Origin: a phage | Length of the DNA stretch: 64,000 nucleotides | Strand: one strand, 5' to 3' | Sequence record: PV636258.1 | The notes under the pieces: generated by a model | Told to the model about the DNA's origin: nothing | Database searches by the model: none | Seen by the model: only the letters and a program-made list of their open reading frames with translations | Made by a program: the position numbers and the translations under genes | Shown: in pieces, positions 1 through 64,000 of the stretch | Layout: every line of letters starts with the position of its first letter | How positions within the stretch are numbered: position 1 is the stretch's first letter

Positions 1-622
1 TTTCATCTTCTGGTTGTTGTGCGGCCTTTGCTTGTGCTCTTTCTTCAGCGCGACGACGGGCATCTTCAATCGTCTTCAATAAATCGCGAGAAGATCGCGC
101 CTTTTTCCCAACCGATACTGTTGTTGTTCCGTCTGGTGAAGTTGTAACATCCACTGTCGTGTCATCAACAGGTGGTTCTTTATCACCTGTTACTGCCTTG
201 ATGGTTTTCTGGTTTTCCATCAAGTCTTTATTCAGACCGCGCATGAGTTCACCCAATTCACGGAAAACAGAAAATGCTCGCGGAGCTTCTGTGGATGCAG
301 CCAATTTAGCGGCTTGTCCCATCATGAACATTGTGGCTTCTTGCATGGCATATGTTGTGTCGCGTATCCGTTTGTAATCCGTTGTAGCATCAGTGTCCGC
401 AAACTCAGGCACTTTGGATTCCTTGGAAGCAATATCCTCCAATGAAGGCGGTTCAGGAATCGGCTGATACCCTTCCGGACGTTCACCAAACCATTCACCT
501 GTATTTTCATCGAAGTCAATACCTGGACGAGGGGCGACAGCCTCCATCGCCTCCTTCCCGACTTCGTCTCTGGCGGTCACTGCATCAAGCGTGGCGAGTA
601 ACCTTTCTGACATATTGCTCAT
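1..622 (-). CDS. Hypothetical protein, N-terminal part only (gene runs off the window start)
   Basis: ATG on minus strand at 620-622 immediately after the stop of the upstream gene; frame open to position 1 when translated by hand (MSNMSERLLATLDAV...). Not in the ORF track because it is truncated by the window edge. Confidence 0.5.
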   Translation of the reverse strand, partial: MSNMSERLLATLDAVTARDEVGKEAMEAVAPRPGIDFDENTGEWFGERPEGYQPIPEPPSLEDIASKESKVPEFADTDATTDYKRIRDTTYAMQEATMFMMGQAAKLAASTEAPRAFSVFRELGELMRGLNKDLMENQKTIKAVTGDKEPPVDDTTVDVTTSPDGTTTVSVGKKARSSRDLLKTIEDARRRAEERAQAKAAQQPEDE

Positions 623-624
623 GA

Positions 625-1323
625 TCAATCCTCCGGATGATGTATGCCGTCTTTATCAACTCGGAACCACTCAGGAAGTTCCGACCATGGCATGTTCAAA
701 TCATTAGACATTTCAATAATTATCTCTTTGATGACGTTTGGATCCCCACCGCCCGAACCATCATCAACCCAATAATCTTCTCCATAGATGTGACCATGTA
801 ATTGAAAATTGAATGAACAATCTATGTGTGGTGATTCTGTTGCGTCCCCTTCCCAGTTGTCAGAAATCGTGTGATTTACCAACATTATCTTCACGTTCTG
901 ATCTTGAGATAAAGTATCGTTGTCCTTTATCTGACAGTCAACAGAAGGAGTGAACACAGAATAAATTTGTTCTAATACTTGCAACATTTCGACCAATTTT
1001 TTAGTTCTGATATTGTATTCAAAATCTATAATGATCGGAATGCGTTGTTTGGACCGTGCCGTAACGGTCGATATTTGGTTGTGGTATGACTTCGTCACCT
1101 GTTTATTGATTTCGAACTGACCAAAGGACATTGTTGCAAATGGCAGCATATTGGCTGGCACGTTCCTGTTGAGGTCATTACGGCGGCCAATGGCCATATG
1201 CAGCGGGATTTCCATCAAGCCACGTTCGGTTTTGACTTTTAAATCTGACATGATAGCGTTGAACACATGTATGTATTTCAACAATGATTCATGATAGAAA
1301 TATTTTTCAAATGGTCTGGCCAT
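625..1323 (-). CDS. Hypothetical protein in structural module
   Basis: 232-aa ORF, tightly packed with neighbouring minus-strand genes; no recognisable motif. Confidence 0.6.
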   Translation of the reverse strand: MARPFEKYFYHESLLKYIHVFNAIMSDLKVKTERGLMEIPLHMAIGRRNDLNRNVPANMLPFATMSFGQFEINKQVTKSYHNQISTVTARSKQRIPIIIDFEYNIRTKKLVEMLQVLEQIYSVFTPSVDCQIKDNDTLSQDQNVKIMLVNHTISDNWEGDATESPHIDCSFNFQLHGHIYGEDYWVDDGSGGGDPNVIKEIIIEMSNDLNMPWSELPEWFRVDKDGIHHPED

Positions 1324-1325
1324 GA

Positions 1326-1967
1326 TTATTCCCCGAAGTCTATCTTCATTTTATTGGGCGAAAGATCTTTCTCTATTTCGTCCGCAAATTGGTTATCCGT
1401 TTGCAGGCTGGCGTCTTTGTACACACCGTCTCCTTCCAGATCCTGCAATCGTTTATCGATATCGTCTATTTCAGATACACCTGTATCGAAATCTTCGTTA
1501 CCGTATTGGAACAACGTACATGGTAGGGAATATGTGTACCATTTCCCAAATTGCATGAATTCTTCATCATTGTTCGGGTTATTCACTTTAAATATTTTGT
1601 TAGCCATAGGCAGATATATCAAATCACCTTCTTGAGGCATTTGTTCAAGGCCTGGACCATTACCAATAACTTCTGAAAAACGACGACGAGCAATAGTGAA
1701 GGTCACTTCATCTTGTAATTGGATACCGCCGAACTTTTCCCACATCTGTGTGTTGAAGCCTTGATAATCCTGCATGTACACTTCGATGTCAAACGCTTGG
1801 TCGAATTTGTGTTCAGCCTCGTTTAAAATTGGGTATTTTTCAACAATAGAACGTGGAATATACTTGACATCAATCCCACGCAATTGTATCATCTCGACCA
1901 CCAAGTCATCAATTAATTTTTGAGTACCTTGGTGTGCTGTATAGTTGAAATATTTTGAAGTAGCCAT
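1326..1967 (-). CDS. Hypothetical protein in structural module
   Basis: 213-aa ORF, 3-nt gap to downstream gene; no recognisable motif. Confidence 0.6.
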   Translation of the reverse strand: MATSKYFNYTAHQGTQKLIDDLVVEMIQLRGIDVKYIPRSIVEKYPILNEAEHKFDQAFDIEVYMQDYQGFNTQMWEKFGGIQLQDEVTFTIARRRFSEVIGNGPGLEQMPQEGDLIYLPMANKIFKVNNPNNDEEFMQFGKWYTYSLPCTLFQYGNEDFDTGVSEIDDIDKRLQDLEGDGVYKDASLQTDNQFADEIEKDLSPNKMKIDFGE

Positions 1968-2028
1968 GACTTTACCCTCAATTTTGAAGGTATTTAGTCA
2001 ATCATTAATTCTTTTGAGGAATTGATAA

Positions 2029-2241
2029 ATGAATGTTGAAGATATTAAAGAAACTCGTGACGGAAGGCGTGTGAGAATTATCTGTGTAGATGCTAAAATC
2101 GCCGATGGTTCATATAACATTGTGGGTCTTATCAAAGACGAAAAGGGTAATGATTTTATTGAATGGTGGGACGAAAAGAACGTGGTTGATGATTATATTC
2201 TAGCAAATTCAGATCCTTCCGGACGCGACATCAAGTTATAA
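2029..2241 (+). CDS. Small hypothetical protein (70 aa)
   Basis: ATG with GAGGAA Shine-Dalgarno upstream; followed directly by a terminator hairpin at 2247-2272. Confidence 0.45.
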   Translation: MNVEDIKETRDGRRVRIICVDAKIADGSYNIVGLIKDEKGNDFIEWWDEKNVVDDYILANSDPSGRDIKL

Positions 2242-2246
2242 AAAGA

Positions 2247-2272
2247 AAGGCGGGATAACCCGCCTTCTCTTA
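2247..2272. terminator. Bidirectional intrinsic terminator
   Basis: GGCGGG-ATAA-CCCGCC hairpin with A-run upstream and T-rich run downstream, between convergent genes. Confidence 0.6.
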
Positions 2273-3022
2273 TCCCATCATAAAATCGATAGGGTATTGC
2301 TGACCAGTACGCAATTCTTCCTCCAACCGCTCTATCTCGGTCTCAGCCTCACTGAACATACTATCACCATCCAGTTCGATACCACCAGGGAGACGGATGC
2401 CTCTTGCCTTCTTAAGCACCTCTGCCCAACGGCGCTTGACCAATGCAGTCGCATACGCTTTCAACCACATATCATTCCATGCTTCAGCGTTTTCTTCCGA
2501 TTCGGGGTCGATATTTTGATAACAACGAAAAGCCAGAGTTTCATCAACAATGGCAGCAAACTGCGGGTAAAGGCGTCGCTGGAACTTCTTGTACACAAAA
2601 TTACGGCGAACATTTAAGACGCTTGTGATATCCGACAGACGTTGTTGCATGGAAACATAATCAATGAGACGAATAGAAACCAGCGCTGCTTTGGGGACAA
2701 GCATTGCTTGAGCCATTTGCCATTGAGGAGTTGCCCAGTTTCCGATTGACTCAATAGGAGGTCCAGGGATAACTTCAATCACATCGTCAATATCATCGGG
2801 GAATTCTATATATCCCTTGTCGATATCTTCTTGTTTAACTTGGTACAGGAAGAACGCATCTTGGCTACCATCACGATGATATTCCCAAAATTTCTGCAGA
2901 GCATCATCGACTGCATCTTCGACTTGTGAACTGTCAAGGTTAATTTGGATCACGGGAGCGCCCAATTTACGCAAGACATAATTCATAAAAGATTTTTTGT
3001 CTCGAATCTTATTGACGGCCAT
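2270..3022 (-). CDS. Hypothetical protein in structural module
   Basis: ORF 2270-3079; start moved to internal ATG at 3022 (MAVNKIRDKK) which has AAGGGG SD 8 nt upstream and avoids a long overlap with the upstream gene. Confidence 0.55.
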   Translation of the reverse strand: MAVNKIRDKKSFMNYVLRKLGAPVIQINLDSSQVEDAVDDALQKFWEYHRDGSQDAFFLYQVKQEDIDKGYIEFPDDIDDVIEVIPGPPIESIGNWATPQWQMAQAMLVPKAALVSIRLIDYVSMQQRLSDITSVLNVRRNFVYKKFQRRLYPQFAAIVDETLAFRCYQNIDPESEENAEAWNDMWLKAYATALVKRRWAEVLKKARGIRLPGGIELDGDSMFSEAETEIERLEEELRTGQQYPIDFMMG

Positions 3023-3350
3023 TGTTATTCCCCTTTTGCTGCAAATCAGATACAGTAATCCGCAGTGTGCGAACATCATCTGAAAGACTGCTGCTATTGA
3101 GTTTTAACTCAGCCATGTTTTGTTTGACATATGCGAGGTCAGTATTCATGATCGCCATACGTTCACTCATGTCATTCACTTTCTGAAGAACTTGATCCAT
3201 CTTGTTGGAATCTCGTTCCAATACATTCACGCGCGTTTCCATCCCGCCCATGAACCAAAGGAACGATGCTGCCGAGACCAATGCAGAAGCCACGACAGCG
3301 GTTAAGATACCACGGATGTCAAGCCCCGTTCTTTCAGCTTGCGTCGCCAT
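3009..3350 (-). CDS. Membrane-anchored coiled-coil protein
   Basis: 113 aa; hydrophobic N-terminal segment (ILTAVVASALVSAASFLWF) followed by heptad-like, charged C-terminal region. Confidence 0.5.
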   Translation of the reverse strand: MATQAERTGLDIRGILTAVVASALVSAASFLWFMGGMETRVNVLERDSNKMDQVLQKVNDMSERMAIMNTDLAYVKQNMAELKLNSSSLSDDVRTLRITVSDLQQKGNNNGRQ

Positions 3351-3621
3351 TCTGACCTCCTTCGGGGATTTCGATCCCCAATTTTTCGGCCATCATTTTG
3401 ATTGTCGCCTCCAGATTAGATATCTGGTTTGATTGTTCAACAATGGTGGCTTCACGGGTTTCATTGCGTTGACGGGCTTGCAATGCAGCCATGCCAGCGG
3501 CGTGATCGGTGCAAATAATCGCGCCAGGGCAAGAACTGCTTCTCAACATGGATGCGTGCCCCTGTACTTTCACTCCACGCATATCTTTATCCTCTATTGG
3601 TTTGGTGGGCTTTACGCCCAC
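3334..3621 (-). CDS. Hypothetical small protein
   Basis: 95-aa ORF overlapping the next gene by 17 nt; start uncertain. Confidence 0.4.
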   Translation of the reverse strand: MGVKPTKPIEDKDMRGVKVQGHASMLRSSSCPGAIICTDHAAGMAALQARQRNETREATIVEQSNQISNLEATIKMMAEKLGIEIPEGGQNGDAS

Positions 3622-3634
3622 CTTTCAACATTAT

Positions 3635-6600
3635 TTATGCCAGAGCAATAAGACGGAAGTCTTTGAATGATGGAGGAGCAACTCGGTTCCCCCGTACAAG
3701 CGCTCGGACTTTCAGGCCAACAAACGGATTGTTGCTCGCCACAGTCTTGTCATACTCATATTCAAAGAATGTGGAACCGTCGTTAACCAGAGGCGAAGTT
3801 GGGGTGACGTCTTCCCAAGCCACACTATCCATCTCTTGCCCTGCTCGTAGAAGTTTCACCTGCACTTTCATCGAAGACTGAGAAGGCAGCATCGCCCCGA
3901 AGAACAGTTTCACAGTCGAACATGGGTTATCGAAACCAATGTCCTTTGTGACATATTTGAAAACGTCTTCAAAAGGATCTACACCATAAGAGTTGAAGAT
4001 CACGCTCAGGTCATCACCATCAATCATCGGTGCTGTGTACACGTTGTTTTCACTACGAGTCATAGTAGCACGAATCTGGAAGTCACCAACCTGACGATAG
4101 ATACCTTCAGTCGGTAACGCCACGTCAGTGTCAGTTTCAAACTCAGCCCAATCAGACATAGAATTTGAAGTGGCATCGCGATAACGGTATTCCAATTTCA
4201 GAATTGAACCTTCCAGAGCCGAATTGGTAACGCTGGCATAGAACATATCAACCAGATAATTGCCCAAGAAAGAAGCATTATCCCCACCGATTTGTCCATT
4301 GCTGTCTGCTGCCGTACCGACGTCAATCTTGAATGAAGTATAGCTCGCATCTGTCACAGTAAACGTTTTGTTAAGTTGTTCAGGAGTAAAGCCACAACCG
4401 CCTGTCAATTCAGAAAGAGTGACATTGTTCCCAGCAACCAAACCATGACCAGGTGCAAACACAGTCACAACAGAAGACCCGCTTACGCAGTTCAGAGTGT
4501 TCAATCCCAACGGACGTTGTTTTGGCCCGAGCTTCGGATCAAATGTTACAACGTTCTGTCCCGCAGCGAAGTTACAACGATATATGCGGAATTTCATATC
4601 GGCCATTTGGTTCGGAGACCAAGTTGAACCGTTTGAAGAAGTGAAGAACACCCCTGTATACGGTTGTTTGGCGATATATTCGTTGGACAGAAGGTTTTTC
4701 TTGCCCATTTCCGCGATATACGCGTTGTAATCCTGAGTATTCGCCAACAAAACGATAGCAAACTCAGTAGATGCTTGCAGATACACCGGATAATCAAAGG
4801 TGAACTTCGTACCGCCGGAAGAGTCTGTAGAGATCGTCACTTCAGATGGGTTCAAAGTCTTACGAGTAATGACTGTGTGAGAAGGTAAGCCGTTCTCCAT
4901 CTCGCGAATTTCCAGAGTGATCGGAACATCACGTGACTTGGTAGAGAAGAATACTTCCACGCCTTCGATATACTCGCCGCCATTCTTAGTCGCCACCATA
5001 AACGATTGGGCAATCGGATCACGCCATTGGTCGACCACAACTTCAGAAGTGCTGGTTTCGGTGCGAGTACTGGCAGTGTAACCCAGGACACGAGTGTTGA
5101 CAAAGGTCTTTTGAATACCTTGTTTCTTACCGAAAGATTTATGAACAATTTCTGCATTGGTCAGTGTATCATCCGCAGATTTACTGTCAACAGGGCTATC
5201 CGTTAAGCGGAACACGTTGTCGCCTGTGTTGAACTTGATTGTATCGTTCTGTGGAACGCGGAATACACCCTTAACAGCACCATTGGCATCAGTGGTGATT
5301 GGGTCTCCGAAATTACCGCCATTCGGTTTGCAATACAGATTGACGTCACGACCAGAGAAGAACGCATACATACGAGTGAAAGGTCGCAGTCCAGATGCGT
5401 CGAAAGAAATATCGATCTCGCGCATGTATGGGATAACTTGCGTCTCCACAATCTGTTCACCAGTCATGGTCGTGGTTGTTTTGTCCGTGTATGTATATGT
5501 GGTGACATCACGGGCAGAAACAGTCGTGCGGTAACGATATCCCCACCACACACCACCAGCACCATGCGGTTCCCAAACACGATCAGAAACAGAAACAGTA
5601 CGCCATGTTCCGTACACTGAACCTTCTTGTACAGTACCACGGGTGTTGATCGTTTCATTGATAATACGCGGCGCAACATAATAGTTTTCGAACCAGTAGT
5701 CTGTGGTCGGGTTAATCTTCAAGAAACCTTCCCAATTGAATACTGCATACGGGTTAACGTTGATCGTCGTCGTCGCATATTCTTGGTTCACCGAGATTTC
5801 AGGCGTGTAATTGCAAACCACCATCCCATCCATCACTTTGTTCCAGCCAACCGGAGTCATGTCAACAACGTTTTGTTGTACAAACGGGCGCAGACGTCCG
5901 TTTTCGGTATCGATAGAACCCATCCAATCTTCAGACAAGTCATCAATCAACCGGAAGTCTTTGAACGGATCAGCTGCAATACCATTTTTGAAACGGGGAT
6001 TGCCCGTGATGGGGTCGAACACTTGCTGTGTCATCGCTGAAGATTCCAGCTGTGACAGAGAGGTATAGTATTCAACATTGGAAATACGGGTTTCCAGTTT
6101 ACCGATATCGCGCATCGTATAACGACGATTATCAATAGTTCGAATTTGGATATCATCAATATTCGGTGTATACGGCGGGATCAACAATTCATACAAACGC
6201 ATGGCGTTCGCTGGGATTGCTGGAGAAGCCAGGTTGTTAGAACTAATGCCTCGAGCCACACCAAACACACCGTTGTCTGCCAGATAAATCGCGTCAATAC
6301 GCGGCAGATAATATTCTGTGTCCAGAATAACTGCAGTGTTTGGACGAACCATATCTGTGTCAGAAGTTCCGTTGGTGATTTTCGGACGGAAATCCAAACT
6401 ATCTGCCAGGCCGTACACCGCGCCTGATGTAGAAGATGTATAATTCGGGATATCTTTATAATCCATCGAAGTATACGAATCAGCAGAGAAGAAATCACCG
6501 GAACTGTGGGCGAAGTATTGATACACCACTGTATACGTCCCTGAGATTGCTCCAGCGCTGGATAACAAGTTAGACTTGTAATACCCTGCATCACGCTGTC

Positions 6601-8473
6601 CGCCATCTAGGACGAAGCTGGAGGTCACGTCTGCGCCAGTATCGTTTTTGACCGACACCAATTTCCAACCATCGTGATTCGCCAAAGGGCGGCTAGTCTG
6701 CGAGGTGAATGTCACTGTTTCAGTTGTTTCAGTGATGGTCTTCGTTTTGATTGTGGCCGTGGTACGAATCATCAGCGCCAGCAAATTGATTGACTGGTTA
6801 GCATTACCACTGCCCAGAGAAATCTGCAGCGCCGAACCGACCGGAGAACCAGTCAAAGACAAAGAACCAGAGATATCGAACTGCGCTTCAGAACCATCAG
6901 ATTTCGCTGCAGAGTATAACGAAAATTCTGGGGAAAAACTATATCCCAATGGAGCAGAAATAGAACCCGCGCCGCTGTTGTCCAACGTCACTTTATACGT
7001 TCTCAGAACAGTGTAGTTGATATCCACGGAGCCAGTTGGTGCTAAAGTCTTGACACCGAATACCGGAAGAGAGAAGATCAGATCTATCATAGAACTCTGG
7101 TTAAACTGATTGGATTCCAGTTCAGCAGAGAACATGGTGATACCGCTTTCTTCGTAAGACACTTTGGTGATAGTGGATGCATCGCCAGTAACGACCAGGT
7201 CGCGCATGTACAGGCGGAATTCAGTTGAACTGCGTTCGGCGGATATACACAACGCCGTGGCTTGAGCAACACCGGATGCGTTCAGTAATTTGTATCGAAC
7301 GGTGCGGGATATCACTGGCACACCTTTAGAATTCTTAGTGACCAGATAATTGCCTGTGGCCACCGCAACAGGGGTGTTGTTCAGGACATCGGTATCCCGC
7401 GCCTTATCAACGATGACCAACTCTTCCCCGACGTTTTCGATACGTCGACCGCGAACATAGGATATGCCTGGTTTCATCACAGAAACAAATTTGCTCTCGT
7501 CACCGCCATCAGCGGCATTGAATACCCCGCCATTGTTATTGACTTTCAGGTGTTCACGAATATCGATCTGATGGGTTGAAACGTTGTAATCGCCATTGGT
7601 TTCATAAGTCCGTTGGGCTAACGTGTCTTCCAGAATATTATAGGTGGACTGAGTCACCATAGACTGGATTTTACCATCACGAACTTTGGCCAGTTCAACA
7701 AAGTCTTCAACCACAGCATCATAATCAAATCGAGATAAGACCAGATCTATTCGAAGACGATGAGCGCCTGGGGCTTTGGAGTTAATCGTTCCCTGAGCAT
7801 TTGAATAAAGGGATTCATCTTCTGTTTCGGTGACAATAGTTTCGGTGACTTTAAATCCGATGCGGTGGGAAGTGATGTTAGAAGTTTTATCAACGATAAG
7901 AGTTGCGTCATCAACGTCTAGGAACATCCCACGAATGAAGTAAACGCCTTTCGTCATACGAGCGACGATAGAACCAGTCACCGCAGCTGCGATACCATAA
8001 CCAATACGAATGAAATTATCATTCACATCGTAAGTCTGGAAATACAGATTATCGTTAACATGGAATCCGTCAGCATTACCCGCTTCAGTCATCTCAAGGA
8101 TAGCCAGCATCGTATCAGGAGCAGACAGATCACGTTCAAGAGACAACACACGCGCTTTGGCATTATTGTCCTTCCCCAAAACGTAGAGTTCAGAAATACC
8201 TTCCAGATCAGTGAATTCAGTACCACCAGCCAAAGTGAATTTCAAAGAGACTGCGGCATTGGTAATCGTCAGACCGCCAGGGATAACCATAGAACCATCT
8301 TTGAACAAATGGTTGCCCAGTTTTTCAATTTGATCCTGAAGAATAGTCTGCATCTGGTTCAGTTCGCGAGTCTGAACCTTGATAGGCATCGGACGAAAAA
8401 GAATCCGTGAAAAACGTTTCCCAGGATTCCAGTCATCCCAATACGGGCGACGGTTTAAATTTGTAGATTGCAT
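3635..8473 (-). CDS. Very large virion structural protein (1612 aa), putative baseplate or fibre component
   Basis: Uninterrupted 4.8-kb ORF; ATG with GGAG SD 9 nt upstream; position adjacent to the tailspike genes; Thr/Ser/Gly-rich beta-type sequence. Confidence 0.7.
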   Translation of the reverse strand: MQSTNLNRRPYWDDWNPGKRFSRILFRPMPIKVQTRELNQMQTILQDQIEKLGNHLFKDGSMVIPGGLTITNAAVSLKFTLAGGTEFTDLEGISELYVLGKDNNAKARVLSLERDLSAPDTMLAILEMTEAGNADGFHVNDNLYFQTYDVNDNFIRIGYGIAAAVTGSIVARMTKGVYFIRGMFLDVDDATLIVDKTSNITSHRIGFKVTETIVTETEDESLYSNAQGTINSKAPGAHRLRIDLVLSRFDYDAVVEDFVELAKVRDGKIQSMVTQSTYNILEDTLAQRTYETNGDYNVSTHQIDIREHLKVNNNGGVFNAADGGDESKFVSVMKPGISYVRGRRIENVGEELVIVDKARDTDVLNNTPVAVATGNYLVTKNSKGVPVISRTVRYKLLNASGVAQATALCISAERSSTEFRLYMRDLVVTGDASTITKVSYEESGITMFSAELESNQFNQSSMIDLIFSLPVFGVKTLAPTGSVDINYTVLRTYKVTLDNSGAGSISAPLGYSFSPEFSLYSAAKSDGSEAQFDISGSLSLTGSPVGSALQISLGSGNANQSINLLALMIRTTATIKTKTITETTETVTFTSQTSRPLANHDGWKLVSVKNDTGADVTSSFVLDGGQRDAGYYKSNLLSSAGAISGTYTVVYQYFAHSSGDFFSADSYTSMDYKDIPNYTSSTSGAVYGLADSLDFRPKITNGTSDTDMVRPNTAVILDTEYYLPRIDAIYLADNGVFGVARGISSNNLASPAIPANAMRLYELLIPPYTPNIDDIQIRTIDNRRYTMRDIGKLETRISNVEYYTSLSQLESSAMTQQVFDPITGNPRFKNGIAADPFKDFRLIDDLSEDWMGSIDTENGRLRPFVQQNVVDMTPVGWNKVMDGMVVCNYTPEISVNQEYATTTINVNPYAVFNWEGFLKINPTTDYWFENYYVAPRIINETINTRGTVQEGSVYGTWRTVSVSDRVWEPHGAGGVWWGYRYRTTVSARDVTTYTYTDKTTTTMTGEQIVETQVIPYMREIDISFDASGLRPFTRMYAFFSGRDVNLYCKPNGGNFGDPITTDANGAVKGVFRVPQNDTIKFNTGDNVFRLTDSPVDSKSADDTLTNAEIVHKSFGKKQGIQKTFVNTRVLGYTASTRTETSTSEVVVDQWRDPIAQSFMVATKNGGEYIEGVEVFFSTKSRDVPITLEIREMENGLPSHTVITRKTLNPSEVTISTDSSGGTKFTFDYPVYLQASTEFAIVLLANTQDYNAYIAEMGKKNLLSNEYIAKQPYTGVFFTSSNGSTWSPNQMADMKFRIYRCNFAAGQNVVTFDPKLGPKQRPLGLNTLNCVSGSSVVTVFAPGHGLVAGNNVTLSELTGGCGFTPEQLNKTFTVTDASYTSFKIDVGTAADSNGQIGGDNASFLGNYLVDMFYASVTNSALEGSILKLEYRYRDATSNSMSDWAEFETDTDVALPTEGIYRQVGDFQIRATMTRSENNVYTAPMIDGDDLSVIFNSYGVDPFEDVFKYVTKDIGFDNPCSTVKLFFGAMLPSQSSMKVQVKLLRAGQEMDSVAWEDVTPTSPLVNDGSTFFEYEYDKTVASNNPFVGLKVRALVRGNRVAPPSFKDFRLIALA

Positions 8474-8545
8474 TTTGATGCTCCATCGAGTGCCATTTAT
8501 AGAGATATTTAGTATACAGCCAACAAACAGGATAGAAATAAAACC

Positions 8546-8566
8546 CCCCGCCGAAGCGGGGTTTTT
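8546..8566. terminator. Intrinsic terminator after tailspike gene (hairpin CCCCGC-CGAA-GCGGGG)
   Basis: GC hairpin flanked by A-run and T-run; same hairpin recurs at 12830-12845 and 15067-15082. Confidence 0.6.
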
Positions 8567-8579
8567 ATTCTTAATGATT

Positions 8580-10511
8580 TTATAATATCATCAAATCCTC
8601 AACCCATGTTCCTGGGCTACCTCCAATCTGACATACCCAACCCTTCAGCAGACAATCAGCCAGCTTTCCAAGCGCGGTAATGTTACGCGATACCACTGTT
8701 GGATTTTTTTTAGCGATATAAGAGCCTGTTGACCAGGTTATATTCCCGTAGTATGCAGGCTCTGTTTGCGGGTTGACATCGCCAACACCCACGTCGCGAC
8801 CAAGTGCAGAAATAGTTCGTTCTATTTCGCCATATTGTAAACTATAGCGTACATGGGTTGGCCCGTTCGCTGCATTAAGAAATACTTTCCCGGCCCCGCA
8901 CATACCAGACAGTGATATCAGTTGCTGATTGCCTGGATAGACGCTGTAAAGGTTGCCATCCGTGAAATTCGCTTGCACCAGGGATGTCCCGTTTTGTGTG
9001 ATCGCGGGTAGGTTATAAGCAAAGTACGACGCCGACGCTTTTTGATCTGCAGTCAGATACGCGGTATTGCCTGTCACGACGAGCGAATTTGATTTATCAC
9101 CCGATGCACCTATATCCAGGTACTGGCCCGTCATAAGCTCAAGTGTATTGTCTGCAAAAGTAAATCCTGACACGCCACCGATTATTACTACACCGTTTTG
9201 AGAACCCTCAATGCAGCATTCAGTGACTGACGAATATGTTACGCATTGCCCAGTAGCTGTTGCTCGTGCGAAATCCCAACCGCGTTCAAACACAACCTTT
9301 GACAATCTGACATCAAACCACTGCCCCGCATCAAGCGCATAGCCTTGAGGAGAGCGGATTATCTTTGTGCCAGTAAGGTATAAAGTTTGCAACCAATTGT
9401 TTGATTTAGCTACTAACAGTCCATTTACAGTGCCCCCATTGAACAGAACACGAATCAACTTCTGACCGTTAATAATGTATGTAACTTTTGATGTATCCTT
9501 CTGCGAAAAGTTAGTGCCTACAAACTCAATATTACCAGAAGCATTATCGGCTTCAGTTGATGAGAATACATATTGTTGACCATTTGCTACTATCTCACCA
9601 CCGATAAATGACACAAATTTTTCAGGTACAGAAGTATCAAGGTTGTTTACATTTACTGTTCCATCAATGCGGATAGTGCCATTGATGTAAACTGGTGGTC
9701 GTATTTTACCTGACACCATCCCATCGACACATCTTTGCATAGCTTCTGTATTGTCGAAGTCTCCGTATCTACCACCTGACAAATAAGCAAAATCGTTATG
9801 TGGATTTATACGCTTCCACCTTTTCCCATTGGTGGTCACAATCACCAATGTACCGTCATCCGCAGATGTTGTGTCGTTAGGGTCATAATAAAAAGCACCA
9901 GCACCAGATTTACCAGCATCACTATCATTATAGCGATTAACCATTATCTGCTGGTTTGGTGTCGATGGCTCAATCGACCTAAGCCCTTCTACGCTTGAGT
10001 ACCCTATGTATTTGAAGCCGTCTTCTTTTGAAAGTTCACTACGTAGAGAAACATCTCCAACACTAACCCACGCACCTAAACCAACACCACCCGTTGTTGC
10101 TGGGGTTGAACCAGGAGCAACGGTTTTAGGGAATGCACCATTCCAACGATATAGACTCACCCCATCGCTCACGACTTCGTTCTTGACACGAATCGTAAAT
10201 CCAGAAGTAAAATTTTCAACAAGAGTAACATACTCTTCCCTTAACACAGCCAATGCACCCAAATCTACGGTGCCTCCAGAGTGCGTGAGGATGCCGTCGA
10301 CCAAACTGGTGACCGTTACAGCACCAATGTTAGAAGGGAGAGCGTAGGCACGTTGAGACAACTTATCGTAGATCACTTTATAACCAGACAATGACTGTCC
10401 CGCTTTGGCATAAACGACTTCCGACTTTTTACACCCAAATTTACGGGCAATACTATCTTTGTTCGATTCTTTTGAAGTAGAACCTTTTGGTTGAGCAAAT
10501 TGCGGATTCAT
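8580..10511 (-). CDS. Tailspike-like protein (643 aa), beta-helix receptor-binding type
   Basis: N-terminal about 130 aa (ARKFGCKKSEVVYAKAGQSLSGYKVIYDK...GGVGLGAWVSVGD) shared with ORFs 12859-14985 and 15089-18592; C-terminal Gly/Asn/Thr-rich repeats typical of right-handed beta-helix. Confidence 0.65.
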   Translation of the reverse strand: MNPQFAQPKGSTSKESNKDSIARKFGCKKSEVVYAKAGQSLSGYKVIYDKLSQRAYALPSNIGAVTVTSLVDGILTHSGGTVDLGALAVLREEYVTLVENFTSGFTIRVKNEVVSDGVSLYRWNGAFPKTVAPGSTPATTGGVGLGAWVSVGDVSLRSELSKEDGFKYIGYSSVEGLRSIEPSTPNQQIMVNRYNDSDAGKSGAGAFYYDPNDTTSADDGTLVIVTTNGKRWKRINPHNDFAYLSGGRYGDFDNTEAMQRCVDGMVSGKIRPPVYINGTIRIDGTVNVNNLDTSVPEKFVSFIGGEIVANGQQYVFSSTEADNASGNIEFVGTNFSQKDTSKVTYIINGQKLIRVLFNGGTVNGLLVAKSNNWLQTLYLTGTKIIRSPQGYALDAGQWFDVRLSKVVFERGWDFARATATGQCVTYSSVTECCIEGSQNGVVIIGGVSGFTFADNTLELMTGQYLDIGASGDKSNSLVVTGNTAYLTADQKASASYFAYNLPAITQNGTSLVQANFTDGNLYSVYPGNQQLISLSGMCGAGKVFLNAANGPTHVRYSLQYGEIERTISALGRDVGVGDVNPQTEPAYYGNITWSTGSYIAKKNPTVVSRNITALGKLADCLLKGWVCQIGGSPGTWVEDLMIL

Positions 10512-10571
10512 AATGAGAATCTCCTGTTTTTCTAATAAACCCTCTCCTGAGAGAGGGAGAGGGGTAAATTA

Positions 10572-12761
10572 TTAATAAACTAAACCATCTGCAGACATAC
10601 CAACACAATACCAATGAGAAAAGTTAGCATCCCACACAAAGGACAATCCTTTTTGTTTACCAGATTCTGGAGGAACAAATCCCCCAATACGGAAACTGTC
10701 TCCCCAATTTACAGTAAGTGGTTGCCCTGATGTATTATAGATAATCATGTCCATACGCATCCCGTCTCTGGCATTATCTAAAGTATTGATGGTTATTGTG
10801 GAAGATGTCGCGTTAATAGTTGCTAAACTACATTTCATGGGATCTATGGTTACTGTCCCTGTCCCATCATGTTGAACTCTTTTGTTAACAGGGTTAGTCG
10901 AACCTGTATAAGTCGCGTTGCTTATGTTATACAAAGAATCCCAGTCATTTGTTTTATCATCATCTAAAATAGTGGCCGACGCGCCTAATAGCATAGTTCC
11001 TTCTATTTTATTCCCCTTTGTACCTCCATAAAAATGGAATCCAGAAGAAGAACCACCAATCCAACGGTTAAATTCAGCGCCTTGTATTTGCGACGATGGA
11101 GAACTATAACCCGCCATAACCCCCAAAAATAAGTTACTTGTCGCGGTTTTACGCAACAACACATCGCCATCAGAGTTAACTTCCATGTCCATTCCAATAA
11201 CCGTATTTGTAACCGCAGTTTGCGCCAAATCAGATTCATGTCCAAAAGCGATACCGAAACGACAACCTTCAGAAGTACCATTCATAAATATAGTATTGAT
11301 ACAGAATGTTGCTTCGATACCTGCTTCTGTCGTATGTTCACAAACAGGATTAATAAACGTATCGGCAGAAGTACCTCTTTTACTCGGAGATCCTTCTTCA
11401 TAATCGATTAATATTCCATATTTTGGTGTAGTGGTAAACAATTCCACATTCTTACTACAATGAAAATTATTATACAAATTACATTGAGTCCACCAACAAT
11501 GAAGCCCCGCACGAGAAATATTTGTGGCGCGTAAATTATCAAATCTAGAAGAAATTACTCCTCGAAGTGAAAACCCGTCTTTAGCAAATCCCTTTCCATC
11601 TACAATAATATTGCTCATATATGCTTCGTAGCCCCAATACATCAGGTCTGTATCACGAAAATCAAATTGTATAACATAATCATGATCACCACCAGTTAAT
11701 TCAATACGAGCGCCCTTCTCTCCTATTAAAGTCACAGGTTTGGTAAAATTCAATGGTAAACTGGTAAGATAAATCCCTTTAGGAAAGTATATGACCAATC
11801 CTGATAAAGCCCCTGCAACTGCTAATTGTAATCCGGCGGTATCATCGGTAACACCATCTCCTTTGCAACCATAATCCTTAACACTTATCGGATTATCTTC
11901 TAATTTAGAAGTAACAGAACGTACCAATGCACCAACTGCCGAATTCTTAAAATTAACCAAATTTGTACCCGTTGGACTACCTAATTCTGCTCTCAGTAAT
12001 GCAGCACTATTAGGCAATGGCAACAAATTAACCTGAACATCTCCTGGGTTGTAATTCAATTTCCCACCAGATACAGAAGAAATGACAGAACCATCAGGAA
12101 TGGTTGGTAAACCATAACTGGTTTGCGTCGCTATGTCATAAACAACTTTCTTCCCATCCAACAAAGATATGGTGTCCGTACTAACGATGACTTCAGAGTC
12201 TTTAACATTAGCAGAACGGGCAATTTCTTGAATACTGCGGTCAAACAACGGACTGATATTCGGTTGTTTAACAGACATTTCAGCGACTACCCAAACGCCT
12301 GCAGTCAGTGCAGTTTGCAAAGACACTTTCCCTGTCGTGCTGTTATAGGAATATTCAATTTCTGGTGTTTTGTACTCGCCACCGATATAAAGAGATTGGA
12401 CACCATAGGATGTGAAATCAGGAGTGAACTCGGTTTCACCTCCTACGGCCTGAAATTTGTATATGCGGATACCTTTGGCTGTATCTTCTGGCGAAAGAAT
12501 TTTATCGAATAAGCAATACACAACATCGCCTTTGGACAATGCGCGCCCGAGATTCAACATATTTCCTTCGATTTCAAAGTTGTCTAACGGAACTTGCATA
12601 CCACCGTTGATTGTGATAACACCAGTGACGGGATGGAACGGCAAAGAAAGGAAAGTTTCTCCACCGACATTTGATTTATACGTGAAAGGAATCTGGTGGG
12701 GAGCTGTGATTACGCCGCCGAATAATTCTTCTACATTTCTAGTCATTTGAAAATACCCCAT
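10572..12761 (-). CDS. Tailspike-like protein (729 aa)
   Basis: Partial copy of the shared anchor module (residues about 180-270), beta-helix-like C-terminal region; part of the four-gene tandem array. Confidence 0.6.
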   Translation of the reverse strand: MGYFQMTRNVEELFGGVITAPHQIPFTYKSNVGGETFLSLPFHPVTGVITINGGMQVPLDNFEIEGNMLNLGRALSKGDVVYCLFDKILSPEDTAKGIRIYKFQAVGGETEFTPDFTSYGVQSLYIGGEYKTPEIEYSYNSTTGKVSLQTALTAGVWVVAEMSVKQPNISPLFDRSIQEIARSANVKDSEVIVSTDTISLLDGKKVVYDIATQTSYGLPTIPDGSVISSVSGGKLNYNPGDVQVNLLPLPNSAALLRAELGSPTGTNLVNFKNSAVGALVRSVTSKLEDNPISVKDYGCKGDGVTDDTAGLQLAVAGALSGLVIYFPKGIYLTSLPLNFTKPVTLIGEKGARIELTGGDHDYVIQFDFRDTDLMYWGYEAYMSNIIVDGKGFAKDGFSLRGVISSRFDNLRATNISRAGLHCWWTQCNLYNNFHCSKNVELFTTTPKYGILIDYEEGSPSKRGTSADTFINPVCEHTTEAGIEATFCINTIFMNGTSEGCRFGIAFGHESDLAQTAVTNTVIGMDMEVNSDGDVLLRKTATSNLFLGVMAGYSSPSSQIQGAEFNRWIGGSSSGFHFYGGTKGNKIEGTMLLGASATILDDDKTNDWDSLYNISNATYTGSTNPVNKRVQHDGTGTVTIDPMKCSLATINATSSTITINTLDNARDGMRMDMIIYNTSGQPLTVNWGDSFRIGGFVPPESGKQKGLSFVWDANFSHWYCVGMSADGLVY

Positions 12762-12767
12762 AAAGGA

Positions 12768-12805
12768 TTTGCCAATATGGGGTATTTAGTCTGAACTAAT
12801 AAAAT
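12768..12805 (-). promoter_or_regulatory. Conserved hairpin directly upstream of tailspike start codon, 3-prime arm contains the GGGG ribosome-binding site
   Basis: ATACCCCATA / TATGGGGTAT 10-bp inverted repeat; nearly identical cassettes at 14992-15028 and 18598-18637. Confidence 0.5.
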
Positions 12806-12829
12806 TTATGAACAAAGGTATAATAAGAA

Positions 12830-12845
12830 CCCCGCCAAAGCGGGG
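12830..12845. terminator. Intrinsic terminator (CCCCGC-CAAA-GCGGGG)
   Basis: Same GC hairpin as at 8546 and 15067, T-rich on the minus strand downstream of gene 12859-14985. Confidence 0.55.
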
Positions 12846-12858
12846 CATAAGTTACTTA

Positions 12859-14985
12859 TTACACAGATAACTTCATACGTGTTTTACTTCCATCAGGGAG
12901 TCGTATCAAAGCCCACAGTGCACCCGCATCTAAGTACAAGGACATTGTATTAATATCCAACACACCTTCATCCGGTAATACTGTACCAGAAATAGGTAGC
13001 TCAGTTGTCTTATAATCTCCTCGGTTAACCTTGAGAGATACAGCATTAGGGGTTGAACCAGAGAGTGCAGTTAACTCAGTCCATGCTGAACCAGAACCAG
13101 CAGAACCGTTCAGATGGGAACGTAAAGCACCACTATCCAGAGTAGCTGACAGCTTGTTAATACGTAGAGCCAACTCAGCAGTATCACTATTGAACCCGAT
13201 GACTCTAGACTGACCTAATACTGGGTCAAGTAAGTTACCAACAAGAATTTTATCTGGAGGAACATTACCGACCAACCCACTTATTGTGGAGTTTGGTGCA
13301 CTGATAACCAGACCATTTGATGGTTGTGGTTTAATCCCTGCAGCCCTAATCCCATTAACAATACAATCACCTATAATGATAATTTGGTCAGAATCAAAAT
13401 TAAGGTAGTTACAATCAATAACTGTAATGTTAGAAAATACACGGTTGTAAGTATGTGCAAGCATACCTGCACCAGCACAATCCTGTACGGTAACGTTAGA
13501 AACATACCCACCACGACCATCCATACCTAAACCAACACCAAGTGAGTTCATAACAAGAATATTATCAACCAAATGGTTATTAGGCAGTTGGTGGAATGGA
13601 TATTCAGATACAGGTAAATCCCCAGGTCTATCCGGTTCTGGTGCCATACCTGGGTCAGAACCCAAGTCAAAACCATTCCAAACAGGAGACAATGCAACAG
13701 AATCCCTGAACTGTAGATTATAGTTACGTGCAGTACCACCACCAACGGAACCCTGATAAGTCTTGAAACCAGACTCACCAGCTCGCCATGATGTAACACC
13801 AATAACTCCACCATTGTGGGATTCACCACCATTATTTCTCAGGAACTGAACACCACTACCAGAACCATAATGAACACGTCCACCAATAACATAATTACCT
13901 AATCCCCAATCACCACTAAGGTTCTCAAAGGTAATGATTCCATCTTTACCACCAATGATGCTATCTGAATCAATTACCTTGCAGTGATGACAACTACGGA
14001 AAAGGTAAGCAGCCATAAGACCACCAGCATTTCTTATTTCTACTCGGCTGGCACTGCGAATATCTAGAGTGGCTGTAATATGTTGGTCTTTAACGTTCTG
14101 TGGGAGTAATGCCTCTAATCCAGGGAATTTAACCCAGTCATTTACCCCAGGTTGATAGCCTTCAATCTTTGATTGCTTCAGCGTTGCAGCAACAAGGGCA
14201 GCATCTGTAATCCATTTACCATCAGCATCCCACGGGAAAATGACCCATGGAGTAGTCTTGCTCTCCATGAATGGTTGATTAATTACCGAGCCTGGCCCCA
14301 TATTATTAAAGATTAAAGCCCCATCTCCAATAAACTTAGCCTTACAGTTAATGGTTAAAATCTTACCACCAAAATCTACAGACTCACCATCTGTGAAGTT
14401 GTAATTGATATCAATAAGCAATCCATCTACGGCTGCTGTCGCTGCATCCTGTAATGTAGAATAATCAGATAACTTTACTGAATATTTGAATTTTTTGTTG
14501 GCTTCCTGTCTAAATGCTGCGTCACCAACACTCAACCATGCACCTAAACCAACACCACCTGAACTATCTGGAGTAGAACCAGCGGCAACTACCTTTGGCA
14601 AAGAACCATCCCATCGATATTTTTTATCATCGTGAACAAGAAGTTCATTTTTCACATTAATGGTATGGCCGAAATTAAAAGAACCAGGTAAAGTCACATA
14701 TTCTTCGCGGCTTACTGCTAATTCCCCAAGGTCAACAGAGCCAGCGGAATGAGTGAGGATAGCTCTTTCATCCAGACTAATTGCAGTTGTCCCTGAAACA
14801 ATACCGAAAGGGAGAGAATAAGCCCGTTGGGTAGACTCATCATAAATTACTTTAAATCCACTGAGATCAATACCAGCAGTGAAATAAATGACTTCGTCTT
14901 CTTTGACACCGAAATTTCGAGCGATAGATTGTTTGTTAACTTCTATGGAAGTGGAGCCGCGTGGTTGATTGAATTGAGAAATCAT
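12859..14985 (-). CDS. Tailspike-like protein (708 aa)
   Basis: Shares N-terminal anchor module (ARNFGVKEDEVIYFTAGIDLSGFKVIYDE...GGVGLGAWLSVGD); C-terminal beta-helix-like repeats. Confidence 0.65.
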   Translation of the reverse strand: MISQFNQPRGSTSIEVNKQSIARNFGVKEDEVIYFTAGIDLSGFKVIYDESTQRAYSLPFGIVSGTTAISLDERAILTHSAGSVDLGELAVSREEYVTLPGSFNFGHTINVKNELLVHDDKKYRWDGSLPKVVAAGSTPDSSGGVGLGAWLSVGDAAFRQEANKKFKYSVKLSDYSTLQDAATAAVDGLLIDINYNFTDGESVDFGGKILTINCKAKFIGDGALIFNNMGPGSVINQPFMESKTTPWVIFPWDADGKWITDAALVAATLKQSKIEGYQPGVNDWVKFPGLEALLPQNVKDQHITATLDIRSASRVEIRNAGGLMAAYLFRSCHHCKVIDSDSIIGGKDGIITFENLSGDWGLGNYVIGGRVHYGSGSGVQFLRNNGGESHNGGVIGVTSWRAGESGFKTYQGSVGGGTARNYNLQFRDSVALSPVWNGFDLGSDPGMAPEPDRPGDLPVSEYPFHQLPNNHLVDNILVMNSLGVGLGMDGRGGYVSNVTVQDCAGAGMLAHTYNRVFSNITVIDCNYLNFDSDQIIIIGDCIVNGIRAAGIKPQPSNGLVISAPNSTISGLVGNVPPDKILVGNLLDPVLGQSRVIGFNSDTAELALRINKLSATLDSGALRSHLNGSAGSGSAWTELTALSGSTPNAVSLKVNRGDYKTTELPISGTVLPDEGVLDINTMSLYLDAGALWALIRLPDGSKTRMKLSV

Positions 14986-15066
14986 GATAATACCCCATAA
15001 AGGATGACCAATATGGGGTATTTAGTCTGAATTAACAAAATTTTATAAACATGGATATAATAAGAA

Positions 15067-15082
15067 CCCCGCCGAAGCGGGG
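15067..15082. terminator. Intrinsic terminator (CCCCGC-CGAA-GCGGGG)
   Basis: GC hairpin followed by TTTTT. Confidence 0.55.
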
Positions 15083-15088
15083 TTTTTA

Positions 15089-18000
15089 CTATGATGTAAA
15101 TTTCATTGCATCCCATGTTGTACCATTATGTCGATACCCGAAAATATTTGATGCCCCAGCAATAACATCATATCTGTCACCAGACGCATTACCAAAAGGC
15201 CTGTCAGGAACAGAAGTTGTGTCAGTTGCTAAAATGCCTTTAAACCACCATCCATTCTGGGTGTTTGGTTTGTATTTGTAAAATTGTTTAACATATGGTT
15301 GAGTTGGCGAGTCAACATTAATTTGCCCATGAATACCAGCGTATCCGTATAAAGGTTCACTGGTATTCACATCACTGTATACATCAATGTTGAAGTAGTA
15401 ATCCTGTACGGATAGTGGAGCTATCCCAAGCGCTGGATGCATCCATCTATCTGTTTTAATATCAGCAGTGAATTGCACAACACCAACAGTCACTCCTGCT
15501 GCTTGTTGTAATAAACCCAGGACACCACCAAACTGACAATTTGTCATATTCCATTTAATATGCATTTCAGCAAGGTGAACAAGATAATCGTTGGCAAATT
15601 TATTGGTAAACCTTATGGCTGTGTTGTCTGATAATTGAGGTGAACCGTTGGTCCCGCAAGAGACAAAAGAGTCATTGCTGTTGAAAGTAGCACCTGTTTT
15701 TTGTTTACCCAAGCGAACACACCCCCAAAAACCTGAGAAAGTGTTATTTTCACTAACAACTTCTTTGAAATAGTCCAGGTCATAAGCAACGTTTGCAGCT
15801 TTTTGTTCAGTTGTCCAATCTGTGGCTCTGTTTTTTTGCAATATGTTATTATTTGCAGAGTAAATAATTGCATTAATAGTGGTTGGGTCAGATGACAAAA
15901 CAGACGGCTGCTGTGTTGTGAATGCCGCAGTATTAGGATACCCGATAACTTGCTTTTCTGATCGTAGCGTTACAGTATTACCAATAAATCTGGCAACAGT
16001 TGTAACGTTAGGTACGGTATCCAGAACCAAAGCACTACCTGCGTCCTCACAGACGTTATTTGTGAAGGTGACTATAGATGTCGATGTAGCACCGTCGTTA
16101 GCCTTCAGGAATGGGTAGCGAGCTTTTTTGGTGATGCATCCATCAACGATCCCATTACCATGACACTCAAATACCGTACACATGTCTGACATGGTTGGCT
16201 GGATACATTTAACGTTATTTATAACGTAGCCATCGGAATGAATTCTTATTGATGAGTGGTCTGTTAGGTTACTGTTTCCAGTCACAGCGTCAGCAACGCG
16301 ATAGAAGTTGCAATTCTCTACACGCGTATTGTAGCTGTTGAACGCTGCCTGAGCTTCCTGGAATACCATTACGTTTGCACCAGGAGCATTCTTGACGTTA
16401 ACACCAGAAACAACCACACCGTTACTACCTTCGTAACATGCTACTGCTGGACAGTGAGCTTGTGCTCCAGACCAGTTCAATGGCGGGACAAGGTTATTGT
16501 CACCATTTTCATCAATTAGCATATCGTGGACATATGCGTTCTGAATTTCACGAATACCATCACCGAAAACTACAAAGCCTTTAGTGCCCCCGTTTTCCTT
16601 ATTGCGCTCAACAACACCATCGGCAACATACAGTAACGTTGCGTCGCCATCGCCGATGAAAGTAACGTTGTTGCGAAGAAAAATCATAACTTCCTGATTA
16701 CGATAAATAGTCAGACCATGCGCCGTGCCTTCCACAAGAGTCGTTTTATCCAACAGATAAGTGCCAGCAGGAACCATGACAACTTGCTGGGATCCGAATA
16801 GTTCCGCACGTTTCTCCGCATGATAACCTGCGAGGTTTATAGCATCGACCGCGTCTGCACCGATCTTATCTGCGATAGAATAGTTGTTATCAGCACCCCA
16901 GTTTGTAACAGACTGCCAATCATAATCTGTTAAATATCCAACACAGTAAAAATCGGGATAGTCTGGAACAGTTCCCGGCGCTACTGTATAACCACCACTT
17001 TGTATAGCACCATATTTAACCCAGAAAAGACCACTTGAATCAACAAGAGCTTGCTCGTTGGTGGTTAAAACTGAACCTTGCAAGAAAGACCCAAACTTCT
17101 CGAATTTACTATTGATATAATTATTAGCTACCCATTGGCGGGATGTTTCATCACCAACACCCACCCACGATCCAATCCCAACACCCCCAGATGTTTCAGG
17201 TGTTGATCCAGCATCGACAGTTTTAGGAAGTGTGCCATCCCAGCGATACTTTCCATCAGTATGTGTAAGCAATTCATTTTTAGTATTGATGACAGCACCA
17301 GAATCAAATGTCCCAGACAATGTAACATATTCTTCACGAGATACAGCTAATGCGCCCAGATCAACACTACCAGCAGAATGCACAAGTATAGCCGAAGAAC
17401 TAAGGCTGACTGCCGTGGTTCCAGTCGGTAGCTCTGGAATAAAATATGATCTCTGTGTTACTTTATCATAGATAACTTTATACCCGCTTAACACAGCACC
17501 AACACTAAAATAAACGACCTCTGTATCTTTAACATTGGTTACACGAGCCACTTCCCGCAAAGTATAATCAATTTGATTATAGATGTTTGGCGTTCCATTG
17601 ATAATTACAACAACTTCATCCTCTGCATCCAGTTCTTGCGCAAGGGTGATTTTACTGGTTAATGGATCGAATGTGAACCCCAGATTTTTATACTGGCGAC
17701 TTCCGTTTATATCAATGGCCGGAACATCATCAACAACGACGTCCAACGTGATTTCGGTTTCACCGCCAATCGCTGAACCCCCATTATAGACCCAGGTAAT
17801 CGTAGAAGAACCAGAACCACCGCCATTACCCAATTGAATAGGAGTATATTCAATCACCTGAAGTTCTGTGCTGGCTGGCAAAGAAGGACTGAAAGTGATT
17901 AAATTCCCATCTAGTGAATATTTGGATTCCGCAAGACGTTTTCCGTCAGCATACACGTCCACGATTGTTGGTGGAGTATTGAGAGTGACAGCACTTGTTT

Positions 18001-18592
18001 CAGACGCCAAAATTTGTGTAAAGATTTCACGACTGTAGACACGGCCTTGGCCAAGACCGACGCCGGATGTGATAACCCAACCTTGTTCAGGTCCAGACCA
18101 AGTGAACGTTGCTGATACGTTATCAGTTGTTATAGCCATGTCTTCAGTGGTGCCATACAAATTATTTCCAGAAGGAGACACGGTCAATGGGTAAGTGGCA
18201 AATTTCCCATAAGCATCACAAATAGTAACGGAATCCCCAATACGCGTAGGGGAAGGGAGAACCACTGTAGATGTCCCTGTTGTATTATTAATGAGATAGC
18301 CACGACCTTCTAACAAATTGCTAGAGGGAGCGTAAGGGAGCGTTTCCCAGCGTATTCCACCGCCCCCCAAAGACAACCAACCACCGTTTTCGTAATAACC
18401 TTCAAATTCATCACTATCAGGATTGTAACGCACAGAAGATGGAAGACCTGTAACTTCAGTATCTTCAGGAAATGTCATTACGGCACCAGGGGAATGCTCA
18501 ATAGTGCCGGAGTTGTTGAAGCCTTTTATGTTCGAAGACTCAGAAGTTTCTAAACCCAAAGGGAAAAGAGGCTGTGTTGGTTTGTTGGCCAT
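15089..18592 (-). CDS. Tailspike-like protein (1167 aa) with extra N-terminal domain
   Basis: Shared anchor module is internal (about residues 340-470: ARVTNVKDTEVVYFSVGAVLSGYKVIYDK...GGVGIGSWVGVGD) preceded by about 340 extra residues; C-terminal beta-helix-like region. Confidence 0.65.
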   Translation of the reverse strand: MANKPTQPLFPLGLETSESSNIKGFNNSGTIEHSPGAVMTFPEDTEVTGLPSSVRYNPDSDEFEGYYENGGWLSLGGGGIRWETLPYAPSSNLLEGRGYLINNTTGTSTVVLPSPTRIGDSVTICDAYGKFATYPLTVSPSGNNLYGTTEDMAITTDNVSATFTWSGPEQGWVITSGVGLGQGRVYSREIFTQILASETSAVTLNTPPTIVDVYADGKRLAESKYSLDGNLITFSPSLPASTELQVIEYTPIQLGNGGGSGSSTITWVYNGGSAIGGETEITLDVVVDDVPAIDINGSRQYKNLGFTFDPLTSKITLAQELDAEDEVVVIINGTPNIYNQIDYTLREVARVTNVKDTEVVYFSVGAVLSGYKVIYDKVTQRSYFIPELPTGTTAVSLSSSAILVHSAGSVDLGALAVSREEYVTLSGTFDSGAVINTKNELLTHTDGKYRWDGTLPKTVDAGSTPETSGGVGIGSWVGVGDETSRQWVANNYINSKFEKFGSFLQGSVLTTNEQALVDSSGLFWVKYGAIQSGGYTVAPGTVPDYPDFYCVGYLTDYDWQSVTNWGADNNYSIADKIGADAVDAINLAGYHAEKRAELFGSQQVVMVPAGTYLLDKTTLVEGTAHGLTIYRNQEVMIFLRNNVTFIGDGDATLLYVADGVVERNKENGGTKGFVVFGDGIREIQNAYVHDMLIDENGDNNLVPPLNWSGAQAHCPAVACYEGSNGVVVSGVNVKNAPGANVMVFQEAQAAFNSYNTRVENCNFYRVADAVTGNSNLTDHSSIRIHSDGYVINNVKCIQPTMSDMCTVFECHGNGIVDGCITKKARYPFLKANDGATSTSIVTFTNNVCEDAGSALVLDTVPNVTTVARFIGNTVTLRSEKQVIGYPNTAAFTTQQPSVLSSDPTTINAIIYSANNNILQKNRATDWTTEQKAANVAYDLDYFKEVVSENNTFSGFWGCVRLGKQKTGATFNSNDSFVSCGTNGSPQLSDNTAIRFTNKFANDYLVHLAEMHIKWNMTNCQFGGVLGLLQQAAGVTVGVVQFTADIKTDRWMHPALGIAPLSVQDYYFNIDVYSDVNTSEPLYGYAGIHGQINVDSPTQPYVKQFYKYKPNTQNGWWFKGILATDTTSVPDRPFGNASGDRYDVIAGASNIFGYRHNGTTWDAMKFTS

Positions 18593-18638
18593 TTGTAATA
18601 CCCCTAAATGTATTCATGTCATCTAGGGGTATTTAGTT

Positions 18639-19829
18639 TTAGAAAGAAGCTGCAATAGAATAGTCGACAGAACAAGCAGTTGTCGTATTTGCATTAACAA
18701 CGGAAATTCTCAATTTACCACCCACCACAGCCCCTGTGAACGTCACTGTACCGCTCGTACTTTTCTGAACCAACAACTCTGTTTTGATCGTTCCGTCACG
18801 AGTTATGGTTACTCGATATGTGTCAACAACGTTACCCGTCCCCCATTGCGCAGTTACCAGTATTTGACAAAGGTTCACCAAATCAAAATCTGGAAGAGCC
18901 GTCGTTCCAGAAGCCGAAACCGTATATGACGACAAGTTTGTTTTTGTGCGATAAACTGCGTTCCCTAAACTGTTATCAATTGTGGTCATTTTGGCATTAT
19001 ACGTTGATACATCGACCTTACCAGTCGTGAGAGAACTGATACTGCCGTCCAAGGAAGTCATCTTCGTATTATATGTGCTGACCTCGACTTTATTACCCAG
19101 AGACGTGTTGATATTGGAGATACTCAAATCCAACGACGCCATCTTAGTGTTGTAAGTCGAGGTGTTGACTTTCCCGTTCAACGACGTGTTGATGTTATTA
19201 ATTTGAGACTCTAAACTCAGCATATCTGCATCATACGCTGTCGTTGTCACATATCCATTAAATCGGTTATCTGCAAACAACGCATCAAAAAATGCAGTCA
19301 TTGCCCAATAACGCGCTCCAGAATCTGTTTGTACTGGAACTGAAGTCGGCAACGTTGGTCCGGTATACGCAGACAATCTGGTAAAATCCAAATTGAATTT
19401 GTAATATCCGGATGTCAACAACTCCCCAGCCAAACCAGAACCAGGCGGGGTAGTGTCTTCACTGACGCCATGCTTTCTCAACATGCTCAGGTTAACACCA
19501 TCTGTCGAGTTCGTTGGTTCATCTGTGATTGAAACGGATTTTCCGGCGGGAACTTGTATGCCCCCATTGGTCACCAACAACGCATTGAAAGTCTTTTTGC
19601 CATTGATTGTTTGTTCACCACTATCTGTCCGAATAACTTTGTTGGCCAAAGTATCATTGATTGTGTCAACAGATCTTTTCAACTCGTATGTCAGGCGAGC
19701 AGATGGCGGAAACAATGGGTCGTTAACTTCAAAATCGTTAATAACGTCATTTTTACTTACTTTGTCATCAACAGAACCCAATATCTGATCTATCTGCTGA
19801 CCTGTATATTGACTCAGGAAATCGGCCAT
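18639..19829 (-). CDS. Tail fibre-like protein with tandem short repeats
   Basis: 396 aa; repeated units of the form NINTSLNGKV-TSTYNTKM-SLD-SIS in the middle of the protein. Confidence 0.55.
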   Translation of the reverse strand: MADFLSQYTGQQIDQILGSVDDKVSKNDVINDFEVNDPLFPPSARLTYELKRSVDTINDTLANKVIRTDSGEQTINGKKTFNALLVTNGGIQVPAGKSVSITDEPTNSTDGVNLSMLRKHGVSEDTTPPGSGLAGELLTSGYYKFNLDFTRLSAYTGPTLPTSVPVQTDSGARYWAMTAFFDALFADNRFNGYVTTTAYDADMLSLESQINNINTSLNGKVNTSTYNTKMASLDLSISNINTSLGNKVEVSTYNTKMTSLDGSISSLTTGKVDVSTYNAKMTTIDNSLGNAVYRTKTNLSSYTVSASGTTALPDFDLVNLCQILVTAQWGTGNVVDTYRVTITRDGTIKTELLVQKSTSGTVTFTGAVVGGKLRISVVNANTTTACSVDYSIAASF

Positions 19830-19831
19830 TT

Positions 19832-20686
19832 TTAGCTCCTTGTGCTTTCTAGGAATACAGTAAATCCAGCAGGATGGAAATGCTGACGGAAGACGCGCTC
19901 AAACACACCTTCAAAATCAGATACGTCGCCTGGGACTCCTATAACATAAGTGTATTCATCATAATAGTAATCATCACGCATCCCTGTCGTGCCGTCACAT
20001 TCAAAATTTCCGTCCAGACCGCCTATGTCTTCTTTCGTAAAATAGACGCTGACTGGACAACCGAAATATATCCAAAAGAACAATTCAATCGCTTTCTTTG
20101 TTCCACGTATTTTATAGATGTGTTTCAACAATTTCAGCCAACGCGGATGATCCAGAGTTCTCCGTTTCGTTCCTTCGATATAAACAGAGAACGTATCGCC
20201 CGTGGCCGTCAATAAAGAATCCGAACCGACTGGGATAAAATGTCCAAATTCTTGAAATGATTTATCAACAGTTCGTTGGAAACCAAAATCATTATACCAG
20301 TCATCTATCTGTTTGTTCTTATCTTCTATTGACAGTAGCGGCCTTCCGTCGGAATCTAAAAGTTCTTCGGCATCCAGAGCCATCATGTTCTCAAAGGTAC
20401 GAACCAAGAATTTATCAGACAAATAATCCTTGACCTCTGAGCCTGGGGTCTTGTCGGCCTTTAAATCAATCAGCTGCTTAACTGGAGAATCTTCACTCTC
20501 AGGATTCATCCAACTAGACGTATCTGCCAGATATGCCAAGATCTCTTCTTGAGTGAACCCCTGCTGTCTATACAACCAATTGAAGAACGTGTCCATAAAT
20601 TCTATGAACAGAGGGAAATCATTCTGGTAGAACAACGGAGTTTCATACTTAACCCCGTTGTGTCCATTATTAAGATCTTTGGACAT
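19832..20686 (-). CDS. Hypothetical baseplate-region protein
   Basis: ORF 19832-20719; start moved to ATG at 20686 (MSKDLNNGH) with GAGGTG SD; position between wedge-like and fibre genes. Confidence 0.5.
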   Translation of the reverse strand: MSKDLNNGHNGVKYETPLFYQNDFPLFIEFMDTFFNWLYRQQGFTQEEILAYLADTSSWMNPESEDSPVKQLIDLKADKTPGSEVKDYLSDKFLVRTFENMMALDAEELLDSDGRPLLSIEDKNKQIDDWYNDFGFQRTVDKSFQEFGHFIPVGSDSLLTATGDTFSVYIEGTKRRTLDHPRWLKLLKHIYKIRGTKKAIELFFWIYFGCPVSVYFTKEDIGGLDGNFECDGTTGMRDDYYYDEYTYVIGVPGDVSDFEGVFERVFRQHFHPAGFTVFLESTRS

Positions 20687-22451
20687 AGCGCACCTCTGGC
20701 GTAACAACCACATCACCAATCTTGAATACTTGGTTTTGTGTAGCCTGTATGTTCTGGTTCAGTCCATCCGGTAACACGACTATGGTCACCCCTTCAGGGT
20801 TATAGTTAGAGACCGTGATCTGCTGAAGGTCTACAACCCCATTTGCATAATCTACAACCCCTGTTTTTTGAACTAAAAACTCTTTTGTCGTGTCATTGTT
20901 ATTCACTTTATACATGTTCAGATCGCCATTATTGTCGCGCATGTAGTAAGTGAAATCCACCTCGGCAGGAAGCGGTTTGAACCCCGTTATTTTCACAGAA
21001 CCAGGTTTGATACTTCGTCCATAACTGAATGTGAAACTGTCTAAGACTCCATAATCAGGTTTGAAATGGCGTTTATAACCAACTGAAGTAATATTCGAGT
21101 TGATAGAACGTTCCATTTTTGTAATTGCTTCCTGCAATATTTCTTTGTCAAACAATTGGTCAAATCCGCCGAGATTATTTTCACCCCATTTAACGATACT
21201 GTTTCCAACAACAACTTTCATCTGTTCTTCAACGTAGACTGTAGAAGTAGGATCCCAAAATATAGTCGTCGAGACTTGGATATATGTGACCTCGGAGTCT
21301 ACTACTTTGGGGGTAATAGATCCCACATTATACTTGTCCAGAGCAGCAACGATATCGGCCTTCTCAGCGTCCGAAAGTGTCTCACCAACAGAAGGTATAA
21401 CAGCGATGTAAACATAGCCAGAATCAGGAGGAGACAGCGTGTCACCACCATATGATTTAGCTCGGGAGACGTTGGAGAATAACCTTTCAGTCAATACACC
21501 ATAATCTGTTTCTGTAACCGCAGCACCATCAGCCTGATAAGCTAAAGGAGCCAACCGTTTAGTGTCCTCAATAGATTCCGGATCGTCCCCACCTGCGCTA
21601 CGTTCGGAAACCAATTCTACATCGACCTGGTTAAACCCGCCTATGGATGACGCTGATGACAGGCTTGTGATATCATTCCCATCAGCACCAGAAGTTTCCA
21701 AGTATTGAAGGAATATGACGTTCCCATCTTCTACTCGACGCGAAAGATAACCATCTCCGAATTCAAACACATACAGACCGTCAATACCCAATTCTACGAA
21801 ATACAGGTAGGCATATTGGCTCAGATCAAATGGACTGTTGTAACGTTGATATGTCGTCGAAACGTCGGAAGACTCTGATTCTTGTACTTGCACGACCATA
21901 TGATTGATATCGACATTCCCAGAAGGAATCGTGTATGTTGAAATCGCGCTTCCTTCAACATCATATGTCTTGTACAACCAATTCCCCTGTATCAACTTTA
22001 CATTATTGAACATGTAATAACCGTCTGCGGTCAACGTTGCCGACACTGGTTTCTCAACAGTAAAGTTGTAGGAACTGCCGTCTTTTGCCCCAACGAACAT
22101 CACACGCCGATCCATAATGATCTCATTGGGTGCTGTGCTGGCGTCATAAGGCGTAACTTTGATGTTGACATACATGTATGCTGCCCGATAGTTGTCAGGC
22201 GTGTAGGAAAGAAATGCAGCAGATAAACCGACGTTTGAACGTTGATTTGCTGTCTTCAAATGGCCTTCACCATTAAGCATGTTTTGCATAAAGGCTATGG
22301 CGTTCGCGTCAGATGCCAACAAACGAATAATCGCACTAAGACCAGAACCTTCAAAGTCATAATCTTTAAAGGTGGGATCAGCTTTCATTCGCTGTTTAAT
22401 AATGTATTCAAATGCTCTGACGTCGAGTGAAGGAACTGTTTGCGTGGCCAT
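20670..22451 (-). CDS. Putative baseplate wedge-like structural protein
   Basis: ORF track starts at a TTG (22502); first ATG with good GGAG SD is at 22451 (MATQTVPSL). Assignment by size and position at the head of the late structural operon only. Confidence 0.5.
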   Translation of the reverse strand: MATQTVPSLDVRAFEYIIKQRMKADPTFKDYDFEGSGLSAIIRLLASDANAIAFMQNMLNGEGHLKTANQRSNVGLSAAFLSYTPDNYRAAYMYVNIKVTPYDASTAPNEIIMDRRVMFVGAKDGSSYNFTVEKPVSATLTADGYYMFNNVKLIQGNWLYKTYDVEGSAISTYTIPSGNVDINHMVVQVQESESSDVSTTYQRYNSPFDLSQYAYLYFVELGIDGLYVFEFGDGYLSRRVEDGNVIFLQYLETSGADGNDITSLSSASSIGGFNQVDVELVSERSAGGDDPESIEDTKRLAPLAYQADGAAVTETDYGVLTERLFSNVSRAKSYGGDTLSPPDSGYVYIAVIPSVGETLSDAEKADIVAALDKYNVGSITPKVVDSEVTYIQVSTTIFWDPTSTVYVEEQMKVVVGNSIVKWGENNLGGFDQLFDKEILQEAITKMERSINSNITSVGYKRHFKPDYGVLDSFTFSYGRSIKPGSVKITGFKPLPAEVDFTYYMRDNNGDLNMYKVNNNDTTKEFLVQKTGVVDYANGVVDLQQITVSNYNPEGVTIVVLPDGLNQNIQATQNQVFKIGDVVVTPEVRYVQRS

Positions 22452-22752
22452 GATAATCTCCATCACCTGAGTTTGAATATGGTGTTGAAGATATTTAGCC
22501 AACAGGAATCAAAACGCTCGCGCGCGTTTAATTTATTCGAATATACTCGCGAGGGGGCTGACGCCCTCGCTCGTAACACCGCCTTGACAGGCAGTCCCAT
22601 TCCACAGCCATGGAGGCTGCTTCTCGTTGTTCGTTAACACTCACAACTCGAAGGGCACCGCGTTAAGATACAGTTTCTTGATGTTGTAGAAAAGTAGTTT
22701 TTACCTATTAATAATCACTGTCATTATTTTATTGGCCATTCCTGCGTTTATA

Positions 22753-22786
22753 TTCAATAAACGTATCTCCAATATAATAACGGAGA
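22753..22786 (+). promoter_or_regulatory. TTCAATAAA box plus hairpin with TATAAT loop, candidate promoter for gene 22815-23384
   Basis: TTCAATAAA at 22753-22761, 11 nt, TATAAT at 22773-22778 lying in the loop of TCTCC/GGAGA hairpin; ATG 37 nt downstream. Confidence 0.45.
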
Positions 22787-22814
22787 CATTTAATCAATTC
22801 GGTGAGGCTCCGAA

Positions 22815-23384
22815 ATGCACATTAACACAGCAATCATGAAACACATTATTCCTTTATTGGCAAAATACGAAGGGGAACGTGCCACGAAAATCCCTTTTGG
22901 AACAATCACAGATGAAGTGAAACGCCTGACGGGTAAAAGTATCAATTTCCGTCGCGTTGTTGAATCTGCGTTAGAGTTGGCCCGTTCTGATTTACAAAAT
23001 CCAACATTTTCATTTAATATTGACGTAACTTCTTCACTTCGTCAAGAATTGGAAGAATCATCACAAGCGCGGCGCGATCGTTTCCGTCATTTATATGTTC
23101 GTAACGAATTCTCCGAAGGTCGTGTTGGTATGAAACTGGAGTCTATTCGTTCTGATATTTGCTTCACTGTCAACTATGTTTTAGAGCCAGAGAGCCAGCG
23201 CATTTATTTTGGCGCGATTATCGGTTTCTATGGGAACTCTATTAATGGTTGGGCAGAACGTGTTGGATTAAAAGAAACCCAGAACAATCATTCCACACCT
23301 TCTACCCATTATATGACGCATGAAGCTGCTGGCGAATATGTTTACCTTCTGCGTCGTGTTGTGAAGTTAGAAGTGTTAAAATAA
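22815..23384 (+). CDS. Hypothetical protein (189 aa)
   Basis: ATG-initiated ORF downstream of promoter-like element; no recognisable motif. Confidence 0.55.
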   Translation: MHINTAIMKHIIPLLAKYEGERATKIPFGTITDEVKRLTGKSINFRRVVESALELARSDLQNPTFSFNIDVTSSLRQELEESSQARRDRFRHLYVRNEFSEGRVGMKLESIRSDICFTVNYVLEPESQRIYFGAIIGFYGNSINGWAERVGLKETQNNHSTPSTHYMTHEAAGEYVYLLRRVVKLEVLK

Positions 23385-23441
23385 CGCTTTATTCAATAAA
23401 TAATTGTAGTAAAGTTAGTTGCATGGAAGGGAGGGAACACT

Positions 23442-23588
23442 ATGTTTTACATGATGTTACTCCTCATCCTCCTGATCGGGATTACCTGCTCTCTCCTGGG
23501 TCTACCCGATCAGTCCGGTAAACAGTTGCCCACTTCGGCGCATCCGGTTTTGAGTGAAGGTTCGTCCGCACTGCTGTGGGCAGTGTAG
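23442..23588 (+). CDS. Small hydrophobic peptide (48 aa), speculative
   Basis: ATG with GGAGGG SD 7 nt upstream; MFYMMLLLILLIGITCSLLGL predicted transmembrane; below the ORF-track length cutoff. Confidence 0.3.
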   Translation: MFYMMLLLILLIGITCSLLGLPDQSGKQLPTSAHPVLSEGSSALLWAV

Positions 23589-24409
23589 CTCAAAGGGGAG
23601 AGGACTTTTCAAATTAGCTGGGCTGTAGTATAGTAAATTTTATGGTGTAAAGAGTCGGGCGACCAGCGGTGTAAAGGCTGAGGCCAAGCACAGTCCTAGG
23701 ACGAGGACTCCGGCTCCATAAGTCAATATCCACCTCGCTGGTGTCAGTGGACGCACTTGACCGTCGGAGAACGAAACTCCCTGTTGTAGCGTGATTAGCT
23801 CAGAATCAGAGAGCACCCCGTTGGCAAGTCGACACCAGCATATAAGGGGAGGTCGGGGGCGCTAATCTCCATCACGCCGACAACATTATGAGTCTTCATA
23901 GAGGGTTCATAATGTTGCGTCAAAGGGCAACAAGGTTCCTGTTGGTAACATAATTATTCCTACTGTCTTCCCGGATTTTAGGAGCGCCAACAGGCGAGGC
24001 CGGATGCGTAAGTTCCGGCAAATCGATGGTGAGGTGGTGCATTGGTGACACGGGGTAGCGCCCAGAAGTGTGGTTCGATTCACACCCTCTCCAACAAAAA
24101 TAAAAGGTTTTATCAATAACGGGTTACAAAGTATAGTTAACTCACTGAACGGCAAGCTGTTTGAGTCCTGGCCACTCATAGCGATGTGAGACCAAGACAG
24201 GTAGGTTTAGGACTCAAACAGGTTTTCGTTCTCGTTGCTTGCGACTTTGCGGGTTTTTAGAAACTGACCACAAAGATAAATGCAAACGATAACACGTTCC
24301 TGGCAGTAGCTTAACAGCCATACACCAGTGAGGTCTTCCGATTCCTCATCACCAAATTCGGCGCACTAAAATAGACGGGAGGGTGTGATTAATAATCTCC
24401 CGTCGACGA

Positions 24410-24536
24410 TGCCGTTATATCTGACTGTCCAAAGGGGATAAGCTCCTGAGTAAGCAGAGGTGGGTTGCCTAAGTCAGATGGGATGTAAGGTCAGCGCTGG
24501 CCAAGCATTTGGGTTCGACTCCCTAAAACGGCTCCA
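24410..24536 (+). ncRNA. Extended tRNA-like element (about 127 nt): acceptor-like stem, T-arm-like hairpin and 3-prime CCA
   Basis: 5-prime GCCGTTA pairs 6/7 with AAACGGC placed directly after a GGG-TTCGACT-CCC T-arm; followed by T then CCA; body far too long for a canonical tRNA. Confidence 0.25.
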
Positions 24537-24623
24537 CATCTTAGAGGACATTGACAGGTGGAAGCATTTGGCGCCAAATGCTCGTGGCGGGTTCGAGTCC
24601 CGTGCAGTGTCCTCTAAGATGTG
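24535..24623. repeat. 16-bp perfect inverted repeat enclosing a tRNA-like core
   Basis: CACATCTTAGAGGACA (24535-24550) and TGTCCTCTAAGATGTG (24608-24623); interior holds 18-nt perfect palindrome GCATTTGGCGCCAAATGC and T-arm-like GCGGG-TTCGAGT-CCCGT. Confidence 0.7.
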
Positions 24624-24668
24624 AGCGAAGTCTTACCAATTGCCCTGATCTCTGGCAAGTGAAGGGCA

Positions 24669-24804
24669 ACGCAAATCGAAGTTCTCTGGGTATATCTTTT
24701 AACCCTCAAGGTCTGTACACAGAAGTGGCCGTCCCATGAGTAAGTTAGGCGATATACAACATGTTGGGTCGAACCTGTTAAGCCCAGAGAACTTCGATTT
24801 GCGT
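24669..24804. repeat. 22-bp perfect inverted repeat enclosing about 92 nt
   Basis: ACGCAAATCGAAGTTCTCTGGG (24669-24690) and its reverse complement at 24783-24804; nested 7-bp stem GTATATC/GATATAC inside. Confidence 0.7.
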
Positions 24805-25183
24805 ACTTGAGAGAGCGTTGTATGAAATAGGGCAATGCCTTGCAGACCTCGACGCCTACACATTCTAGACACTGGTGGGCGCTGGCGAAGATCTCAATAT
24901 AAGCTGGTCATCAAGGGTAGCTCCCTGACTAGACGAACAATGAGAGGCCGAACTAAGGGGAAACCCGAGACAGGCGCAGTATTTTCGAGTTCGCAAAACA
25001 GTGATCATCTGACAAGTGTGATCACTCTTCGATAGAGACATTACATCGTGGCCATCAACCACATCCTCGCTCTAGTGATGAGTGGTGTTATGTTTCTGTC
25101 GGCCAGCCTCGTTTGGTCCGAGCGATAGAGGACAAGTATTCTGTGTGACGAAGACATTGAATGCGAGTTGTAACATTTGGTTG

Positions 25184-25261
25184 CAACTTTGATGGCTCTG
25201 GATTTTATAAACCATGTCTATGGGTGACGCGGGATCTTTAGTACCAGAGCCATCAAAGTTG
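25184..25261. repeat. 18-bp perfect inverted repeat with 42-nt interior
   Basis: CAACTTTGATGGCTCTGG (25184-25201) and CCAGAGCCATCAAAGTTG (25244-25261). Confidence 0.7.
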
Positions 25262-25592
25262 TGTCCAACCCGATCTTGCAAGCCCGTATCCCTGTATGGT
25301 CAAGACTTGCAAGTGGAAAGCCCTGGAAAAATAAACGCCTGTGGTGAGGCTACGGTGCAAGCCAAAGACCCACAGAAGCGCGTTGCCGTGAGGCGCACAA
25401 ACAGGCATGCATGAACTGATCATGCACAAACGGGATAAAGGGTTGAGAGACCTTGGTTGGTCACAACATACAATTAATCCATAACGGGGAAGCAATATGA
25501 CTTGGCGACAGCGCGGATACAAAACCGTAGAATTGATTTAAAATTGCCGGCGTCCTGGTTGAGTGAGAGATCACTGCCGAAACCAGGAGGAA

Positions 25593-25618
25593 TGTGGGAG
25601 GGTAAATACCCTCCCACA
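25593..25618 (+). promoter_or_regulatory. Hairpin with TAAATA loop upstream of tRNA-Met
   Basis: TGTGGGAGGG-TAAATA-CCCTCCCACA; a second 11-bp inverted repeat CATATATGTTT/AAACATATATG (25628-25665) abuts the tRNA 5-prime end. Confidence 0.4.
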
Positions 25619-25664
25619 GACCAAGAACATATATGTTTGTGTATTTTTGTGCATAAACATATAT

Positions 25665-25741
25665 GGTCCTGTAGCTCAGTGGTAAGTAGCAGTGAACTCA
25701 TAATTCATTGGTCGTTGGTTCAAATCCAACCAGGATCACCA
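25665..25741 (+). tRNA. tRNA-Met (anticodon CAT; could also be an Ile-lysidine or initiator type)
   Basis: Hand-folded cloverleaf: acceptor GGTCCTG/CAGGATC (one G-T), anticodon stem GTGAA/TTCAT with loop CTCATAA, T-arm GTTGG-TTCAAAT-CCAAC, encoded CCA. Confidence 0.8.
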
Positions 25742-25778
25742 CTAAATAAACCAGTTGTTCAATAAACAATTGGTGAGT

Positions 25779-25979
25779 ATGATGAAAACGTTCGGTGATT
25801 TTCTTACTGAGTGGGATGGTCTAGCTACCGACAACAAAGAGATTGTTGAGTTTGTTGAAAAGCGAGGCGATAAGTGGGTTGTCCTTGACCACACCAAGAC
25901 TAAAGTTCTTGGGACACATGACACCAAAGCTGACGCCGACGCCCAATTAAGGGCGATCGAAGCGAACAAGCACGGATAA
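25779..25979 (+). CDS. Small hypothetical protein between tRNA genes (66 aa)
   Basis: ATG with GGTGAG SD; lies between tRNA-Met and tRNA-Asn. Confidence 0.4.
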   Translation: MMKTFGDFLTEWDGLATDNKEIVEFVEKRGDKWVVLDHTKTKVLGTHDTKADADAQLRAIEANKHG

Positions 25980-25980
25980 A

Positions 25981-26056
25981 GACGATGTAGTTCAGTCGGT
26001 AGAACGGCGGTCTGTTAAACCGTATGTCGCAGGTTCAAGTCCTGCCATCGTCGCCA
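25981..26056 (+). tRNA. tRNA-Asn (anticodon GTT)
   Basis: Acceptor GACGATG/CATCGTC, D-arm GTTC-AGTCGGTA-GAAC, anticodon loop CTGTTAA, T-arm GCAGG-TTCAAGT-CCTGC, encoded CCA. Confidence 0.85.
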
Positions 26057-26076
26057 AATAATAGTTGCAGGAACAC

Positions 26077-26568
26077 ATGAACACAAAACAGCGCGGGATG
26101 ATAGGTGAAACGAGGTTCCTGTTTAAATGTACAGAACTCGGGATCACAGTTTCACAACCTTTCGGAGATAATGCGCCATATGATTTTGTGATTGATGTGA
26201 ACGGTCGTTTGCTCAAGGTGCAATGTAAAACCTTGATGATGGACAAGAATACCTACCTTCTTGACGCAAGCACGACTAATTTCTACAACGGAAAATGCAA
26301 ATCCGTATACCATGGTGAGAAAGTTGATCTCTATTATGGTTACCATCCTGAAACTGGGATTGAAGTTTTGGTAGATCCGAAGCAATACCCTAAAAATTTA
26401 CGTTTGAGGGTGGAACCACCTAAAAATAATCAGGTGGTTGGGATCAAGTGGTTAAAGGATTTCCTGTTTGATAATGTTATCCAGGAAATTATGAATTATG
26501 GGTGTGAAACGAAAGCAAGTAAGCACGAAGTACGCGAACGACAAGTTCTCTCGAGCGACGTCCAATAG
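26077..26568 (+). CDS. Putative PD-(D/E)xK-family nuclease embedded in the tRNA cluster
   Basis: GETRF...PYDFVIDVNG...KVQCK pattern (E, D, D, Q-x-K) matching the restriction-endonuclease-like fold; AGGA SD before ATG at 26077. Confidence 0.45.
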   Translation: MNTKQRGMIGETRFLFKCTELGITVSQPFGDNAPYDFVIDVNGRLLKVQCKTLMMDKNTYLLDASTTNFYNGKCKSVYHGEKVDLYYGYHPETGIEVLVDPKQYPKNLRLRVEPPKNNQVVGIKWLKDFLFDNVIQEIMNYGCETKASKHEVRERQVLSSDVQ

Positions 26569-26569
26569 C

Positions 26570-27018
26570 CGAACGGAATCCGAACCCGACGAAAGTAACG
26601 CCCACCAAATTCAGAGTGTAGAGGCTACAGTAGTGCGCACCTCACGGAAAGCTACACCGGACACTCTGATACAAAATCTACCACCGCGTGGATTAGCTGA
26701 GGAAGGATGGCCGATGTCCTCAAGCGTGGCCCAGCACGTGGTGGTAGACCAAACACAGTAAGCGTTGCAGCCAGCTGTGTATAAAATGGGGTGACTCCAC
26801 ATCGGAAACGATGCCCCAACTTCCAGAAATGGTCGGGCGTGAAGCCTGTAAAGTTCCAGGAGATCAGACCAGAAGGCACTGGTCGCCTTGTTAACCAATC
26901 GACGCTTCGGCGTGGGGAGTTGGACAGGCAGATCAAATGCACAATCGGGTGTGAAGCCCGTCCATATTACGCTCGGTCAAGCAGTCTGTTTGTAGACGGT
27001 CGGTGCGGGTTTTGCAAG
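26570..27018 (+). ncRNA. Highly structured non-coding segment (candidate structured RNA)
   Basis: No RBS-supported ORF; multiple stable hairpins including UUCG loop (GACGC-TTCG-GCGTC region near 26905), GAAA loop (CATCG-GAAA-CGATG near 26795), 8-bp and 12-bp inverted repeats (26612-26669, 26689-26750). Confidence 0.35.
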
Positions 27019-27104
27019 ACTCGTTTAGGCTAACAAATGGATGAGGCGCGACTCTCTGGGTTGATCACCAGAGTGCTGGGGTTCAAATCCTCTAACGAGC
27101 ACCA
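27019..27104 (+). ncRNA. Atypical tRNA-like element (possible pseudo-tRNA or processed stable RNA)
   Basis: Clean 3-prime half: hairpin CTCTGG-GTTGATCA-CCAGAG, T-arm with TTCAAAT loop, 7-nt acceptor strand, ACCA; but 5-prime half does not give a canonical D-arm and the anticodon-like loop has 8 nt. Confidence 0.3.
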
Positions 27105-27110
27105 AACAAC

Positions 27111-27194
27111 GTGAGTGTGGCAGAGCGGTCGAATGCAGGAGACTGTAAATCTCCCCGTAACAGCGCGGTGGTTCAAATCCATCCACTCACACCA
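27111..27194 (+). tRNA. tRNA-Tyr (anticodon GTA), long variable arm
   Basis: Acceptor GTGAGTG/CACTCAC, 3-bp D-stem, anticodon stem GGAGA/TCTCC with loop CTGTAAA, long variable arm, T-arm GGTGG-TTCAAAT-CCATC, encoded CCA. Confidence 0.85.
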
Positions 27195-27270
27195 ATAAGT
27201 CGTTTCGGTCAGGTCAAGAACCCAGATTTAGGTCATGGCTTGGAAAATTCTTGACCGAAGCGCAGTATAC

Positions 27271-27359
27271 GGAAGGTTGCCCGAGAGGTTTAAGGGACTC
27301 GACTGCTAATCGAGTGGGGCTTTTAGCCCCCGAAGGTTCGAATCCTTCACCTTCCGCCA
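27271..27359 (+). tRNA. tRNA-Ser (anticodon GCT), long variable arm
   Basis: Acceptor GGAAGGT/ACCTTCC, anticodon stem CTCGA/TCGAG loop CTGCTAA, variable-arm hairpin GGGGC-TTTTA-GCCCC, T-arm GAAGG-TTCGAAT-CCTTC, encoded CCA. Confidence 0.85.
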
Positions 27360-27362
27360 AAT

Positions 27363-27448
27363 TGCTTCATAGCTCGAGTGGTAGAGCGCAGGAAAGTTTC
27401 GAGAGAACAAGGTGCCTGAGGTCACTGGTTCGAATCCAGTTGAAGCAA
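27363..27448 (+). ncRNA. tRNA-like gene with canonical acceptor, D and T arms but a 22-nt anticodon-region loop
   Basis: Acceptor TGCTTCA/TGAAGCA, D-arm GCTC-GAGTGGTA-GAGC, T-arm ACTGG-TTCGAAT-CCAGT all perfect; anticodon arm is a 4-bp stem CAGG/CCTG around 22 nt; no encoded CCA. Confidence 0.4.
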
Positions 27449-27458
27449 TCAGAATAAT

Positions 27459-27613
27459 GAGTGTGACTTCCTGAAGATGAAGAAGGTGTGCATGCCGACT
27501 TCATAACAATCTGGGGTTAAGGAAGTTAAGAAAGTCGCAGGATATGCAAGTGAAATGCAAATAGCTTTCAACGTCCTGACGATTTCGGGTTCGATTCCCG
27601 ACGCACTCTCCCA
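27459..27613 (+). ncRNA. Candidate stable RNA with tRNA-like ends (about 150 nt)
   Basis: GAGTGTG at 27459-27465 pairs (one G-T) with CGCACTC placed directly after T-arm TCGGG-TTCGATT-CCCGA; followed by T and CCCA; lies between the last tRNA-like gene and the terminator at 27674. Confidence 0.25.
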
Positions 27614-27673
27614 AACGCCTAATACCAGAAATTGCTGTGAGTAGTCTTTCCATCCCCACGATGGTTTAACCAT

Positions 27674-27704
27674 AGCCCGATCAGGAAGATCGGGCTTCTT
27701 TTTG
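27674..27704 (+). terminator. Intrinsic terminator closing the tRNA/stable-RNA cluster
   Basis: AGCCCGATC-AGGAA-GATCGGGCT hairpin followed by TCTTTTTG. Confidence 0.7.
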
Positions 27705-27743
27705 TCTATAATAAATAGATCTGACTTGTAAAGGAGGTCTATT

Positions 27744-27980
27744 ATGGCAACTGCTAAGATCATACCAAACGCAAGTACATGGACACAAGTCTCAGACGGA
27801 ACATCTTTGAAAACTCTTCAAGTGACTCACGGTTCTGTGTATTTAACCGATAACCCAACTGCGCCAGCCGCCAACGCCCCTGCGCATATCATTCTACAAG
27901 GAAATATCATTGTCTTGACTCCTCCTACAGTTGGATGGATAAAGAGCGCTAGTGGTGTTCCTGTTGTGATATTATCATAA
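27744..27980 (+). CDS. Small hypothetical protein (78 aa)
   Basis: ATG with strong AAGGAGG SD. Confidence 0.5.
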   Translation: MATAKIIPNASTWTQVSDGTSLKTLQVTHGSVYLTDNPTAPAANAPAHIILQGNIIVLTPPTVGWIKSASGVPVVILS

Positions 27981-27990
27981 GGAGAGGGAT

Positions 27991-28506
27991 ATGCCCATAT
28001 TAACCTTTCCAATTATGGGAAATATGTTTCAGACCAAACGCGTGAAAAGTGAAGTTCGGTTTACTGGTCTGTCTCTCAATATCCCAACAGGTACAACAGG
28101 AGTCGATTTATTATCGTTATTTGTTGGAAAAACTCCTGTTGCTGGTTCTACAACAATGGCACCGTTCTTTGATTTGTCTGCTAACAAATTCAAAGTCTTT
28201 AATAATGATTCAACTGTCACATTGAAAATAAATTTGATAGGATCATGGCAAGGGACCACCAATAACCGAACATTAGAAATAAATTTTGTTGGGTCGGTGG
28301 GGAACCAATTAACAAAAAGTCGAGACGCTGCATTAACAGGTCAAGATATTTTATCATTTCCTACATTCTTTAGTGTTGACAAGAATGGGAATTTAGCGAC
28401 AAATGGGAGTCAAATTATTGCCAGATCTTATGGTAATGATTTTACTATCACGGAAGCTATTTTCATCGCAGAACAAATGGTCCCGTTATACATGAATTCT
28501 ATTTAA
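27991..28506 (+). CDS. Hypothetical protein (171 aa)
   Basis: ATG with AAGGAGAGGG SD; beta-rich Thr/Asn/Gly sequence. Confidence 0.55.
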   Translation: MPILTFPIMGNMFQTKRVKSEVRFTGLSLNIPTGTTGVDLLSLFVGKTPVAGSTTMAPFFDLSANKFKVFNNDSTVTLKINLIGSWQGTTNNRTLEINFVGSVGNQLTKSRDAALTGQDILSFPTFFSVDKNGNLATNGSQIIARSYGNDFTITEAIFIAEQMVPLYMNSI

Positions 28507-28577
28507 TTTGTTCAAACTTGAAAGGGGGTTTAAAATTTAACCGTTTATAAACCCCTTCATTGATTTGAGGAAACAAC

Positions 28578-38429: not shown

Positions 38430-38735
38430 GTGCAAGAACAATCTAAGTTTGGGGAAACCCCAGACAAGCGTTCCGGTGATAGCGATATGGATGGCGTTAT
38501 TATCCATGTGAACAACTTCATTCGTAAACAAACCACACCCACTTCCGTTGGTGCGGCGCTGGAATTAAAGCGTGTTCTGATAGAAAACGGTATGGCACCA
38601 GATGACGATGAAATTTTCTATAACTTCGACGACCAGTATAAAGTGAAGTTTGAAGAGAATGGCCGCCCACAGGTTGCTGTTTTCTGGTCTCCCTGGTTGG
38701 GCGGTGTGAGCTGGCGTATTGAGGAAGATGCATAA
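38430..38735 (+). CDS. Hypothetical protein (start uncertain, GTG proposed)
   Basis: GAGGAGG SD 5 nt before GTG at 38430; ORF track begins at a TTG inside the upstream gene. Confidence 0.4.
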   Translation: MQEQSKFGETPDKRSGDSDMDGVIIHVNNFIRKQTTPTSVGAALELKRVLIENGMAPDDDEIFYNFDDQYKVKFEENGRPQVAVFWSPWLGGVSWRIEEDA

Positions 38736-39640
38736 TGGCTAAAATAATTGTAGTGAAAGGCACCTCGGCCACGGGCAAGGGTACGAGAGTAGTCCAGTTC
38801 ATCGAATGGCTCCGAACTAAGCTGGAGCCTACTGAACTCACCTACACCATTGGTGACAAGACGCGCCCATTCGGCCTGAAGTTCGAAGAGCTGAAGTTAA
38901 TCTTCGTTGGCCAGTATACTGTGTCCAACAAATCCGGCCTGGCTTCCTGGACTTCCATGGACGCCATCCACGCCGCCACAGGCTCGGGTGATATCGCCCG
39001 TGATCTGGTCAAAGGCTGGCTGGCTCAGGGTTACACTTTGGTGTGCGAGGGTGAACCCCTCATGCTATCGGATAAATGGCGTCCTGAATGGATGTTCAAG
39101 AACTATCCGATTGAATCTCTGGCGTTGCTTTATTTTGCATACCCAGACCGCTATCAGTATGATGCACGCATCCGTGGTCGCTCTGGTAAGGAAGCAGGGG
39201 ACTCCGGCTGGTCACGCAACGAATCTTACTCCAAGGAGTTTGAGAAGTCGAAGACTGAAATGCTGGTGCTGGGTTGGGAAGTGGTGGTCAATGACTACAG
39301 CGGGCAAGACGTGTTGTACCGTCAATCGCCTACAAACACTCAAGAATTCAAAACAGGAAATGATAGCGAATTAGCCATGATGCCGTTTGATGCACCTTTA
39401 TGGGTGATTGGCAACGCTATTCATCATCAAATGCGTGGTGAGTTTCACGCCATGGGTCTGGACATCAAAGATTTCTACGGATTCTGTGAAACTGACCCAA
39501 TGACGCGTGAAGTCGGTGGGGATGATCCTCTAGCGCATCGAGTCCCTGAGAAGGCGACCAAATCTAAAACCAAGGCGAGCGCCAAGGGAGAGGTAACAAA
39601 GTCCTCTGTATCCCTTCTCGGCCTGTTGAGTAAGGGTTAG
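38735..39640 (+). CDS. P-loop kinase, candidate 5-hydroxymethyluracil DNA kinase-like
   Basis: Walker A VKGTSATGKGT at N-terminus; 301 aa; TAATG start overlap with upstream gene; specific substrate is inference from phage context. Confidence 0.55.
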   Translation: MAKIIVVKGTSATGKGTRVVQFIEWLRTKLEPTELTYTIGDKTRPFGLKFEELKLIFVGQYTVSNKSGLASWTSMDAIHAATGSGDIARDLVKGWLAQGYTLVCEGEPLMLSDKWRPEWMFKNYPIESLALLYFAYPDRYQYDARIRGRSGKEAGDSGWSRNESYSKEFEKSKTEMLVLGWEVVVNDYSGQDVLYRQSPTNTQEFKTGNDSELAMMPFDAPLWVIGNAIHHQMRGEFHAMGLDIKDFYGFCETDPMTREVGGDDPLAHRVPEKATKSKTKASAKGEVTKSSVSLLGLLSKG

Positions 39641-39642
39641 AA

Positions 39643-39846
39643 ATGAAACAGATGTCTAAATATTTTGTGTTCGTCGGATTGGTGATGTGTATCACAGCTG
39701 TGCTTGTCGGTGTCATGAAATATTTGGGCATCGTTGAGTTGGATTCAATCGAAATATTGAACGTTTACGCGTTATATTATTTGGGGGGTGCTATCTTATT
39801 AACGCCTTTCGTCTATAACATAATTCAGAGTTTCAAAAGGAATTAA
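39643..39846 (+). CDS. Small membrane protein (67 aa)
   Basis: Two hydrophobic segments (FVFVGLVMCITAVLVGV, ALYYLGGAILLTPFV). Confidence 0.5.
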   Translation: MKQMSKYFVFVGLVMCITAVLVGVMKYLGIVELDSIEILNVYALYYLGGAILLTPFVYNIIQSFKRN

Positions 39847-39847
39847 A

Positions 39848-40198
39848 ATGAAAATCCTCATTCCACGCAACGTTGTCGCTGTTGCTATTGATTACCGTGG
39901 TGATGCGAAGATGATTAACGCTGTCCGTTATTATCCGGAACAGAATAAAATCGTCCCACAATTTCAACTGAATACCAATCCTTCTTCTAAGGATTTCGGT
40001 TCTTGGCGTCAGGTGGGTTTGGCTCGTACCCAGGTCAATGCCCAGCATTTTATTTCCGAAAAGACGAAAACCGCCAAGCAAATTTGGTTGGTGACGAATG
40101 ATCGTCGTTTCCTGCCTATCTGGTCTCTGGGACAGCCCGTAGTAAGCCCCGAAGATATCCAACTCGAAGCCGAGGTGAAGGATGACGCATCTGTCTAA
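39848..40198 (+). CDS. Hypothetical protein (116 aa)
   Basis: ATG with AAAGGAA SD. Confidence 0.5.
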   Translation: MKILIPRNVVAVAIDYRGDAKMINAVRYYPEQNKIVPQFQLNTNPSSKDFGSWRQVGLARTQVNAQHFISEKTKTAKQIWLVTNDRRFLPIWSLGQPVVSPEDIQLEAEVKDDASV

Positions 40199-41423
40199 AA
40201 TGCCGCAGGGATATAAAGCCCCTGAAAAATGGAAATACCCGATTGATCTGGCAGTAGATTATCGTAAGCCAGAAAATCGCATGTACCTGCTCAAGGCATG
40301 GGTGGAGGCGCTATCCTACACTGAAGAGCATAACCAGCAAGTCCGTCTGATGGATTATGCCATCGAGGTTACAGAAGGCATCACACAGCTCGAAAAGATC
40401 GAGCGCAAGATTTGGATGGCCTTTTTGTGGGGGTGTTGCTATAATGGGATTGGACCATGGACAATTTACAGTGAATTTCCTGTACCCCCACAATCTCCGA
40501 AAGAGTTTCAGCGATTTTCTGATTGGTATAACCTGAATTTTGATCGTATGCGCTTCGATACAGATTGTCGTTATCGTAAGTCGAAAATGATTCCGTGCGT
40601 TCAGTCCTATATCGATTGGTTGGGTGGTAAAACCCAAATGGATTCTTTTCGTTGGATGTTGGAATGCACTACCAAGGAAGACCAGTTCACCGAACTGTGG
40701 AATACGGCGATGTCATGGAAATACTTCGGTCGCCTGAGCGCATGGAACTTCCTGGAAGCCCTGAACATGGTCTTCGGTAACATATGGGATATAGACGTCC
40801 CTGGGTTCATGTTGCGTGACCGTGATGGTAGCGAATCCAATCGTAACGGCGCGGCGTTCTTATCCAACCGTGATGATTGGGTGACCAAGCACGGGAAGAA
40901 AAAGATCAACGGTTGTCCTATTACAGACGAAGAATGTGATATACTCGAAACCGACCTTGAGAAAGCGTTTCAGGAATGCGTTGAAGAGTTTGGCCACATC
41001 ACGTTTATCAATCGTCTGAACTTTGAGACCTCCGGTGCTTGTTGGTTGAAGAAATTCTTCCGACTGAAGAATACCCGTTACATCGGGTGGGACGCCGAGC
41101 GTACATGGGACGAGATCGATTATATGGAACGTATTTGGCCTGAATACTCCTGTGCACCTCTCTGGGAAGCCCGTTCACTCTGGCTACCAGATACCCTGTT
41201 ATGTGAGAAGGCTCCTGCAGGGCACGTTCCAGGCGTCCAGAAGTGGAAGATGCCCGTGTTCTTTGAGACGGGTGTTCCTCTACATATCTGGCATTTACAG
41301 CAGGGTACACGTTGGGAACCGTCTGAGGTTTGTTTGTCAGTTGGTAAATTGGACACCATGAGCCGAAATGGTACTGTGTATCCTTCTAAAAGTGTGAACC
41401 TCATGACACTCTTGAAACGCTGA
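40182..41423 (+). CDS. Hypothetical protein (413 aa); possible DNA base-modification enzyme by context only
   Basis: ATG with GAGGTGAAGG SD; no motif recognised by eye; sits two genes downstream of the P-loop kinase. Confidence 0.55.
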   Translation: MTHLSKMPQGYKAPEKWKYPIDLAVDYRKPENRMYLLKAWVEALSYTEEHNQQVRLMDYAIEVTEGITQLEKIERKIWMAFLWGCCYNGIGPWTIYSEFPVPPQSPKEFQRFSDWYNLNFDRMRFDTDCRYRKSKMIPCVQSYIDWLGGKTQMDSFRWMLECTTKEDQFTELWNTAMSWKYFGRLSAWNFLEALNMVFGNIWDIDVPGFMLRDRDGSESNRNGAAFLSNRDDWVTKHGKKKINGCPITDEECDILETDLEKAFQECVEEFGHITFINRLNFETSGACWLKKFFRLKNTRYIGWDAERTWDEIDYMERIWPEYSCAPLWEARSLWLPDTLLCEKAPAGHVPGVQKWKMPVFFETGVPLHIWHLQQGTRWEPSEVCLSVGKLDTMSRNGTVYPSKSVNLMTLLKR

Positions 41424-41458
41424 TATAAATATCCTCGCTATAAAGTGAGGATATTATC
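41423..41458 (+). promoter_or_regulatory. Late-promoter-like TATAAATA plus hairpin sequestering the SD of the downstream small gene
   Basis: TATAAATA at 41423-41430; hairpin ATATCCTC-gctataaagt-GAGGATAT at 41431-41456 whose 3-prime arm is the GAGGA SD for ATG 41459. Confidence 0.45.
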
Positions 41459-41629
41459 ATGTTACAAGATCTGTTGGTTTATGCGCTTCCTGGCGTTGTT
41501 GTCGGCTTCGTAGCTGGCGCTCTGGTCTTCCGTAAACACGCGCAAGACGGTGAAGTGATTGTTCAGAAGGGTAAAGACATCCTGGAACAAATCGAAGCCA
41601 AACTGGACGAGCTGAAGAAAAAGTAATCT
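41459..41629 (+). CDS. Small membrane peptide (56 aa)
   Basis: MLQDLLVYALPGVVVGFVAGALVF transmembrane-like N-terminus then charged tail; below ORF-track cutoff. Confidence 0.4.
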
Positions 41630-41645
41630 GATTGCGATTGCGTTC

Positions 41646-41693
41646 TTCAATAAAGGGGAATGGGTTATTATTAGCCCGTTCCCCTTTCTTTTT
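41646..41693 (+). terminator. TTCAATAAA box plus hairpin (TATTAT loop) plus T-run: terminator/promoter composite
   Basis: TTCAATAAA 41646-41654; GGGGAATGGG / CCCGTTCCCC hairpin with TTATTATTAG loop; TTTCTTTTT 41685-41693. Confidence 0.55.
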
Positions 41694-41707
41694 GCAAGGA
41701 TTGATTT

Positions 41708-41899
41708 ATGACACCTCAATACAAAATATTGGTCACCAGCCGTTGTTATGCTTATGGACAGGGTGAAGCAATATCAGTACACACAGTTGTAGTTGATTTT
41801 GAAAACAAAGAACAAGCAGATTTGGCATTCTATAATATGCAGCAGAGCACAGCTCCTGCCGATATTGGCGTTAAACAAGTTTATACGAAATTATACTGA
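41708..41899 (+). CDS. Small hypothetical protein (63 aa)
   Basis: ATG with AAGGA SD. Confidence 0.4.
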   Translation: MTPQYKILVTSRCYAYGQGEAISVHTVVVDFENKEQADLAFYNMQQSTAPADIGVKQVYTKLY

Positions 41900-41910
41900 G
41901 GTCCTATATC

Positions 41911-42123
41911 ATGGCAATGCAACGAATTGAAGACATGTCTGCGCTCGATATGGAAGCGACTTTTGGTGATTACTTTGAGTCCACCCCAAAACAAAAAGAA
42001 CCTCTGGTTGGTCGTTTGGTTGTTTCTGAAGCGTTCGCCCAGAAGGTTCGCGAAGGTCTTCCTGCAGAATATAGTTGTTTCCGTAATGGCGCTCCTGTTA
42101 TCGTCATGGGAGAATCTAAATGA
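41911..42123 (+). CDS. Small hypothetical protein (70 aa)
   Basis: ATG with GAGG SD. Confidence 0.4.
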   Translation: MAMQRIEDMSALDMEATFGDYFESTPKQKEPLVGRLVVSEAFAQKVREGLPAEYSCFRNGAPVIVMGESK

Positions 42124-42506
42124 CACAGTCCGAATACAAACAGTACCTGTACGATCTGTTCATGAAAGAAACGGATGGTACACTCCACCCTAAGAAAGCC
42201 ACTATCGTCGCGTTGCATTCTGAAGGTAATTTGTCTATAGCATATATCCGAAAAGAACTCGATTTGATGGGAATCGAATATGAAGACCATATCACGGATA
42301 CACGTGCTTTAAAAAGAGCAACAGCAATCGTTCTTCACACCGTTGCAACAATTATGCATCGCCACCATGTTTCTTTTGACGATGCAATAACTCCACAGTA
42401 TCATGAAGAACGCTGGGAATTGCTCAAATTGAACGGGGCGCACAGTTCTCACAAAAATCAACTTCTTGGTATGACGAAGGAACAACTCGTGGATGGTGTG
42501 TTATGA
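42120..42506 (+). CDS. Hypothetical protein (128 aa)
   Basis: ATG overlapping upstream stop. Confidence 0.5.
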   Translation: MTQSEYKQYLYDLFMKETDGTLHPKKATIVALHSEGNLSIAYIRKELDLMGIEYEDHITDTRALKRATAIVLHTVATIMHRHHVSFDDAITPQYHEERWELLKLNGAHSSHKNQLLGMTKEQLVDGVL

Positions 42507-43612
42507 TTTACCTTCTGTTTGTGGTTCCTGTAATTTTGGCCATCTTGTTTATAATATATCACCGCAAGACCCATGAGCCAAAGGAGACTTTGATCGCCAC
42601 GGCCATTGTTATCGTATTGTCTTGCCTTATCCAGTCGGGATTATATGCTGCTTTCTCCCTTGGTAGTTCTGGGGACGTGGAAATCCTGAATGGATATGTA
42701 ACTGATAAGCAACGGAATAAGGTGGGTTGTGAACATTCTTATGAATGTATGTGTTATTACACAACATCTTGTACAGGTTCAGGAAATAACCGATCTTGTA
42801 CACAAACGCGTCATTGCAGCACATGCTATGAGCACTCTTATGACGTTGATTGGGACGTATTAACAACCGTCGGTGATCTGAGCATTGACCGTATTGATCG
42901 TCAGGGTACTACAGAGCCTCCGCGTTGGGCACAAGTTAAAATCGGGGAACCTGCGGCACGTGAACATTCATATATGAATTATGTGCTGGGCAACAAAGAT
43001 TCATTATTCTCTAAATCTGACCAGCAATTCGCTGAGAAGTTCAAAGAGCATATCCCTTCATATCCGAGGGTGTATGATTATTACCGAGTAACTCGTGTTC
43101 TGAATATGTCAGGGATGGACATTCCTGTTGATTACTGGAATGACTATCTGAACAATACTCTGAAAACATTAGGTGCTTCACGTCAGGTTAATATCGTTTG
43201 GGTTGTGACTTCTGGCCAGCCTGTTGAATATTTTCAGGGACTTCTATATGCATGGTCTGGCGGTAAAAAGAACGATGTTATTGTAGTCACCGATATTTCA
43301 AAGGATATGAAAATTAATTGGGGTAAGTCTACGTCATTTGCCGACGGCATGAACAACATGGAACTCCATTCTCGTAACGGACTTTCATTGACTGGGAAAC
43401 CAATGGGCATATCCGTGTTCCAAGAAGTTGCGGTCAATATCAGTAAGGGATACAACCGAGTTGAGATGAAGGAAATGGAATATCTGAAATGGCGAGATCT
43501 TAAAACTTGGGAAGTGATTATCGTCGTGCTGTTTGGATGTATCCCATTTACCGCAGTTTTCATATTAGGCCGCATGCAGTACAATGGTCGAACTTATAAA
43601 CGTTTGTTTTAA
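42503..43612 (+). CDS. Cys-rich membrane protein (369 aa)
   Basis: N- and C-terminal hydrophobic segments; Cys cluster CEHSYECMCYYTTSCTGSGNNRSCTQTRHCSTCYEH. Confidence 0.55.
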   Translation: MIYLLFVVPVILAILFIIYHRKTHEPKETLIATAIVIVLSCLIQSGLYAAFSLGSSGDVEILNGYVTDKQRNKVGCEHSYECMCYYTTSCTGSGNNRSCTQTRHCSTCYEHSYDVDWDVLTTVGDLSIDRIDRQGTTEPPRWAQVKIGEPAAREHSYMNYVLGNKDSLFSKSDQQFAEKFKEHIPSYPRVYDYYRVTRVLNMSGMDIPVDYWNDYLNNTLKTLGASRQVNIVWVVTSGQPVEYFQGLLYAWSGGKKNDVIVVTDISKDMKINWGKSTSFADGMNNMELHSRNGLSLTGKPMGISVFQEVAVNISKGYNRVEMKEMEYLKWRDLKTWEVIIVVLFGCIPFTAVFILGRMQYNGRTYKRLF

Positions 43613-43627
43613 CAAGAGGAAGTAAAG

Positions 43628-44197
43628 ATGTCACAACGTAAAGGTATTTCAATTGGTTGGATCGTTGGGTTGGCAATTCTAGCATTTGCTGTAATTGGGA
43701 TTGGCAGTGTGGTTAGCTATTTCAATGACTTCAACCGCATTGAACAACAGGTCAAAAAGTTCAACAAAGATTCTGAAAACCACCTGAGCAATTATACGCT
43801 CAAAGTTCAGGAGACGGCGCAGATTCCTGACATGTACAAAAACGGTTTGAAGGAAGTGATCAAAGATACTTTCCAAGGCCGTTATGGCGCAGACGGTTCC
43901 AAAGCAGTAATGCAATGGATTCAGGAACAGAATATTCAGTTTGATTCATCTTTGTACAAAGAGATTCAGGTTGTTATCAGCTCAGGTCGGGATGAATTCC
44001 GCATTAGCCAAACTAAAAAATTGGACGCATGTGCGATCTATGAAACTAAACTTGGCCAGTTCCCTGGTTCTCTGATAGCAGGAATCTTTGGATATCCGCG
44101 TATCGATCTTGACAAGACATGTCAGGTGGTGAGTGACACCCGTACCCAGGCCGCATTTGACTCCGGTGTCCAGACTCCGATTAACTTCAAAGGCTGA
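43628..44197 (+). CDS. LemA-like membrane protein
   Basis: Single N-terminal TM (ISIGWIVGLAILAFAVIGIGSVV) followed by about 160-aa soluble domain, overall architecture and length like LemA family; recalled from memory, not searched. Confidence 0.4.
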   Translation: MSQRKGISIGWIVGLAILAFAVIGIGSVVSYFNDFNRIEQQVKKFNKDSENHLSNYTLKVQETAQIPDMYKNGLKEVIKDTFQGRYGADGSKAVMQWIQEQNIQFDSSLYKEIQVVISSGRDEFRISQTKKLDACAIYETKLGQFPGSLIAGIFGYPRIDLDKTCQVVSDTRTQAAFDSGVQTPINFKG

Positions 44198-44201
44198 TCT
44201 T

Positions 44202-44624
44202 ATGAGCGTGAAACTAACCGAATCTCTGACGCTGGAACAGCAACAGGCGTTACTGGATGAAGTGGTAATCTCTGCTGTCAAGCAGGGCATTATCCGTGAC
44301 GACACGTTGTTGACGCGCCCCGAAATGATCCATCATCTGGTGGTGTGCCTGGGCGAAGCCAATAATCCTCGCAAAAAGATTGTAATGTTCAAAGAAGGCA
44401 TTATTTATCCCAATGGAAGATTCGCTTGGTTAACCCTATCGGGAAGTCATCCGGATTTGAAGGATGAACAGAAAGAAATCAAAACTTCTGTTCCGGTAAC
44501 GCCATACACTGAAGGAGTTGATTTATTGTCTTGGTTTGAGACCATCAATACCATCTATGTCATGGCACCTGATGGTAAGCCAGCACAGGATCTGCGTGGT
44601 GGGGTTGTAGGTTCGGAAGACTAA
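44202..44624 (+). CDS. Hypothetical protein (140 aa)
   Basis: ORF 44133-44624 with start moved to ATG 44202 (MSVKLTE). Confidence 0.45.
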   Translation: MSVKLTESLTLEQQQALLDEVVISAVKQGIIRDDTLLTRPEMIHHLVVCLGEANNPRKKIVMFKEGIIYPNGRFAWLTLSGSHPDLKDEQKEIKTSVPVTPYTEGVDLLSWFETINTIYVMAPDGKPAQDLRGGVVGSED

Positions 44625-44630
44625 TAGTTC

Positions 44631-44675
44631 TTCAATAAATGGGGATAGGGTATTATTGCTCTATCCTCTTTTTTA
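44631..44675 (+). terminator. TTCAATAAA box plus hairpin (TATTAT loop) plus T-run
   Basis: TTCAATAAA 44631-44639; GGGGATAG / CTATCCTC hairpin with TATTAT in loop; TTTTTT 44669-44674. Confidence 0.55.
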
Positions 44676-44686
44676 TGGAATGTGTT

Positions 44687-45058
44687 ATGTCTGACAAGCC
44701 AAGAAAGATTGCAATTATTGGAGGAGGAATCGGCGCTCGGACTATGGCCACTATCCTTCAAGAAAAGCTGAAAGGCGTTGAAGTAGAATGTATCAGTGTA
44801 GACGATATTCCTAAACGTCGTTGTGAACCAGGTGAACGCATGATAATTTGTGATGATCTGGTAGAAAGTGAACGCAAAACATTGGTATCTCAAGCGGTGG
44901 CTCAGTTACGGAAGGCAGATATTTCGTATTGTGAAGCAGAAGCCGATGACAGAGACATAATTGCGTCACAACGTTATCAAAAGCCGCCGCGCCTATATGG
45001 AGCCGCCCAACATAAACGTCAGGCTAAGAAATATAAAAATCGGAGTAAACGAAAATGA
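44687..45058 (+). CDS. Hypothetical protein with GGGIGA glycine-rich motif (123 aa)
   Basis: KIAIIGGGIGARTMA; basic C-terminal tail; start moved to ATG 44687. Confidence 0.4.
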   Translation: MSDKPRKIAIIGGGIGARTMATILQEKLKGVEVECISVDDIPKRRCEPGERMIICDDLVESERKTLVSQAVAQLRKADISYCEAEADDRDIIASQRYQKPPRLYGAAQHKRQAKKYKNRSKRK

Positions 45059-45504
45059 CTACTCAAAAACCAACTTATGAAGAATTGGCACAGACCGTTC
45101 TGACCTTCGACAGTACCCTGAAGACCCTGTACAAGGTACTGGGAAAGAACCCGACTTCAGAGTCAGGCGAAGCAGTTGATCTTCTGTTCCTGCCCAACTG
45201 CATGGTATCAGCTAACGCCATTGTTACCGCCCTGAAAGATACAGGAGCGCGAGAGCCGGATCCCACAGGGATTCAGAATTATCTGGAGAACTTTGACGAG
45301 TACTCCTTCACTGATCTGCTCCTGCGCGATCTGATCAACACAGAACGTCGCCGTCAGGAAAAGAACTGCCCTGTAGTTCAGTCTGACCATGAAATCGAAC
45401 AAACCGTCCGTGAAGAACTGAATGGCACCTACTCGCCCATCGACCTGGCTGTGATGATCGTTCAGGCGCTGTCATACGCCGCCAAAGGAGAAACAAATGT
45501 CTAA
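45055..45504 (+). CDS. Hypothetical protein (149 aa)
   Basis: ATG with GGAG SD, overlapping upstream stop. Confidence 0.5.
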   Translation: MTTQKPTYEELAQTVLTFDSTLKTLYKVLGKNPTSESGEAVDLLFLPNCMVSANAIVTALKDTGAREPDPTGIQNYLENFDEYSFTDLLLRDLINTERRRQEKNCPVVQSDHEIEQTVREELNGTYSPIDLAVMIVQALSYAAKGETNV

Positions 45505-45703
45505 ACCATTATCTGCTGCGGCTGTAGCAACCCTTGCTTTGTCCGCCATGGCTGAAGATATGATGCATAATGGTCGTCTCTGGGATGATCATCGTTATGC
45601 ACAGGGGTGTACCCCTGGGGAACCTGGGCATGCTCGTCCTTCCGTCAGTCGTCCTAAAAAGGCCAAGACCCATGGAAAGAACAAAAAGAAACGCCGTAAA
45701 TGA
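45497..45703 (+). CDS. Small protein with highly basic C-terminus (68 aa)
   Basis: ATG with GGAG SD; ends KKAKTHGKNKKKRRK. Confidence 0.45.
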   Translation: MSKPLSAAAVATLALSAMAEDMMHNGRLWDDHRYAQGCTPGEPGHARPSVSRPKKAKTHGKNKKKRRK

Positions 45704-45872
45704 AGTCATTCCCGAATATCGCCTTCACGCATTATCGGAAGGTGAACCCAGATCATCACGATGTCATGTTATGTTTCAAGAAGGTAAAATGATGGCCGAT
45801 GAAATCCTCTTCCTTCGAGCAGAGGTGATCCGTTTAAGTAACAATAAACCCCCAAAGAAATGAGGATATGTC

Positions 45873-46226
45873 ATGAGTTCTATTGAACAGCTGATCACAC
45901 CACAATATGTTTACAGCAATATAGTAGAGCACCTCCGCTCTCAATTGAATGTGAAGCAGTTGAACAGCTCTGAATTGAGTGGTTTAGAAATCACAGAAGT
46001 TGAAGTTGCGGCCTTCGGTAGTCGTTATCATTTTGTTGTCAATCACACTCAGGTTGAACAAGTCACTTCGAGCATTATTGACCTCGGCGCAACGAAGCCT
46101 TCCCGCGCAGAGCCGAAATCTGTGACACGCAATATTGTGGGTTATCTGGAAGAGACGTTAGAGCCAGGTGCCACCCACCCGATATTCAATTTCAACGCCG
46201 CCGTTATAAACGTTCAGGGAAGTTAA
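45873..46226 (+). CDS. Hypothetical protein (117 aa)
   Basis: ATG with GAGGA SD; followed by terminator 46236-46262. Confidence 0.5.
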   Translation: MSSIEQLITPQYVYSNIVEHLRSQLNVKQLNSSELSGLEITEVEVAAFGSRYHFVVNHTQVEQVTSSIIDLGATKPSRAEPKSVTRNIVGYLEETLEPGATHPIFNFNAAVINVQGS

Positions 46227-46235
46227 TCCTGATTA

Positions 46236-46262
46236 AAGCCTCCGATTGGAGGCTTTTCTATT
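46236..46262 (+). terminator. Intrinsic terminator
   Basis: AAGCCTCC-GATT-GGAGGCTT hairpin then TTCTATT. Confidence 0.65.
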
Positions 46263-46333
46263 GAACCACCCGCCAGTATCATAACCTTACCCAATAATGT
46301 GTTCTTCTTTGATCTGAACAGGAATTCTATACT

Positions 46334-49075
46334 ATGAAAATGCGCAAGTCCGAGCATTTCGTGCGCTCTTCTTCTACCATCGTCGGACAGACATTCAATG
46401 TCAAGATGACGGATAAATTATTTGAAACATTATTTTCAAGTCTCTACAAATATAAAGAGGCGGCGTCTTTGCGTGAGACGTTGTGTAATGGTATAGACTC
46501 GCATAATATGCGTGATCGCCAACAACGCTGGATGCCATCGCATTATGCTCCTCTCACTCCTATGCCTCAACGATACAGCAAACATCTTGCCCCCAAGGGA
46601 ACTCCTGTTGTTGTACATTTACCGGATGTTATGGAACCCTGGCTGGAAATTAAAGATTATGGGGTTGGTCTTCCATTAGAAATGATCATCGGCGAGCCTA
46701 TTACAGCGCGTGAAGATGAAGTGCTGGTTGAAGGTAATATCGTCGTGAAGGAAGACGAAATCCCTGATAGCACTGCTGTTATTGGTACACCTGGTTATTA
46801 TAATGGGGTACTGGTATTCCGCGCTGAGGATGGCGAGATCATTCGTGGACCTGGTTTGTATACAACACTCTTCCATAGTACAAAAGAGGACGACGACGGG
46901 CAAATAGGGGCGTTTGGGCTAGGTTCTAAATCCCCATTTGCGGTATCTGATTCATTTACAGTAGAAAGTCGCTATGAGGGGAAACTGTATCGCTTCCTGA
47001 TGTATCTGAATGCGGACAGAATCCCAACTGTGGATCTCATTACCAAGGATTTAGATACCCGTGATCCTAAACCGGAAGACACTGATGAGTTCAACGGCCT
47101 GACTGTTAAAGTTCCTGTAAAGAATCAGCGTTTTACCGCCTTTGAACAAGAGTTGGTCCGTTTGGGTCGAGTGATGCGACCTTCAATGCGACCGAAGGTT
47201 GAAAACGCCAGTTATTCTTTCCGTTGGTCTGACATCAACTTCGAAAACCGTGTAGGCAACACATATATCCAACCGAAGTCAGATTCCGACAACATCCACT
47301 ATGCTGTCATGGGCGGGGTTTCTTACCCGATAGATCTCGACCAATTGGACTCTGAAATATGCACCGTGCTGGAAAAATTCCCGAGTTCCTATACCTTCTT
47401 CGAACTTGGAGAACTGAATGTACCGCCGTCACGCGAAGACTTGTCATACGACGAATTCACTCGTGAAAGCCTGAACCGCGTGTTCAAGCATGTGGCCGAA
47501 AATATCATGCAAGCGAAGATGTATGAACTTCGCCAAGCGGAGTCAATGGGTCCTCTTATGTTGTATATGAAAAAGACTCAGCTGACTGATATGTTCGGTA
47601 GTGGTTTCCGTAAATTGGTCGAACGGGAATTTCCTGCAGATAACCGTTTCTACAAAGGCACGTTCCGTTATATCGGAGCGCCGGACGTCGTGCGCGATTA
47701 CTCTTTGGATGCACCTTTCCGGTCTATTGGTAGTCCTTACGAAATTGAAGTACACGACAACGGTGTAGTACACGACAGCATTTATGTGAACTCTGTCGGA
47801 AATTGGTTGAAATCTAAATCAAAAATTGCTGTTATTATTGATAACTCGAATCGTGCTCGAAACCTGAAGATACAAACAGCACGCAATAACTTCAATGTCG
47901 TTATCGTCGTCAAACCGAATGAAAATTATTTCAGTAATCGGAATCAGCTTGCGGCACATAAAGAATCATTTACCAACCATGAGGAATTGAAGTCTTATTT
48001 TGAATCATGGATCGGTGTACAAGAAACAACGCCGGACTACCTGGTCTTTGCCGATAAACTGATCGAGGTCTTTGGCGATTTATTCAATCCGGATGAAGTC
48101 TATTTCATGCATGAAATGGAATATGTTCGCCCGACCGTTGAAAAAGATCCTGGGATGTTTAGTTTCTATTACAATTCATTTAACTTCGACAGCGTTTATG
48201 AATTAGATGGAAAAACCGTTTCAGATATTATTGATTCGGGCAAAAAGATCGTATATATCGAAGTATCTGGCCGAGAAGGTATCCATAAAATTCATGGTAA
48301 TACCTTACGACAATCCACGGCTGGACATTTGCGTGAAGCGATGGAAAGAACGAAGTTCGGCGAGAATGGAAACGAAAACCTGTTTGATTTGCTGGGAGCA
48401 CATCCAACAATCGTTCTTGCGCGTCGTAAATCTGTTCCGATGATGAAGAAATTCCCAGAAGTATTCATCCCCATTGACGCAGTGTTTGATATGTTGCTTG
48501 AGCATTATAAAGATGAATTTCAGGCGCTTGAATCTAAGAAACTCCTGAAACTTCGCAAGGGTATAAACATCATGTCTCATCGCATTGATTATGGTGCCAA
48601 GCTGTTGATTGATTCCCATGGAAAAGTTACGGATGGCTATGCCCATCATCAACACAGGGCAAAAGCAATCATCAGTTATGCGAAACAACAAATCACTGAA
48701 GAAGAATGGAAGATTGTTCGTATGCTGGCCAAACGAAATCCGTCTGGATCGGGGTACGGTTATTTCCGCAAGGCTGTTGAGGAATTACATTATCGTATAG
48801 AAATGCCTTTCCCAACTACGAGATTTTTCCGCGCCTGTAACCAGTTAACTCAAGTTGTTGATTTATTGAATGAAAAATTAACTGCTGAAGGATTTGATGA
48901 GATAAATGTCACTAGCACTATATCTCAAAAGCAAAAGGCCAAAAACCGATACCGAGTTGAATGTCATCGTTTGGTGAAGTTCATGATGTCAAAATATCAG
49001 CCTTCGGCACACAACGCGATTGAAGATGCCACTAGATTTGTGAAGGCTATTTCAAAACGTATTCTCGGGGCATAA
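46334..49075 (+). CDS. rIIA: rIIA-like protein with N-terminal GHKL-type ATPase domain
   Basis: GHKL motifs: N-box ETLCNGIDS, G1 DYGVGLP, G2 GAFGLGSKSPF; 913 aa; followed by a second large gene as in the rIIA-rIIB pair. Confidence 0.55.
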   Translation: MKMRKSEHFVRSSSTIVGQTFNVKMTDKLFETLFSSLYKYKEAASLRETLCNGIDSHNMRDRQQRWMPSHYAPLTPMPQRYSKHLAPKGTPVVVHLPDVMEPWLEIKDYGVGLPLEMIIGEPITAREDEVLVEGNIVVKEDEIPDSTAVIGTPGYYNGVLVFRAEDGEIIRGPGLYTTLFHSTKEDDDGQIGAFGLGSKSPFAVSDSFTVESRYEGKLYRFLMYLNADRIPTVDLITKDLDTRDPKPEDTDEFNGLTVKVPVKNQRFTAFEQELVRLGRVMRPSMRPKVENASYSFRWSDINFENRVGNTYIQPKSDSDNIHYAVMGGVSYPIDLDQLDSEICTVLEKFPSSYTFFELGELNVPPSREDLSYDEFTRESLNRVFKHVAENIMQAKMYELRQAESMGPLMLYMKKTQLTDMFGSGFRKLVEREFPADNRFYKGTFRYIGAPDVVRDYSLDAPFRSIGSPYEIEVHDNGVVHDSIYVNSVGNWLKSKSKIAVIIDNSNRARNLKIQTARNNFNVVIVVKPNENYFSNRNQLAAHKESFTNHEELKSYFESWIGVQETTPDYLVFADKLIEVFGDLFNPDEVYFMHEMEYVRPTVEKDPGMFSFYYNSFNFDSVYELDGKTVSDIIDSGKKIVYIEVSGREGIHKIHGNTLRQSTAGHLREAMERTKFGENGNENLFDLLGAHPTIVLARRKSVPMMKKFPEVFIPIDAVFDMLLEHYKDEFQALESKKLLKLRKGINIMSHRIDYGAKLLIDSHGKVTDGYAHHQHRAKAIISYAKQQITEEEWKIVRMLAKRNPSGSGYGYFRKAVEELHYRIEMPFPTTRFFRACNQLTQVVDLLNEKLTAEGFDEINVTSTISQKQKAKNRYRVECHRLVKFMMSKYQPSAHNAIEDATRFVKAISKRILGA

Positions 49076-49107
49076 TAGCCCCATTACCCCACAGTGAGAA
49101 CTACAAG

Positions 49108-50691
49108 ATGAATGCTATAGAAAAACGTATTCTCAAGCTGTTGAATGAGAACAGAAGTCAAAGTTCAATAGCCAGTGAATTGGGCGTACCGCGCTCAATG
49201 ATACAACGCGTGTCGGATAAAGAACTGGGAGTGGATCCAGCTTCGATTAAGTCTCTGACTACTGAACAGATTCAAGAAATACAAACCAAGAGCAGCAAAG
49301 GTGAAAGCAATTCTTCTCTGGCATCAGTTTATGGCGTCAGTGCCAAAACAATTGCCCGCGCCCTGATGGTTCGTATCATCAAAGAATCTAATAACGTGGT
49401 CGTGATTTCGCCAATTAAAGAATTGACTGAAGAAGGGAAAATCCCCGACACCTATGAAGTTCTGGAAGGTTCGGTGTCTGTCGATTCTGAAGGCGAAGAA
49501 TGGTATGTTGGCCGTTTCCTGGAAAACCAAACAGTGTTTATCTGTATGCGTTACGATAGCTCTGCTGCTATTCAGGCCAAACTTTTCAGAAGCGAAGAAC
49601 TGAAACCGTTAGAAACTCGGTCAAGCCGCTTCAATGAAGAAAACATTTCTCCGTTGGCCGAATTGGCGACAGCACTGGTTGATGGCGTTACCAAAGTCAA
49701 TGACGGCGTGGTAATCAGTGTACAACATGACGGCGAAACATACCCGATGCGCGGTTCCCTTGATGCCCGTCGGCGTGTGGGATACTTTGACGCAATTCTG
49801 GGGCGTACACTTCGACTGGCGTTGTCGTCTGTTGTTTTCTCGGTTAAGACAACGGCTGTTGAGGAAGAGTCTGGCGACAAACAAACTCAGAATTCATTTA
49901 ACGAAAAAGATCTGTCGGTGTTCTTGAATGAGCACCAGATCATGATTTTACCGGAAAGCATCGTTATCGTTATGGATGGCAAACCGGAAACGATAACCAC
50001 AAGCCATCAGGCGTATGATCGTATTGTTGAAGCGATTAAAAATCGTGACGTCAAAACAGCGTACACTCTGATGAAACCGCGTGAAGCCATCAGCAAATTC
50101 ACTACAGGCATGGTTGATTTATCTGACAACCGTGTGCGCTGGGGTGGCTATGACATCACGGGAACTTCCGTCGCCAAACGCGTTTTGGCACTGGCATTAA
50201 AAGGCGATTATCCAAACTTAGAACGCTTGGGTCGTTTTCTGGACAAAATGTTTCAAAACCCGAGCGCCGCGCTGGTTCAGTCCGGTCGAATCTATGAATT
50301 CATGGCATATTCGGATATCGAAATTCATGAAGACGGTGATATCATCCTGTATAAATCCGTTCGCGGTAACTACATGGACAAGCGCACAGGAAAAGTTAGT
50401 AATGCTCCTGGGACCATTGTTCGGATGGCTCGCTCATTCGTGAACGATAACAACAAAGATCTGTGCTCTTACGGTCTTCACGTTTGTTCTCTGGCTTATC
50501 TGAAACAATGTTTTGGTAGCCTGGGACAACGCGTTGTCCGTTGCAAACTGAACCCGAAAGATATCGTGTCTATCACTGATGATTATGGCTCCAGTAAAAT
50601 CCGCTGCTGTGAATATCTGGTATTAGACGATTACACCACGGAATACAACCGCCAACATAAATCCATTGATGTTGAAGGTCTATACAAGTAA
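49108..50691 (+). CDS. rIIB: rIIB-like protein (by synteny)
   Basis: 527-aa ORF immediately downstream of the rIIA-like gene; no independent motif. Confidence 0.4.
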   Translation: MNAIEKRILKLLNENRSQSSIASELGVPRSMIQRVSDKELGVDPASIKSLTTEQIQEIQTKSSKGESNSSLASVYGVSAKTIARALMVRIIKESNNVVVISPIKELTEEGKIPDTYEVLEGSVSVDSEGEEWYVGRFLENQTVFICMRYDSSAAIQAKLFRSEELKPLETRSSRFNEENISPLAELATALVDGVTKVNDGVVISVQHDGETYPMRGSLDARRRVGYFDAILGRTLRLALSSVVFSVKTTAVEEESGDKQTQNSFNEKDLSVFLNEHQIMILPESIVIVMDGKPETITTSHQAYDRIVEAIKNRDVKTAYTLMKPREAISKFTTGMVDLSDNRVRWGGYDITGTSVAKRVLALALKGDYPNLERLGRFLDKMFQNPSAALVQSGRIYEFMAYSDIEIHEDGDIILYKSVRGNYMDKRTGKVSNAPGTIVRMARSFVNDNNKDLCSYGLHVCSLAYLKQCFGSLGQRVVRCKLNPKDIVSITDDYGSSKIRCCEYLVLDDYTTEYNRQHKSIDVEGLYK

Positions 50692-50707
50692 GTGTAAATG
50701 GATATAA

Positions 50708-50735
50708 AAGGGAGGCTTCGGCCTCCTTTTCTTTG
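50708..50735 (+). terminator. Intrinsic terminator with UUCG loop
   Basis: GGGAGGC-TTCG-GCCTCC then TTTTCTTT. Confidence 0.7.
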
Positions 50736-50743
50736 AGGTGAAT

Positions 50744-51043
50744 ATGGAAACTAGAGATGTTTACTTCGTGTATGAACAACAAGCATTTGGTTCATTACGC
50801 CGGAAAACAAAATTCCTTGTTGATTCATTCCAATTTGAAGGAGAACTCAAGGAATACTCGTTCAGGAATTTTCCTCCGAGAGAAGTCATAGGCGACCAGT
50901 TCGTGAAATTATTTTGTCGTTGTGGCGGCTGTGACTTTAACGACGACGGATATTCCATGCATGTTTATTGCTGCAATTGTTGTGGTAAATATATTACAGT
51001 CTATAGGAGAACTGATCATGGCGAAGACACAAAAGAAAATTGA
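50744..51043 (+). CDS. Cys-rich small protein, possible zinc ribbon
   Basis: CRCGGCDF ... CCNCCGKY; ATG 50744 with GAGGTG SD. Confidence 0.45.
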   Translation: METRDVYFVYEQQAFGSLRRKTKFLVDSFQFEGELKEYSFRNFPPREVIGDQFVKLFCRCGGCDFNDDGYSMHVYCCNCCGKYITVYRRTDHGEDTKEN

Positions 51044-51431
51044 AAACACTCAAACCATTCAAGAAATCACTGCACAGGAAGAAAATAAACTTCCCAGTTA
51101 TCTGCAACGCGTGGTGGATAACGTGCCTCAGGGCGGCGACGGCGGTATTGTCTACGCTGGTGACTACGGTTGGGTGTGTGAATATAAAGACGGCTCTAAG
51201 GAGCTTCTAGAGGAACTCACCGGACTTGCCGGAACTTTGCGCCGTTATGGGTTAGATAAATTCGGTAAACCTATGAAACCAGGTACTGTGGTATCAACCG
51301 ATATTACAGTTGAAGTTCTTCTTTTGCTTGATATCAATGATCTTAAAACGCTTGCGGAACCCCTGGGTATCGACGCGACTGACCGTAATGAAATAATCTC
51401 GCAATTGACTGAAAAACTGCAGATTAAATAA
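51018..51431 (+). CDS. Hypothetical protein (137 aa)
   Basis: ORF 50922-51431 with start moved to ATG 51018 (MAKTQKK), AGGAGA SD. Confidence 0.45.
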   Translation: MAKTQKKIENTQTIQEITAQEENKLPSYLQRVVDNVPQGGDGGIVYAGDYGWVCEYKDGSKELLEELTGLAGTLRRYGLDKFGKPMKPGTVVSTDITVEVLLLLDINDLKTLAEPLGIDATDRNEIISQLTEKLQIK

Positions 51432-51463
51432 TCCCAGTGTATAACTGCTGATTATAATTCAAT

Positions 51464-51856
51464 ATGGCTATCGTTGACGAAAGCAATTTGATGGAGTACG
51501 CTCTAAGACATTATATCACCCCTGGTGTCTCAAGAGATGATTTGATGGTAGACATTCAGCGAATTTCGCTAATTAATCAATCATTGAAAAGATTTGTGCC
51601 AGGGAAAAGTCCTCGCGTACTTATCAATCAATTGATTATCCTTTTCAATACCTTTGAAACCGAAGCCGTGTGCCGAATGTTGGTGTTGAAAACGGATAAG
51701 AACCAACATCCTCGTCTTAAAGCAGCGCTGTTGACGTTAGGAGTTTGGCGAGATGATTTATGTTCCGGTTCATACGAACCAGATAATGAGCTGATGATGG
51801 CTCTGAACAACGATTTGGATGAGTGGAGGAAACCATGCCAACAATCACAGTATTAG
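51464..51856 (+). CDS. Hypothetical protein (130 aa)
   Basis: ATG-initiated ORF. Confidence 0.45.
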   Translation: MAIVDESNLMEYALRHYITPGVSRDDLMVDIQRISLINQSLKRFVPGKSPRVLINQLIILFNTFETEAVCRMLVLKTDKNQHPRLKAALLTLGVWRDDLCSGSYEPDNELMMALNNDLDEWRKPCQQSQY

Positions 51857-52644
51857 TCGCACCGGAAGTTGTCCGCAACAAACCCGAAACCGAACGCAAT
51901 CATGTCGTGACGGGTGTTGCAAAGGGTTGGCAAAAGACCAGCCTCAACCAAGATCCTGACGAGATCCTGACCGAATGTAAAGGTCTTGACGCTCTTCTCA
52001 CCAAGAGCAATTTACAAGCGGACGGTGTCACCAAAGTGGATCCCACCAAGCCTATCGGCTTTCAAGTATCTTATGAAATCCACGATCCGAATGCTATTTT
52101 AACCACCGGACTTGTGATTACTCCAGCTACAGCCAGCGGAGAGATCGGACAATTTGTTGAATTGCTAGCGACGGTATCCCCTGCCAATGCCACATATCAA
52201 GGCGTTAATTGGTATTCTGGTGATATTACGAAAGCTGTACATGTCGGTGGTGGTAAATTCAAATTGCTGGCTTCAGGAACTGTAACGGTTTATGGTGTCA
52301 CGGTTGAAGGGAATCACACAGATTCTACGGTTATTACAGTTGCAGGCGCTCTATCGCTGTCGACTGATTTACCTGCCACCAAAGACGTGACTTCTGGACA
52401 AGACGGAACCTTTAGTGTTGTTGCTGCGGGCGGTACAACTCCATACACTTATGTGTGGCATTTCTCTGATACTCCTGGGGGTGCGGGGTCAGTTATCGAT
52501 GCTGGCACTAATGCCACCGCCGCCACTGCTAACCTGGTTATCACAGCAGTTGAAGCCGCAAATGAAGGCGAATATTGGTGTGTTGTTTCTGATGCAGATG
52601 GCCATTCTGTCACGTCTACTCGTTGTGAAATGGCTGTGGTGTAA
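51835..52644 (+). CDS. Ig-like domain protein (possible capsid-decoration or adhesin-like)
   Basis: Two Ig/BIG2-like segments, second ends with EGEYWCVVSDADG typical of Ig-fold strand F; start at ATG 51835 with GGAGGA SD. Confidence 0.5.
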   Translation: MPTITVLVAPEVVRNKPETERNHVVTGVAKGWQKTSLNQDPDEILTECKGLDALLTKSNLQADGVTKVDPTKPIGFQVSYEIHDPNAILTTGLVITPATASGEIGQFVELLATVSPANATYQGVNWYSGDITKAVHVGGGKFKLLASGTVTVYGVTVEGNHTDSTVITVAGALSLSTDLPATKDVTSGQDGTFSVVAAGGTTPYTYVWHFSDTPGGAGSVIDAGTNATAATANLVITAVEAANEGEYWCVVSDADGHSVTSTRCEMAVV

Positions 52645-52647
52645 TTT

Positions 52648-52869
52648 ATGAAGAGCTTCCAGGATTTCCTTGAAGACTCTTCTGCTCCGGCAACCACGAC
52701 CGCCGATGTGGGGAAACCCGAAGGCGGTATGGTTAAGGAGCCTGTCAAAAAACCAAAAGATCTTGAAGAAGAGTCTGATTTTAAAAAGATCTTTGGCAGC
52801 ATTTTCAAAGATTTGGATTTATCCAAGGCGCGAAAATGGAATTTCAGGACAGGCCAATACGACGATTAA
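52648..52869 (+). CDS. Small hypothetical protein (73 aa)
   Basis: ATG-initiated ORF followed by terminator. Confidence 0.4.
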   Translation: MKSFQDFLEDSSAPATTTADVGKPEGGMVKEPVKKPKDLEEESDFKKIFGSIFKDLDLSKARKWNFRTGQYDD

Positions 52870-52895
52870 AGAGGCTTCGGCCTCTTTTTCATTTC
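52868..52895 (+). terminator. Intrinsic terminator with UUCG loop
   Basis: AAAGAGGC-TTCG-GCCTCTTT then TTCATTT. Confidence 0.7.
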
Positions 52896-52956
52896 CAGCA
52901 TTGGGTGTATAATGGACCCGTTCCCCATGAGCGGAACCTAACTGAGGATATACCAA

Positions 52957-53466
52957 ATGCAATCTATGATCAAACGTAAAATAGAAATCTCCATGAATGC
53001 CCATGTCGATATGATCCAGCAGCTTGTGGCAGATGCGTATGAGATACAAAAGGAACGTCAAATTAGGGGAGTGATAGACCCTATTTGCTCCGGCAACATG
53101 CTCTACTACAGAATGCTCCGCCAGACCGGACATACAGCCGCTCTGAAGAAACTACTTTCTAAAAAGTTTCAGGTCGAAAACGACGCATATGTGTTTGGCA
53201 TCTTCCATACTTCTCGTGAACGTGATGCATTCTTCTATCCTTCCCGCAACCCTCAGACGGGCGAAGAATTACTTATCCCTGATGTCGACAAGAAAGAGAG
53301 CACGACGACAATCACCCATTTCATGGGGACCAGGATCGATAAGGCTAACATAATCGTGTTCTCTGACACTCTACATGATGTAAAACGTTTAGCCGCTGCC
53401 CGTGAAATGTTGCAGGATGCTCGGACCAGTCTCACAAATTTGACTTTAGTAGTGTTTCTGGGCTAG
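52957..53466 (+). CDS. Hypothetical protein (169 aa)
   Basis: ATG with GAGGA SD. Confidence 0.5.
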   Translation: MQSMIKRKIEISMNAHVDMIQQLVADAYEIQKERQIRGVIDPICSGNMLYYRMLRQTGHTAALKKLLSKKFQVENDAYVFGIFHTSRERDAFFYPSRNPQTGEELLIPDVDKKESTTTITHFMGTRIDKANIIVFSDTLHDVKRLAAAREMLQDARTSLTNLTLVVFLG

Positions 53467-53513
53467 ATATCTGTGTGGGGAGAGAACTCCCCATTTTGAA
53501 TCGGAGGTGATTT

Positions 53514-53705
53514 ATGTTACGTTGCAAGAGAGGTTCCAACTCCTTTAAGTTGGGTATGCTGACTGGAGTAACGTTCATGATTGCTTTAGACAGCCTTGTG
53601 GGACTGCTTTCCCTTCCTGATTTCAGGATGGAACGATTCATATTGTTAGTTCTATTTGGCGGTGTCTCGGTTATTAGTGCTTTGAAAGCGTACAAAAAGA
53701 TCTGA
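53514..53705 (+). CDS. Small membrane protein (63 aa)
   Basis: GGAGGTG SD; two hydrophobic segments. Confidence 0.45.
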   Translation: MLRCKRGSNSFKLGMLTGVTFMIALDSLVGLLSLPDFRMERFILLVLFGGVSVISALKAYKKI

Positions 53706-53746
53706 TTTAACTCACACACAGCAATTTTGATTTGAGACCCTATATC

Positions 53747-54232
53747 ATGCTCCCATTACTCAATGTTCCAAAAGAACGTATGACGCCGGATAGTGAAGGC
53801 AAGACCCATTACAACATATACAGTCGAAGCCGCACAGAACTAGGCAGATTCCTTTCCCATTTTGCATACCATCCCATGGATACTGTTGATGGTAATTTCA
53901 ACTCAATAGAAGGCTACTGGTATTGGCTAAAATATCGCCACGACGACTTGCGTAGTCTTTATGGGAACGACGCCAAGCAATTTGGACAAACCCTGGCCAA
54001 GTCACGCATCGTTGTATTGTCCCCTGATGATCCCAAATTTAAACGAGACATTATCGCAGCAACGAGTCAAAAATTGCTGACAATGCCATCCAAGTTGAGA
54101 TTCCAATTGGCCCATAGCCGTCTCCCCCTGATTCACGCTTATGAACATCAGGGGAAATACAGTTTTCAAAACTCTATGGATTTTATCATACAGCATATTA
54201 ACCGCTTCCGTCTAGAAGGATATTTGAAATGA
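53747..54232 (+). CDS. NADAR/YbiA-like domain protein
   Basis: NIYSRS...GRFLSHFAYHP...VDGNFNSIEGYWYWLKY aligns by eye to the YbiA core NFYSTS...GDFSNFAAWP...DGKTWPTSEHYFQAQKF (recalled from memory). Confidence 0.45.
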   Translation: MLPLLNVPKERMTPDSEGKTHYNIYSRSRTELGRFLSHFAYHPMDTVDGNFNSIEGYWYWLKYRHDDLRSLYGNDAKQFGQTLAKSRIVVLSPDDPKFKRDIIAATSQKLLTMPSKLRFQLAHSRLPLIHAYEHQGKYSFQNSMDFIIQHINRFRLEGYLK

Positions 54233-54807
54233 ATTTTCTAAAAACTATCTTCAACACATCATATGAACTCAGCCAGCGCGATTCTAATCGTTCTCCTGTG
54301 TTTGTATATTGCAAACTCGTGGAAGAGTCTTGTGAACTATCAGATGTGCTTTATGGAATCGCTGCATCCGAACCCCTGAACGGTGAAGTGGCGGACGTTA
54401 TCATCTCGGCTCTGGATCTATTATATGTTGTGGATTATCAACAAGTTCAACAACATGGGTCTATGACCAAAGAAGAAATCTTTGACTCCATGTTGTTTGC
54501 TTTGGCTACAGCCAATCACACAACTGATCTCAGCCAACATACGTTGGAGGATTATTGGTTCTGCAGTGGTGTTGAAACTATAGACAAATATCTTGCGATG
54601 GTTAATCATTACAAAGGCCGCATCACTCGTTTACTGAACCAACCTCAACGTTCAGAAGATAATATGGTGGACCTGGTTTCAAATCTGATACGCAATACTG
54701 CCAAATTGGCGTGTGGATATAATCAAAACCATATCAACACGATCGTTAAAGTGGAACATGCCATAGAACACAAAGTGGAAAAATGGCGCACTAAATTTGG
54801 TCTATAA
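54229..54807 (+). CDS. MazG-like all-alpha nucleoside triphosphate pyrophosphohydrolase
   Basis: KLVEESCELSDVL (EExxEL) and EVADVIISALDL motifs; ATGA start-stop overlap with upstream gene. Confidence 0.45.
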   Translation: MNFLKTIFNTSYELSQRDSNRSPVFVYCKLVEESCELSDVLYGIAASEPLNGEVADVIISALDLLYVVDYQQVQQHGSMTKEEIFDSMLFALATANHTTDLSQHTLEDYWFCSGVETIDKYLAMVNHYKGRITRLLNQPQRSEDNMVDLVSNLIRNTAKLACGYNQNHINTIVKVEHAIEHKVEKWRTKFGL

Positions 54808-54856
54808 GCCAACCCCATACATAATCTTGTGTGTTTACCATTGACGGGATAGGCCG

Positions 54857-56770
54857 ATGTCCAACAAAATTGATATTGAACGCAAATACAAAAAGCTCAC
54901 TCACATAGAGCATATCCTACTTCGCCCAGAGCGTCATCTGGGCAGTATTCGTTCGTCTGTGGGGACGGTGTGGGTGTATGACCCAACCAAAGACAAAGTC
55001 ATCTTTCGTGACAACTTTGAGTACTCCCCTGCGCTGATCAAACAGTTTGATGAAATCATCACCAACTGTGTTGACCACAGCAAGACCCCTGAGGGTAAAG
55101 GCTTGACGGAAATCACCGTCACGGTCTCTCCTATGAACGGTCAAATCATCGTTTCTGACAACGGGGGTATCCCTGTGGTCAAGCATGGCGTCACCAATGA
55201 GTGGCTCCCTGAGATGTTGTTTGGCTCGCTCTATGCGGGCAGCAACTTCAACGATGAGGACGAGGAGTACAACAACCAGAAGTCCGGCGGCCAGAACGGT
55301 GAAGGGGCTTCGCTCGTCAACGTGTTCTCAAAGTGGTTCCGCGTTGCTACCAGTGACGGCAAGAAGTCTTATACTCAGCTGTTTGAAGACAACATGAGCA
55401 AGAAGTCCAATCCGGTCATCGGCAATACACCGAAAGAGTTCGGCACCACTATTGCCTGGATCCCTGATTATGCGCGCCTGGGTGTTAAGGGGCTTGACCA
55501 GAACAACCTGCTCATGATTTACCGTCGTGCATTCGAAGTGGCGGCATGCAACCCGCGCCTGAAGGTTGTTCTCAACGGCAAGCAAATCCGCATTGATCGC
55601 TTTGGTCACTTCGTTGATTACTTCTACGCTGGCTCGGCTGTTGATGAAACGGATGATTGGTCTGTTGCTATCACTCCCTCATCTGGTGTGTTCATGCATG
55701 CGTCATACGTGAACTCAATCGCCACGCACATCGGTGGACCTCACGTTGATTATGTTGCTGACCAGATCGTGGCGGCGATACGCCCTCAGCTGGTTAAGAA
55801 GTTCAAGACCGAACTGAAGCCAGCGATGATCAAGAACCACATGTCATTGTTCATCGCCGCCGACATCAACAACCCTCGCTTTGACAGCCAGACCAAGGAG
55901 CGCATGACGACTCCTGTGAGCCAGTTTGGTACGTCCTACAAGCCCAGCGATAAACTGATTCGCAAGGCGCTTGAGTTCGTGACAGCAGGGCTGAGTAAAG
56001 AACTGGCTTCATTACGCAATGAACAAGAAGATGCCGAATTTGAAAAGGCGAAGAAGGATATCAGCAAACGGGATTATCGTGAGATTGAGAAGTATTATCC
56101 GGCGACCGCCAGAGGCGACCGCAGTGGGTGTTCTCTGCTACTGACAGAAGGTGATAGCGCATCCAACCCTATCCTGAACGCTCGTGATACCAAGAAAATT
56201 GGTTTGTTCCCGCTTCGTGGTAAGTTCATCAACTGCCTGAACGCCCCGCGCTCAAAGGTGATGGCGAACGAAGAATTCAAGAATTTATGCACCATTCACG
56301 GCGGTGCTGTGCCAGGCCAGCCGCTTGATATCAGTCGCTATCCACAGACCGTCGTGGCAACAGACGCGGATGACGACGGCATTCATATCCGTGGGTTGTT
56401 AATAACTCTGTATTGTACGTTCTGGCCTGAATACGTTCGTCAGGGTAGGCTGAAGCTCCTTCGTACTCCATACATGCGCGTGTGGTGTGGTAATATAATG
56501 CACGAATTCATGAACAATGCCGAATATGAGGAGTTCCTGAAGACACCTGACGCCAAGAAGATCACGAAGAAGAAATATCTGAAAGGTCTTGGCGGTAACA
56601 GCACTGAAGACTTCAAGCGTATTCTAAACAACCTGGATGCGTATACTACGACGGTCACGCTGGACGATGGATACAAGCAGTCACTGAAGAATGGCTTCGG
56701 TGATGAGGCTGCTGATTACCGCAAAACCTGGTTTAGCGATGTTTGCCTATTTGAAACCGAGGATGAATAA
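54857..56770 (+). CDS. DNA topoisomerase II large subunit (GyrB-like ATPase plus Toprim; T4 gp39/gp60-like)
   Basis: GHKL motifs (ITNCVDHS, DNGGIP, GGQNGEGAS) and Toprim motifs (LLTEGDSA, DADDDGIHIRGL). Confidence 0.85.
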   Translation: MSNKIDIERKYKKLTHIEHILLRPERHLGSIRSSVGTVWVYDPTKDKVIFRDNFEYSPALIKQFDEIITNCVDHSKTPEGKGLTEITVTVSPMNGQIIVSDNGGIPVVKHGVTNEWLPEMLFGSLYAGSNFNDEDEEYNNQKSGGQNGEGASLVNVFSKWFRVATSDGKKSYTQLFEDNMSKKSNPVIGNTPKEFGTTIAWIPDYARLGVKGLDQNNLLMIYRRAFEVAACNPRLKVVLNGKQIRIDRFGHFVDYFYAGSAVDETDDWSVAITPSSGVFMHASYVNSIATHIGGPHVDYVADQIVAAIRPQLVKKFKTELKPAMIKNHMSLFIAADINNPRFDSQTKERMTTPVSQFGTSYKPSDKLIRKALEFVTAGLSKELASLRNEQEDAEFEKAKKDISKRDYREIEKYYPATARGDRSGCSLLLTEGDSASNPILNARDTKKIGLFPLRGKFINCLNAPRSKVMANEEFKNLCTIHGGAVPGQPLDISRYPQTVVATDADDDGIHIRGLLITLYCTFWPEYVRQGRLKLLRTPYMRVWCGNIMHEFMNNAEYEEFLKTPDAKKITKKKYLKGLGGNSTEDFKRILNNLDAYTTTVTLDDGYKQSLKNGFGDEAADYRKTWFSDVCLFETEDE

Positions 56771-56771
56771 G

Positions 56772-64000: not shown

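Follow-up and report, generated by a model that had tools for sequence, protein, structure and literature searches.

Late-Promoter Boxes Joined to Shine-Dalgarno-Masking Hairpins at Kuttervirus Tailspike Genes: A Likely T4-Type Translational Gate

The Tailspike Region and Its Terminators

The window, a 64,000-nucleotide stretch of phage DNA (sequence record PV636258.1), belongs to a Salmonella Kuttervirus (Ackermannviridae; PM10/Chennai-like), and its positions 12500–15400 are 100% identical to PM10, Chennai and SM5. The tailspike region is coded on the minus strand and comprises the genes TSP4, TSP3, TSP2, TSP1 and VriC; coordinates below refer to that strand unless the plus strand is named. 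A search of the whole window with Rfam 15 at the gathering score brought four tRNAs to threshold and no other curated RNA family.

The TSP4–TSP3 spacer (15088..14986) and the TSP3–TSP2 spacer (12747–12858) each contain a terminator, a box and a hairpin. The original prediction that the two are near-identical is borne out, with 93 identical columns between them (103 and 112 nt) once the true TSP2 start is used; the limits first drawn for them give 81. A terminator had also been expected in each of the spacers preceding TSP4, TSP3 and TSP2. This is right for the latter two, but the spacer between a hypothetical gene and TSP4 (18638..18593) holds a box and a hairpin without a terminator.

A terminator scan made four calls in the region, each with the G+C-rich stem-loop and U-rich tract of a rho-independent terminator, the U-tracts being interrupted (UUCUUAUUAU). 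The intrinsic terminator after TSP4 (15065..15084) consists of AACCCCGCTTCGGCGGGGTT followed by the U-rich CTTATTATAT, and the one after TSP3 (12829..12846) of GCCCCGCTTTGGCGGGGT followed by TCTTATTATA. A third copy of the CCCCGC...GCGGGG stem follows TSP1 (CCCCGCTTCGGCGGGG, 8546..8561) and is terminator-like on the plus strand too. TSP2 is followed by a terminator of another type (CCCTCTCC...GGAGAGGG, then TTTATT; 10540..10563), located in a TSP2–TSP1 spacer (10571–10512) that has neither a box nor a masking hairpin; the Shine-Dalgarno sequence of TSP1 is AGGAG. The TSP1–VriC spacer (8579–8474) contains a terminator and a box, and the VriC leader (8481..8512; box 8512–8506) pairs only weakly with its Shine-Dalgarno, over 6 bp (CTCTAT/ATGGAG).

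The Late-Promoter Box

Boxes of the sequence CTAAATA, followed by CCCC, lie upstream of TSP4 (18630..18636, 2 nt past the stop codon of the upstream gene), TSP3 (15019..15025) and TSP2 (12783..12789). The exact 11-mer CTAAATACCCC occurs four times in the window versus 0.01 expected. In PM10, 17 of the 20 CTAAATA sites are found 30–49 nt upstream of a same-strand start codon, a zone that by our own arithmetic takes up about 1.3% of positions over both strands.

The box had been likened to the T4 late promoter, and rightly so: CTAAATA is the late promoter of the T4-like phage Aeh1, where it begins at -12 (PMC1524935), and it forms part of the late motif of the family. That motif, CTAAATAcCcc, is the “unique regulatory motif” of the Ackermannviridae, ascribed to Adriaenssens et al. 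2012 in PMC7283392 and PMC9965104. In the passages of these two papers that describe it, the motif is treated as a promoter and nothing else, and the one in PMC9965104 points to it as the origin of the promoter selected there to drive a reporter. The GenBank annotation of SPTD1 places a “Kuttervirus late gene promoter” with the identical 11-mer at exactly the tailspike spacers.

The genes annotated in PM10 include homologues of gp55 (late sigma), gp33 and the gp45 clamp, as well as RegA and RegB. A T4-type gate calls for a gp55-type late promoter, a -10-like box without a -35 element, directly upstream of the gene in a phage with the gp55/gp33/gp45 set; boxes and genes are both present here, and we predict such a promoter at each box. 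By analogy with T4 and Aeh1, we infer that transcription starts at the sixth base past the box, around 18624 for TSP4, 15013 for TSP3 and 12777 for TSP2.

The Masking Hairpins

Each of the three boxes runs into a hairpin. At TSP3, the 5′ arm, AATACCCCATA (15012..15022), is an anti-Shine-Dalgarno sequence that overlaps both the box and the predicted start site, and the 3′ arm, TATGGGGTATT (14989..14999), holds the Shine-Dalgarno GGGG ahead of the ATG at 14985–14983. At TSP2, AAATACCCCATA (12776..12787) pairs with the Shine-Dalgarno arm TATGGGGTATTT (12751..12762). These inverted repeats of 11–12 bp, with GGGG in the 3′ arm, agree with the original description. The core that the TSP4 spacer was said to share is also present, with the box and a 14-bp stem containing one G·U pair, made from AATACCCCTAGATG (18620..18633) and the Shine-Dalgarno-bearing CATTTAGGGGTATT (18597..18610) before the ATG at 18592–18590. 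The 5′ arm begins at box position 4 and extends to about +2, counted from the start predicted 6 nt past the box, a geometry that would suit a late RNA unable to form the helix.

The TSP2 start needed correction, since it had been placed just after the 3′ arm, at 12761. That ATG lies inside the arm, and the true start is the second ATG (12746–12744), in agreement with RefSeq. The longest-ORF starts of both TSP2 and the PM10 resolvase are wrong because the first ATG falls within a hairpin arm, an annotation error that the gate design would explain.

The tailspike hairpins have energies of -19.6, -18.9 and -19.1 kcal/mol (z = -4.2, -4.35 and -5.8, respectively, against dinucleotide shuffles), and at most 1 in 200 shuffles is as stable. 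In the long RNAs of TSP2, TSP3 and TSP4, the probability of an unpaired Shine-Dalgarno is 0.00. When the TSP2 and TSP3 RNAs are cut at the predicted +1, they still fold into a weaker AUCCU/GGGGU hairpin, and the Shine-Dalgarno is unpaired with a probability of only about 0.3.

We consider it likely that every unit combines a T4-type late promoter and a translational gate in a single element. Host RNA polymerase with the phage gp55 late sigma would read CTAAATA, or more widely NTAAATA, as a -10-like element. The sequence that begins where the box ends and extends a few bases beyond the start would serve as a pyrimidine-rich anti-Shine-Dalgarno. Joined by the final bases of the box, it would make the 5′ arm of the hairpin, and the Shine-Dalgarno of the gene itself would make the 3′ arm. 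RNA arriving from upstream, which we infer to exist, would carry both arms, and its ribosome-binding site would be locked in a helix of 11–14 bp and about -19 kcal/mol. Candidates for such RNA are terminator read-through, a polycistronic gp6–gp7–hypothetical gene message in the case of TSP4, and early or middle transcripts elsewhere. RNA from the late promoter, starting about 6 nt past the box, would lack the 5′ arm and could therefore be translated. The hairpin probably limits translation to transcripts begun at the gene’s own late promoter and, with a terminator upstream, would turn a tailspike gene into a self-contained unit with late-only activity. Upstream RNA to silence may be scarce in some cases, because good terminators precede TSP3 and TSP2 and gp6 lies in a divergent spacer.

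If transcription started upstream of the 5′ arm instead, the hairpin would be part of the late mRNA and might stabilise its 5′ end or constitutively attenuate its translation. Stable 5′ stem-loops are well known to protect bacterial mRNAs, and no published transcript 5′ ends for any Ackermannviridae phage were found in the literature examined. Such a start is nevertheless very unlikely. In practically every case the 5′ arm takes in the last 3–5 bases of the box, and a box that acts as a -10-like element would force the start downstream of it. No second conserved promoter-like motif was seen upstream of the hairpins, and sigma-70-like matches show no excess (34 versus 37.4 in shuffled sequence), with none on the coding strand within the spacers. 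A Shine-Dalgarno permanently locked at -19 kcal/mol would also be odd for abundant structural proteins.

The hairpin might also serve the upstream message as a 3′-end stabiliser or weak terminator, or couple translation to the upstream reading frame. The TSP4 hairpin does lie a few nucleotides past the upstream stop codon with no other terminator present, and UAUUUUC comes directly after the TSP2 arm. This role is quite improbable, considering that canonical terminators are already in place 40–60 nt upstream at TSP3 and TSP2, that the terminator scan did not call any of the masking hairpins, and that the gp6 hairpin has no co-directional upstream gene. A ribosome at the upstream stop would presumably melt just the first 2–3 of the 14 base pairs.

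Pairing across the Genome

The original framing as a tailspike cassette proved too narrow, as the design is found genome-wide and family-wide among late genes. In the window, the leader of the gp6 baseplate wedge gene (22456..22498; box 22498–22492) has the arms ATCTTCA-A-CACC and GGTG-A-TGGAGAT before the ATG at 22451, and that of the gp14 neck protein gene (1974..1997; box 1997–1991) has ACCTTCA and TGAGGGT before the ATG at 1967. On the plus strand, the leader of a hypothetical gene (30558..30588) has the box CTAAATACCCC and the arms ATACCCCATACA and TGTGGGGTAT ahead of an ATG at 30591. Another plus-strand leader directly past a tRNA 3′ end (25742..25774) has the box CTAAATA and the arms ACCAGTTGTT and AACAATTGGT, reaching into the Shine-Dalgarno GGTGAG.

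In PM10, the gene’s own Shine-Dalgarno is paired with the bases downstream of the promoter in 13 of the 29 NTAAATA-led genes, compared with 9.9% of controls (binomial p = 1.2e-6). A Shine-Dalgarno counts as paired here when it pairs at P > 0.5 with the stretch between box position 3 and +3, and the controls are 3240 gene-by-distance combinations. Predicted pairing of a Shine-Dalgarno with some upstream segment is common in this genome: if the best of 12 window positions is chosen for each gene, 74 of 192 controls show it, and the significance is confined to the position-specific test. Roughly half of the NTAAATA promoters, among them those of scaffold, gp48 and, in the window phage, VriC, lack a masking hairpin; the pairing in the VriC leader has P = 0.14 (0.74 in the Agtrevirus MK-13).

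In the long RNA, the Shine-Dalgarno is unpaired with a median probability of 0.29, which climbs to 0.56 once the RNA is cut at the predicted +1. Duplexes with the gene’s own Shine-Dalgarno region average -8.1 kcal/mol versus -4.3 kcal/mol for non-cognate ones (permutation p <= 5e-5, with independence overstated by the related sequences), and the difference persists without the redundant CCCC family. Among the 13 paired genes are the PM10 endolysin, an analogue of T4 gene e whose leader forms a perfect stem of 13 bp, and the RuvC-like resolvase, also with 13 bp; a homing endonuclease of phage PP35 has the same promoter-hairpin design. As a positive control, T4 gene e scores P = 1.00 in the same pipeline.

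Conservation and Strand Specificity

Comparison of the cassettes across related phages, which had been proposed as a check, shows that pairing is kept in six genera although the arm sequences differ. The gp6 arms are ATCTTCA/TGGAGAT in Kuttervirus, AACTTCA/TGGAGTT in Ea2809 and AGCTCTAA/TTGGAGTT in MAM1. TSP4 arms vary among phages as TAGATG/CATTTA, TAATG/CATTA and TAGAA/TTCTA, and more arm classes were found in a scan of IMG/VR. Of 40 distinct leaders, 30 fold better as sense-strand RNA than as antisense (Wilcoxon p = 1.5e-5, related sequences again overstating independence), as does the IME250 leader at -10.5 versus -1.4 kcal/mol. Across the distinct leaders, 34 predicted pairs are G·U, which favours the mRNA strand. 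The differing arms, the cognate permutation and this G·U-driven asymmetry show that the conserved quantity is the pairing and not the sequence.

These data also bear on whether the repeat acts at the level of DNA, as an operator for a dimeric regulator or as a cruciform, with CCCC and GGGG as protein-contact or promoter bases. CCCC does follow the box at some genes without Shine-Dalgarno pairing, such as the orthologue of PM10 107248 in PP35, MK-13 and KN2-1 (CTAAATACCCCATATGG...GAGGA), and for this reason part of “cCcc” may be promoter context. A DNA-level palindrome is extremely unlikely overall, as the arms, their lengths (5–14 bp) and the loops (4–13 nt and more) vary by gene, the 3′ arm invariably coincides with the Shine-Dalgarno, correctly spaced from the ATG, and the G·U pairs confer stability on the mRNA strand only.

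The T4-like logic of the original prediction is supported, as each of its consequences open to checking in silico was borne out: the machinery, the box, its position, the pairing, its conservation, the strand and the gene e control.

Comparison with T4 and Aeh1

The translational gate is already known from T4. At gene e, the late promoter lies within a Shine-Dalgarno-sequestering hairpin; the long early RNA is silent, and late RNA without the 5′ strand is translated (PMC3014915). Published examples in T4-type phages include e, 49 and I-TevI/segB/mobE (PMC3014915, PMC2988022), and the same gate is given for T4 I-TevI, I-TevII, I-TevIII, segB, soc, 49, 39, 25 and 26 and for Aeh1 mobE (PMC2988022).

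In gene e, the 5′ strand of the masking helix comes from a TATAAATA-type late promoter; the Kuttervirus promoter likewise supplies one arm, and the PM10 endolysin leader (TTTAAATACCTTCGCA...TGCGGAGGTATTT) is almost identical in build. The Kuttervirus box is CTAAATA, shared with Aeh1, rather than the T4 TATAAATA, and the design is found at genes for structural proteins (tailspikes, baseplate wedge, neck) that belong to late clusters, a number of them preceded by a terminator of their own. By contrast, the T4 and Aeh1 genes listed from PMC2988022 are late genes inside early or middle transcription units. By analogy with that set, the ribosome-binding site would be locked on upstream-promoter RNA and free on late RNA. 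The PP35 homing endonuclease carries the design as well, and the PM10 resolvase is a functional analogue of gene 49. Since this resolvase is RuvC-like and not an endonuclease VII homologue, its gate is analogous to that of gene 49 and was not inherited with the gene.

The Kuttervirus case is far more pervasive: in the same test, 1 of 16 exact-consensus T4 promoters (first 150 kb) scored, versus 13 of 29 in PM10. The “better late than early” gate appears to reach another family, in which it is kept in at least six genera and used at nearly one in two late promoters, those of host-range determinants among them. The family-defining CTAAATAcCcc would gain a mechanistic reading as promoter plus anti-Shine-Dalgarno; the analysis indicates that its “cCcc” half is largely the anti-Shine-Dalgarno arm and changes with the Shine-Dalgarno of the gene (CCTTC, TCTTC, CTCC and others).

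Ackermannviridae are being engineered by tailspike swaps and by reporters placed behind a late promoter (PMC9965104, PMC12737597). A payload or junction that alters one hairpin arm but keeps the other would be expected to shift translation, as would transcription of a tailspike gene from an upstream promoter.

Tailspike Spacers as Mosaic Joints

Besides or instead of regulation, the cassettes and the conserved N-terminal tailspike domains might serve as homology arms for swaps of receptor-binding modules, in the manner of PeSLs (promoter-early stem-loops), the terminator/promoter cassettes that mediate shuffling in T4-type phages (PMC2839356, PMC4122927). Two cassettes with such extensive identity inside one genome would fit this. 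In a comparison of 10 related Kuttervirus loci, homology blocks among phages with different tailspikes restart at 15087–15094 or at the box (15025), at 12845 in nearly all loci, and at 10514–10571 and 8542–8572, and they stop within genes at the junction of the N-terminal and receptor-binding domains. A linker function is somewhat unlikely, given that the same design with unrelated arms occurs at the non-swapped core genes gp6, gp14, endolysin and resolvase, and that sequence kept for regulation would passively give identical block boundaries.

With the gate as the preferred reading, a wider view can be put forward tentatively, at rather less than even chances. Across the Ackermannviridae, promoter plus gate may be the default for late genes, with “cCcc” as anti-Shine-Dalgarno and not a promoter determinant, and tailspike genes may be insulated plug-and-play units whose joints double as homology arms for exchange of host-range modules.

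The spacers are not PeSLs proper, which combine a stem-loop with an early sigma-70 promoter; here the terminator is present, but the promoter is the late box. Like PeSLs, they are short, repeated units of terminator and promoter, placed on either side of variable genes and found where mosaic joints fall. Unlike PeSLs, they carry an additional Shine-Dalgarno-masking hairpin, and the variable parts are the C-terminal receptor-binding halves of the tailspike genes rather than whole small ORFs.

Organization of the tailspike spacers

Between positions 12500 and 15400 the window is 100% identical to the Salmonella phages vB-SalM-PM10, Chennai and SM5 (Kuttervirus, Ackermannviridae), and outside this interval it follows PM10 with scattered differences. 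The minus strand encodes a hypothetical structural protein (19829-18639), the tailspikes TSP4 (18592-15089), TSP3 (14985-12859), TSP2 (12746-10572) and TSP1 (10511-8580), and VriC (8473-3635).

Read on the coding strand, the TSP4-TSP3 and TSP3-TSP2 spacers contain a terminator, which a terminator scan likewise detects (CCCCGCTTCGGCGGGG or CCCCGCTTTGGCGGGG, then a U-rich tail), an A/T-rich stretch, the box CTAAATACCCC and an inverted repeat. The 3' arm of this repeat, TATGGGGTAT(T), serves as the Shine-Dalgarno (SD) sequence, 4-7 nt before the ATG. The elements of the original prediction, including the inverted repeat that supplies the SD, are confirmed with small corrections. The two spacers had been described as near-identical at about 90 of 100 positions; when TSP2 starts at 12746 they are 103 and 112 nt long and agree in 93 columns, as against 81 with the spacer limits first assumed. 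A terminator had been placed in every spacer and is found before TSP3 and TSP2, with none before TSP4. The TSP4 spacer does share the core, since both box and hairpin occur there: the box lies 2 nt past the upstream stop codon, and the hairpin, at 14 bp with one G·U pair, is longer than those of TSP3 and TSP2 and differs from them in its outer sequence. The RNA folding energies of the three tailspike hairpins are -19.6, -18.9 and -19.1 kcal/mol (z = -4.2, -4.35 and -5.8). The 11-mer CTAAATACCCC is present in four copies in the window versus 0.01 expected. No Rfam family covers the promoter-hairpin unit.

The hairpin also bears on gene calling. The ATG of the longest TSP2 ORF (12761) sits within the 3' arm, while the RefSeq start, ATG 12746, is at a proper distance from the GGGG SD. 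Gene callers that choose the first ATG will mis-start genes such as TSP2.

A near-consensus sigma-70 match (TTAACA, 18 nt, TATAAT; 11/12) is found antisense in the TSP4-TSP3 spacer, on the plus strand at 15032-15061. It is probably incidental, as its TATAAT is the complement of the terminator U-tract; an active promoter here would initiate within the terminator stem, and its antisense transcript would enter TSP4.

The box as a late promoter

The CTAAATA box itself is an already known motif. One paper refers to CTAAATAcCcc as a “unique regulatory motif” of Ackermannviridae (PMC7283392); another, crediting Adriaenssens 2012, refers to it as the “known Ackermannviridae late gene promoter” and selected it for luciferase expression in CBA120 (PMC9965104). 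The record of phage SPTD1 (OP991882) annotates a “Kuttervirus late gene promoter” before TSP4, TSP3, TSP2 and VriC, but not TSP1. In the T4-like phage Aeh1 the same heptamer serves as a late promoter with its first base at -12 (PMC1524935), which puts the predicted +1 at the sixth base past the box. Three T4 late-transcription proteins, the sigma factor gp55, gp33 and the gp45 clamp, have homologues in PM10. The proposed likeness to the T4 late promoter is supported by the identical Aeh1 heptamer, the SPTD1 annotation and these homologues. The PM10 genome has 20 CTAAATA sites, and 17 of them are 30-49 nt before an annotated start on the same strand, a zone that by our own arithmetic makes up only ~1.3% of all positions.

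One minus-strand site in PM10 (~24030-24060), before a “starvation-inducible regulator” gene, has an arrangement unlike that of other boxes, with CTAAATA forming part of the loop in a hairpin that resembles a terminator (AATCCCCC-TAAATACA-GGGGGATT, followed by a T-run). The distant relative Cygsa01, a Pseudomonas phage (L026), has gp6, gp7 and other genes in common with these phages. In the 38 kb covered, CTAAATA nowhere precedes a start, so it probably relies on another motif for late transcription.

A probable late promoter within an SD-masking hairpin

The precedent for this arrangement is the T4 lysozyme gene e, whose ribosome-binding site is masked by a helix with a 5' strand encoded in the late promoters. 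Translation of the long early transcripts is about 100-fold lower; the late ones begin within the helix and are translated (PMC3014915). The same mechanism applies to I-TevI, I-TevII, I-TevIII, segB and Aeh1 mobE, and has been reported for soc, 39, 25, 26 and 49 (PMC2988022). The Kuttervirus design most likely matches the established T4 one. The evidence supports the T4-like reading of the tailspike leaders, in which the unit is a late promoter of the T4 type lying in a hairpin that hides the ribosome-binding site. The analysis shows the sequence elements, the specific and conserved pairing and its strand bias; the transcription start, the read-through RNA and the translational effect are inferred. 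No transcriptome, transcript-mapping or start-site study of Ackermannviridae was found in the literature.

At the tailspike genes the gate would act on RNA that has read through a terminator and, at TSP4, on the gp6-gp7-hyp message; with these silent, each tailspike gene would be expressed solely from its own late promoter. TSP3 and TSP2 already lie behind good terminators, and gp6 is in a divergent spacer, a poor fit with such gating that makes the amount of upstream RNA uncertain. The loop of the TSP2/TSP3 type (14989-15012 and 12751-12776), which is kept across genera as TTGG-N4/5-(A)TCCTTT with a small apical stem, holds a second anti-SD, so that a weaker AUCCU/GGGGU hairpin can still form after truncation at the predicted +1. 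In truncated TSP2/TSP3 RNA the SD is unpaired with a probability of only ~0.3, and this hairpin could tune translation even on late RNA.

Three points go beyond the T4 precedent: the gate appears to be family-wide and near-default in Ackermannviridae, half of the published promoter motif is re-read as an anti-SD, and the gate has practical relevance to the engineering of tailspikes and reporters. CCCC also follows the box without a complementary SD at some genes (orthologues of PM10 gene 107248 in three genera), so part of the “cCcc” may be promoter context.

Other genes with the same leader

Four further genes in the window have a box and hairpin with unrelated arm sequences: the gp6 baseplate wedge gene (ATCTTCA-CACC / GGTG-TGGAGAT), the gp14 neck protein gene (ACCTTCA / TGAGGGT), the gene at 30591 (ATACCCCATACA / TGTGGGGTAT) and a small gene just past a tRNA (ACCAGTTGTT / AACAATTGGT). 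The last is a 65-codon ORF on the plus strand with a 10-bp hairpin in its leader (25742-25790), the late box being 4 nt past the 3' end of the tRNA (25665-25738).

Several leaders elsewhere have functional parallels in T4, namely those of the endolysin, a RuvC-like resolvase and a homing endonuclease. In PM10, the minus-strand endolysin leader (~20097-20140; gene 19302-20096) has a variant box, TTTAAATA, and a perfect 13-bp hairpin (AAATACCTTCGCA / TGCGGAGGTATTT) that masks the SD, a near copy of the T4 gene e leader design (TATAAATACCTTCT...AGGAGGTATT). The resolvase leader (PM10 8483-8525, minus) has CTAAATA enclosed in a hairpin of 13 perfect base pairs (AAATACCCATAAC / GTTATGGGTATTT); its 3' arm includes the ATG given in the annotation, and the likely start is 12 nt downstream. 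This protein is a functional analogue of T4 gene 49, but belongs to a different resolvase family. In Dickeya phage PP35 (L019), the same gate (CTAAATACTCTTT...AAGGAGTAT) is found on the minus strand at ~6765-6800, before an HNH homing endonuclease gene (5886-6764) inserted in the DNA polymerase region, in parallel with T4 I-TevI, segB and Aeh1 mobE.

A palindromic spacer in PM10 (4727-4780) separates the divergent genes for a DNA-end protector and a gp19-like tail tube, with a T[TA]TAAATA box on each side. Here the SD, GGAGT, pairs with a 5' arm (ACTCC) that precedes the box, as in T4 I-TevII.

Genome-wide SD pairing in PM10

The promoter-hairpin is a genome-wide design and no speciality of the tailspikes. 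Throughout the PM10 genome, the base-pair probability was computed between the SD and the 13 nt from box position 3 to +3, a segment mostly absent from a T4-type late transcript. Such pairing occurs in 13 of 29 NTAAATA-led genes (45%), versus 9.9% of 3240 per-distance control combinations (binomial p = 1.2e-6), and the gate is absent at about half of the late promoters. The motif had to be widened from CTAAATA to NTAAATA because several “control” genes were TTAAATA or ATAAATA promoters with the same hairpin, the clearest being that of the endolysin (TTTAAATACCTTCGCA / TGCGGAGGTATTT, 13 perfect pairs).

The final tests were the per-distance control and a cognate/non-cognate permutation. In the latter, the promoter-proximal 14 nt pair with their own SD region at -8.1 kcal/mol, versus -4.3 with those of the other 28 genes (permutation p <= 5e-5), and the preference persists without the redundant CCCC family. 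In RNA truncated at the predicted +1 the median SD-unpaired probability is 0.56, the level of ordinary genes, as against 0.29 in the long RNA. Two other controls were dropped. The mean over four pseudo-distances (2.6%) hid values by averaging, and the best of 12 windows, with which the difference is gone (74/192, Fisher p = 0.30), was too generous, upstream pairing of some kind being common among PM10 control genes by this measure.

As a positive control, gene e scores P = 1.00 in the first 150 kb of T4, as the sole scorer among 16 exact TATAAATA sites. The gate is therefore far more pervasive in PM10 (13/29) than in T4 (1/16 exact sites in that region).

Conservation across genera

The gp6-gp14 region was compared in Limestonevirus PP35, Agtrevirus MK-13 and P46FS4, Taipeivirus 0507-KN2-1 and IME250, Nezavisimistyvirus phiEa2809, Miltonvirus phiMAM1 and IMG/VR relatives. 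A protein-seeded IMG/VR scan gave 11 close relatives only, and tblastn against GenBank phages was used for the wider set. MAFFT leader alignments were set aside, as a different loop length (Ea2809) caused the 3' arm to be misplaced.

Orthologues of gp6, gp14, TSP4, the TSP2-like genes and the genes at 30591 and 25779 have a box and SD-masking hairpin in most or all genera compared. Pairing is retained while arm sequences differ. The gp6 arms occur as ATCTTCA/TGGAGAT, as AACTTCA/TGGAGTT (changed on both sides) and as AGCTCTAA/TTGGAGTT, with pairing kept in each, and the TSP4 arms as CCCCTAGATG/CATTTAGGGG, CCCCTAATG/CATTAGGGG (a pair lost on both sides) and CCCCTAGAA/TTCTAGGGG. An IMG/VR exact-pattern scan with CTAAATACCCC...GGGGTAT fixed, used for arm classes only since its matches included terminator-like or chance ones in small contigs, gave more arm classes among the matches listed, in which the helix runs 3-6 bp past the fixed bases.

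The structure is specific to the mRNA strand, which speaks against a palindrome in the DNA or a protein operator. The sense RNA is more stable than the antisense in 30 of 40 distinct leaders, which hold 34 G·U pairs (mean -14.6 vs -12.5 kcal/mol; Wilcoxon p = 1.5e-5; this value and the permutation p are generous because the sequences are related). In the post-tRNA leader, an arrangement kept in five genera, the 3' arm has A-to-G changes that preserve G·U pairs, and the energies are -10.5 (sense) and -1.4 (antisense).

Spacers at mosaic joints

The window (8000-23000) was compared with ten Kutterviruses bearing other tailspikes (L008-L017). The joints are sharp. Homology blocks stop within the tailspike genes at the junction of the N-terminal and receptor-binding domains (17143-17184, 14204, 12013-12016 and 10036-10120) and resume precisely in the spacers, at the terminator or box of each: 15087-15094 or the box at 15025, then 12845 (nearly all loci), 10514-10571 and 8542-8572. 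In this the spacers resemble the promoter-early stem-loop (PeSL) cassettes, terminator/promoter units that mediate shuffling in T4-type phages (PMC2839356, PMC4122927): both place a terminator and a promoter at mosaic joints, although the promoter is late in Kuttervirus and early in PeSL. The cassettes may promote module exchange or may simply be a conserved flank of swappable modules.

The TSP1 spacer (10512-10571) is without a late box and has only a different terminator and an AGGAG SD. TSP1-like genes of Taipeiviruses (L021, ~28673-28721 and ~30792-30842; L025, ~27116-27163 and ~29240-29290) are preceded by CTAAATA without a masking hairpin, and some of these genes share the leader AGAAAAACA(AC)AGGAGATTC with Kuttervirus TSP1. 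The VriC leader (8499-8512, minus) has tandem late-promoter-like boxes, CTAAATA and then TATAAATG 6 nt on, which recall the tandem pair of late promoters at T4 gene e.

Follow-up and report, generated by a model that had tools for sequence, protein, structure and literature searches.

A Kuttervirus-type tailspike cluster with asparagine at a catalytic aspartate position of its P22-fold spike

The tailspike cluster and its closest relatives

The region at positions 8580-18592 of the window, the 64,000-nucleotide stretch of phage record PV636258.1 analysed here, is very probably the tsp4-tsp3-tsp2-tsp1 host-recognition cluster of a Kuttervirus (Ackermannviridae) of the PM10/Chennai species, with four tailspikes that would assemble as in phage CBA120. 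The third of these spikes has the fold of the P22 tailspike endorhamnosidase and an asparagine at a position where that enzyme has a catalytic aspartate.

The initial annotation had reported four tandem ORFs of 643, 729, 708 and 1167 aa, and the ORF list places them, consecutively and on the minus strand, exactly at the reported coordinates; all coordinates of tsp genes and tailspike domains given below are on the minus strand. The tsp1 gene (8580..10511, 643 aa) encodes a D1-D2 head and a PhiSH19-type orphan body and is matched by PHROG 38183 over its full length. The tsp2 gene (10572..12761, 729 aa) encodes XD2-XD3, TD1 only and a pectate-lyase-like beta-helix body, and tsp3 (12859..14985, 708 aa) a D1-D2 head with a Det7/P22-type endorhamnosidase body of subtype TSP3-2. 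The product of tsp4 (15089..18592, 1167 aa), the hub of the tailspike complex, is matched by PHROG 23412, also over its full length. Spacers between the four ORFs measure 60-103 nt, and a search for tandem repeats in the cluster region found none. The vriC gene (DUF4815) lies at 3635-8473, followed by tsp1-4, and three baseplate-region genes lie upstream of the cluster, which is the placement found in CBA120; the annotation likewise puts the cluster between vriC and baseplate wedge genes.

The four-tailspike architecture is already known. This is a textbook Kuttervirus tsp cluster, and both PM10 and Chennai, which have the same TSP subtypes as this phage, have been typed in print and are named in published subtype tables (PMC8432352, Table 3; the supplement of that paper does not give subtypes per phage). 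The cluster is 99.6% identical to that of PM10 (KX438380) and, after rounding, 100% identical to that of Chennai (MN953776), with one mismatch. This mismatch, in tsp3 codon 437, is the sole nucleotide difference from Chennai between positions 8759 and 18630. The window as a whole corresponds to neither of these two records, and it is not Chennai with one altered base, a reading that was rejected at an identity of about 99.3% over the 64 kb (approximately 350 differences plus indels). Nearly all of these differences lie downstream of 18.6 kb, and between 18.6 and 43 kb no record comes closer than 98.7%.

The shared head module

A module shared by the four proteins had been proposed from the sequence, and BLASTP places it far above chance. 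The TSP1 and TSP3 heads are 58% identical over residues 1-168 (E 3e-54), those of TSP3 and TSP4 60% identical (residues 8-160 against 335-486, E 3e-52) and those of TSP1 and TSP4 55% identical (residues 21-157 against 348-485, E 2e-39). The 729-aa TSP2 has the module in part, as had been supposed, namely its first half (33-46% identity over 54-94 residues, E 2e-7), and it separately matches TSP4 residues 274-439 (33%, E 2e-17). The module is folded and not a low-complexity artefact: Pfam Tail_spike_N matches TSP1, TSP3 and TSP4 (residues 90-153, 90-155 and 416-481; E 1e-21 to 7e-29), and the CBA120 TSP1, TSP3 and TSP4 head crystal structures are matched with E values of 1e-53 to 1e-100. The TD1-TD2 (D1-D2) head is present in TSP1, TSP3 and TSP4; Pfam gave no Tail_spike_N (TD2) match in TSP2.

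The role of anchor given to this module had to be abandoned, since the module is the D1-D2 head and anchoring and branching would reside in extra N-terminal residues. The approximately 340 extra residues of TSP4 hold the predicted baseplate anchor (AD) followed by the branching domains XD1, XD2 and XD3, and the approximately 170 extra residues of TSP2 hold XD2-XD3. Only the heads of TSP1 and TSP3 would dock on another spike, on the XD3 domains of TSP4 and TSP2, respectively (PMC8825819, PMC11721090).

The four C-terminal bodies are unrelated, as had been claimed, with no mutual similarity among them. The C-terminal edge of the module (GGVGxGAWxSVGD), with the GTTAVSL motif, is the point at which bodies are exchanged between phages and slots, as shown by phage pSK20, whose slot 1 holds the Det7-type body found here in TSP3. 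The shared module was also considered as a substrate for recombination within the genome and was rejected, the copies being only 65-68% identical in DNA or not detectably similar.

Assembly of the branched complex

A branched multi-tailspike arrangement of the ViI/CBA120 type had been suggested, and the domain matches together with published work support it (PMC8432352, PMC8825819). Residues 1-338 of TSP4 match CBA120 TSP4-N (7REJ) with E 5e-220 and about four differences, in the order AD-XD1-XD2-XD3. In this alignment the AD, which by homology would anchor the complex, comprises residues 1-79 and ends in a GGGG linker (18356..18592; limits from PMC8825819), and the T4 gp10-like XD1, XD2 and XD3 comprise residues 80-338 (17579..18355). 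The internal D1-D2 head of TSP4 follows at residues 344-486, with GTTAVSL at 391 (17135..17563; Tail_spike_N E 1.5e-21, 5W6H E 7e-78). TSP2 residues 6-270 (11952..12746) contain XD2, XD3 and then only the TD1 half of the module, as seen in the match of the TSP2 N-terminus to 6W4Q residues 1-265 (E 2e-154; PMC7506556, PMC8825819). The TSP3 head, residues 1-155 (14521..14985), matches 6NW9/5W6F over residues 1-167 (E 1e-100), and the TSP1 head matches 4OJ5 (E 1e-53).

The assembly rules of the branched complex have been described (PMC8825819, PMC8432352, PMC11721090), and the XD2/XD3 contacts of CBA120 were measured by analytical ultracentrifugation (PMC8825819). Because the interacting domains are 96-99% identical to those of CBA120, the same contacts may be expected here. 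The XD2 of TSP4 would bind the XD2 of TSP2, the TSP1 head would dock on the XD3 of TSP4 and the TSP3 head on the XD3 of TSP2, giving a four-armed branched complex in which each C-terminal beta-helix body would bind one surface polysaccharide. The D1-D2 head would serve as the docking end in TSP1 and TSP3, whereas in TSP4 it would lie within the chain as a spacer that separates the body from the XD domains; TSP2 retains D1 alone.

The CBA120 tailspikes TSP1-TSP4 (Plattner et al., 2019; Chao et al., 2022; 4OJ5, 6W4Q, 6NW9, 5W6H, 7REJ) have the same gene order and flanking genes, a TSP4 AD-XD1-XD2-XD3 region about 99% identical, a TSP2 N-terminus about 97% identical and homologous D1-D2 heads, and the bodies of both phages are C-terminal receptor-binding beta-helices. 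However, the CBA120 bodies (O21, O157, O77 and O78) are all unlike the four of this phage, and identity between the two TSP1 heads is only about 59%. By comparison with the literature, the XD2/XD3 beta-jellyroll trimers of the T4 gp10 and G7C gp66/gp63.1 adapters likewise dock trimeric fibres or spikes, although with other partners and another branch number.

TSP3 and the Asn437 substitution

TSP3 has the full-length fold of the P22 tailspike, with a Pfam PhageP22-tail match over residues 161-706 (E 3.9e-303) besides Tail_spike_N (E 7e-29). Its body is about 98% identical to that of the Det7 gp207 tailspike over 558 residues, with 11 differences (2V5I, 1249 bits), and about 61% identical to that of the P22 tailspike endorhamnosidase, whose structures are also matched. 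Two members of the catalytic triad Glu359/Asp392/Asp395 (P22 numbering) are kept, Glu359 and Asp395 as Glu404 and Asp440, and the catalytic Asp392 is replaced by Asn437. Codon 437 of tsp3 (13675..13677) reads AAT, in contrast to the GAT (Asp) of Chennai, PM10, Det7 and SPTD1. TSP3 belongs to the P22 tailspike fold family; its full enzymatic membership is doubtful, and with Asn at the Asp392 position so is the earlier idea of four depolymerase activities.

The companion claim that specificities cannot be read from sequence proved wrong for two of the four spikes, TSP3 being of Det7 type and TSP2 close to the TSP2 of phage SPTD1. The TSP3-2 subtype (Det7 type) corresponds to Salmonella O:4, and also to O:9 according to data on EP75 and SPTD1 (PMC8432352, PMC9965104). 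TSP3 is the sole Salmonella-specific spike among the four. Rha-Gal cleavage in the O:4/O:9 O-antigen was shown for the Det7, EP75 and SPTD1 proteins, all of which have Asp437, and TSP3 would be expected to bind the Salmonella O:4/O:9 O-antigen as these identical or near-identical proteins do. The P22 D392N tailspike binds O-antigen without degrading it (PMC12048535, PMC2989905). By extension from this P22 body, about 61% identical, the Asn437 form of TSP3 would bind O-antigen yet cleave it very poorly, and as a Salmonella reagent the Asp-to-Asn change would make the spike a binder and not a depolymerase. It is also possible that TSP3 keeps some activity, or that a phage with a contractile tail depends less on cleavage.

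The same Asn codon is found in the independently sequenced pSK20, the only one among 127 phage records to share Asn437, where both the haplotype and the slot (slot 1) are different. This argues against an artefact of sequencing or assembly, or a polymorphism without effect, with TSP3 a normal O-antigen-cleaving endorhamnosidase; such an explanation appears unlikely, even though Asn437 is a single G-to-A change and its exact protein was absent from a 15-billion-protein collection. The nine IMG/VR contigs that matched also favour that explanation, all having Asp and no Asn allele, as does the absence of the Asn-specific 29-mer from metagenome contigs; moreover, a working spike would be expected if the bacterium on which the phage was presumably grown was Salmonella. 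The abolition of visible O-antigen degradation by P22 D392N weighs on the other side, and so does the recurrence of catalytic-Asp substitutions in the family, with many independent origins. Literature searches found no paper pairing "D437N" with Det7 and none on pSK20.

Substitutions of a catalytic Asp (to Gly, Asn or Glu) occurred in 19 of 113 related siphovirus spikes. Counted over the two catalytic Asp residues, substitutions affect about 20 of 120 family representatives, and one of them was found on whole-phage contigs from at least three samples. All 19 substituted spikes came from bacterial-culture assemblies, against none of the 39 named phage isolates (Fisher p = 1.5e-4, exploratory). 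It is conceivable, though we consider it rather doubtful, that lost or strongly reduced O-antigen cleavage is a recurrently selected state of P22-type tailspikes and not a defect. Should this hold, spikes that do not cleave would point to a separate way of adsorbing or persisting, such as a carrier state or attachment that leaves the receptor intact, and a contractile-tailed phage could infect via a binding-only spike. No discussion of recurrent catalytic-Asp substitution in this tailspike family was found in the searchable literature, and its repeated independent occurrence merits a proper population analysis.

TSP2 and a Citrobacter receptor

The TSP2 body belongs to the pectate-lyase-like/RHGA-epimerase beta-helix class, with a Pfam PF12708 match at residues 292-402 (E 3e-14, 53.7 bits against a gathering cut-off of 27). 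It is 99.2% identical over 475 residues to the body of SPTD1 TSP2 (WBL99284.1). Chimeras with the SPTD1 TSP2 body spot on Citrobacter sedlakii instead of E. coli O157 (PMC9965104), and, going by this protein, TSP2 would recognise a C. sedlakii receptor.

The orphan bodies of TSP1 and TSP4

The TSP1 body (residues 156-643; 8583..10046) and the TSP4 body (residues 487-1167; 15092..17134) are orphan receptor-binding bodies, the former a putative beta-helix and the latter an S117-type right-handed beta-helix. They are 100% and 99.1% identical, respectively, to the bodies of PhiSH19 TSP1 and S117 TSP4, themselves orphans, and no published receptor or host was found for either type. Pfam, at E values up to 5, finds nothing in either body. 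Members of the TSP1-body family match Pfam Beta_helix and Pect-lyase, and the family profile matches 5W5P (E 1.9e-24) and 8OQ0 (E 9.8e-15); the AlphaFold2 model of the TSP1 body is unreliable (pLDDT 44). The TSP4-body family profile matched PDB entries in its head region only.

P22-like prophages of Citrobacter portucalensis and Citrobacter sp. encode tailspikes that share 77% (over the full length of the body) and 78% identity, respectively, with the TSP1 body. For the TSP4 body, the identity is 81% to a P22-like tailspike, and the sequence downstream of that tailspike matches the C. portucalensis locus of the TSP1 relative at 95%. A Citrobacter freundii prophage carries a frameshifted full-length TSP4-body homologue followed by an acyltransferase gene. 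No TSP4-body relative was detected in a scan of bacterial contigs with one genome per species. Because the closest relatives of both bodies are Citrobacter prophage tailspikes, we infer that TSP1 and TSP4 target O-antigens of the C. freundii complex, and Citrobacter may be the target of three spikes out of four in this "Salmonella" phage. Citrobacter has several O-antigens in common with Salmonella or E. coli serogroups. Kutterviruses have been found to plaque on C. freundii (PMC10892097). At 77-81% identity to their relatives, the specificity of the bodies may differ.

Recognition by TSP1 and TSP4 of untested Salmonella or E. coli serogroups or capsules, with the Citrobacter relatives reflecting a shared gene pool, is plausible without being probable. 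Body cassettes move freely among enterobacterial phages, a sequence divergence of 19-23% can alter specificity, the host panels in the literature are limited, and the TSP2 body, too, is 60% identical to an E. coli phage spike. Nevertheless, wherever a bacterial source is named for a close relative of either body, it is Citrobacter (C. portucalensis, C. freundii and Citrobacter sp.); a 5.8-billion-cluster database yielded no Salmonella or E. coli among the close relatives, though both genera are heavily sequenced, and the neighbouring TSP2 already targets Citrobacter, as judged from the SPTD1 protein (PMC9965104).

Both bodies are intact ORFs, the TSP1 body being identical in only 9 records and the TSP4 body 95-100% conserved in 38 Kuttervirus records, and both show purifying selection when compared with temperate-phage copies (dN/dS 0.11-0.12). 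The TSP4-type body was found on four phage chassis (myovirus, P22-like, HK022-like and phiKMV-like), a pattern expected only for a working receptor-binding cassette. By megablast against phages, the Logan contigs with TSP4-body relatives were phiKMV/ECBP5-like, with mixed hosts (L006), and only weakly HK022-like (L005), and neither result pointed to a particular host. The conservation, the selection and the range of chassis make it very unlikely that the two bodies are functionless passengers whose N-termini are kept for building the complex, leaving effectively two working spikes. This idea was raised by Gil et al. for the orphan TSP1 and TSP4 bodies of SPTD1, whose sequences differ from those found here (PMC9965104), and it draws on the infection of known hosts by S117 despite a replaced or truncated TSP4 body (PMC11414711) and on the lack of a known host for either body type. 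The Citrobacter assignment makes the receptors of S117-type TSP4, present in the 38 phage records, and of PhiSH19-type TSP1 directly testable in strains of the C. freundii complex.

Regulatory elements

A late-promoter-like motif, CTAAATACCCC, is located upstream of tsp4 on the minus strand (18626..18636), and the same motif lies upstream of tsp3 (15015-15025) and tsp2 (12779-12789). It occurs as CTAAATATCTC upstream of vriC (8502-8512), and none was found upstream of tsp1. Five matches were counted in the window against 0.08 expected, and equivalent sites are labelled "Kuttervirus late gene promoter" in the SPTD1 record; counts of sigma-70-like promoters in the region were not above chance. 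The tsp2 start is probably the sixth codon, an ATG at 12746 giving a protein of 724 aa, as in the PM10 annotation and in CBA120 TSP2; the upstream in-frame ATG falls within a leader hairpin conserved 5' of tsp4, tsp3 and tsp2. A GC-rich terminator-like hairpin follows tsp4 (15065..15084, minus strand), and similar hairpins, all consensus matches, follow tsp3 (12829-12846), tsp2 (10540-10563) and tsp1 (8546-8561).

Organization of the tailspike gene cluster

The four open reading frames proposed in the initial annotation at 8580-18592 were recovered at exactly these positions, all on the minus strand: tsp4 (1167 aa, 15089-18592), tsp3 (708 aa, 12859-14985), tsp2 (729 aa, 10572-12761) and tsp1 (643 aa, 8580-10511), transcribed in this order and separated by spacers of 60-103 nt. 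Three baseplate-region genes flank the cluster on one side and vriC on the other, the defining layout of the family (PMC11721090), and the locus had been rightly recognised as a real CBA120/ViI-type multi-tailspike cluster. Over the same coordinates it is 99.6% identical to Salmonella phage vB-SalM-PM10 and differs by one base, in codon 437 of TSP3, from Salmonella phage Chennai; both phages are classified in the Ackermannviridae, genus Kuttervirus, species Kuttervirus PM10. The architecture of the cluster has been described before, even for this phage species, and the finding owes its interest only to two by-products: a testable Citrobacter hypothesis for the two orphan spikes, TSP1 and TSP4, and, in TSP3 as the only Salmonella spike, a natural substitution at the catalytic site that is part of a recurrent family pattern.

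Identity to Chennai (MN953776) is mosaic, with two differences in window positions 1-18600 and about 350, plus indels, in 18600-64000. The idea that the window is an edited copy of Chennai was ruled out by these 350 differences and by the best record in the phage collection searched, which reaches at most 98.7% identity to the window over 18.6-43 kb.

Downstream of tsp1, vriC encodes a 1612-aa protein (DUF4815; 3635-8473, minus strand). Directly upstream of tsp4 lies a gene for a 396-aa protein (18639-19829, minus strand) with reiterated NTSLxxKVxxSTYNxKM-like segments, a weak BppL_N match (E 8e-4) and membership of PHROG 3838, which has no assigned function; a part in the baseplate or a fibre is possible. 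Elsewhere in the window, four tRNA genes (Met, Asn, Tyr, and Ser) are clustered on the plus strand at 25665-27359.

The shared head module and spike assembly

A module shared by proteins with otherwise different bodies had been noticed by eye, and BLASTP confirmed it, aligning TSP1 with TSP3 (58% identity, residues 1-168, E 3e-54), TSP3 with TSP4 (60%, residues 8-160 versus 335-486, E 3e-52), and TSP1 with TSP4 (55%, residues 21-157 versus 348-485, E 2e-39). The 729-aa TSP2 contains the first half of the module only (E 2e-7) and also aligns, independently, with TSP4 residues 274-439 (E 2e-17). No mutual similarity of the four proteins outside the module was found by BLASTP. Three of the four have a Pfam Tail_spike_N hit in the second half of the module (E 1e-21 to 7e-29), and over its whole length the module aligns with the crystal structures of the CBA120 TSP1, TSP3, and TSP4 heads. 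It is a folded domain pair, the D1-D2 (TD1-TD2) head, and not a low-complexity stretch; checks of the weak points named in the initial annotation turned up neither an artefactual module nor bodies lacking a beta-helix. Sequence comparison shows how the domains are arranged, which fold class each of the four bodies belongs to, and that the proteins are nearly identical to characterised ones.

The label of shared anchor fits this module only in part: TSP1 and TSP3 would dock through the head, whereas the true anchor and branching platforms would be the residues of TSP4 and TSP2 that had been regarded as extra. Residues 1-338 of TSP4 are almost identical to the CBA120 TSP4-N fragment 7REJ (E 5e-220), in which a baseplate anchor domain (AD) is accompanied by three T4 gp10-like domains, XD1, XD2, and XD3 (PMC8825819). 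TSP2 residues 6-270 match the full-length CBA120 TSP2 structure 6W4Q (E 2e-154), the match covering XD2, XD3, and a single TD1. In CBA120, TSP4 and TSP2 interact through their XD2 domains, the TSP1 head docks on TSP4 XD3, and TSP3 joins TSP2 XD3 once the TSP4:TSP2 complex exists (PMC8825819, PMC11721090). Given the near-identity of the domains, the phage studied here would be expected to follow the same assembly order and contacts.

Bodies with probable targets

With the crystallised Det7 tailspike (2V5I) the TSP3 body (residues 151-708) shares about 98% identity, and with the P22 tailspike about 61%. Sorensen et al. named PM10 and Chennai under subtype TSP3-2, Salmonella O:4, and data from EP75 and SPTD1 widen the range to O:9 (PMC11721090, PMC9965104). 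By analogy with these identical or 99% identical proteins, TSP3 probably binds Salmonella O:4/O:9.

The TSP2 body (residues 255-729) matches Pfam Pect-lyase_RHGA_epim (E 3e-14) and is 99.2% identical to that of SPTD1 TSP2. Gil et al. reported that PM10 and Chennai have the same TSP2 C-terminus as SPTD1 and, with CBA120/SPTD1 chimeras, that this C-terminus confers spotting on Citrobacter sedlakii (PMC9965104); TSP2 would thus be predicted to recognise C. sedlakii, as its 99% identical counterpart does. The same body (10575-11999) also shows 59.6% full-length identity to the tailspike of the E. coli siphophages Msk/OzMSK and 42-44% to spikes of phages hz69, GZMU_E2010, and JN03.

The orphan bodies of TSP1 and TSP4

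The TSP1 body (residues 156-643) is found in identical form only in PM10, Chennai, PhiSH19, three Kenyan ST313 phages, and Se_AO1. Its AlphaFold2 model is poor (pLDDT 44), and a family profile was built from 22 sequences gathered by an exhaustive HMMER search. Among solved structures, this profile matches tailspike depolymerases of Acinetobacter phages, 5W5P (E 1.9e-24) and 8OQ0 (E 9.8e-15), and family members match Pfam Beta_helix and Pect-lyase. In a database of 5.8 billion protein clusters, relatives of either orphan body were few, and none of them was a Salmonella or E. coli protein.

Over its full length, the TSP1 body shares 77-78% identity with proteins annotated 'phage tailspike protein' in Citrobacter portucalensis (GCA_021440745.1) and Citrobacter sp. 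Cpo074; the C. portucalensis gene is the last of a P22-like prophage beside torS, with gp7/gp20/gp16 ejection proteins, Arc, and a head-binding domain. For the TSP4 body, a P22-like tailspike encoded on an SRA-derived contig shows 81% identity, and the 156 bp 3' of its gene match that C. portucalensis locus at 95%; spikes on contigs of an HK022-like temperate siphovirus and a phiKMV/ECBP5-like podovirus show 61-62% identity to the body. A full-length, frameshifted TSP4-body homologue occurs in a C. freundii prophage adjoining thrS (GCA_020889125.1). Immediately 3' of the TSP4-type body, both in this prophage (L003 10001-13645) and on the HK022-like contig (L005 10001-13622), lies an Acyl_transf_3 gene. 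An acyltransferase gene beside a tailspike is the usual signature of O-antigen-modifying lysogenic conversion, and these genes possibly encode O-antigen acetylases with this role.

Between the Kuttervirus and the temperate-phage copies of the orphan bodies, dN/dS is 0.11-0.12, indicating that they are constrained, working cassettes and not relics. Kutterviruses have also been reported to plaque on C. freundii (PMC10892097). Taken with the distribution of the relatives and with TSP2, already a Citrobacter spike, these data make it about as likely as not that C. freundii-complex O-antigens are what TSP1 and TSP4 recognise. No statement of Citrobacter targets for these two bodies was found in the literature searched.

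A catalytic-site substitution in TSP3

The catalytic triad of P22-type tailspikes (PMC9965104), Glu359/Asp392/Asp395 in P22, aligns to Glu404/Asn437/Asp440 of TSP3. Codon 437 (13675-13677, minus strand) is AAT (Asn) here and GAT (Asp) in Chennai, PM10, Det7, and SPTD1. Among 127 phage records matching an 81-nt probe that spans this codon, AAT occurred in only one, Salmonella phage vB_SenAc-pSK20, whose haplotype differs slightly from that of the window and which carries a second O:4/O:9-type spike besides the Det7-type one. P22 D392N, the standard catalytic mutant, binds with wild-type affinity and does not degrade O-antigen (PMC12048535, PMC2989905), and cleavage is thought to position P22 at the cell surface (PMC7541932). 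From P22 mutagenesis, it appears somewhat probable that the TSP3 of this phage binds O-antigen but cleaves it poorly.

Similar changes recur among P22-type spikes. In the 120 best cluster representatives related to the TSP3 body (12862-14535), the catalytic Glu was invariant, the Asp392 equivalent was Asp in 103, Gly in 12, Asn in 2, Glu in 2, and Lys in 1, and the Asp395 equivalent was Asp in 117, Glu in 2, and Asn in 1. Catalytic-Asp substitutions (Gly, Asn, Glu or Lys) were thus present in about 20 of the 120, exploratory counts from non-independent cluster representatives that are not a population sample. For several variants among 113 Jerseyvirus-type spikes, a wild-type twin exists at a distance of 0-4 residues, while the closest sequence sharing the substitution lies at a distance of 26-48; the changes have therefore arisen independently many times. 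One Gly variant was present on whole-phage contigs of about 41 kb from at least three bacterial sequencing samples. All variants came from bacterial-assembly or SRA contigs; none of 19 was from a named phage isolate, and all 39 named isolates carried both Asp residues (Fisher p 1.5e-4, exploratory, with non-independent sequences). Such recurrence speaks for Asn437 as a genuine allele, one example of a repeated type of change, rather than noise.

Cassette exchange

In pSK20 (OR729889), the Det7-type body occupies not the TSP3 slot but slot 1, the TSP1 slot next to vriC (L013 9001-11130). Its head differs from that of the window TSP3, and the two proteins are identical from GGVG(L/I)GAWLSVGD onward, which marks the conserved C-terminal edge of the module as a cassette junction. 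This junction comes in addition to the GTTAVSL junction described by Sorensen et al. (residues 65 and 391), which reads GTTAISL in TSP3 and GTTAVSL in TSP4 of the window. Module copies within the genome share 65-68% DNA identity or have no detectable similarity, making recombination between them unlikely.

Promoters, leaders, and start codons

A late-promoter-like motif, CTAAATACCCC (CTAAATAcCcc), precedes tsp4, tsp3, tsp2, and vriC (8502-8512 for vriC, by motif match), with none before tsp1; the window holds five copies, where 0.08 would be expected, and equivalent sites in the SPTD1 record are annotated as Kuttervirus late promoters. Motif matching and folding placed motif and leader hairpin together, on the minus strand, at 18598-18636 (tsp4), 14990-15025 (tsp3), and 12753-12789 (tsp2). 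In these strong, conserved hairpins (-16.6 to -17.8 kcal/mol, z -4.0 to -5.6) the CCCC of the motif pairs with a GGGG just 5' of the start codon. In place of motif and hairpin, tsp1 has an AGGAG ribosome-binding site. Each of the four tsp genes is followed by a GC-rich hairpin resembling a terminator. The first ATG of the 729-aa tsp2 frame sits within the leader hairpin (12746-12761), and the position of this upstream in-frame ATG supports a start giving 724 aa; the CBA120 and PM10 homologues start at the corresponding site, five codons later (724 aa).

Follow-up and report, generated by a model that had tools for sequence, protein, structure and literature searches.

A conserved non-coding locus beside phage tRNA genes contains a tmRNA-like message module with complementarity to host tmRNA

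Main finding

We analyzed a segment of about 2 kb (positions 23590-25664) in the window, that is, the whole 64,000-nt stretch of phage DNA under analysis. This segment is a conserved non-coding RNA locus, probably a polycistronic one. Its core module, named RNA X (about 24143-24410), contains a tmRNA-type tag frame preceded by a domain complementary to host tmRNA. Our best explanation, to which we give somewhat less than an even chance, is that X derives from the message half of tmRNA, pairs with the tmRNA of the host and replaces or blocks its template.

A structured non-coding segment adjoining tRNA genes

The segment is non-coding in character. As the first-pass annotation had held, no credible gene is present: the longest ORF spans 90 aa, and ten ORFs of 62-90 aa in 23590-25664 gave neither a Pfam match at or above the curated cut-off nor a PHROG match. 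The G+C content is ~0.50 versus ~0.41 in the flanks. Some GenBank records imply several very small proteins here, with ORFs of 30-70 aa called by their depositors (Magnus, KE28 and SeF3a, for example, are annotated with 9-11 hypothetical proteins). In addition to the negative Pfam and PHROG searches, what speaks against such proteins is that the indel lengths seen among relatives are not divisible by three, that conservation tracks base pairing and not reading frames, and that most records annotate nothing; we give this reading almost no credence. Whatever the mechanism of X, the small "hypothetical proteins" annotated in this region are unwarranted.

The inverted repeats, palindrome and T-arm-like motifs previously listed were all recovered in place. 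Perfect inverted repeats of 16 bp (24535-24550/24608-24623), 22 bp (24669-24690/24783-24804) and 18 bp (25184-25201/25244-25261) are the only ones in the 64-kb window with arms ≥14 bp and loops ≤150 nt, and perfect repeats of ≥14 bp occurred in 0 of 300 dinucleotide shuffles of the region, which bears out the earlier view that these stems exceed chance. The 18-nt palindrome GCATTTGGCGCCAAATGC is located at 24564-24581, and T-arm-like motifs are found at 24069 (GGTTCGATTC), 24511-24523 (GGGTTCGACTCCC) and 24589-24601 (GGGTTCGAGTCCC). Folding z-scores (minimum free energy versus dinucleotide shuffles) were -9.4 for 24535-24810, -6.6 for 25470-25664, -5.9 for 25160-25470, -3.7 for 24143-24410 and -3.2 for 23641-24095, compared with +0.6, +1.3 and -0.7 for three coding control segments. 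Across Ackermannviridae genera, a noncoding block is placed between a 189-aa hypothetical gene and the tRNA genes, the bordering tRNA gene being tRNA-Met where annotated. The suggested presence of structured RNA next to the tRNA genes was supported, and the alignment across relatives that had been proposed revealed compensatory base changes in the long stems.

Modular organization of the locus

The features outside RNA X, together with the tRNA gene that follows the locus, are listed below.

23606-23634, + strand: promoter-like site P1 (TTTTCA-17-TATAGT); consensus scan, sequence kept in four genera
23791-23877, + strand: tRNA-like element 1; read from the sequence
23880-24025, + strand: conserved structured block; sequence identity, folding z -3.2 for the enclosing segment
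24034-24088, + strand: insertion/deletion segment with a T arm (GTGTG GTTCGATT CACAC, 24064-24081); comparison with relatives
24110-24137, + strand: promoter-like site P2 (TTATCA-16-TATAGT), upstream of RNA X; consensus scan, conserved in alignment
24411-24536, + strand: tRNA-shaped element with encoded CCA (GCCGTT...TTGGG TTCGACT CCCTA AAACGGC T CCA)
24535-24623, + strand: long hairpin I4 (16-19 bp); inverted-repeat search, compensatory changes in the stem
24669-24804, + strand: long hairpin I1 (22-bp perfect stem); inverted repeat and covariation
24805-25100, + strand: conserved block with a nearly invariant core at 24947-24977 (GGCCGAACTAAGGGGAAACCCGAGACAGGCG); alignment
25165-25465, + strand: conserved structured RNA of ~300 nt; alignment A3, folding z -5.9
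25486-25625, + strand: optional module with a 12-bp perfect hairpin (25593-25604/25607-25618); inverted-repeat search
25665-25741, + strand: tRNA-Met (CAT), the first canonical tRNA gene past the locus; ARAGORN and Rfam

At least eight modules of the locus are each separately present, absent or replaced in related phages. The tRNA-like element 1 possesses a 7-bp acceptor stem (GCGTGAT/ATCACGC), a canonical D arm (TAGCTCAGAATCAGAGAGCA), an aberrant T arm and a 4-bp anticodon-like stem enclosing a 27-nt loop; this last stem covaries (CCCC/GGGG in the window versus TCCC/GGGA in UPM 2146). The block at 23880-24025 is 84-94% identical across Kuttervirus, Taipeivirus and Agtrevirus, compared with ~75% in its flanks. 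The adjacent segment at 24034-24088 is missing from ZQ1, Ecl02, Magnus and L013, and its site is occupied by a different T-arm insert in KWBSE43-6 and by an ORF in IME250. The tRNA-shaped element at 24411-24536 is restricted to Ackermannviridae (199 records, 191 of them ≥95% identical); Shigella phage MK-13 has compensatory changes in its acceptor stem and two arms, while the element is missing in L013 and half replaced in fGh-Ecl02.

The tip of hairpin I4 bears the 18-nt palindrome and a T arm (24587-24603). Its stem is retained via compensatory changes, and the tip is missing in ZQ1 and different in IME250 and UPM 2146. In hairpin I1, 93.7% of cells are paired among nine distinct sequences, versus 13-47% when the partner is slid, with compensatory changes at four pairs. 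The long perfect stems mostly serve as conserved bases whose tips hold variable inserts, often with a T arm. Further downstream, the block at 24805-25100 shows 78-83% identity across genera. The ~300-nt RNA at 25165-25465 comprises hairpins at 25165-25189 and 25190-25255 (the latter including the 18-bp repeat), followed at 25260-25465 by a multi-branch domain that is closed. For this RNA, 70 consensus pairs emerged from alignment A3 (13 Ackermannviridae), 12 with compensatory changes and very few broken. Its sequence identity among relatives is 80-96%, and this holds for Dickeya phage phiD3 too. It is a separate structured RNA with no known class. The module at 25486-25625 is limited to the lineage of the window and part of Taipeivirus (87-89% identity) and is missing in ZQ1 and IME250.

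Two further observations concern insertions. Relatives in Taipeivirus carry the STnc100 sRNA (RF02076), inserted at a site that falls between 25137 and 25159 of the window (L003 3309-3522, 48.7 bits), the window itself having no RF02076 match. In addition, HNH endonuclease genes are inserted at the locus in some relatives.

The many presence/absence differences among relatives, T-arm inserts at several sites, inserted HNH genes and several imperfect tRNA-like elements would all fit functionless evolutionary debris, namely decayed tRNA/tmRNA genes together with homing-endonuclease and mobile-element scars. Nevertheless, several blocks are 90-100% identical across genera with flanks at ~75%, stem pairing is kept by compensatory changes, and X, whose tag frame is constrained, is retained in unrelated phage families, making debris a very improbable account.

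The first-pass annotation had proposed one or more large structured RNAs. The structured RNA was borne out; on sequence comparison, however, the locus is a mosaic of modules and not a single giant ornate RNA. Like GOLLD and ROOL, it is encoded by a phage, lies adjacent to tRNA genes and is heavily structured, and a whole 2-kb RNA of the GOLLD/ROOL/OLE kind could be imagined from its size, its tRNA-gene neighbour and its strong structure. Unlike those RNAs, the locus is modular with internal promoter-like sites and has no covariance-model match: GOLLD, ROOL, OLE, raiA, HEARO, group I/II introns and RNase P gave no gathering-score Rfam match in the whole window and no match at E ≤10 on 23300-27500, in line with the earlier statement that homology to GOLLD and ROOL is absent. 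Moreover, the second promoter-like site inside the region is conserved, no long-range pairing ties the ends together, and modules are lost, replaced independently or found alone in other phages. A giant RNA is therefore an extremely unlikely reading.

RNA X resembles the message part of tmRNA

RNA X was absent from the earlier feature list, and the accompanying claim that nothing in the segment shows homology does not hold: a tmRNA-type tag frame at 24282-24314 had been overlooked, and an X profile matches phage tmRNAs (E 5e-6). X comprises the following elements.

24147-24231, + strand: hairpin I3, arms 24147-24169 and 24209-24231; inverted repeat, compensatory changes
24219-24269, + strand: 5' domain, antisense to host tmRNA about nt 53-106; alignment, RNAduplex
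24270-24281, + strand: linker ACAAAGATAAAT, with A-U-A at -6 to -4 of the resume codon; alignment A1, ARAGORN
24282-24314, + strand: tag frame GCA AAC GAT AAC ACG TTC CTG GCA GTA GCT TAA (ANDNTFLAVA*); ARAGORN, codon statistics
24300-24328, + strand: helix-5-like hairpin (24300-24303/24325-24328, 24307-24311/24316-24320) with the stop codon in its loop; covariation
24329-24361, + strand: pseudoknot A, hairpin 24329-24333/24344-24348, loop CCGA (24338-24341):TCGG (24358-24361); covariation
24362-24404, + strand: pseudoknot B, stem CGCACT/GGTGTG (24362-24367/24382-24387); stem covaries

Hairpin I3, which lacks a T arm and whose 3' arm extends into the beginning of the antisense domain, shows compensatory changes from GAGTCC/GGACTC to GGGCA/TGCTC in ZQ1, UPM and IME250. 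The linker ACAAAGATAAAT is nearly invariant in alignment A1, and its A-U-A is taken by us to match the E. coli determinants A84-U85-A86. ARAGORN reports the resume consensus at the linker and ANDNTFLAVA* at an 80% threshold, and no tmRNA at default settings. Tags at 120 related loci begin with AND or ANE and end with LAVA, LMAA, RIAA or VAA. Other X tags include ANDDVVLMAA and ANEEMYLAVA. Among 82 unique X-family sequences, the stop (TAA, TGA or TAG) falls exactly at codon 11 in 81, and codon 10 is always Ala, specified by four synonymous codons. Variability at the three codon positions is 1.37, 1.30 and 3.01, the third being ~2.3 times the first or second. Frame length, the three stop triplets, the synonymous Ala codons and the third-position excess together indicate selection on the encoded peptide.

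The structures behind the frame also covary. One pair of the helix-5-like hairpin changes from GC to AU in 15 sequences. In pseudoknot A, >99% of cells are paired and the loop pairing covaries (CCGA:TCGG, CCAA:TTGG, CCAG:CTGG). The loop of pseudoknot B (GACGGGAG, 24374-24381) pairs with CTCCCGTC (24397-24404), and as read from the alignment this pairing co-changes between families (GCCC:GGGC, GCCCTGA:TCAGGGC, GACGGGAG:CTCCCGTC). Taken together, helix 5 and the two pseudoknots are 95.4% paired versus 29-43% with the partner slid, with compensatory changes in 11 of 24 pairs, a score reached by 0 of 500 shuffles.

An nhmmer profile of the X message and pseudoknots matched phage permuted tmRNAs at two loci, L126 (E 5.5e-6) and L076 (E 3.3e-5), which score 125-150 bits with Rfam. 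In the Rfam covariance search that had been advised, GOLLD, ROOL, RNase P and introns were absent and tmRNA models hit X below threshold only (RF00023, 10.5 bits against 47; RF04321, 22.5 against 47; RF01850, 14.1 against 84). Sense similarity between X and host tmRNA is marginal (z 2.2).

Comparison of X with other tmRNAs

Like standard tmRNA (RF00023), X has a GCA resume codon after an A/U-rich linker with A-U-A at -6 to -4, a 10-codon tag beginning AND/ANE and ending hydrophobic-Ala/Val-Ala, and a stop codon in a helix-5-like hairpin loop followed by H-type pseudoknots. It differs in that the message is not joined to a G3:U70 acceptor stem, T arm or CCA, and in that a stretch antisense to host tmRNA stands where PK1 and the 5' strand would be. 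The X message is not flanked covalently by the strands of a 7-bp acceptor stem with G3:U70, nor by a T arm or a 3' CCA; the sole G3:U70 candidate in the window (23846/24082) is not conserved. In the alignment, no covarying pseudoknot (PK1) was found upstream of the X resume codon, where the antisense domain lies. Upstream of X, T1-like and Felix-like phages have TTGACA-17-TAGATT or TATAGT; the T1-like copies begin a few nucleotides past the promoter, and an intrinsic terminator closes the Schitoviridae (N4-like) copy. Of the 25 X cluster representatives checked, many lack a T arm between -300 and +500 nt.

Permuted two-piece tmRNAs (RF01850 beta_tmRNA, RF04321; the phage loci L076 and L126) carry a message and first pseudoknot homologous to those of X, and in both cases the tag-bearing RNA is a separate piece with a free end. 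Their gene order, seen in L076 and L126, is an acceptor piece (T arm, 3' acceptor strand, CCA), a spacer and a coding piece; the last begins with the 5' acceptor strand (GGGCCTG...), which X lacks. This order was not found in the window, where the T arm at 24064-24081 is an indel whose 3' strand has no partner beside X. In known two-piece tmRNAs, the acceptor and P2 helices, and not PK1, connect the pieces. X has neither helix and is instead complementary to another molecule, the tmRNA of the host.

Complementarity of the 5' domain to host tmRNA

The 5' domain of X (24219-24269) opposes the 3' part of PK1, the linker, resume codon G90 and the first five tag codons of tmRNA. This complementarity is the best of 12,790 window tiles (41 vs 18 ± 3). 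RNAduplex gave -44.0 kcal/mol with Salmonella tmRNA, against -28.3 ± 4.1 for shuffles (0 of 300 as low), a stability gain of 15.7 kcal/mol over the average shuffle. When reverse-complemented, the 5' domain aligns to nt 53-107 of E. coli tmRNA in each of the 41 diverse members (z 2.7-8.5), the score being reached by 0 of 200 shuffles in 34 of them, and complementarity to host tmRNA exceeds that to the downstream sequence of X itself in 41/41. A profile of the 5' domain searched against 115 enterobacterial tmRNA loci plus L076 and L126 produced 111 weak matches (E ~0.4-0.5 each), those checked being antisense at ~nt 68-102. The target stretch of tmRNA is almost invariant in Enterobacterales, and different lineages preserve the complementarity with different 5' domain sequences. 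The complementarity of X to host tmRNA is beyond chance and is kept across lineages.

Several observations count against a pairing model. The X-tmRNA duplex is interrupted by bulges, with ~38-40 of 51 nt paired, and would have to form in competition with PK1, which is stable in the host RNA. Hairpin I3 of Ackermannviridae already engages the initial ~13 nt of the antisense domain, and in Y. pestis, which carries pMT, the host tmRNA differs in the target stretch of X.

A possible host-phage tmRNA and competing explanations

Trans-translation is the main bacterial ribosome-rescue and quality-control pathway, and some phages depend on it. On the best explanation, the two phage promoter-like sites would drive the locus, with the transcript running into the tRNA genes. 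X would base-pair with host tmRNA, opening PK1 and covering both the resume codon and the first codons of the host tag, and the duplex would take the usual place of PK1, 12 nt upstream of the resume codon of X. Ribosomes rescued by host Ala-charged tmRNA-SmpB could then switch to the phage template, resume there and append the phage tag, the predicted outcome being a two-piece tmRNA made of host and phage RNA. To our knowledge, such a hetero two-piece tmRNA has never been described. If this is true, products of stalled ribosomes in infected or lysogenic cells would receive a phage-specified tag, and X would represent the first hetero-molecular (host plus virus) two-piece tmRNA and the first case of a virus taking over trans-translation through its template. 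A template and an antisense handle combined in one phage RNA would be a new viral control of translation quality control as well as a new topology for tmRNA function. Whether or not the mechanism is right, at least two RNA families supported by covariation, X and the ~300-nt RNA at 25165-25465, are absent from Rfam.

Phage and prophage antisense sRNAs such as DicF likewise have a conserved seed-like 5' region complementary to a host RNA, and X is also encoded in lambdoid prophages as they are. Unlike in DicF-type sRNAs, the target of X is non-coding (tmRNA), the complementary stretch spans ~50 nt, and a translatable template of tmRNA type is fused to it. A pure anti-tmRNA inhibitor or decoy, whose own frame is unused as a template and which pairs with tmRNA or titrates SmpB, S1 or RNase R via its message and pseudoknots, would fit the complementarity data equally and would suit the lack of an acceptor domain in cis. 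A precedent exists in mycobacteriophage DS6A, whose TLD-only tmRNA inhibits tmRNA, perhaps via SmpB titration (PMC4131195). X and the DS6A RNA are both partial tmRNAs of phages, each proposed to interfere with host trans-translation, but DS6A keeps the tRNA-like domain only (PMC4131195, PMC11915505), whereas X keeps the message/pseudoknot part only and adds the antisense domain. As a decoy would not need an open frame, yet the X frame shows selection on its peptide, we regard pure inhibition as unlikely.

The tRNA-shaped RNA with CCA directly past X (24411-24536) counts against our best explanation and favours a self-contained phage tmRNA in pieces. Here X would be the coding piece, delivered to stalled ribosomes by a neighbouring charged tRNA-shaped RNA, i.e. 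24411-24536 in the window and a tRNA-like 3' domain or neighbouring tRNA in other phages. A tRNA-shaped element or tRNA gene does lie 3' of X in Ackermannviridae, T1-like, lambdoid and Felix-like phages; 24411-24536 covaries, encodes a CCA and bears a T loop of tmRNA type (UUCGACU); and complete permuted tmRNAs exist in phages (L076, L126). However, none of these tRNA-like elements has G3:U70 (24411-24536 has G1-C72, C2-G71, C3-G70 and U73), no conserved pairing was found between X and the tRNA-like piece, and Schitoviridae (N4-like) and pMT-type copies of X lack a nearby tRNA-like partner. The element at 24411-24536 is itself missing in L013, half replaced in fGh-Ecl02 and absent beyond Ackermannviridae, and this scheme leaves the antisense domain unexplained; we consider it decidedly unlikely.

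ARAGORN and the Rfam tRNA model (RF00005) made no tRNA calls for 23791-23877, 24411-24536 and 24535-24623, the only tRNA-related match in these elements being to tRNA-Sec (18.5 bits, 24547-24611). Non-coding transcripts punctuated by tRNA-like elements are known from MALAT1-mascRNA and from the phage T4 tRNA cluster with its stable RNAs C and D. The present locus resembles them in having tRNA-shaped elements directly 3' of a non-coding RNA and a transcript that would continue into tRNA genes, but its tRNA-like elements, the CCA-encoding one included, have no detectable kinship to those systems, and processing here is a prediction. Most likely, the tRNA-shaped element at 24411-24536, the inserts with T arms and the tRNAs downstream act as RNase P/Z punctuation that would release X and other RNAs.

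Distribution of RNA X

X was found in 664 phage records from unrelated families, and no annotation of X was present in any record inspected. It also occurs in 584 of 5,426 E. coli genomes (~1 in 9), and lambdoid prophages of this species are among its carriers; in the one prophage inspected (E. coli 55989), X is located between Q and the holin gene. A tmRNA-like message joined to a stretch complementary to host tmRNA suggests interference with ribosome rescue by many enterobacterial phages. The stronger proposal, that a widespread class of phage RNAs docks ~50 nt of antisense onto charged host tmRNA, silences the host tag and offers its own, is possible but doubtful. Phage-plasmids, including Yersinia pestis pMT, have X as well, and its carriers include hundreds of sequenced phages (Kuttervirus, Felixounavirus, T1-like, T5-like) with an existing or proposed use in therapy and biocontrol.

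Organization of the noncoding RNA locus upstream of the tRNA genes

The stretch at 23590-25664, immediately upstream of tRNA-Met (25665-25741), shows 94-96% identity to the Salmonella Kuttervirus phages PhiSH19, PM10, and Chennai (Ackermannviridae). The same order was observed in all Ackermannviridae genera examined: a baseplate wedge gene (minus strand), a gene for a 189-aa hypothetical protein (plus strand), an interval of 1.5-3 kb that lacks credible genes, and finally tRNA genes (tRNA-Met or others). The first-pass annotation had described the stretch as protein-free, with three perfect inverted repeats, an 18-nt palindrome, and T-arm-like motifs, all of which were recovered in place. The longest ORF encodes 90 aa, and neither Pfam nor PHROG assigned a family to any of the ten ORFs of 62-90 aa. 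Apart from the three repeats, the 64-kb window has no perfect inverted repeat whose arms reach 14 bp, and none occurred in 300 dinucleotide shuffles. Folding energy lies 3-9 SD below that of shuffles in most sub-segments (z ~0 for coding controls), and G+C content is ~0.50 versus ~0.41 in the flanks.

Two checks proposed at that stage, a covariance-model search and an alignment of relatives, were carried out. Gathering-score matches to Rfam were confined to tRNA genes; at E <= 10, weak fragments of tmRNA_permuted (24164-24314, 22.5 bits), beta_tmRNA (24261-24362, 14.1 bits), and the tmRNA 3' T arm (24511-24523, 10.5 bits) appeared. Alignment with ZQ1 (Aglimvirinae) and with UPM 2146 and IME250 (Taipeivirus), together with mapping onto 13 Ackermannviridae loci, revealed a mosaic. 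Blocks 23880-24025, 24411-24536, 25102-25137, and 25245-25470 have 90-100% identity between genera, compared to ~75% in their flanks, while the T-arm segment 24034-24088, the tip of hairpin 24535-24623, and module 25486-25625 are found in some relatives and missing or replaced in others. An STnc100-family insert is present in the Taipeivirus locus, and HNH endonuclease genes in that of some Kutterviruses. Pairing of the long stems is kept through compensatory changes, which were found in hairpin I3 (24147-24231), in I1 (24669-24804, a 22-bp stem; 93.7% paired, four double changes), in I2 together with the RNA at 25165-25465 (double changes in 12 of 70 pairs), and, in phage MK-13, in the tRNA-shaped block 24411-24536. 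The conserved mosaic and its compensated stems rule out both a protein-coding region and random sequence, and argue against a single giant RNA. The earlier observation is confirmed and its interpretation is partly supported: the reading as a structured noncoding RNA locus stands, whereas one or more large RNAs give way to a modular mosaic.

The best-supported identity is a modular noncoding RNA locus whose core, RNA X (about 24143-24410), is a new form of tmRNA-derived RNA that would be aimed at host tmRNA. The segment 25165-25465 is a well-supported separate structured RNA restricted to Ackermannviridae. Two promoter-like sites were detected:

23606-23634, promoter-like site P1, TATAGT, conserved
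24110-24137, promoter-like site P2, TATAGT, conserved

No convincing terminator was found before tRNA-Met. By analogy, the tRNA-shaped elements at 23791-23877, at 24411-24536, and at the tip of 24535-24623, along with the downstream tRNAs, would most plausibly mark the sites at which RNase P/Z cuts a long precursor; MALAT1-mascRNA and the T4 tRNA cluster with its stable RNAs are analogues of such tRNA-like punctuation.

Several lineage-specific features were also recorded. The STnc100 insert (an Rfam family of gammaproteobacterial sRNA) occupies 3309-3522 of the Taipeivirus locus L003 and also occurs in the Taipeivirus loci L013, L014, and L026. In Klebsiella and Serratia Ackermannviridae it falls between the equivalents of window positions 25137 and 25159, and it is absent from the window. 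Among close relatives, HNH homing endonuclease genes lie inside the homologous locus of Salmonella phages SP1, Se-G, SeF3a, and FrontPhageNews, and the helicase and the reverse transcriptase domain protein annotated over the locus in the vB_SenA_SM5 record look spurious. The T-arm-bearing segments of the window behave as indels at several sites. Repeated long hairpins flank X in an E. coli 55989 prophage (L130, 3920-4380) and in other compared loci (L005, L015, L017, L023, and others). The hairpins of T1-like and lambdoid phages share a conserved base, CACAACAGGTAAGAGCA...TGCTCTTTCCGTTGTG, and their tips carry inserts that are wholly different in each phage, some with T arms. Such variable T-arm inserts suggest a small mobile or recombinogenic tRNA-like cassette. 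A hammerhead was considered for the hairpin insert downstream of X in L017, where GCGCGCCTGACGAGTCC...GGGACGAAACGC...GCGTCGCGCG is core-like, but no match at the Rfam gathering score bore it out.

RNA X contains a tag-like reading frame and a tmRNA-like message structure

The frame at 24282-24314 (GCA AAC GAT AAC ACG TTC CTG GCA GTA GCT TAA) encodes ANDNTFLAVA*, a peptide similar to ANDENYALAA, the tmRNA tag of enterobacteria, and ARAGORN reports the tag and a "resume consensus" when its threshold is lowered to 80%. Approximately 150 nt around the tag are the sole part of the locus common to unrelated phages, including T1-like siphoviruses, Felixounavirus, Schitoviridae, and T5-sized contigs. 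When IMG/VR was searched by pattern, 120 loci in 54 clusters were recovered, with tags such as ANDDVVLMAA, ANEEMYLAVA, ANDNVFLAVA, and ANDEQFLAVA. Among 82 unique X sequences, the stop falls exactly at codon 11 in 81 (TAA 73, TGA 7, TAG 1), and codon 10 is invariably Ala, specified by four synonymous codons; third codon positions of the frame are ~2.3 times more variable than first or second ones. The fixed stop, synonymous Ala codons, and third-position variation together form the signature of a translated frame. The main rival, that X is a pure inhibitor or decoy of tmRNA, has a precedent in the TLD-only tmRNA of phage DS6A (PMC4131195), but it leaves this constraint unexplained and we consider it unlikely.

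The stop codon of X lies inside a helix-5-like hairpin that is followed by two H-type pseudoknots. Across 41 diverse sequences, helix 5 and the pseudoknots are 95.4% paired, versus 29-43% when the 3' partner is slid. Compensatory changes affect 11 of 24 pairs, and the structure score was reached by none of 500 shuffles. A profile of the message and pseudoknots matched two permuted (beta-type) tmRNAs of phage contigs, L126 (E 5.5e-6) and L076 (E 3.3e-5), both of which are recognized by ARAGORN and Rfam with 125-150 bits. Because these matches are to bona fide permuted tmRNAs, X derives from the message half of tmRNA.

Both L076 (2357-2764) and L126 (2358-2732), from IMG/VR (one being 3300000439_001431), contain complete beta-type circularly permuted two-piece tmRNA genes with the tags ANDEKFRIAA and ANDESFRIAA, and L126 places its gene amid many tRNA genes. 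An alternative frame in X was also considered: the invariant AAATGCAAACGA at 24280-24309 holds an ATG in a different frame (MQTITRSWQ* in the window). Across the family, the first stop of this frame is at codon 7 or 9, with neither length nor sequence conserved, and its use is unlikely.

RNA X lacks a tRNA-like domain

Neither a GGG... acceptor strand, a T arm, nor CCA was found flanking X. The T1-like copies start a few nt past a TTGACA-17-TAGATT promoter, the 3' end of the Schitoviridae (N4-like) copy is an intrinsic terminator, and in many cluster representatives no T arm occurs within -300 to +500 nt of X. The tRNA-shaped elements that often lie 3' of X are without G3:U70, lineage-variable, and dispensable:

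24411-24536 (window), tRNA-shaped block
T1-like and lambdoid phages, tRNA-like 3' domain
Felix-like phages, tRNA-Arg

The block at 24411-24536 ends in CCA, as would suit a self-contained multi-piece phage tmRNA in the window; such an arrangement is not general among X carriers and does not account for the antisense domain described below, and we consider it quite improbable.

Three candidate acceptor domains were rejected. The first, a complete mini-tmRNA at 23846-24092 (GGGGAGG...CCTCTCC-A, with G3:U70, a P2 helix, and a T arm), forms in the minimum-free-energy fold; however, its T-arm segment is an indel, acceptor pairing is lost in Se-J, ZQ1, UPM 2146, and IME250, and its "tag" ANRW* is also unconserved. 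The second, 24411-24536 as a homologue of the tmRNA 3' third, gave a similarity z of -0.2, with only the T loop and GCTCCA end being tmRNA-like. The third, a downstream "tRNA-like domain" with G3:U70 in the Felix-like phage Alf5, is not a conserved acceptor domain, since most Felix-like contigs have an ordinary tRNA-Arg(UCU) there.

The 5' domain of RNA X is complementary to host tmRNA

When reverse-complemented, 24219-24269 aligns with nt 53-104 of the E. coli and Salmonella tmRNAs, an interval that extends from the 3' part of the first pseudoknot (PK1) through the linker and the resume codon G90 to the fifth tag codon. The same interval was found in all 41 diverse X members (z 2.7-8.5), and in 34 of them the antisense score was unreached by any of 200 shuffles. 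Complementarity is kept by differing sequences in different X lineages:

T1-type X, antisense blocks UAGUUUUCG, UGCGAC, and UUUGCGGGUUUUUA
Lambdoid-type X, 20 of 22 continuous positions
Schitoviridae (N4-like) type X, GCGAUUAU opposite AUAGUCGC
Felix-type X, UAGUUUUCGUUGCGUAGCGUCUAUUUU
pMT/SSU5-type X, GUUUUCGU and GCGACU

Among 12,790 tiles of the window, 24219-24269 scored best against host tmRNA (41 vs 18 +/- 3), and its predicted duplex with Salmonella tmRNA has an energy of -44.0 kcal/mol versus -28.3 +/- 4.1 for shuffles (0/300). Pairing of the 5' domain with its own message or the rest of the locus was rejected: complementarity to host tmRNA exceeds that to its own downstream sequence in 41/41 members, and the best internal scores were 21-23 versus 41 for host tmRNA. 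A 5'-domain profile was run against a set made up of 115 tmRNA loci from enterobacteria together with L076 and L126. It gave 111 weak matches (E ~0.4-0.5 each), and the ones checked were antisense, at tmRNA ~nt 68-102. Across Enterobacterales, the targeted stretch of tmRNA hardly varies. The reading of AGTTTTCG as a D-loop analogue of permuted tmRNA, homologous to GGTTTCGAC in L076, was dropped as the main explanation because the entire 5' domain is antisense to host tmRNA.

Y. pestis plasmid pMT was uninformative as a test of host-specific covariation, since the same element type occurs on 105-115-kb plasmids of Enterobacter, Citrobacter, Klebsiella, and Salmonella. The tmRNA of sampled Yersinia (Y. 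rohdei group) differs in the stretch X would target, and tmRNAs of the Yersinia, Serratia, and Rouxiella type differ within nt 53-106. Separately, 23650-23725 resembles host tmRNA nt 278-326 (3' strand, helix P2) in sense orientation, marginally (z 2.4, 10/300 shuffles) and in the Kuttervirus lineage only.

A possible template-swap mechanism

We infer a template swap, in which X would dock onto host tmRNA, the duplex standing in for PK1 and hiding both the resume codon of the host and the beginning of its tag. The template would come from the phage, whereas SmpB, EF-Tu, and the Ala-charged tRNA-like domain would come from the host. The resume codon of X lies 12 nt past the predicted antisense duplex, a spacing comparable to that in E. 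coli tmRNA, where G90 follows PK1 by 10-11 nt. The A-U-A of X at -6 to -4 corresponds to A84-U85-A86, the frame-setting bases known from tmRNA genetics. Docking combined with a phage-supplied template would explain together why X has no tRNA-like domain, why its frame looks translated, why it carries an antisense domain, and why it is confined to enterobacterial phages.

Distribution of RNA X

X was detected in 664 of 50,697 phage records and in 584 of 5,426 complete E. coli genomes; in the one prophage inspected, of E. coli 55989, it lies between the Q antiterminator and holin genes. It also occurs on ~100-115-kb non-mobilizable plasmids, probably phage-plasmids, including Y. pestis pMT, where it adjoins caf1R. 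It is unannotated in all records inspected. The tmRNA database papers count 79 unique tmRNA sequences from phages. Mycobacteriophages, Bacillus phage G, and DS6A with its TLD-only form are the only ones named in the earlier of these papers, and no enterobacterial phage appeared in the text and supplements covered. Full-text literature searches, incomplete in coverage, found no report of a tmRNA-like or anti-tmRNA RNA from a phage; an earlier description is possible.

The pMT copy (L257, 660-800, beside caf1R) has the tag ANEDTYLAVA, and X of this type is also present on 105-115-kb plasmids of Enterobacter, Salmonella, Klebsiella, and Citrobacter.

Neighboring tRNA region

A second G+C-rich (~0.53), ORF-poor stretch at 26570-27110, immediately upstream of tRNA-Tyr, is more stably folded than its shuffles (z -2.9), and Rfam gave no match to it at E <= 10; it may be another noncoding RNA module of the same tRNA region. 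At 27363-27448, a fifth tRNA gene, unreported by ARAGORN, was recognized by the Rfam tRNA model (48.7 bits).

Follow-up and report, generated by a model that had tools for sequence, protein, structure and literature searches.

Organization of the RNA array

The 64-kb window (the whole stretch of DNA that was analyzed) is from a Salmonella phage, a ViI-like Kuttervirus, and contains a ~4-kb array of noncoding RNA modules (about 23600-27705), four tRNAs included. The features considered here are as follows.

24024-24099, + strand: E0, a tRNA-sized insertion of degenerate tRNA shape
24110-24137, + strand: sigma-70-like promoter (TTATCA-16-TATAGT), 5' of the TM leader and kept in relatives
24221-24407, + strand: core of TM RNA, resembling the mRNA-like (tag-template) domain of tmRNA
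24411-24536, + strand: E1, a 126-nt tRNA-like RNA
24537-24621, + strand: E2, a module with a 14-bp closing helix
25665-25741, + strand: tRNA-Met (CAU), canonical (ARAGORN; Rfam RF00005, 63 bits)
25981-26056, + strand: tRNA-Asn (GUU), canonical (ARAGORN; Rfam, 75.8 bits)
26077-26568, + strand: PD-(D/E)XK homing-endonuclease-type ORF (Pfam PF11645, PDDEXK_5, E = 7e-25)
26500-26607, + strand: M1, a 108-nt RNA
26971-27104, + strand: E5x, a 134-nt tRNA-like RNA
27111-27194, + strand: tRNA-Tyr (GUA), canonical (ARAGORN; Rfam, 57.3 bits)
27271-27359, + strand: tRNA-Ser (GCU), canonical (ARAGORN; Rfam, 56 bits)
27363-27448, + strand: E6, a tRNA-Ile-type body with a replaced anticodon arm (Rfam tRNA model)
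27459-27613, + strand: E7, a 155-nt cloverleaf-like tRNA-like RNA
27674-27705, + strand: intrinsic terminator closing the array (9-bp stem, then a T run)

The four tRNAs named in an earlier, sequence-only reading of this DNA (Met, Asn, Tyr, and Ser) were recovered by both ARAGORN and Rfam (56-76 bits), and CCA is encoded in all four. The packing of the whole array is tRNA-like, with spacers of 3 to 10 nt, CCA-type ends, conserved promoters, and one terminator. The PDDEXK_5 ORF is a free-standing insertion flanked by tRNA-Asn on one side and M1 on the other and is absent from ST-W77, Magnus, and other phages; HNH homing endonuclease genes also occur within the array, and module order varies among genomes. 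A literature search for expression or end-mapping data from any Ackermannviridae phage returned none.

The window was scanned for strict T arms, defined as a 5-bp stem with at least four pairs, G53/C61, and a TTCRANN loop. Ten sites were found on the + strand, nine of them within the 3.1 kb from 24509 to 27601, and five of these nine lie outside the tRNAs. Beyond that interval, only three sites were detected on the two strands pooled, all weak. The T arms beyond those of the tRNAs far exceed chance.

Structure and conservation of the oversize elements

Four elements, E1, E5x, E6, and E7, have a tRNA-like half joined to noncanonical arms. E1, E5x, and E7 retain only what maturation enzymes read in a tRNA: a 7-bp acceptor helix, the T arm on which it stacks, and a CCA-type tail. 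Bigger arms with conserved loops stand in place of their D and anticodon arms; in E6 just the anticodon arm is exchanged, the acceptor and the D and T arms being kept. The four share a 7-bp acceptor, a 5-bp T stem, a UUCRANY loop, and an NCCA-type end, with tails UCCA (E1), ACCA (E5x), UCCCA (E7), and AUCA (E6), the last two not being clean NCCA. The acceptor and T stem are fully paired in E6 and E7 (7/7 and 5/5) and nearly so in E1 and E5x (6/7 and 4/5). An anticodon stem with a 7-nt loop is absent from all four, other arms occupying that place in E1 and E7. No RF00005 match was obtained for E1, E5x, or E7 at E values up to 10, and the gathering score was reached by E6 only. Three units that the sequence-only reading had proposed, at 24410-24536, 27363-27448, and 27459-27613, were borne out by these data.

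The minimum-energy fold of E1 is a four-way junction comprising the acceptor GCCGUU(A)/AAACGGC, in which GCCGUU pairs with AACGGC, a 62-nt arm, a 30-nt arm, the T arm (24509-24525), and the tail U-CCA. It is found in 199 phage records, with 96 to 100% identity across genera compared with 74 to 83% for the flanks, and in phage MK-13 the E1 acceptor and each of the two arms show compensatory changes. The single-sequence folding z-score is modest (-1.0), as it is for E6 (-1.05). Both elements are so invariant that one or two divergent relatives carry the case for each.

E7 and E5x were each folded from an alignment with RNAalifold. For E7, the alignment (A1) comprised 16 variants, drawn from three genera and CRW-SP2. 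The structure consists of the 7-bp acceptor, arm 1 (27467-27527), arm 2 (27533-27584), which bears the invariant hairpin GAAAUGC-AAAUA-GCUUUC, a perfect T arm, and the tail U-CCCA. Paired cells amounted to 97.5% versus 45% in slid controls, and 14 of 40 pairs were compensatory versus 1 to 3 in the controls. E7 is present in 236 phage records and is annotated as an RNA in none. E5x (alignment A2) contains the acceptor GCUCGGU/AACGAGC, a long branched arm, a hairpin (CUCUGG-GUUGAUCA-CCAGAG) whose 8-nt loop GUUGAUCA sits on a 6-bp stem, a 4-bp T arm, and the tail A-CCA; there is no D arm. Its pairs were formed in 95.7% of cells versus 37 to 51% in slid controls, with 13 of 41 compensatory versus 1 to 6, and it occurs, again without annotation, in 120 records. 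An RNA spanning 27019-27104 had been suggested in this place; its T arm, hairpin, and ACCA end stand, but its 5' boundary does not, as cp16, MK-13, PhaxI, and S118 do not retain the proposed 5' strand CTCGTTT. The 5' strand that is conserved, GCUCGGU, lies at 26971 and gives the 134-nt unit.

E6 scored 48.7 bits with the Rfam tRNA model RF00005 (gathering score 29), the model skipping a 22-nt insert in place of the anticodon loop. It shares the acceptor and the D and T arms with tRNA-Ile(GAU) of phage PS5, and in place of the anticodon arm stands CAGG-[22 nt]-CCUG, a 22-nt loop closed by a 4-bp stem. The replaced arm recurs at 91 to 93% identity in the Schitoviridae (N4-like) phages VLCpiP4b and pSb-1, and in one of these two relatives the acceptor helix is wholly different with its pairing intact. 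Existing annotations call E6 "tRNA-OTHER," "tRNA-Undet," or a pseudo-tRNA type in PM10, ST-W77, Det7, PhaxI, and GG32, and tRNA-Leu(aag) in Sajous1 and SilasIsHot. A label of the "tRNA-OTHER" type implies a defective tRNA, whereas the replaced arm is conserved in Ackermannviridae and Schitoviridae.

The "tRNA-OTHER" label, the loss of encoded CCA from E6 (A-UCA), and the degenerate look and patchy presence of E0 would suit a view of the oversize elements as decaying, functionless pseudo-tRNAs. We consider this most unlikely, for the elements are better conserved than their flanks, their helices are maintained by compensatory substitutions, and the E6 arm is retained in a second phage family. 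Barring an artifact of recent horizontal copying, the covariation data contradict decay for E1, E5x, E6, and E7, and the earlier suggestion that these could be pseudo-tRNAs is rejected, although it may hold for 24024-24099.

It is scarcely credible that the elements are interrupted genes from which splicing removes the inserts to yield working tRNAs. In its relaxed intron mode, ARAGORN does propose introns within 27362-27450 and at two further sites, but these calls contradict one another as well as the database labels (Pro, Ser, Leu). In an Rfam search of 23000-28500 at E values up to 10, neither a group I intron nor any other intron family was detected. The inserts are only 22 to 100 nt, and no anticodon stem-loop is left after any of them is removed; the PDDEXK_5 ORF stands free between tRNA-Asn and M1. 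The related proposal of tRNAs carrying short insertions likewise lacks support, since entire arms have been exchanged, a 7-nt anticodon loop is absent, and no group I intron was matched in Rfam.

The variable module order, the closing helices that stay constant around swapped cargos (see E2, below), and the PDDEXK_5 and HNH genes raise the question of whether the modules are cassettes at the DNA level (small mobile elements, for example, or sites of homing or recombination) that fold as RNA only incidentally. The compensatory changes, however, include G-U intermediates, and every helix is on the same strand, with the polarity of the T loops and CCA ends; these features point to selection on RNA. 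Mobility is compatible with RNA function, and we judge the cassette explanation highly improbable.

Comparison with T4 and proposed role

Stable small RNAs are known from the distal end of the phage T4 tRNA cluster, namely species 1 RNA (rnaC, 139 nt) and species 2 RNA (rnaD, 119 nt), whose function is still unknown (PMC3014915, PMC9697503). In the fold of rnaC, an acceptor-type stem and a perfect T arm are joined by a long arm and a hairpin; E7, E5x, and E1 resemble it in forming a four-way junction inside a phage tRNA cluster, and the distal position of rnaC in its cluster also has a parallel here. By contrast, rnaD is without a T arm. Homology to rnaC was not detectable: a covariance model built from E7 did not match it (1409-1547 of the T4 segment), its sole T4 match being a 13.2-bit hit at 1673-1801 (tRNA-Arg plus adjacent sequence), outside rnaC. 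The present array differs from that of T4 in having at least four such RNAs with differing payload arms, plus further modules. Conservation of the oversize elements extends over Kuttervirus, Agtrevirus, and Taipeivirus, and one element spans two phage families.

From the clustering of T arms, the conservation and compensatory pairing, the missing anticodon loops, the tRNA-like packing, and the T4 parallel, we consider it rather probable that the oversize elements are true RNA genes, tRNA-like but non-decoding, with the tRNA-like half acting as a handle and the arms as payload. Among the three options offered by the sequence-only reading, small stable RNAs of the T4 type fit best in conservation, compensatory changes, 3- to 10-nt spacing, and architecture, the pseudo-tRNA option being rejected and the insertion option unsupported. 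The array would be transcribed from the sigma-70-like promoters as far as the terminator at 27674-27705, and host RNase P together with 3' trimming and CCA enzymes would free each unit, as for T4 species 1 RNA. The tRNA-like half would then serve as a handle for processing and stability, and the work would be done by the conserved arms, through binding of a putative host or phage partner; the RNAs would decode no codons. We infer this division of handle and payload from which parts are conserved. These unannotated phage RNA genes would thus be of a kind already known from T4.

A tRNA-shaped module can recruit RNase P and 3'-end enzymes and stabilize non-tRNA cargo, as in engineered tRNA-scaffold RNAs, the tRNA-miRNA chimeras of MHV68, and mascRNA. 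By contrast, those examples are eukaryotic, viral, or synthetic.

An alternative is that the tRNA mimicry is itself the function, the elements being decoys or sponges for proteins that read the elbow and acceptor (such as anti-phage anticodon nucleases, SmpB, EF-Tu, and modification or CCA enzymes), such that phage or host tRNAs are protected or a host pathway is disabled. The acceptor and T arm are indeed the most constant parts, and E6 has a full tRNA-Ile body in which the sole change is to the arm cut by anticodon nucleases. Mycobacteriophage DS6A carries the tRNA-like domain of tmRNA alone, a fragment proposed to titrate SmpB (PMC4131195), and counter-defense by phage tRNAs is an idea already established (PMC10264068). 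A pure decoy, however, needs no three distinct, individually conserved payload arms with invariant loops, the elbow-shaping D arm is missing from E1, E5x, and E7, and no defense system or binding partner was identified in this analysis. We regard mimicry as the function as unlikely.

A tmRNA-like RNA upstream of E1

TM RNA lies directly upstream of E1, is unannotated, and is widespread among enterobacterial phages. Its tag frame (24282-24314) encodes ANDNTFLAVA*, 10 codons with an alanine resume codon, no start codon, and a hydrophobic tail of the ...AA type, as in tmRNA. The architecture includes a stop-codon helix, an H-type pseudoknot, and a 3' hairpin (24374-24404); for the pseudoknot and helix, 92.8% of cells were paired and 16 of 22 pairs were compensatory. 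All 47 distinct TM RNAs have 10 codons plus TAA and conform to AN[DE]xxx[LMRK][AMV][AV]A. Entropies at codon positions 1, 2, and 3 in these 47 were 0.58, 0.48, and 1.01, and the tag frame is under selection at the peptide level.

A tRNA-like domain with G3-U70 and CCA, whether one-piece or permuted, was not found for TM, and a long-range acceptor model was rejected. ARAGORN with default settings never called TM. The RNA fell below every Rfam tmRNA gathering score (22.5 versus 47 bits for RF04321; 14.1 versus 84 for RF01850), RF01849 gave 23.7 bits on sequence L031 against a gathering score of 50, and the permuted-tmRNA model aligned to TM without its 92-nt tRNA-like-domain insert.

The tRNA-like domain of tmRNA and the E elements have in common an acceptor stem plus T arm, the lack of an anticodon arm, and a CCA end. 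The E elements differ in having no G3-U70/A73 alanine identity and in carrying two extra arms where tmRNA has a single P2 helix; Rfam tmRNA models matched only their T loop (10.5 bits). A peptide-selected tag in an RNA that lacks a tRNA-like domain invites the idea that one or more of the acceptor/T-arm RNAs supply the acceptor piece of a split trans-translation system in which TM is the coding piece. Two-piece tmRNAs occur in bacteria and marine phages (PMC9004378), and a non-tRNA T arm lies within 600 nt downstream at 26 of the 47 TM loci. At 17 of the 47 loci, however, there is no T arm nearby; EspM4VN has TM without E1, and the two are 850 nt apart in Magnus. Moreover, the alanine identity set of G3-U70 and A73 is present in none of E1, E5x, and E7 (G3-U70 occurs only in the CRW-SP2 variant of E7, which has U73), and conserved complementarity to TM was looked for and not found. 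That these RNAs are the missing acceptor piece is very unlikely. The broader proposal, in which TM would be brought to stalled ribosomes by a separate acceptor/T-arm RNA or by a hijacked host tRNA-like domain and the other RNAs would be an exchanged toolkit, is speculative and improbable. If it were true, infected cells would tag proteins with a phage-specified peptide (the TM tag AND..L.AA), and the other oversize RNAs would be horizontally exchanged, tRNA-scaffolded effector RNAs common to unrelated enterobacterial phages.

Additional modules

TM RNA (24221-24407) and the modules at 24537-24621, 26500-26607, and 24024-24099 were missed by the sequence-only reading. In E2, 24537-24550 and 24608-24621 pair to form the closing helix, inside which are a palindromic hairpin and, at 24587-24603, a T arm; the folding z-score is -3.7. 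Relatives keep the closing helix and have the interior exchanged for two other cargos. Comparison of E2 with the mascRNA family gave only 15.9 bits against a gathering score of 42.5.

M1 has an acceptor-type helix (GGGUGU/ACGCCC) and an A-CCA tail, with no canonical T arm. It is kept in every genus examined, Limestonevirus included, and starts ~6 nt past tRNA-Asn where the endonuclease ORF is missing.

E0 is probably a pseudo-tRNA. It has an 8-nt T loop, a truncated anticodon arm, and a folding z-score of -0.25, and it is absent from Magnus and EspM4VN. In phage Maynard, roughly the place of E0, as inferred from a coverage map, is taken by a 148-nt T-arm RNA (2047-2194 of its segment).

Organization of the RNA array

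The window derives from a Kuttervirus (Ackermannviridae), a ViI-like Salmonella phage, and over 23500-28000 it shares 98% identity with phages PM10, Chennai, and SM5; 366 GenBank phage records match this segment. In relatives, this stretch is flanked by a conserved gene for a 189-aa protein and by a small late gene, next to which comes the tail needle knob gene. Credible annotation of it in their records is nearly nil, amounting to a few tRNAs, an occasional 'tRNA-OTHER', and sometimes many tiny or implausible ORFs. The ∼4-kb stretch that is left blank or filled with tiny spurious ORFs in many records is dense in structured RNA, and its units are separated by spacers of 3-10 nt, comparable to those between tRNAs in a cluster. 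Only two solid ORFs lie within this array.

Signals and protein-coding genes of the array
23606-23634, sigma-70-like promoter, TTTTCA-17-TATAGT
24110-24137, sigma-70-like promoter, kept in relatives
25067-25085, weaker terminator-like match
25782-25979, 65-aa ORF (phrog_3684), conserved, no Pfam domain, between tRNA-Met and tRNA-Asn
26077-26568, PD-(D/E)XK (PF11645, PDDEXK_5) homing-endonuclease-type ORF, between tRNA-Asn and the next RNA module
27674-27696 plus T run, + strand, intrinsic terminator, the sole strong one on this strand

The 'RNA ligase' label that one GenBank record gives to a homologue of the 65-aa ORF was unsupported by our searches. The PDDEXK_5 ORF is found in some relatives and missing from many; HNH endonuclease genes occupy other array slots in Maynard, Sajous1, and Bullseye. 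The 26498-27106 region consists of modules whose presence and order vary among genomes, with tRNAs inserted at module boundaries. Within it, the non-coding blocks of 26607-26970 show 85-98% identity across genera, exceeding the conservation of neighboring protein genes; they form long-stem hairpins (e.g., 26611-26668 and 26677-26749), and Magnus and cp16 have them in a different order. Two long, near-perfect inverted repeats with stems of ∼20 bp were also noted at 24671-24803 and 25169-25280 (interiors of 90 and 27 nt, respectively), and these may be RNase III-type processing stems. The Rfam miRNA-precursor matches to these repeats were judged spurious, as were the Rfam miRNA and plastid-UTR matches in general, which reflect only long hairpins or the reverse strand of tRNAs. 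Downstream of the TTTTCA-17-TATAGT site, the 23606-24023 segment is conserved without a credible ORF and may contain further RNA modules.

Oversize tRNA-like RNAs

The sequence-only reading had placed four canonical tRNAs and several additional tRNA-like elements in this region. ARAGORN and Rfam concur on all four tRNAs. ARAGORN returned these four at its default settings, whereas its relaxed tRNA and intron calls were mutually inconsistent and were set aside. A strict T-arm scan of the 64-kb window yielded 10 sites on the + strand, nine of them within 24509-27601 and five of those nine outside tRNAs; elsewhere in the window, three weak sites were found on both strands combined. The extra T arms are thus real and strongly clustered, which bears out the existence of tRNA-like elements beside the four tRNAs.

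tRNAs and oversize tRNA-like RNAs
24411-24536, + strand, E1
25665-25741, tRNA-Met, ARAGORN and Rfam, CCA encoded
25981-26056, tRNA-Asn, ARAGORN and Rfam, CCA encoded
26971-27104, + strand, E5x
27111-27194, tRNA-Tyr, ARAGORN and Rfam, CCA encoded
27271-27359, tRNA-Ser, ARAGORN and Rfam, CCA encoded
27363-27448, + strand, E6
27459-27613, + strand, E7

E7 homologues came from Kuttervirus, Agtrevirus, and Taipeivirus, 236 phage records in all, and were in no case annotated as an RNA. The alignment of 16 distinct variants over 158 columns gave an RNAalifold consensus in the form of a cloverleaf-like four-way junction with a 7-bp acceptor. In arm 1 the outer helix (ACUUCC/GGAAGU) is invariant and the inner hairpin covaries, arm 2 has a stem that covaries and, as its cap, the invariant hairpin GAAAUGC-AAAUA-GCUUUC, the T arm has a 5-bp stem with the loop UUCGAYU, and the U-CCCA tail is near-invariant. 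The paired cells amounted to 97.5%, compared with about 45% when the partners were slid by 1-3 columns, and 14 pairs showed compensatory changes versus 1-3 in the slid controls. A scan of IMG/VR with the invariant 20-mer of E7 returned only 8 loci, chiefly from the same isolate genomes, and the useful diversity came from GenBank phages.

For the second element, an RNA spanning 27019-27104 had been proposed; its T arm, hairpin, and ACCA end were retained, but its 5' strand is unconserved in cp16, MK-13, PhaxI, and S118, and comparison of these phages ruled out the suggested acceptor helix. AACGAGC instead has its conserved partner, GCUCGGU, at 26971, and the RNA so defined, E5x, is 134 nt long. 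In the divergent CBA6 form both acceptor strands are altered and pairing is retained. Between the acceptor and a 4-bp T arm, the consensus fold places a long branched arm and the invariant hairpin CUCUGG-GUUGAUCA-CCAGAG; 95.7% of cells are paired (37-51% in slid controls), and 13 pairs are compensatory (1-6 in slid controls). E5x is present in 120 records, including Limestonevirus, where its 3' end is disrupted.

The minimum-energy fold of E1 follows the same plan as E7 and E5x: its acceptor is GCCGUU/AACGGC, two arms of 62 and 30 nt come before the T arm, and the tail is U-CCA. E1 is 96-100% identical among relatives, including Taipeivirus, in which the flanks are 74-83% identical, and most relatives are therefore uninformative on pairing. 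The MK-13 copy, at 84% identity, carries compensatory changes: U5-A68 to C5-G68, AUCUGA/UCAGAU to ACCUGA/UCAGGU, and GAUG/CAUU to GGUG/CACU.

E6 scored 48.7 bits against the Rfam tRNA model, with 22 nt skipped at the position of the anticodon loop. In the kutterviruses PS5 and phage 241, a normal tRNA-Ile(GAU) occupies roughly this place, between the final tRNAs of the cluster and the late genes, and its acceptor, D arm, and T arm are common to E6. On the basis of these common arms, E6 is a tRNA-Ile body with the anticodon arm exchanged for CAGG-ARAGYUUCGARAGAACAAGGUG-CCUG. The replaced arm also occurs in two Schitoviridae phages, Klebsiella VLCpiP4b, where the RNA lies directly 3' of tRNA-Gln and has an ACCA end, and Shigella pSb-1, where the acceptor helix is unrelated yet paired. 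Retention of the arm in Schitoviridae, together with the unrelated but pairing acceptor of pSb-1, rules out a random pseudogene. The Kuttervirus copy ends in A-UCA in place of A-CCA.

Proposed processing and relation to T4 stable RNAs

None of the tRNA-like RNAs has a 7-nt anticodon loop, and they thus cannot decode. What is constrained in them, an acceptor helix stacked on a T arm and followed by a CCA-type tail, is also what RNase P and 3'-end enzymes read on a tRNA. Most economically, host enzymes of tRNA processing would release these RNAs from transcripts of the array and the products would persist as stable small RNAs, with the conserved non-tRNA arms as the probable working part. A different function, in which the tRNA shape itself acts as a decoy for tRNA-binding proteins rather than being a mere handle, is a possible but less probable alternative. 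The best-supported description from comparative sequence data is a modular RNA array encoding conserved, non-decoding tRNA-like RNAs that are predicted to be stable.

To our knowledge, the two stable RNAs of T4 have been assigned no function in fifty years, in part because they were taken as the oddity of one phage. The window repeats the T4-type design several times, joining a tRNA acceptor and T-arm handle to non-tRNA arms. Conservation and covariation of each type span well over 100 unannotated genomes, and one type, the E6 arm, is common to two phage families. Such conservation supplies comparative data for defining the constrained parts of these RNAs, which also constitute a set of deletable genes. 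Phages of this kind are now in use for biocontrol of Salmonella, E. coli O157, and Klebsiella.

T4, as the sequence-only reading had noted, encodes two small stable RNAs. These, rnaD and rnaC, immediately follow its last tRNA; the role of neither is known (PMC3014915, PMC9697503). The rnaC fold has a stem of acceptor type, then a long arm and a hairpin, and its T arm is perfect; by this plan E7, E5x, and E1 look, and would work, like T4 species 1 RNA. Small stable RNAs as in T4, one of the options offered earlier, are best supported. The E7 covariance model gave no match to rnaC, so common descent is unsupported, and homology of E7 to rnaC was set aside. The array RNAs are best viewed as a putative, previously undescribed variant of the species 1 type. 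The other close shape is the tRNA-like domain of tmRNA, from which E7, E5x, and E1 differ in that the alanine identity set is absent and Rfam tmRNA models match the T loop only. Literature searches on Ackermannviridae non-coding RNA and transcriptomes, tmRNA-like RNAs, and tag peptides found nothing relevant.

Further elements in the array and in other phages

Additional RNA elements
24024-24099, E0, tRNA-sized degenerate insertion, present or absent
24537-24621, E2, cassette-like site, 14-bp closing helix around a palindromic hairpin and T arm
26500-26607, M1, 108 nt, acceptor-type helix GGGUGU/ACGCCC and A-CCA tail without a T arm

The closing helix of E2 is constant in relatives, and its interior is a 10-nt loop in A221 and cp16 and an unrelated 100-nt cargo in MK-13, Sajous1, PhaxI, S118, and Magnus. 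M1 is conserved in every Ackermannviridae genus examined and directly follows tRNA-Asn in genomes without the endonuclease ORF. E0 is missing from Magnus and EspM4VN; Maynard has, at about its position as inferred from the coverage map, a 148-nt RNA (L008 2047-2194) with a perfect T arm and a 7-bp acceptor. The oversize T-arm RNA phenomenon extends beyond Ackermannviridae.

Among comparison sequences from other phages, oversize or non-canonical T-arm RNAs uncalled by ARAGORN were seen at L040 12244-12351, L032 1911-1992, L049 about 9815-9886, and L004 2305-2440. The phages concerned are 47-54-kb siphoviruses, Felixounavirus-type phages, and Klebsiella phage Magnus, and some of these RNAs lie directly after the TM RNA described below.

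A tmRNA-like tag-template RNA

Upstream of E1 lies the TM RNA (24144-24407; core 24221-24407), which includes a short reading frame.

24282-24314, TM tag frame, GCA AAC GAU AAC ACG UUC CUG GCA GUA GCU UAA = ANDNTFLAVA*

AUAAAU precedes this frame, and together they resemble the resume region of tmRNA. The 165-190-nt unit is kept, in DNA without annotation, by many unrelated enterobacterial phages (Ackermannviridae, Ounavirinae, Schitoviridae, and Klebsiella and Salmonella siphoviruses of 47 kb) as well as by non-mobilizable plasmids of ∼90-120 kb, P1-like ones among them, that are apparently phage-plasmids. Of 5426 E. coli genomes, 689 carry it. The tag in each of the 47 distinct copies consists of ten codons and a TAA stop. 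Variability at third codon positions is double that at the first and second, and changes in codons 1, 2, 3, and 10 are confined to the third position. The codon pattern points to selection on the tag at the peptide level. The covarying structure comprises a helix around the stop codon, an H-type pseudoknot, and a 3' hairpin (92.8% paired; compensatory changes in 16 of 22 pairs).

No tRNA-like domain was found in TM, and both ARAGORN (default settings) and every Rfam tmRNA model failed; the RNA belongs to no Rfam family and has no mention in the literature searched. We conclude that TM is a tmRNA-like tag-template RNA incapable of the textbook mechanism. A one-piece tmRNA over 24156-24536, called by ARAGORN at a relaxed threshold (-ps80) through pairing of the 5' strand GCUGUUU with the 3' strand of E1, was rejected because GCUGUUU belongs to a conserved 13-bp leader hairpin and because EspM4VN lacks E1 but keeps the leader and in Magnus 850 nt separate the two. 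Pairing of TM with E. coli ssrA was likewise discarded, as RNAduplex comparison with shuffles gave z-scores of -1.1 to +1.2 and no signal.

TM is often in or beside tRNA clusters, and a non-tRNA T arm lies ≤600 nt downstream in 26 of the 47 TM loci. In P1-type phage-plasmids (L033 2001-2184, a P1-like IncY plasmid), TM lies beyond a terminator on the downstream side of the dam methyltransferase gene, with tRNA-Asn and tRNA-Thr following about 300 nt later, and its tag is ANDDLMMVAA.

Follow-up and report, generated by a model that had tools for sequence, protein, structure and literature searches.

A nuclease gene of the I-Ssp6803I family in the tRNA cluster of Salmonella phage PM10: a probable free-standing homing endonuclease gene

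What is a nuclease gene doing in the midst of the tRNA genes of a bacteriophage? In Salmonella phage PM10 (Kuttervirus, Ackermannviridae) an open reading frame (ORF) begins 20 nt past the CCA end of tRNA-Asn and runs into structured sequence. The original prediction for this locus took it to be a mobile endonuclease that occupies, with a different fold, the niche held by segB in the tRNA cluster of phage T4. Our analysis covered a 64-kb stretch of this genome (PV636258.1), to which we refer throughout as the window. The answer that we consider probable is that ORF 26077-26568 encodes a free-standing homing endonuclease of the I-Ssp6803I (PDDEXK_5) family and is lodged in the 4 nt that separate tRNA-Asn from the next structured RNA.

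The nuclease gene and its neighbourhood

Five tRNA genes occur in the window, and the nuclease gene sits among them, with tRNA-Met and tRNA-Asn on its 5' side and tRNA-Tyr, tRNA-Ser and an unusual tRNA on its 3' side (Table 1). Positions 25600-27500 are 100% identical in Salmonella phages vB-SalM-PM10, Chennai and SM5 (Kuttervirus). The 66-aa ORF that precedes tRNA-Asn has no Pfam match and, because relatives without the nuclease have it too, lies outside the inserted cassette. ARAGORN calls the unusual tRNA solely with its intron option, as an intron-bearing tRNA; it is entered in GenBank as 'tRNA-OTHER' and is conserved in relatives without the nuclease. The hairpin downstream of it is likely the end of the transcription unit that comprises the tRNAs and the nuclease gene.

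Table 1. Features of the PM10 tRNA cluster around the nuclease gene, in window coordinates.
Feature	Position	Strand	Basis or remark
tRNA-Met(CAT)	25665..25741	+	First in cluster; ARAGORN, Rfam 63 bits
Conserved hypothetical ORF, 66 aa	25779..25979	+	Between tRNA-Met and tRNA-Asn
tRNA-Asn(GTT)	25981..26056	+	ARAGORN, Rfam; left border of insertion
Inserted cassette, 441 nt	26057..26497	+	Alignments, identity profile, GC
AGGA Shine-Dalgarno-like motif	26069..26072	+	4 nt 5' of ATG; read from sequence
Nuclease ORF, 163 aa, PF11645/I-Ssp6803I family	26077..26568	+	ATG start
Nuclease core, 140 codons, confidently folded	26077..26496	+	Alignments, dN/dS, pLDDT
Putative active-site residues	E11 26107-26109; D36 26182-26184; Q49 26221-26223; K51 26227-26229; D84 26326-26328		Roles assigned from alignment to 2OST
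C-terminal read-through tail, 23 aa, encoded by conserved flank	26498..26568	+	pLDDT <50, predicted disordered
Conserved structured stretch, with or without nuclease	26498..27110	+	Fold z = -3.9 versus shuffles
Parts of the structured stretch: closed domain; hairpin; tRNA-like 3' part	26500-26605; 26606-26675; ~27020-27105	+	Within 26498..27110
tRNA-Tyr(GTA)	27111..27194	+	ARAGORN, Rfam
tRNA-Ser(GCT)	27271..27359	+	ARAGORN, Rfam
Unusual fifth tRNA, ~13-15 extra nt in anticodon-loop region	27363..27448	+	Rfam 48.7 bits
Terminator-like hairpin	27674..27696	+	Followed by T run

The longest mechanical ORF begins at a TTG at 26065, and alignments of homologues begin at the ATG. Residues 1-131 of the product match the Pfam profile PF11645 (PDDEXK_5) over its positions 1-137 of 138, with an E-value of 7.2e-25 and 88 bits against a cut-off of 26.1. 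This was the sole match in a Pfam search of the protein, which returned neither a GIY-YIG domain nor Hjc; the protein also matches phrog_5018 (E 1e-35), a group listed as of unknown function. Its sole sequence match in the PDB is 2OST (I-Ssp6803I; E 6e-8), with which it has the pattern ...YD(F/L)V.D..G.LLKVQxK in common, D36 and Q49-C-K51 aligning with YD...VQVK of 2OST. An AlphaFold (AF2) model made with 7 homologues as input has a mean pLDDT of 81 and is confident over residues 1-142. Its best PDB matches in Foldseek are chains A-D of 2OST (E 2e-10 to 1e-7, TM 0.60-0.75), followed by SPARDA nuclease domains and Hjc resolvases at E ~1e-3 (TM ~0.4 for Hjc). The 8 distant homologues from phages and archaeal viruses (27-81% identity) all have G7, D36, L45, Q49, K51, D84 and Y89, and all except that of Acinetobacter phage Herod have E11. 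Profile, fold and D...(E/Q)xK residues all place the PM10 nuclease in the PF11645/I-Ssp6803I family. Database records of the gene can be re-annotated: the copy in phage FKP10 (positions 2501-2932 of locus L006) is labelled 'methyltransferase' in GenBank, which its Pfam match does not support, and most records of other copies read 'hypothetical protein'.

Other parts of the cluster vary as well. A second polymorphic block (25450-25720) has ~190 nt 5' of tRNA-Met without homology to phage S117, and the tRNA-Met genes of PM10 and S117 differ by many paired (compensatory) substitutions. In Cba120 the start of tRNA-Met is overlapped by orf221 (L110, 234-647), an HNH_3 gene (E 2.6e-13); just 5' of tRNA-Met in cp19 lies a zinc-finger ORF of 220 aa (L005, 1164-1826) that matches Phage_endo_I weakly. 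The tRNA cluster is a hotspot for genes of homing-endonuclease type, the Cba120 and cp19 nucleases filling other slots within it.

Three alleles at a junction between RNA genes

Alignment with relatives reveals three alleles at one junction: empty, occupied by a 142-nt RNA element, or occupied by the nuclease cassette. The empty site, in which the ...CGCCA end of tRNA-Asn is followed by GACA and then by ATGGGTGTG, is found in maane (Kuttervirus), Menlow and IME250 (Taipeivirus), where the sequence 3' of GACA reads ATGGGTGTGAAACG. Phages S117, S8 and Cba120 carry the 142-nt tRNA-like element at the same junction, and the nuclease cassette measures 441 nt in PM10, cp19 and CBA6 and 442 nt in FKP10. 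Its GC content is 39.5%, against 44.4% for the window. On either side of the swap PM10 and S117 are ~100% identical for ~300 nt, and the intact gene-less junction sequence is absent from the PM10 window. Homology to the gene-less phages restarts at 26498; the PM10 ORF therefore ends in 71 nt of flank sequence, and the mobile unit is 26057-26497. The read-through tail that they encode is missing in CBA6, FKP10 and E. coli phage 241 (Ec241), whose ORFs end at a TGA inside ATGGGTGTGA. At its right border the cassette abuts the 5' end of a closed RNA domain (GGGUGUG...CGCCCAC), and it therefore fills the only few nucleotides between two RNA genes. In some lineages a short direct repeat marks the cassette ends (GACAAT on the left, CCAGACAAT on the right), for which we claim no mechanism.

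A search of 20000-32000 with Rfam (E<=1) yielded no group I intron or ribozyme, just tRNAs and chance-level matches, and the nuclease gene is therefore free-standing. We rejected an intron-encoded nuclease in the manner of I-Ssp6803I: there is no intron, tRNA-Asn is complete and the cassette replaces a 4-nt intergenic spacer. A pseudo-palindrome at the empty junction (CCATCGTC-GCCA-GACAATGG, 7/8 symmetric) was also set aside as a target; by a rough estimate that takes in the positions and spacers scanned it is about what chance would give. It is weaker in Taipeivirus and is kept as a lead only.

The 142-nt element that occupies the junction in other phages (S117; L002, 3390-3531) does not occur in the PM10 window. 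Phage records that have it number 102, with 90% identity even in Limestonevirus of Dickeya, where it follows tRNA-Met, and it is without RNA annotation in the records read. By eye it has an acceptor stem and a T-arm-like hairpin. As a tRNA or intron-bearing tRNA it was rejected, being called neither by Rfam nor by ARAGORN (intron, relaxed) and having a fold z of -1.0, and we leave it as a 'tRNA-like conserved element'.

On the far side of the cassette, the longest ORFs of 26498-27110 are of 80-96 aa or less, and this stretch is ~100% conserved relative to S117. Because phages without the nuclease have it too, it is where the element landed rather than a piece of the element. The original prediction, of a PD-(D/E)xK nuclease gene placed just past tRNA-Asn among tRNA genes and followed by structured non-coding sequence, is upheld on the nuclease, its setting and the non-coding flank, with one refinement: the coding frame runs into that flank. 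Covariation within the stretch is limited, the sequences being too similar. Two of its sub-segments (26606-26675 and 26671-26753) are swapped in Taipeivirus (window 26606-26968 versus L005 3028-3503 and L004 3177-3616), and in phage 241 a tRNA-Tyr lies between the non-coding sub-segments. Since sub-segments are permuted and interrupted in this way, they would be shuffled RNA modules, and the alignments suggest that they are separate RNA units. The 3' part (27020-27105) resembles a degenerate tRNA, with GGGGTTCAAATCCTC as a T-arm-like sequence and a ...GCACCA end, and is called by relaxed ARAGORN only.

A further structured region lies 5' of tRNA-Met at 24660-25480 (more widely, ~24000-25660). 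It has no long ORFs, a fold z of -7.7 versus shuffles and a number of very long, near-perfect hairpins, among them those at 24669-24805 and 25169-25280; conservation in S117 and S8 is 98-99%, and no Rfam family matches. Positions ~24000-27700 are in effect an 'RNA island' with two supported genes only, the 66-aa ORF and the nuclease.

How widespread is the nuclease at this junction? Close copies (at least 78% amino-acid identity) were found by tblastn in 9 of 50,697 phage records: PM10 (two records), Chennai, SM5 and SPTD1, E. coli phages 241 and CBA6, and Klebsiella phages cp19 and FKP10. The junction of tRNA-Asn and right flank is present in 222 records (query at least 80% covered), so that ~4% of the genomes having the locus carry the nuclease, and the carriers are spread over two genera. 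A sample of 60 of 478 records was read row by row. A comparison of presence and absence among relatives, put forward with the original prediction as the way to check it, thus reveals a clear polymorphism, with empty sites in both genera.

Selection, transfer and competing explanations

The nuclease ORF is intact in five lineages. Two apparent defects were dismissed: the Ec241 copy is not start-less, having a TTG start with GGCGGA upstream, and the supposed frameshift in FKP10 is just a different stop (after ..WV) slightly inside the flank, with no disruption. Pairwise dN/dS is 0.03-0.06 at dS of 0.06-0.56, and by this measure the gene is under strong purifying selection.

The history of the cassette departs from that of its surroundings. 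Over the nuclease core, identity is 98.6% between CBA6, a Kuttervirus of E. coli, and FKP10, a Taipeivirus of Klebsiella. In sliding windows the tract of 97-100% identity coincides with tRNA-Asn plus the nuclease gene; outside it the left side has 55-88% identity and the right side 82-92%, with ~78% in the neighbouring backbone. The acceptor stem of tRNA-Asn in CBA6 is of the Taipeivirus type. Between phages cp19 and Menlow identity is 99% on either side (right, 99.3%) except for the cassette and 400 nt of left flank, in which cp19 has 75% identity to Menlow and 87-91% to PM10. Furthermore, CBA6 and Ec241 have a distinctive right-flank haplotype that includes a 1-nt deletion, which their gene-less relative Cba120 does not have. 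These alignments make it well supported that the nuclease gene has moved between phage genera, with tRNA-Asn. Gene conversion that a homing endonuclease initiates, and that takes along the flanks to a varying extent, would leave such tract patterns; they are consistent with it without being proof.

FKP10 also contains a perfect 1000-bp tandem duplication (L006, 380-2379) with tRNA-Met, tRNA-Arg and two small ORFs. It ends ~120 nt 5' of the nuclease gene and ~25 nt 5' of tRNA-Asn, and a tRNA-Trp spans its end. The duplication recalls, by analogy, the amplification of tRNA segments driven by SegB, but it could be an assembly artefact.

Under the homing explanation, the nuclease gene would share a transcript with the tRNAs and be translated by means of a Shine-Dalgarno sequence of its own. 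In a cell infected by both a PM10-like phage and a related gene-less Ackermannviridae phage, the ~140-aa enzyme would cut the gene-less allele at or near the junction of tRNA-Asn and the downstream RNA, acting, by analogy with I-Ssp6803I, as an oligomer on a long and partly symmetric site. Recombinational repair from the carrier genome would copy the cassette into the cut genome, sometimes with flanking markers such as tRNA-Asn, and the carrier would be protected because the insertion splits the junction. As the flanks of PM10 and S117 are identical, a target lying wholly inside one flank would leave the carrier unprotected. For the PM10 nuclease we infer DNA cleavage, target position, carrier protection and biased inheritance; what is observed is a polymorphism at one locus with exact boundaries, together with movement at odds with phylogeny and co-transfer of flanks, the marks by which free-standing homing endonuclease genes of the seg/mob type are recognised. 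Sequence evidence in the form of the polymorphism, a homing-endonuclease family, purifying selection and a tract common to two genera therefore favours the mobile endonuclease originally proposed. On this evidence the PM10 nuclease would be a well-supported and fairly ordinary selfish gene of an already known type. With three alleles, identical flanks and culturable phages, the locus offers a test case for a free-standing PD-(D/E)xK homing endonuclease.

Some of these observations also fit other explanations. Where flanks are identical, ordinary homologous recombination with no nuclease can also swap a cassette cleanly, and a low frequency (~4%) combined with long purifying selection (dS up to 0.56) is also compatible with a maintained accessory function. 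The nuclease might have been co-opted, its breaks in the tRNA region driving recombination, the exclusion of markers of competing phages or segmental amplification of tRNA genes that offset host defences aimed at tRNAs; this is unlikely, though it keeps a small share of our belief and can coexist with homing. The low dN/dS over such divergence would suit it, as would the travelling of tRNA-Asn with the gene and the tandem duplication just 5' of the nuclease in FKP10, and there is a precedent in phage T6, where SegB amplifies a tRNA-Tyr segment and thereby escapes Septu, segB itself being tRNA-associated (PMC13096335). Yet a gene that so few Ackermannviridae genomes possess is not generally needed, the duplication, besides its possible origin in assembly, is absent from cp19 and PM10, and no defence system is known to take part at the PM10 locus. 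Somewhat less probable again is an ordinary accessory nuclease whose substrate is not the rival allele but, for instance, the host's DNA or, as for Hjc, recombination intermediates, and which owes its patchiness to general recombination. The tRNA region is indeed a strong mosaic in which RNA modules are permuted, tRNA sets vary and further indels occur, and Hjc resolvases are weak structural neighbours of the model. The nearest relative in both sequence and fold, however, is a proven homing endonuclease, far above Hjc. We rejected an Hjc-type resolvase on the Foldseek values (E ~1e-3 and TM ~0.4, against 2e-10 and 0.7 for 2OST) and the lack of a Pfam match to it. Nor does general recombination sit easily with exact insertion boundaries at one spacer in two genera, a near-identical cross-genus tract limited to the gene and tRNA-Asn, or the recurrence of family members beside tRNAs in unrelated viruses.

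The adjacency to tRNAs might instead reflect RNA processing, with the nuclease maturing the transcript of the tRNA operon. Such a role would account for the strong same-strand association with tRNAs (270/273, see below) and could find an object in the odd tRNA with an extended anticodon loop at 27363-27448, and the PD-(D/E)xK superfamily does take in tRNA-splicing endonucleases (PMC3424549). But by far the most gene-less relatives also have the tRNAs, the odd tRNA and the structured RNAs, and the characterised member of the family cuts DNA, which makes this role very improbable. As for a spurious ORF or decaying pseudogene, to which the 'hypothetical protein' of most GenBank records might point, it is already refuted by the Pfam match (E 7e-25), intactness in five lineages, dN/dS of 0.03-0.06 and a confident fold, and we give it practically no weight. 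Homing by a free-standing endonuclease is the explanation that we retain.

tRNA partners across the family and comparison with known systems

In the phage collection, all distant homologues are encoded within or next to a tRNA cluster and on the strand of its tRNAs. The gene overlaps the start of tRNA-Ile in My1 (T5-like) and tRNA-Met in phi-pp2 (KVP40-like); it lies 45 nt before tRNA-Asn in J2-1, 21 nt after tRNA-Arg in Herod and 138 nt before tRNA-Arg in EFP01, 1 nt after tRNA-Asn in the haloarchaeal tailed virus HSTV-4 and 197 nt before tRNA-Ala in HATV-2. A word-indexed protein search returned 7 proteins. A wider family set, for which the related-locus search was built on a 5-sequence alignment, comprises 98 loci in 44 clusters at 60% identity from phages, the IMG/VR, Logan and JGI metagenomes and four MAG loci, none of the added metagenome and MAG loci having been picked for tRNA content. 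A tRNA lies within 300 nt of the nuclease in 23 of the 44 clusters, and 270 of the 273 tRNAs at the 98 loci are on the strand of the nuclease. The density of tRNAs at family loci is 0.93 per kb, against 5 in the whole 64-kb window. A spacing of 17-26 nt after the 3' end of a tRNA is common, and tRNA-Asn is the commonest upstream neighbour (5 clusters); ~40% of clusters show no tRNA, many of these being on short contigs. One large metagenomic group lies 23-26 nt after tRNA-Lys(TTT), often with tRNA-Asn just 3' (L033, L035, L041, L047, L050, L057, L058 and L078). There are hints of clade-specific tRNA partners within the PDDEXK_5 family.

A broader reading, which we advance tentatively as possible but short of probable, is that targeting the DNA of tRNA genes is a trait of the whole PDDEXK_5 family, with the intron-borne I-Ssp6803I and the free-standing genes forming one lineage that carries and maybe amplifies tRNAs. 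If so, free-standing genes may land ~1-26 nt 3' of tRNA genes in both bacterial and archaeal viruses, and may carry neighbouring tRNA genes, mostly tRNA-Asn, between phage genera, with rearrangement or amplification by analogy with SegB. A second, structurally unrelated nuclease family would then be shaping the tRNA repertoires of phages, and homing endonucleases may be a general force that moves and rearranges phage tRNA genes. Our literature search found no paper describing the PM10 nuclease locus or a tRNA association of the PDDEXK_5 family, and it is this link to tRNA clusters that we consider most worth following.

To our knowledge, I-Ssp6803I is the sole characterised homing endonuclease of the PD-(D/E)xK class. 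The PM10 nuclease resembles it in Pfam family, in best sequence and fold match, in the D...QxK pattern, in size (~140-150 aa) and in its link to tRNA genes. Sequence identity between the two, however, is only ~24%, and I-Ssp6803I resides in a group I intron in the anticodon loop of Synechocystis tRNA-fMet, whereas the PM10 gene is free-standing beyond an intact tRNA-Asn. I-Ssp6803I, encoded by an intron in a cyanobacterial tRNA gene, is a tetramer with a 23-bp pseudo-palindromic target, and the genes for homologues close to it lie for the most part in cyanobacteria (PMC3384342); PF11645 introns are found in tRNA-fMet (PMC13011429). Closer in genomic habit are the PDDEXK_5 genes of Jug jumbo gut phages, which belong to the same Pfam family, stand alone in phage genomes and are counted as homing endonucleases; they differ in being listed by domain annotation, with no polymorphism, tRNA context or transfer reported in the part of that account consulted (PMC12880540). 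Archaeal Hjc has the superfamily core fold in common with the PM10 nuclease, as a weak structural neighbour.

The nearest counterpart in way of life is SegB of phage T4, a free-standing GIY-YIG homing endonuclease in the tRNA cluster that recognises a TpsiC-containing site and carries tRNA genes along (PMC2330249). Its family is significantly tRNA-associated, and the amplification of tRNA segments can escape Septu defence (PMC13096335). Both are free-standing nuclease genes among phage tRNA genes, missing in close relatives, transferred together with a neighbouring tRNA and drawn from a tRNA-associated family; by this analogy the two likely spread in the same way. They differ in fold, GIY-YIG in SegB and PD-(D/E)xK in PM10, and in that the activity, target and biased inheritance of SegB are experimental. 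We rejected the PM10 nuclease as a member of the SegB/GIY-YIG group, no GIY-YIG domain being present, and regard it as a putative functional analogue only. The parallel with segB drawn in the original prediction is nonetheless apt: a similar niche in a phage tRNA cluster, filled in T4 by a GIY-YIG gene and in PM10 by one of PD-(D/E)xK fold.
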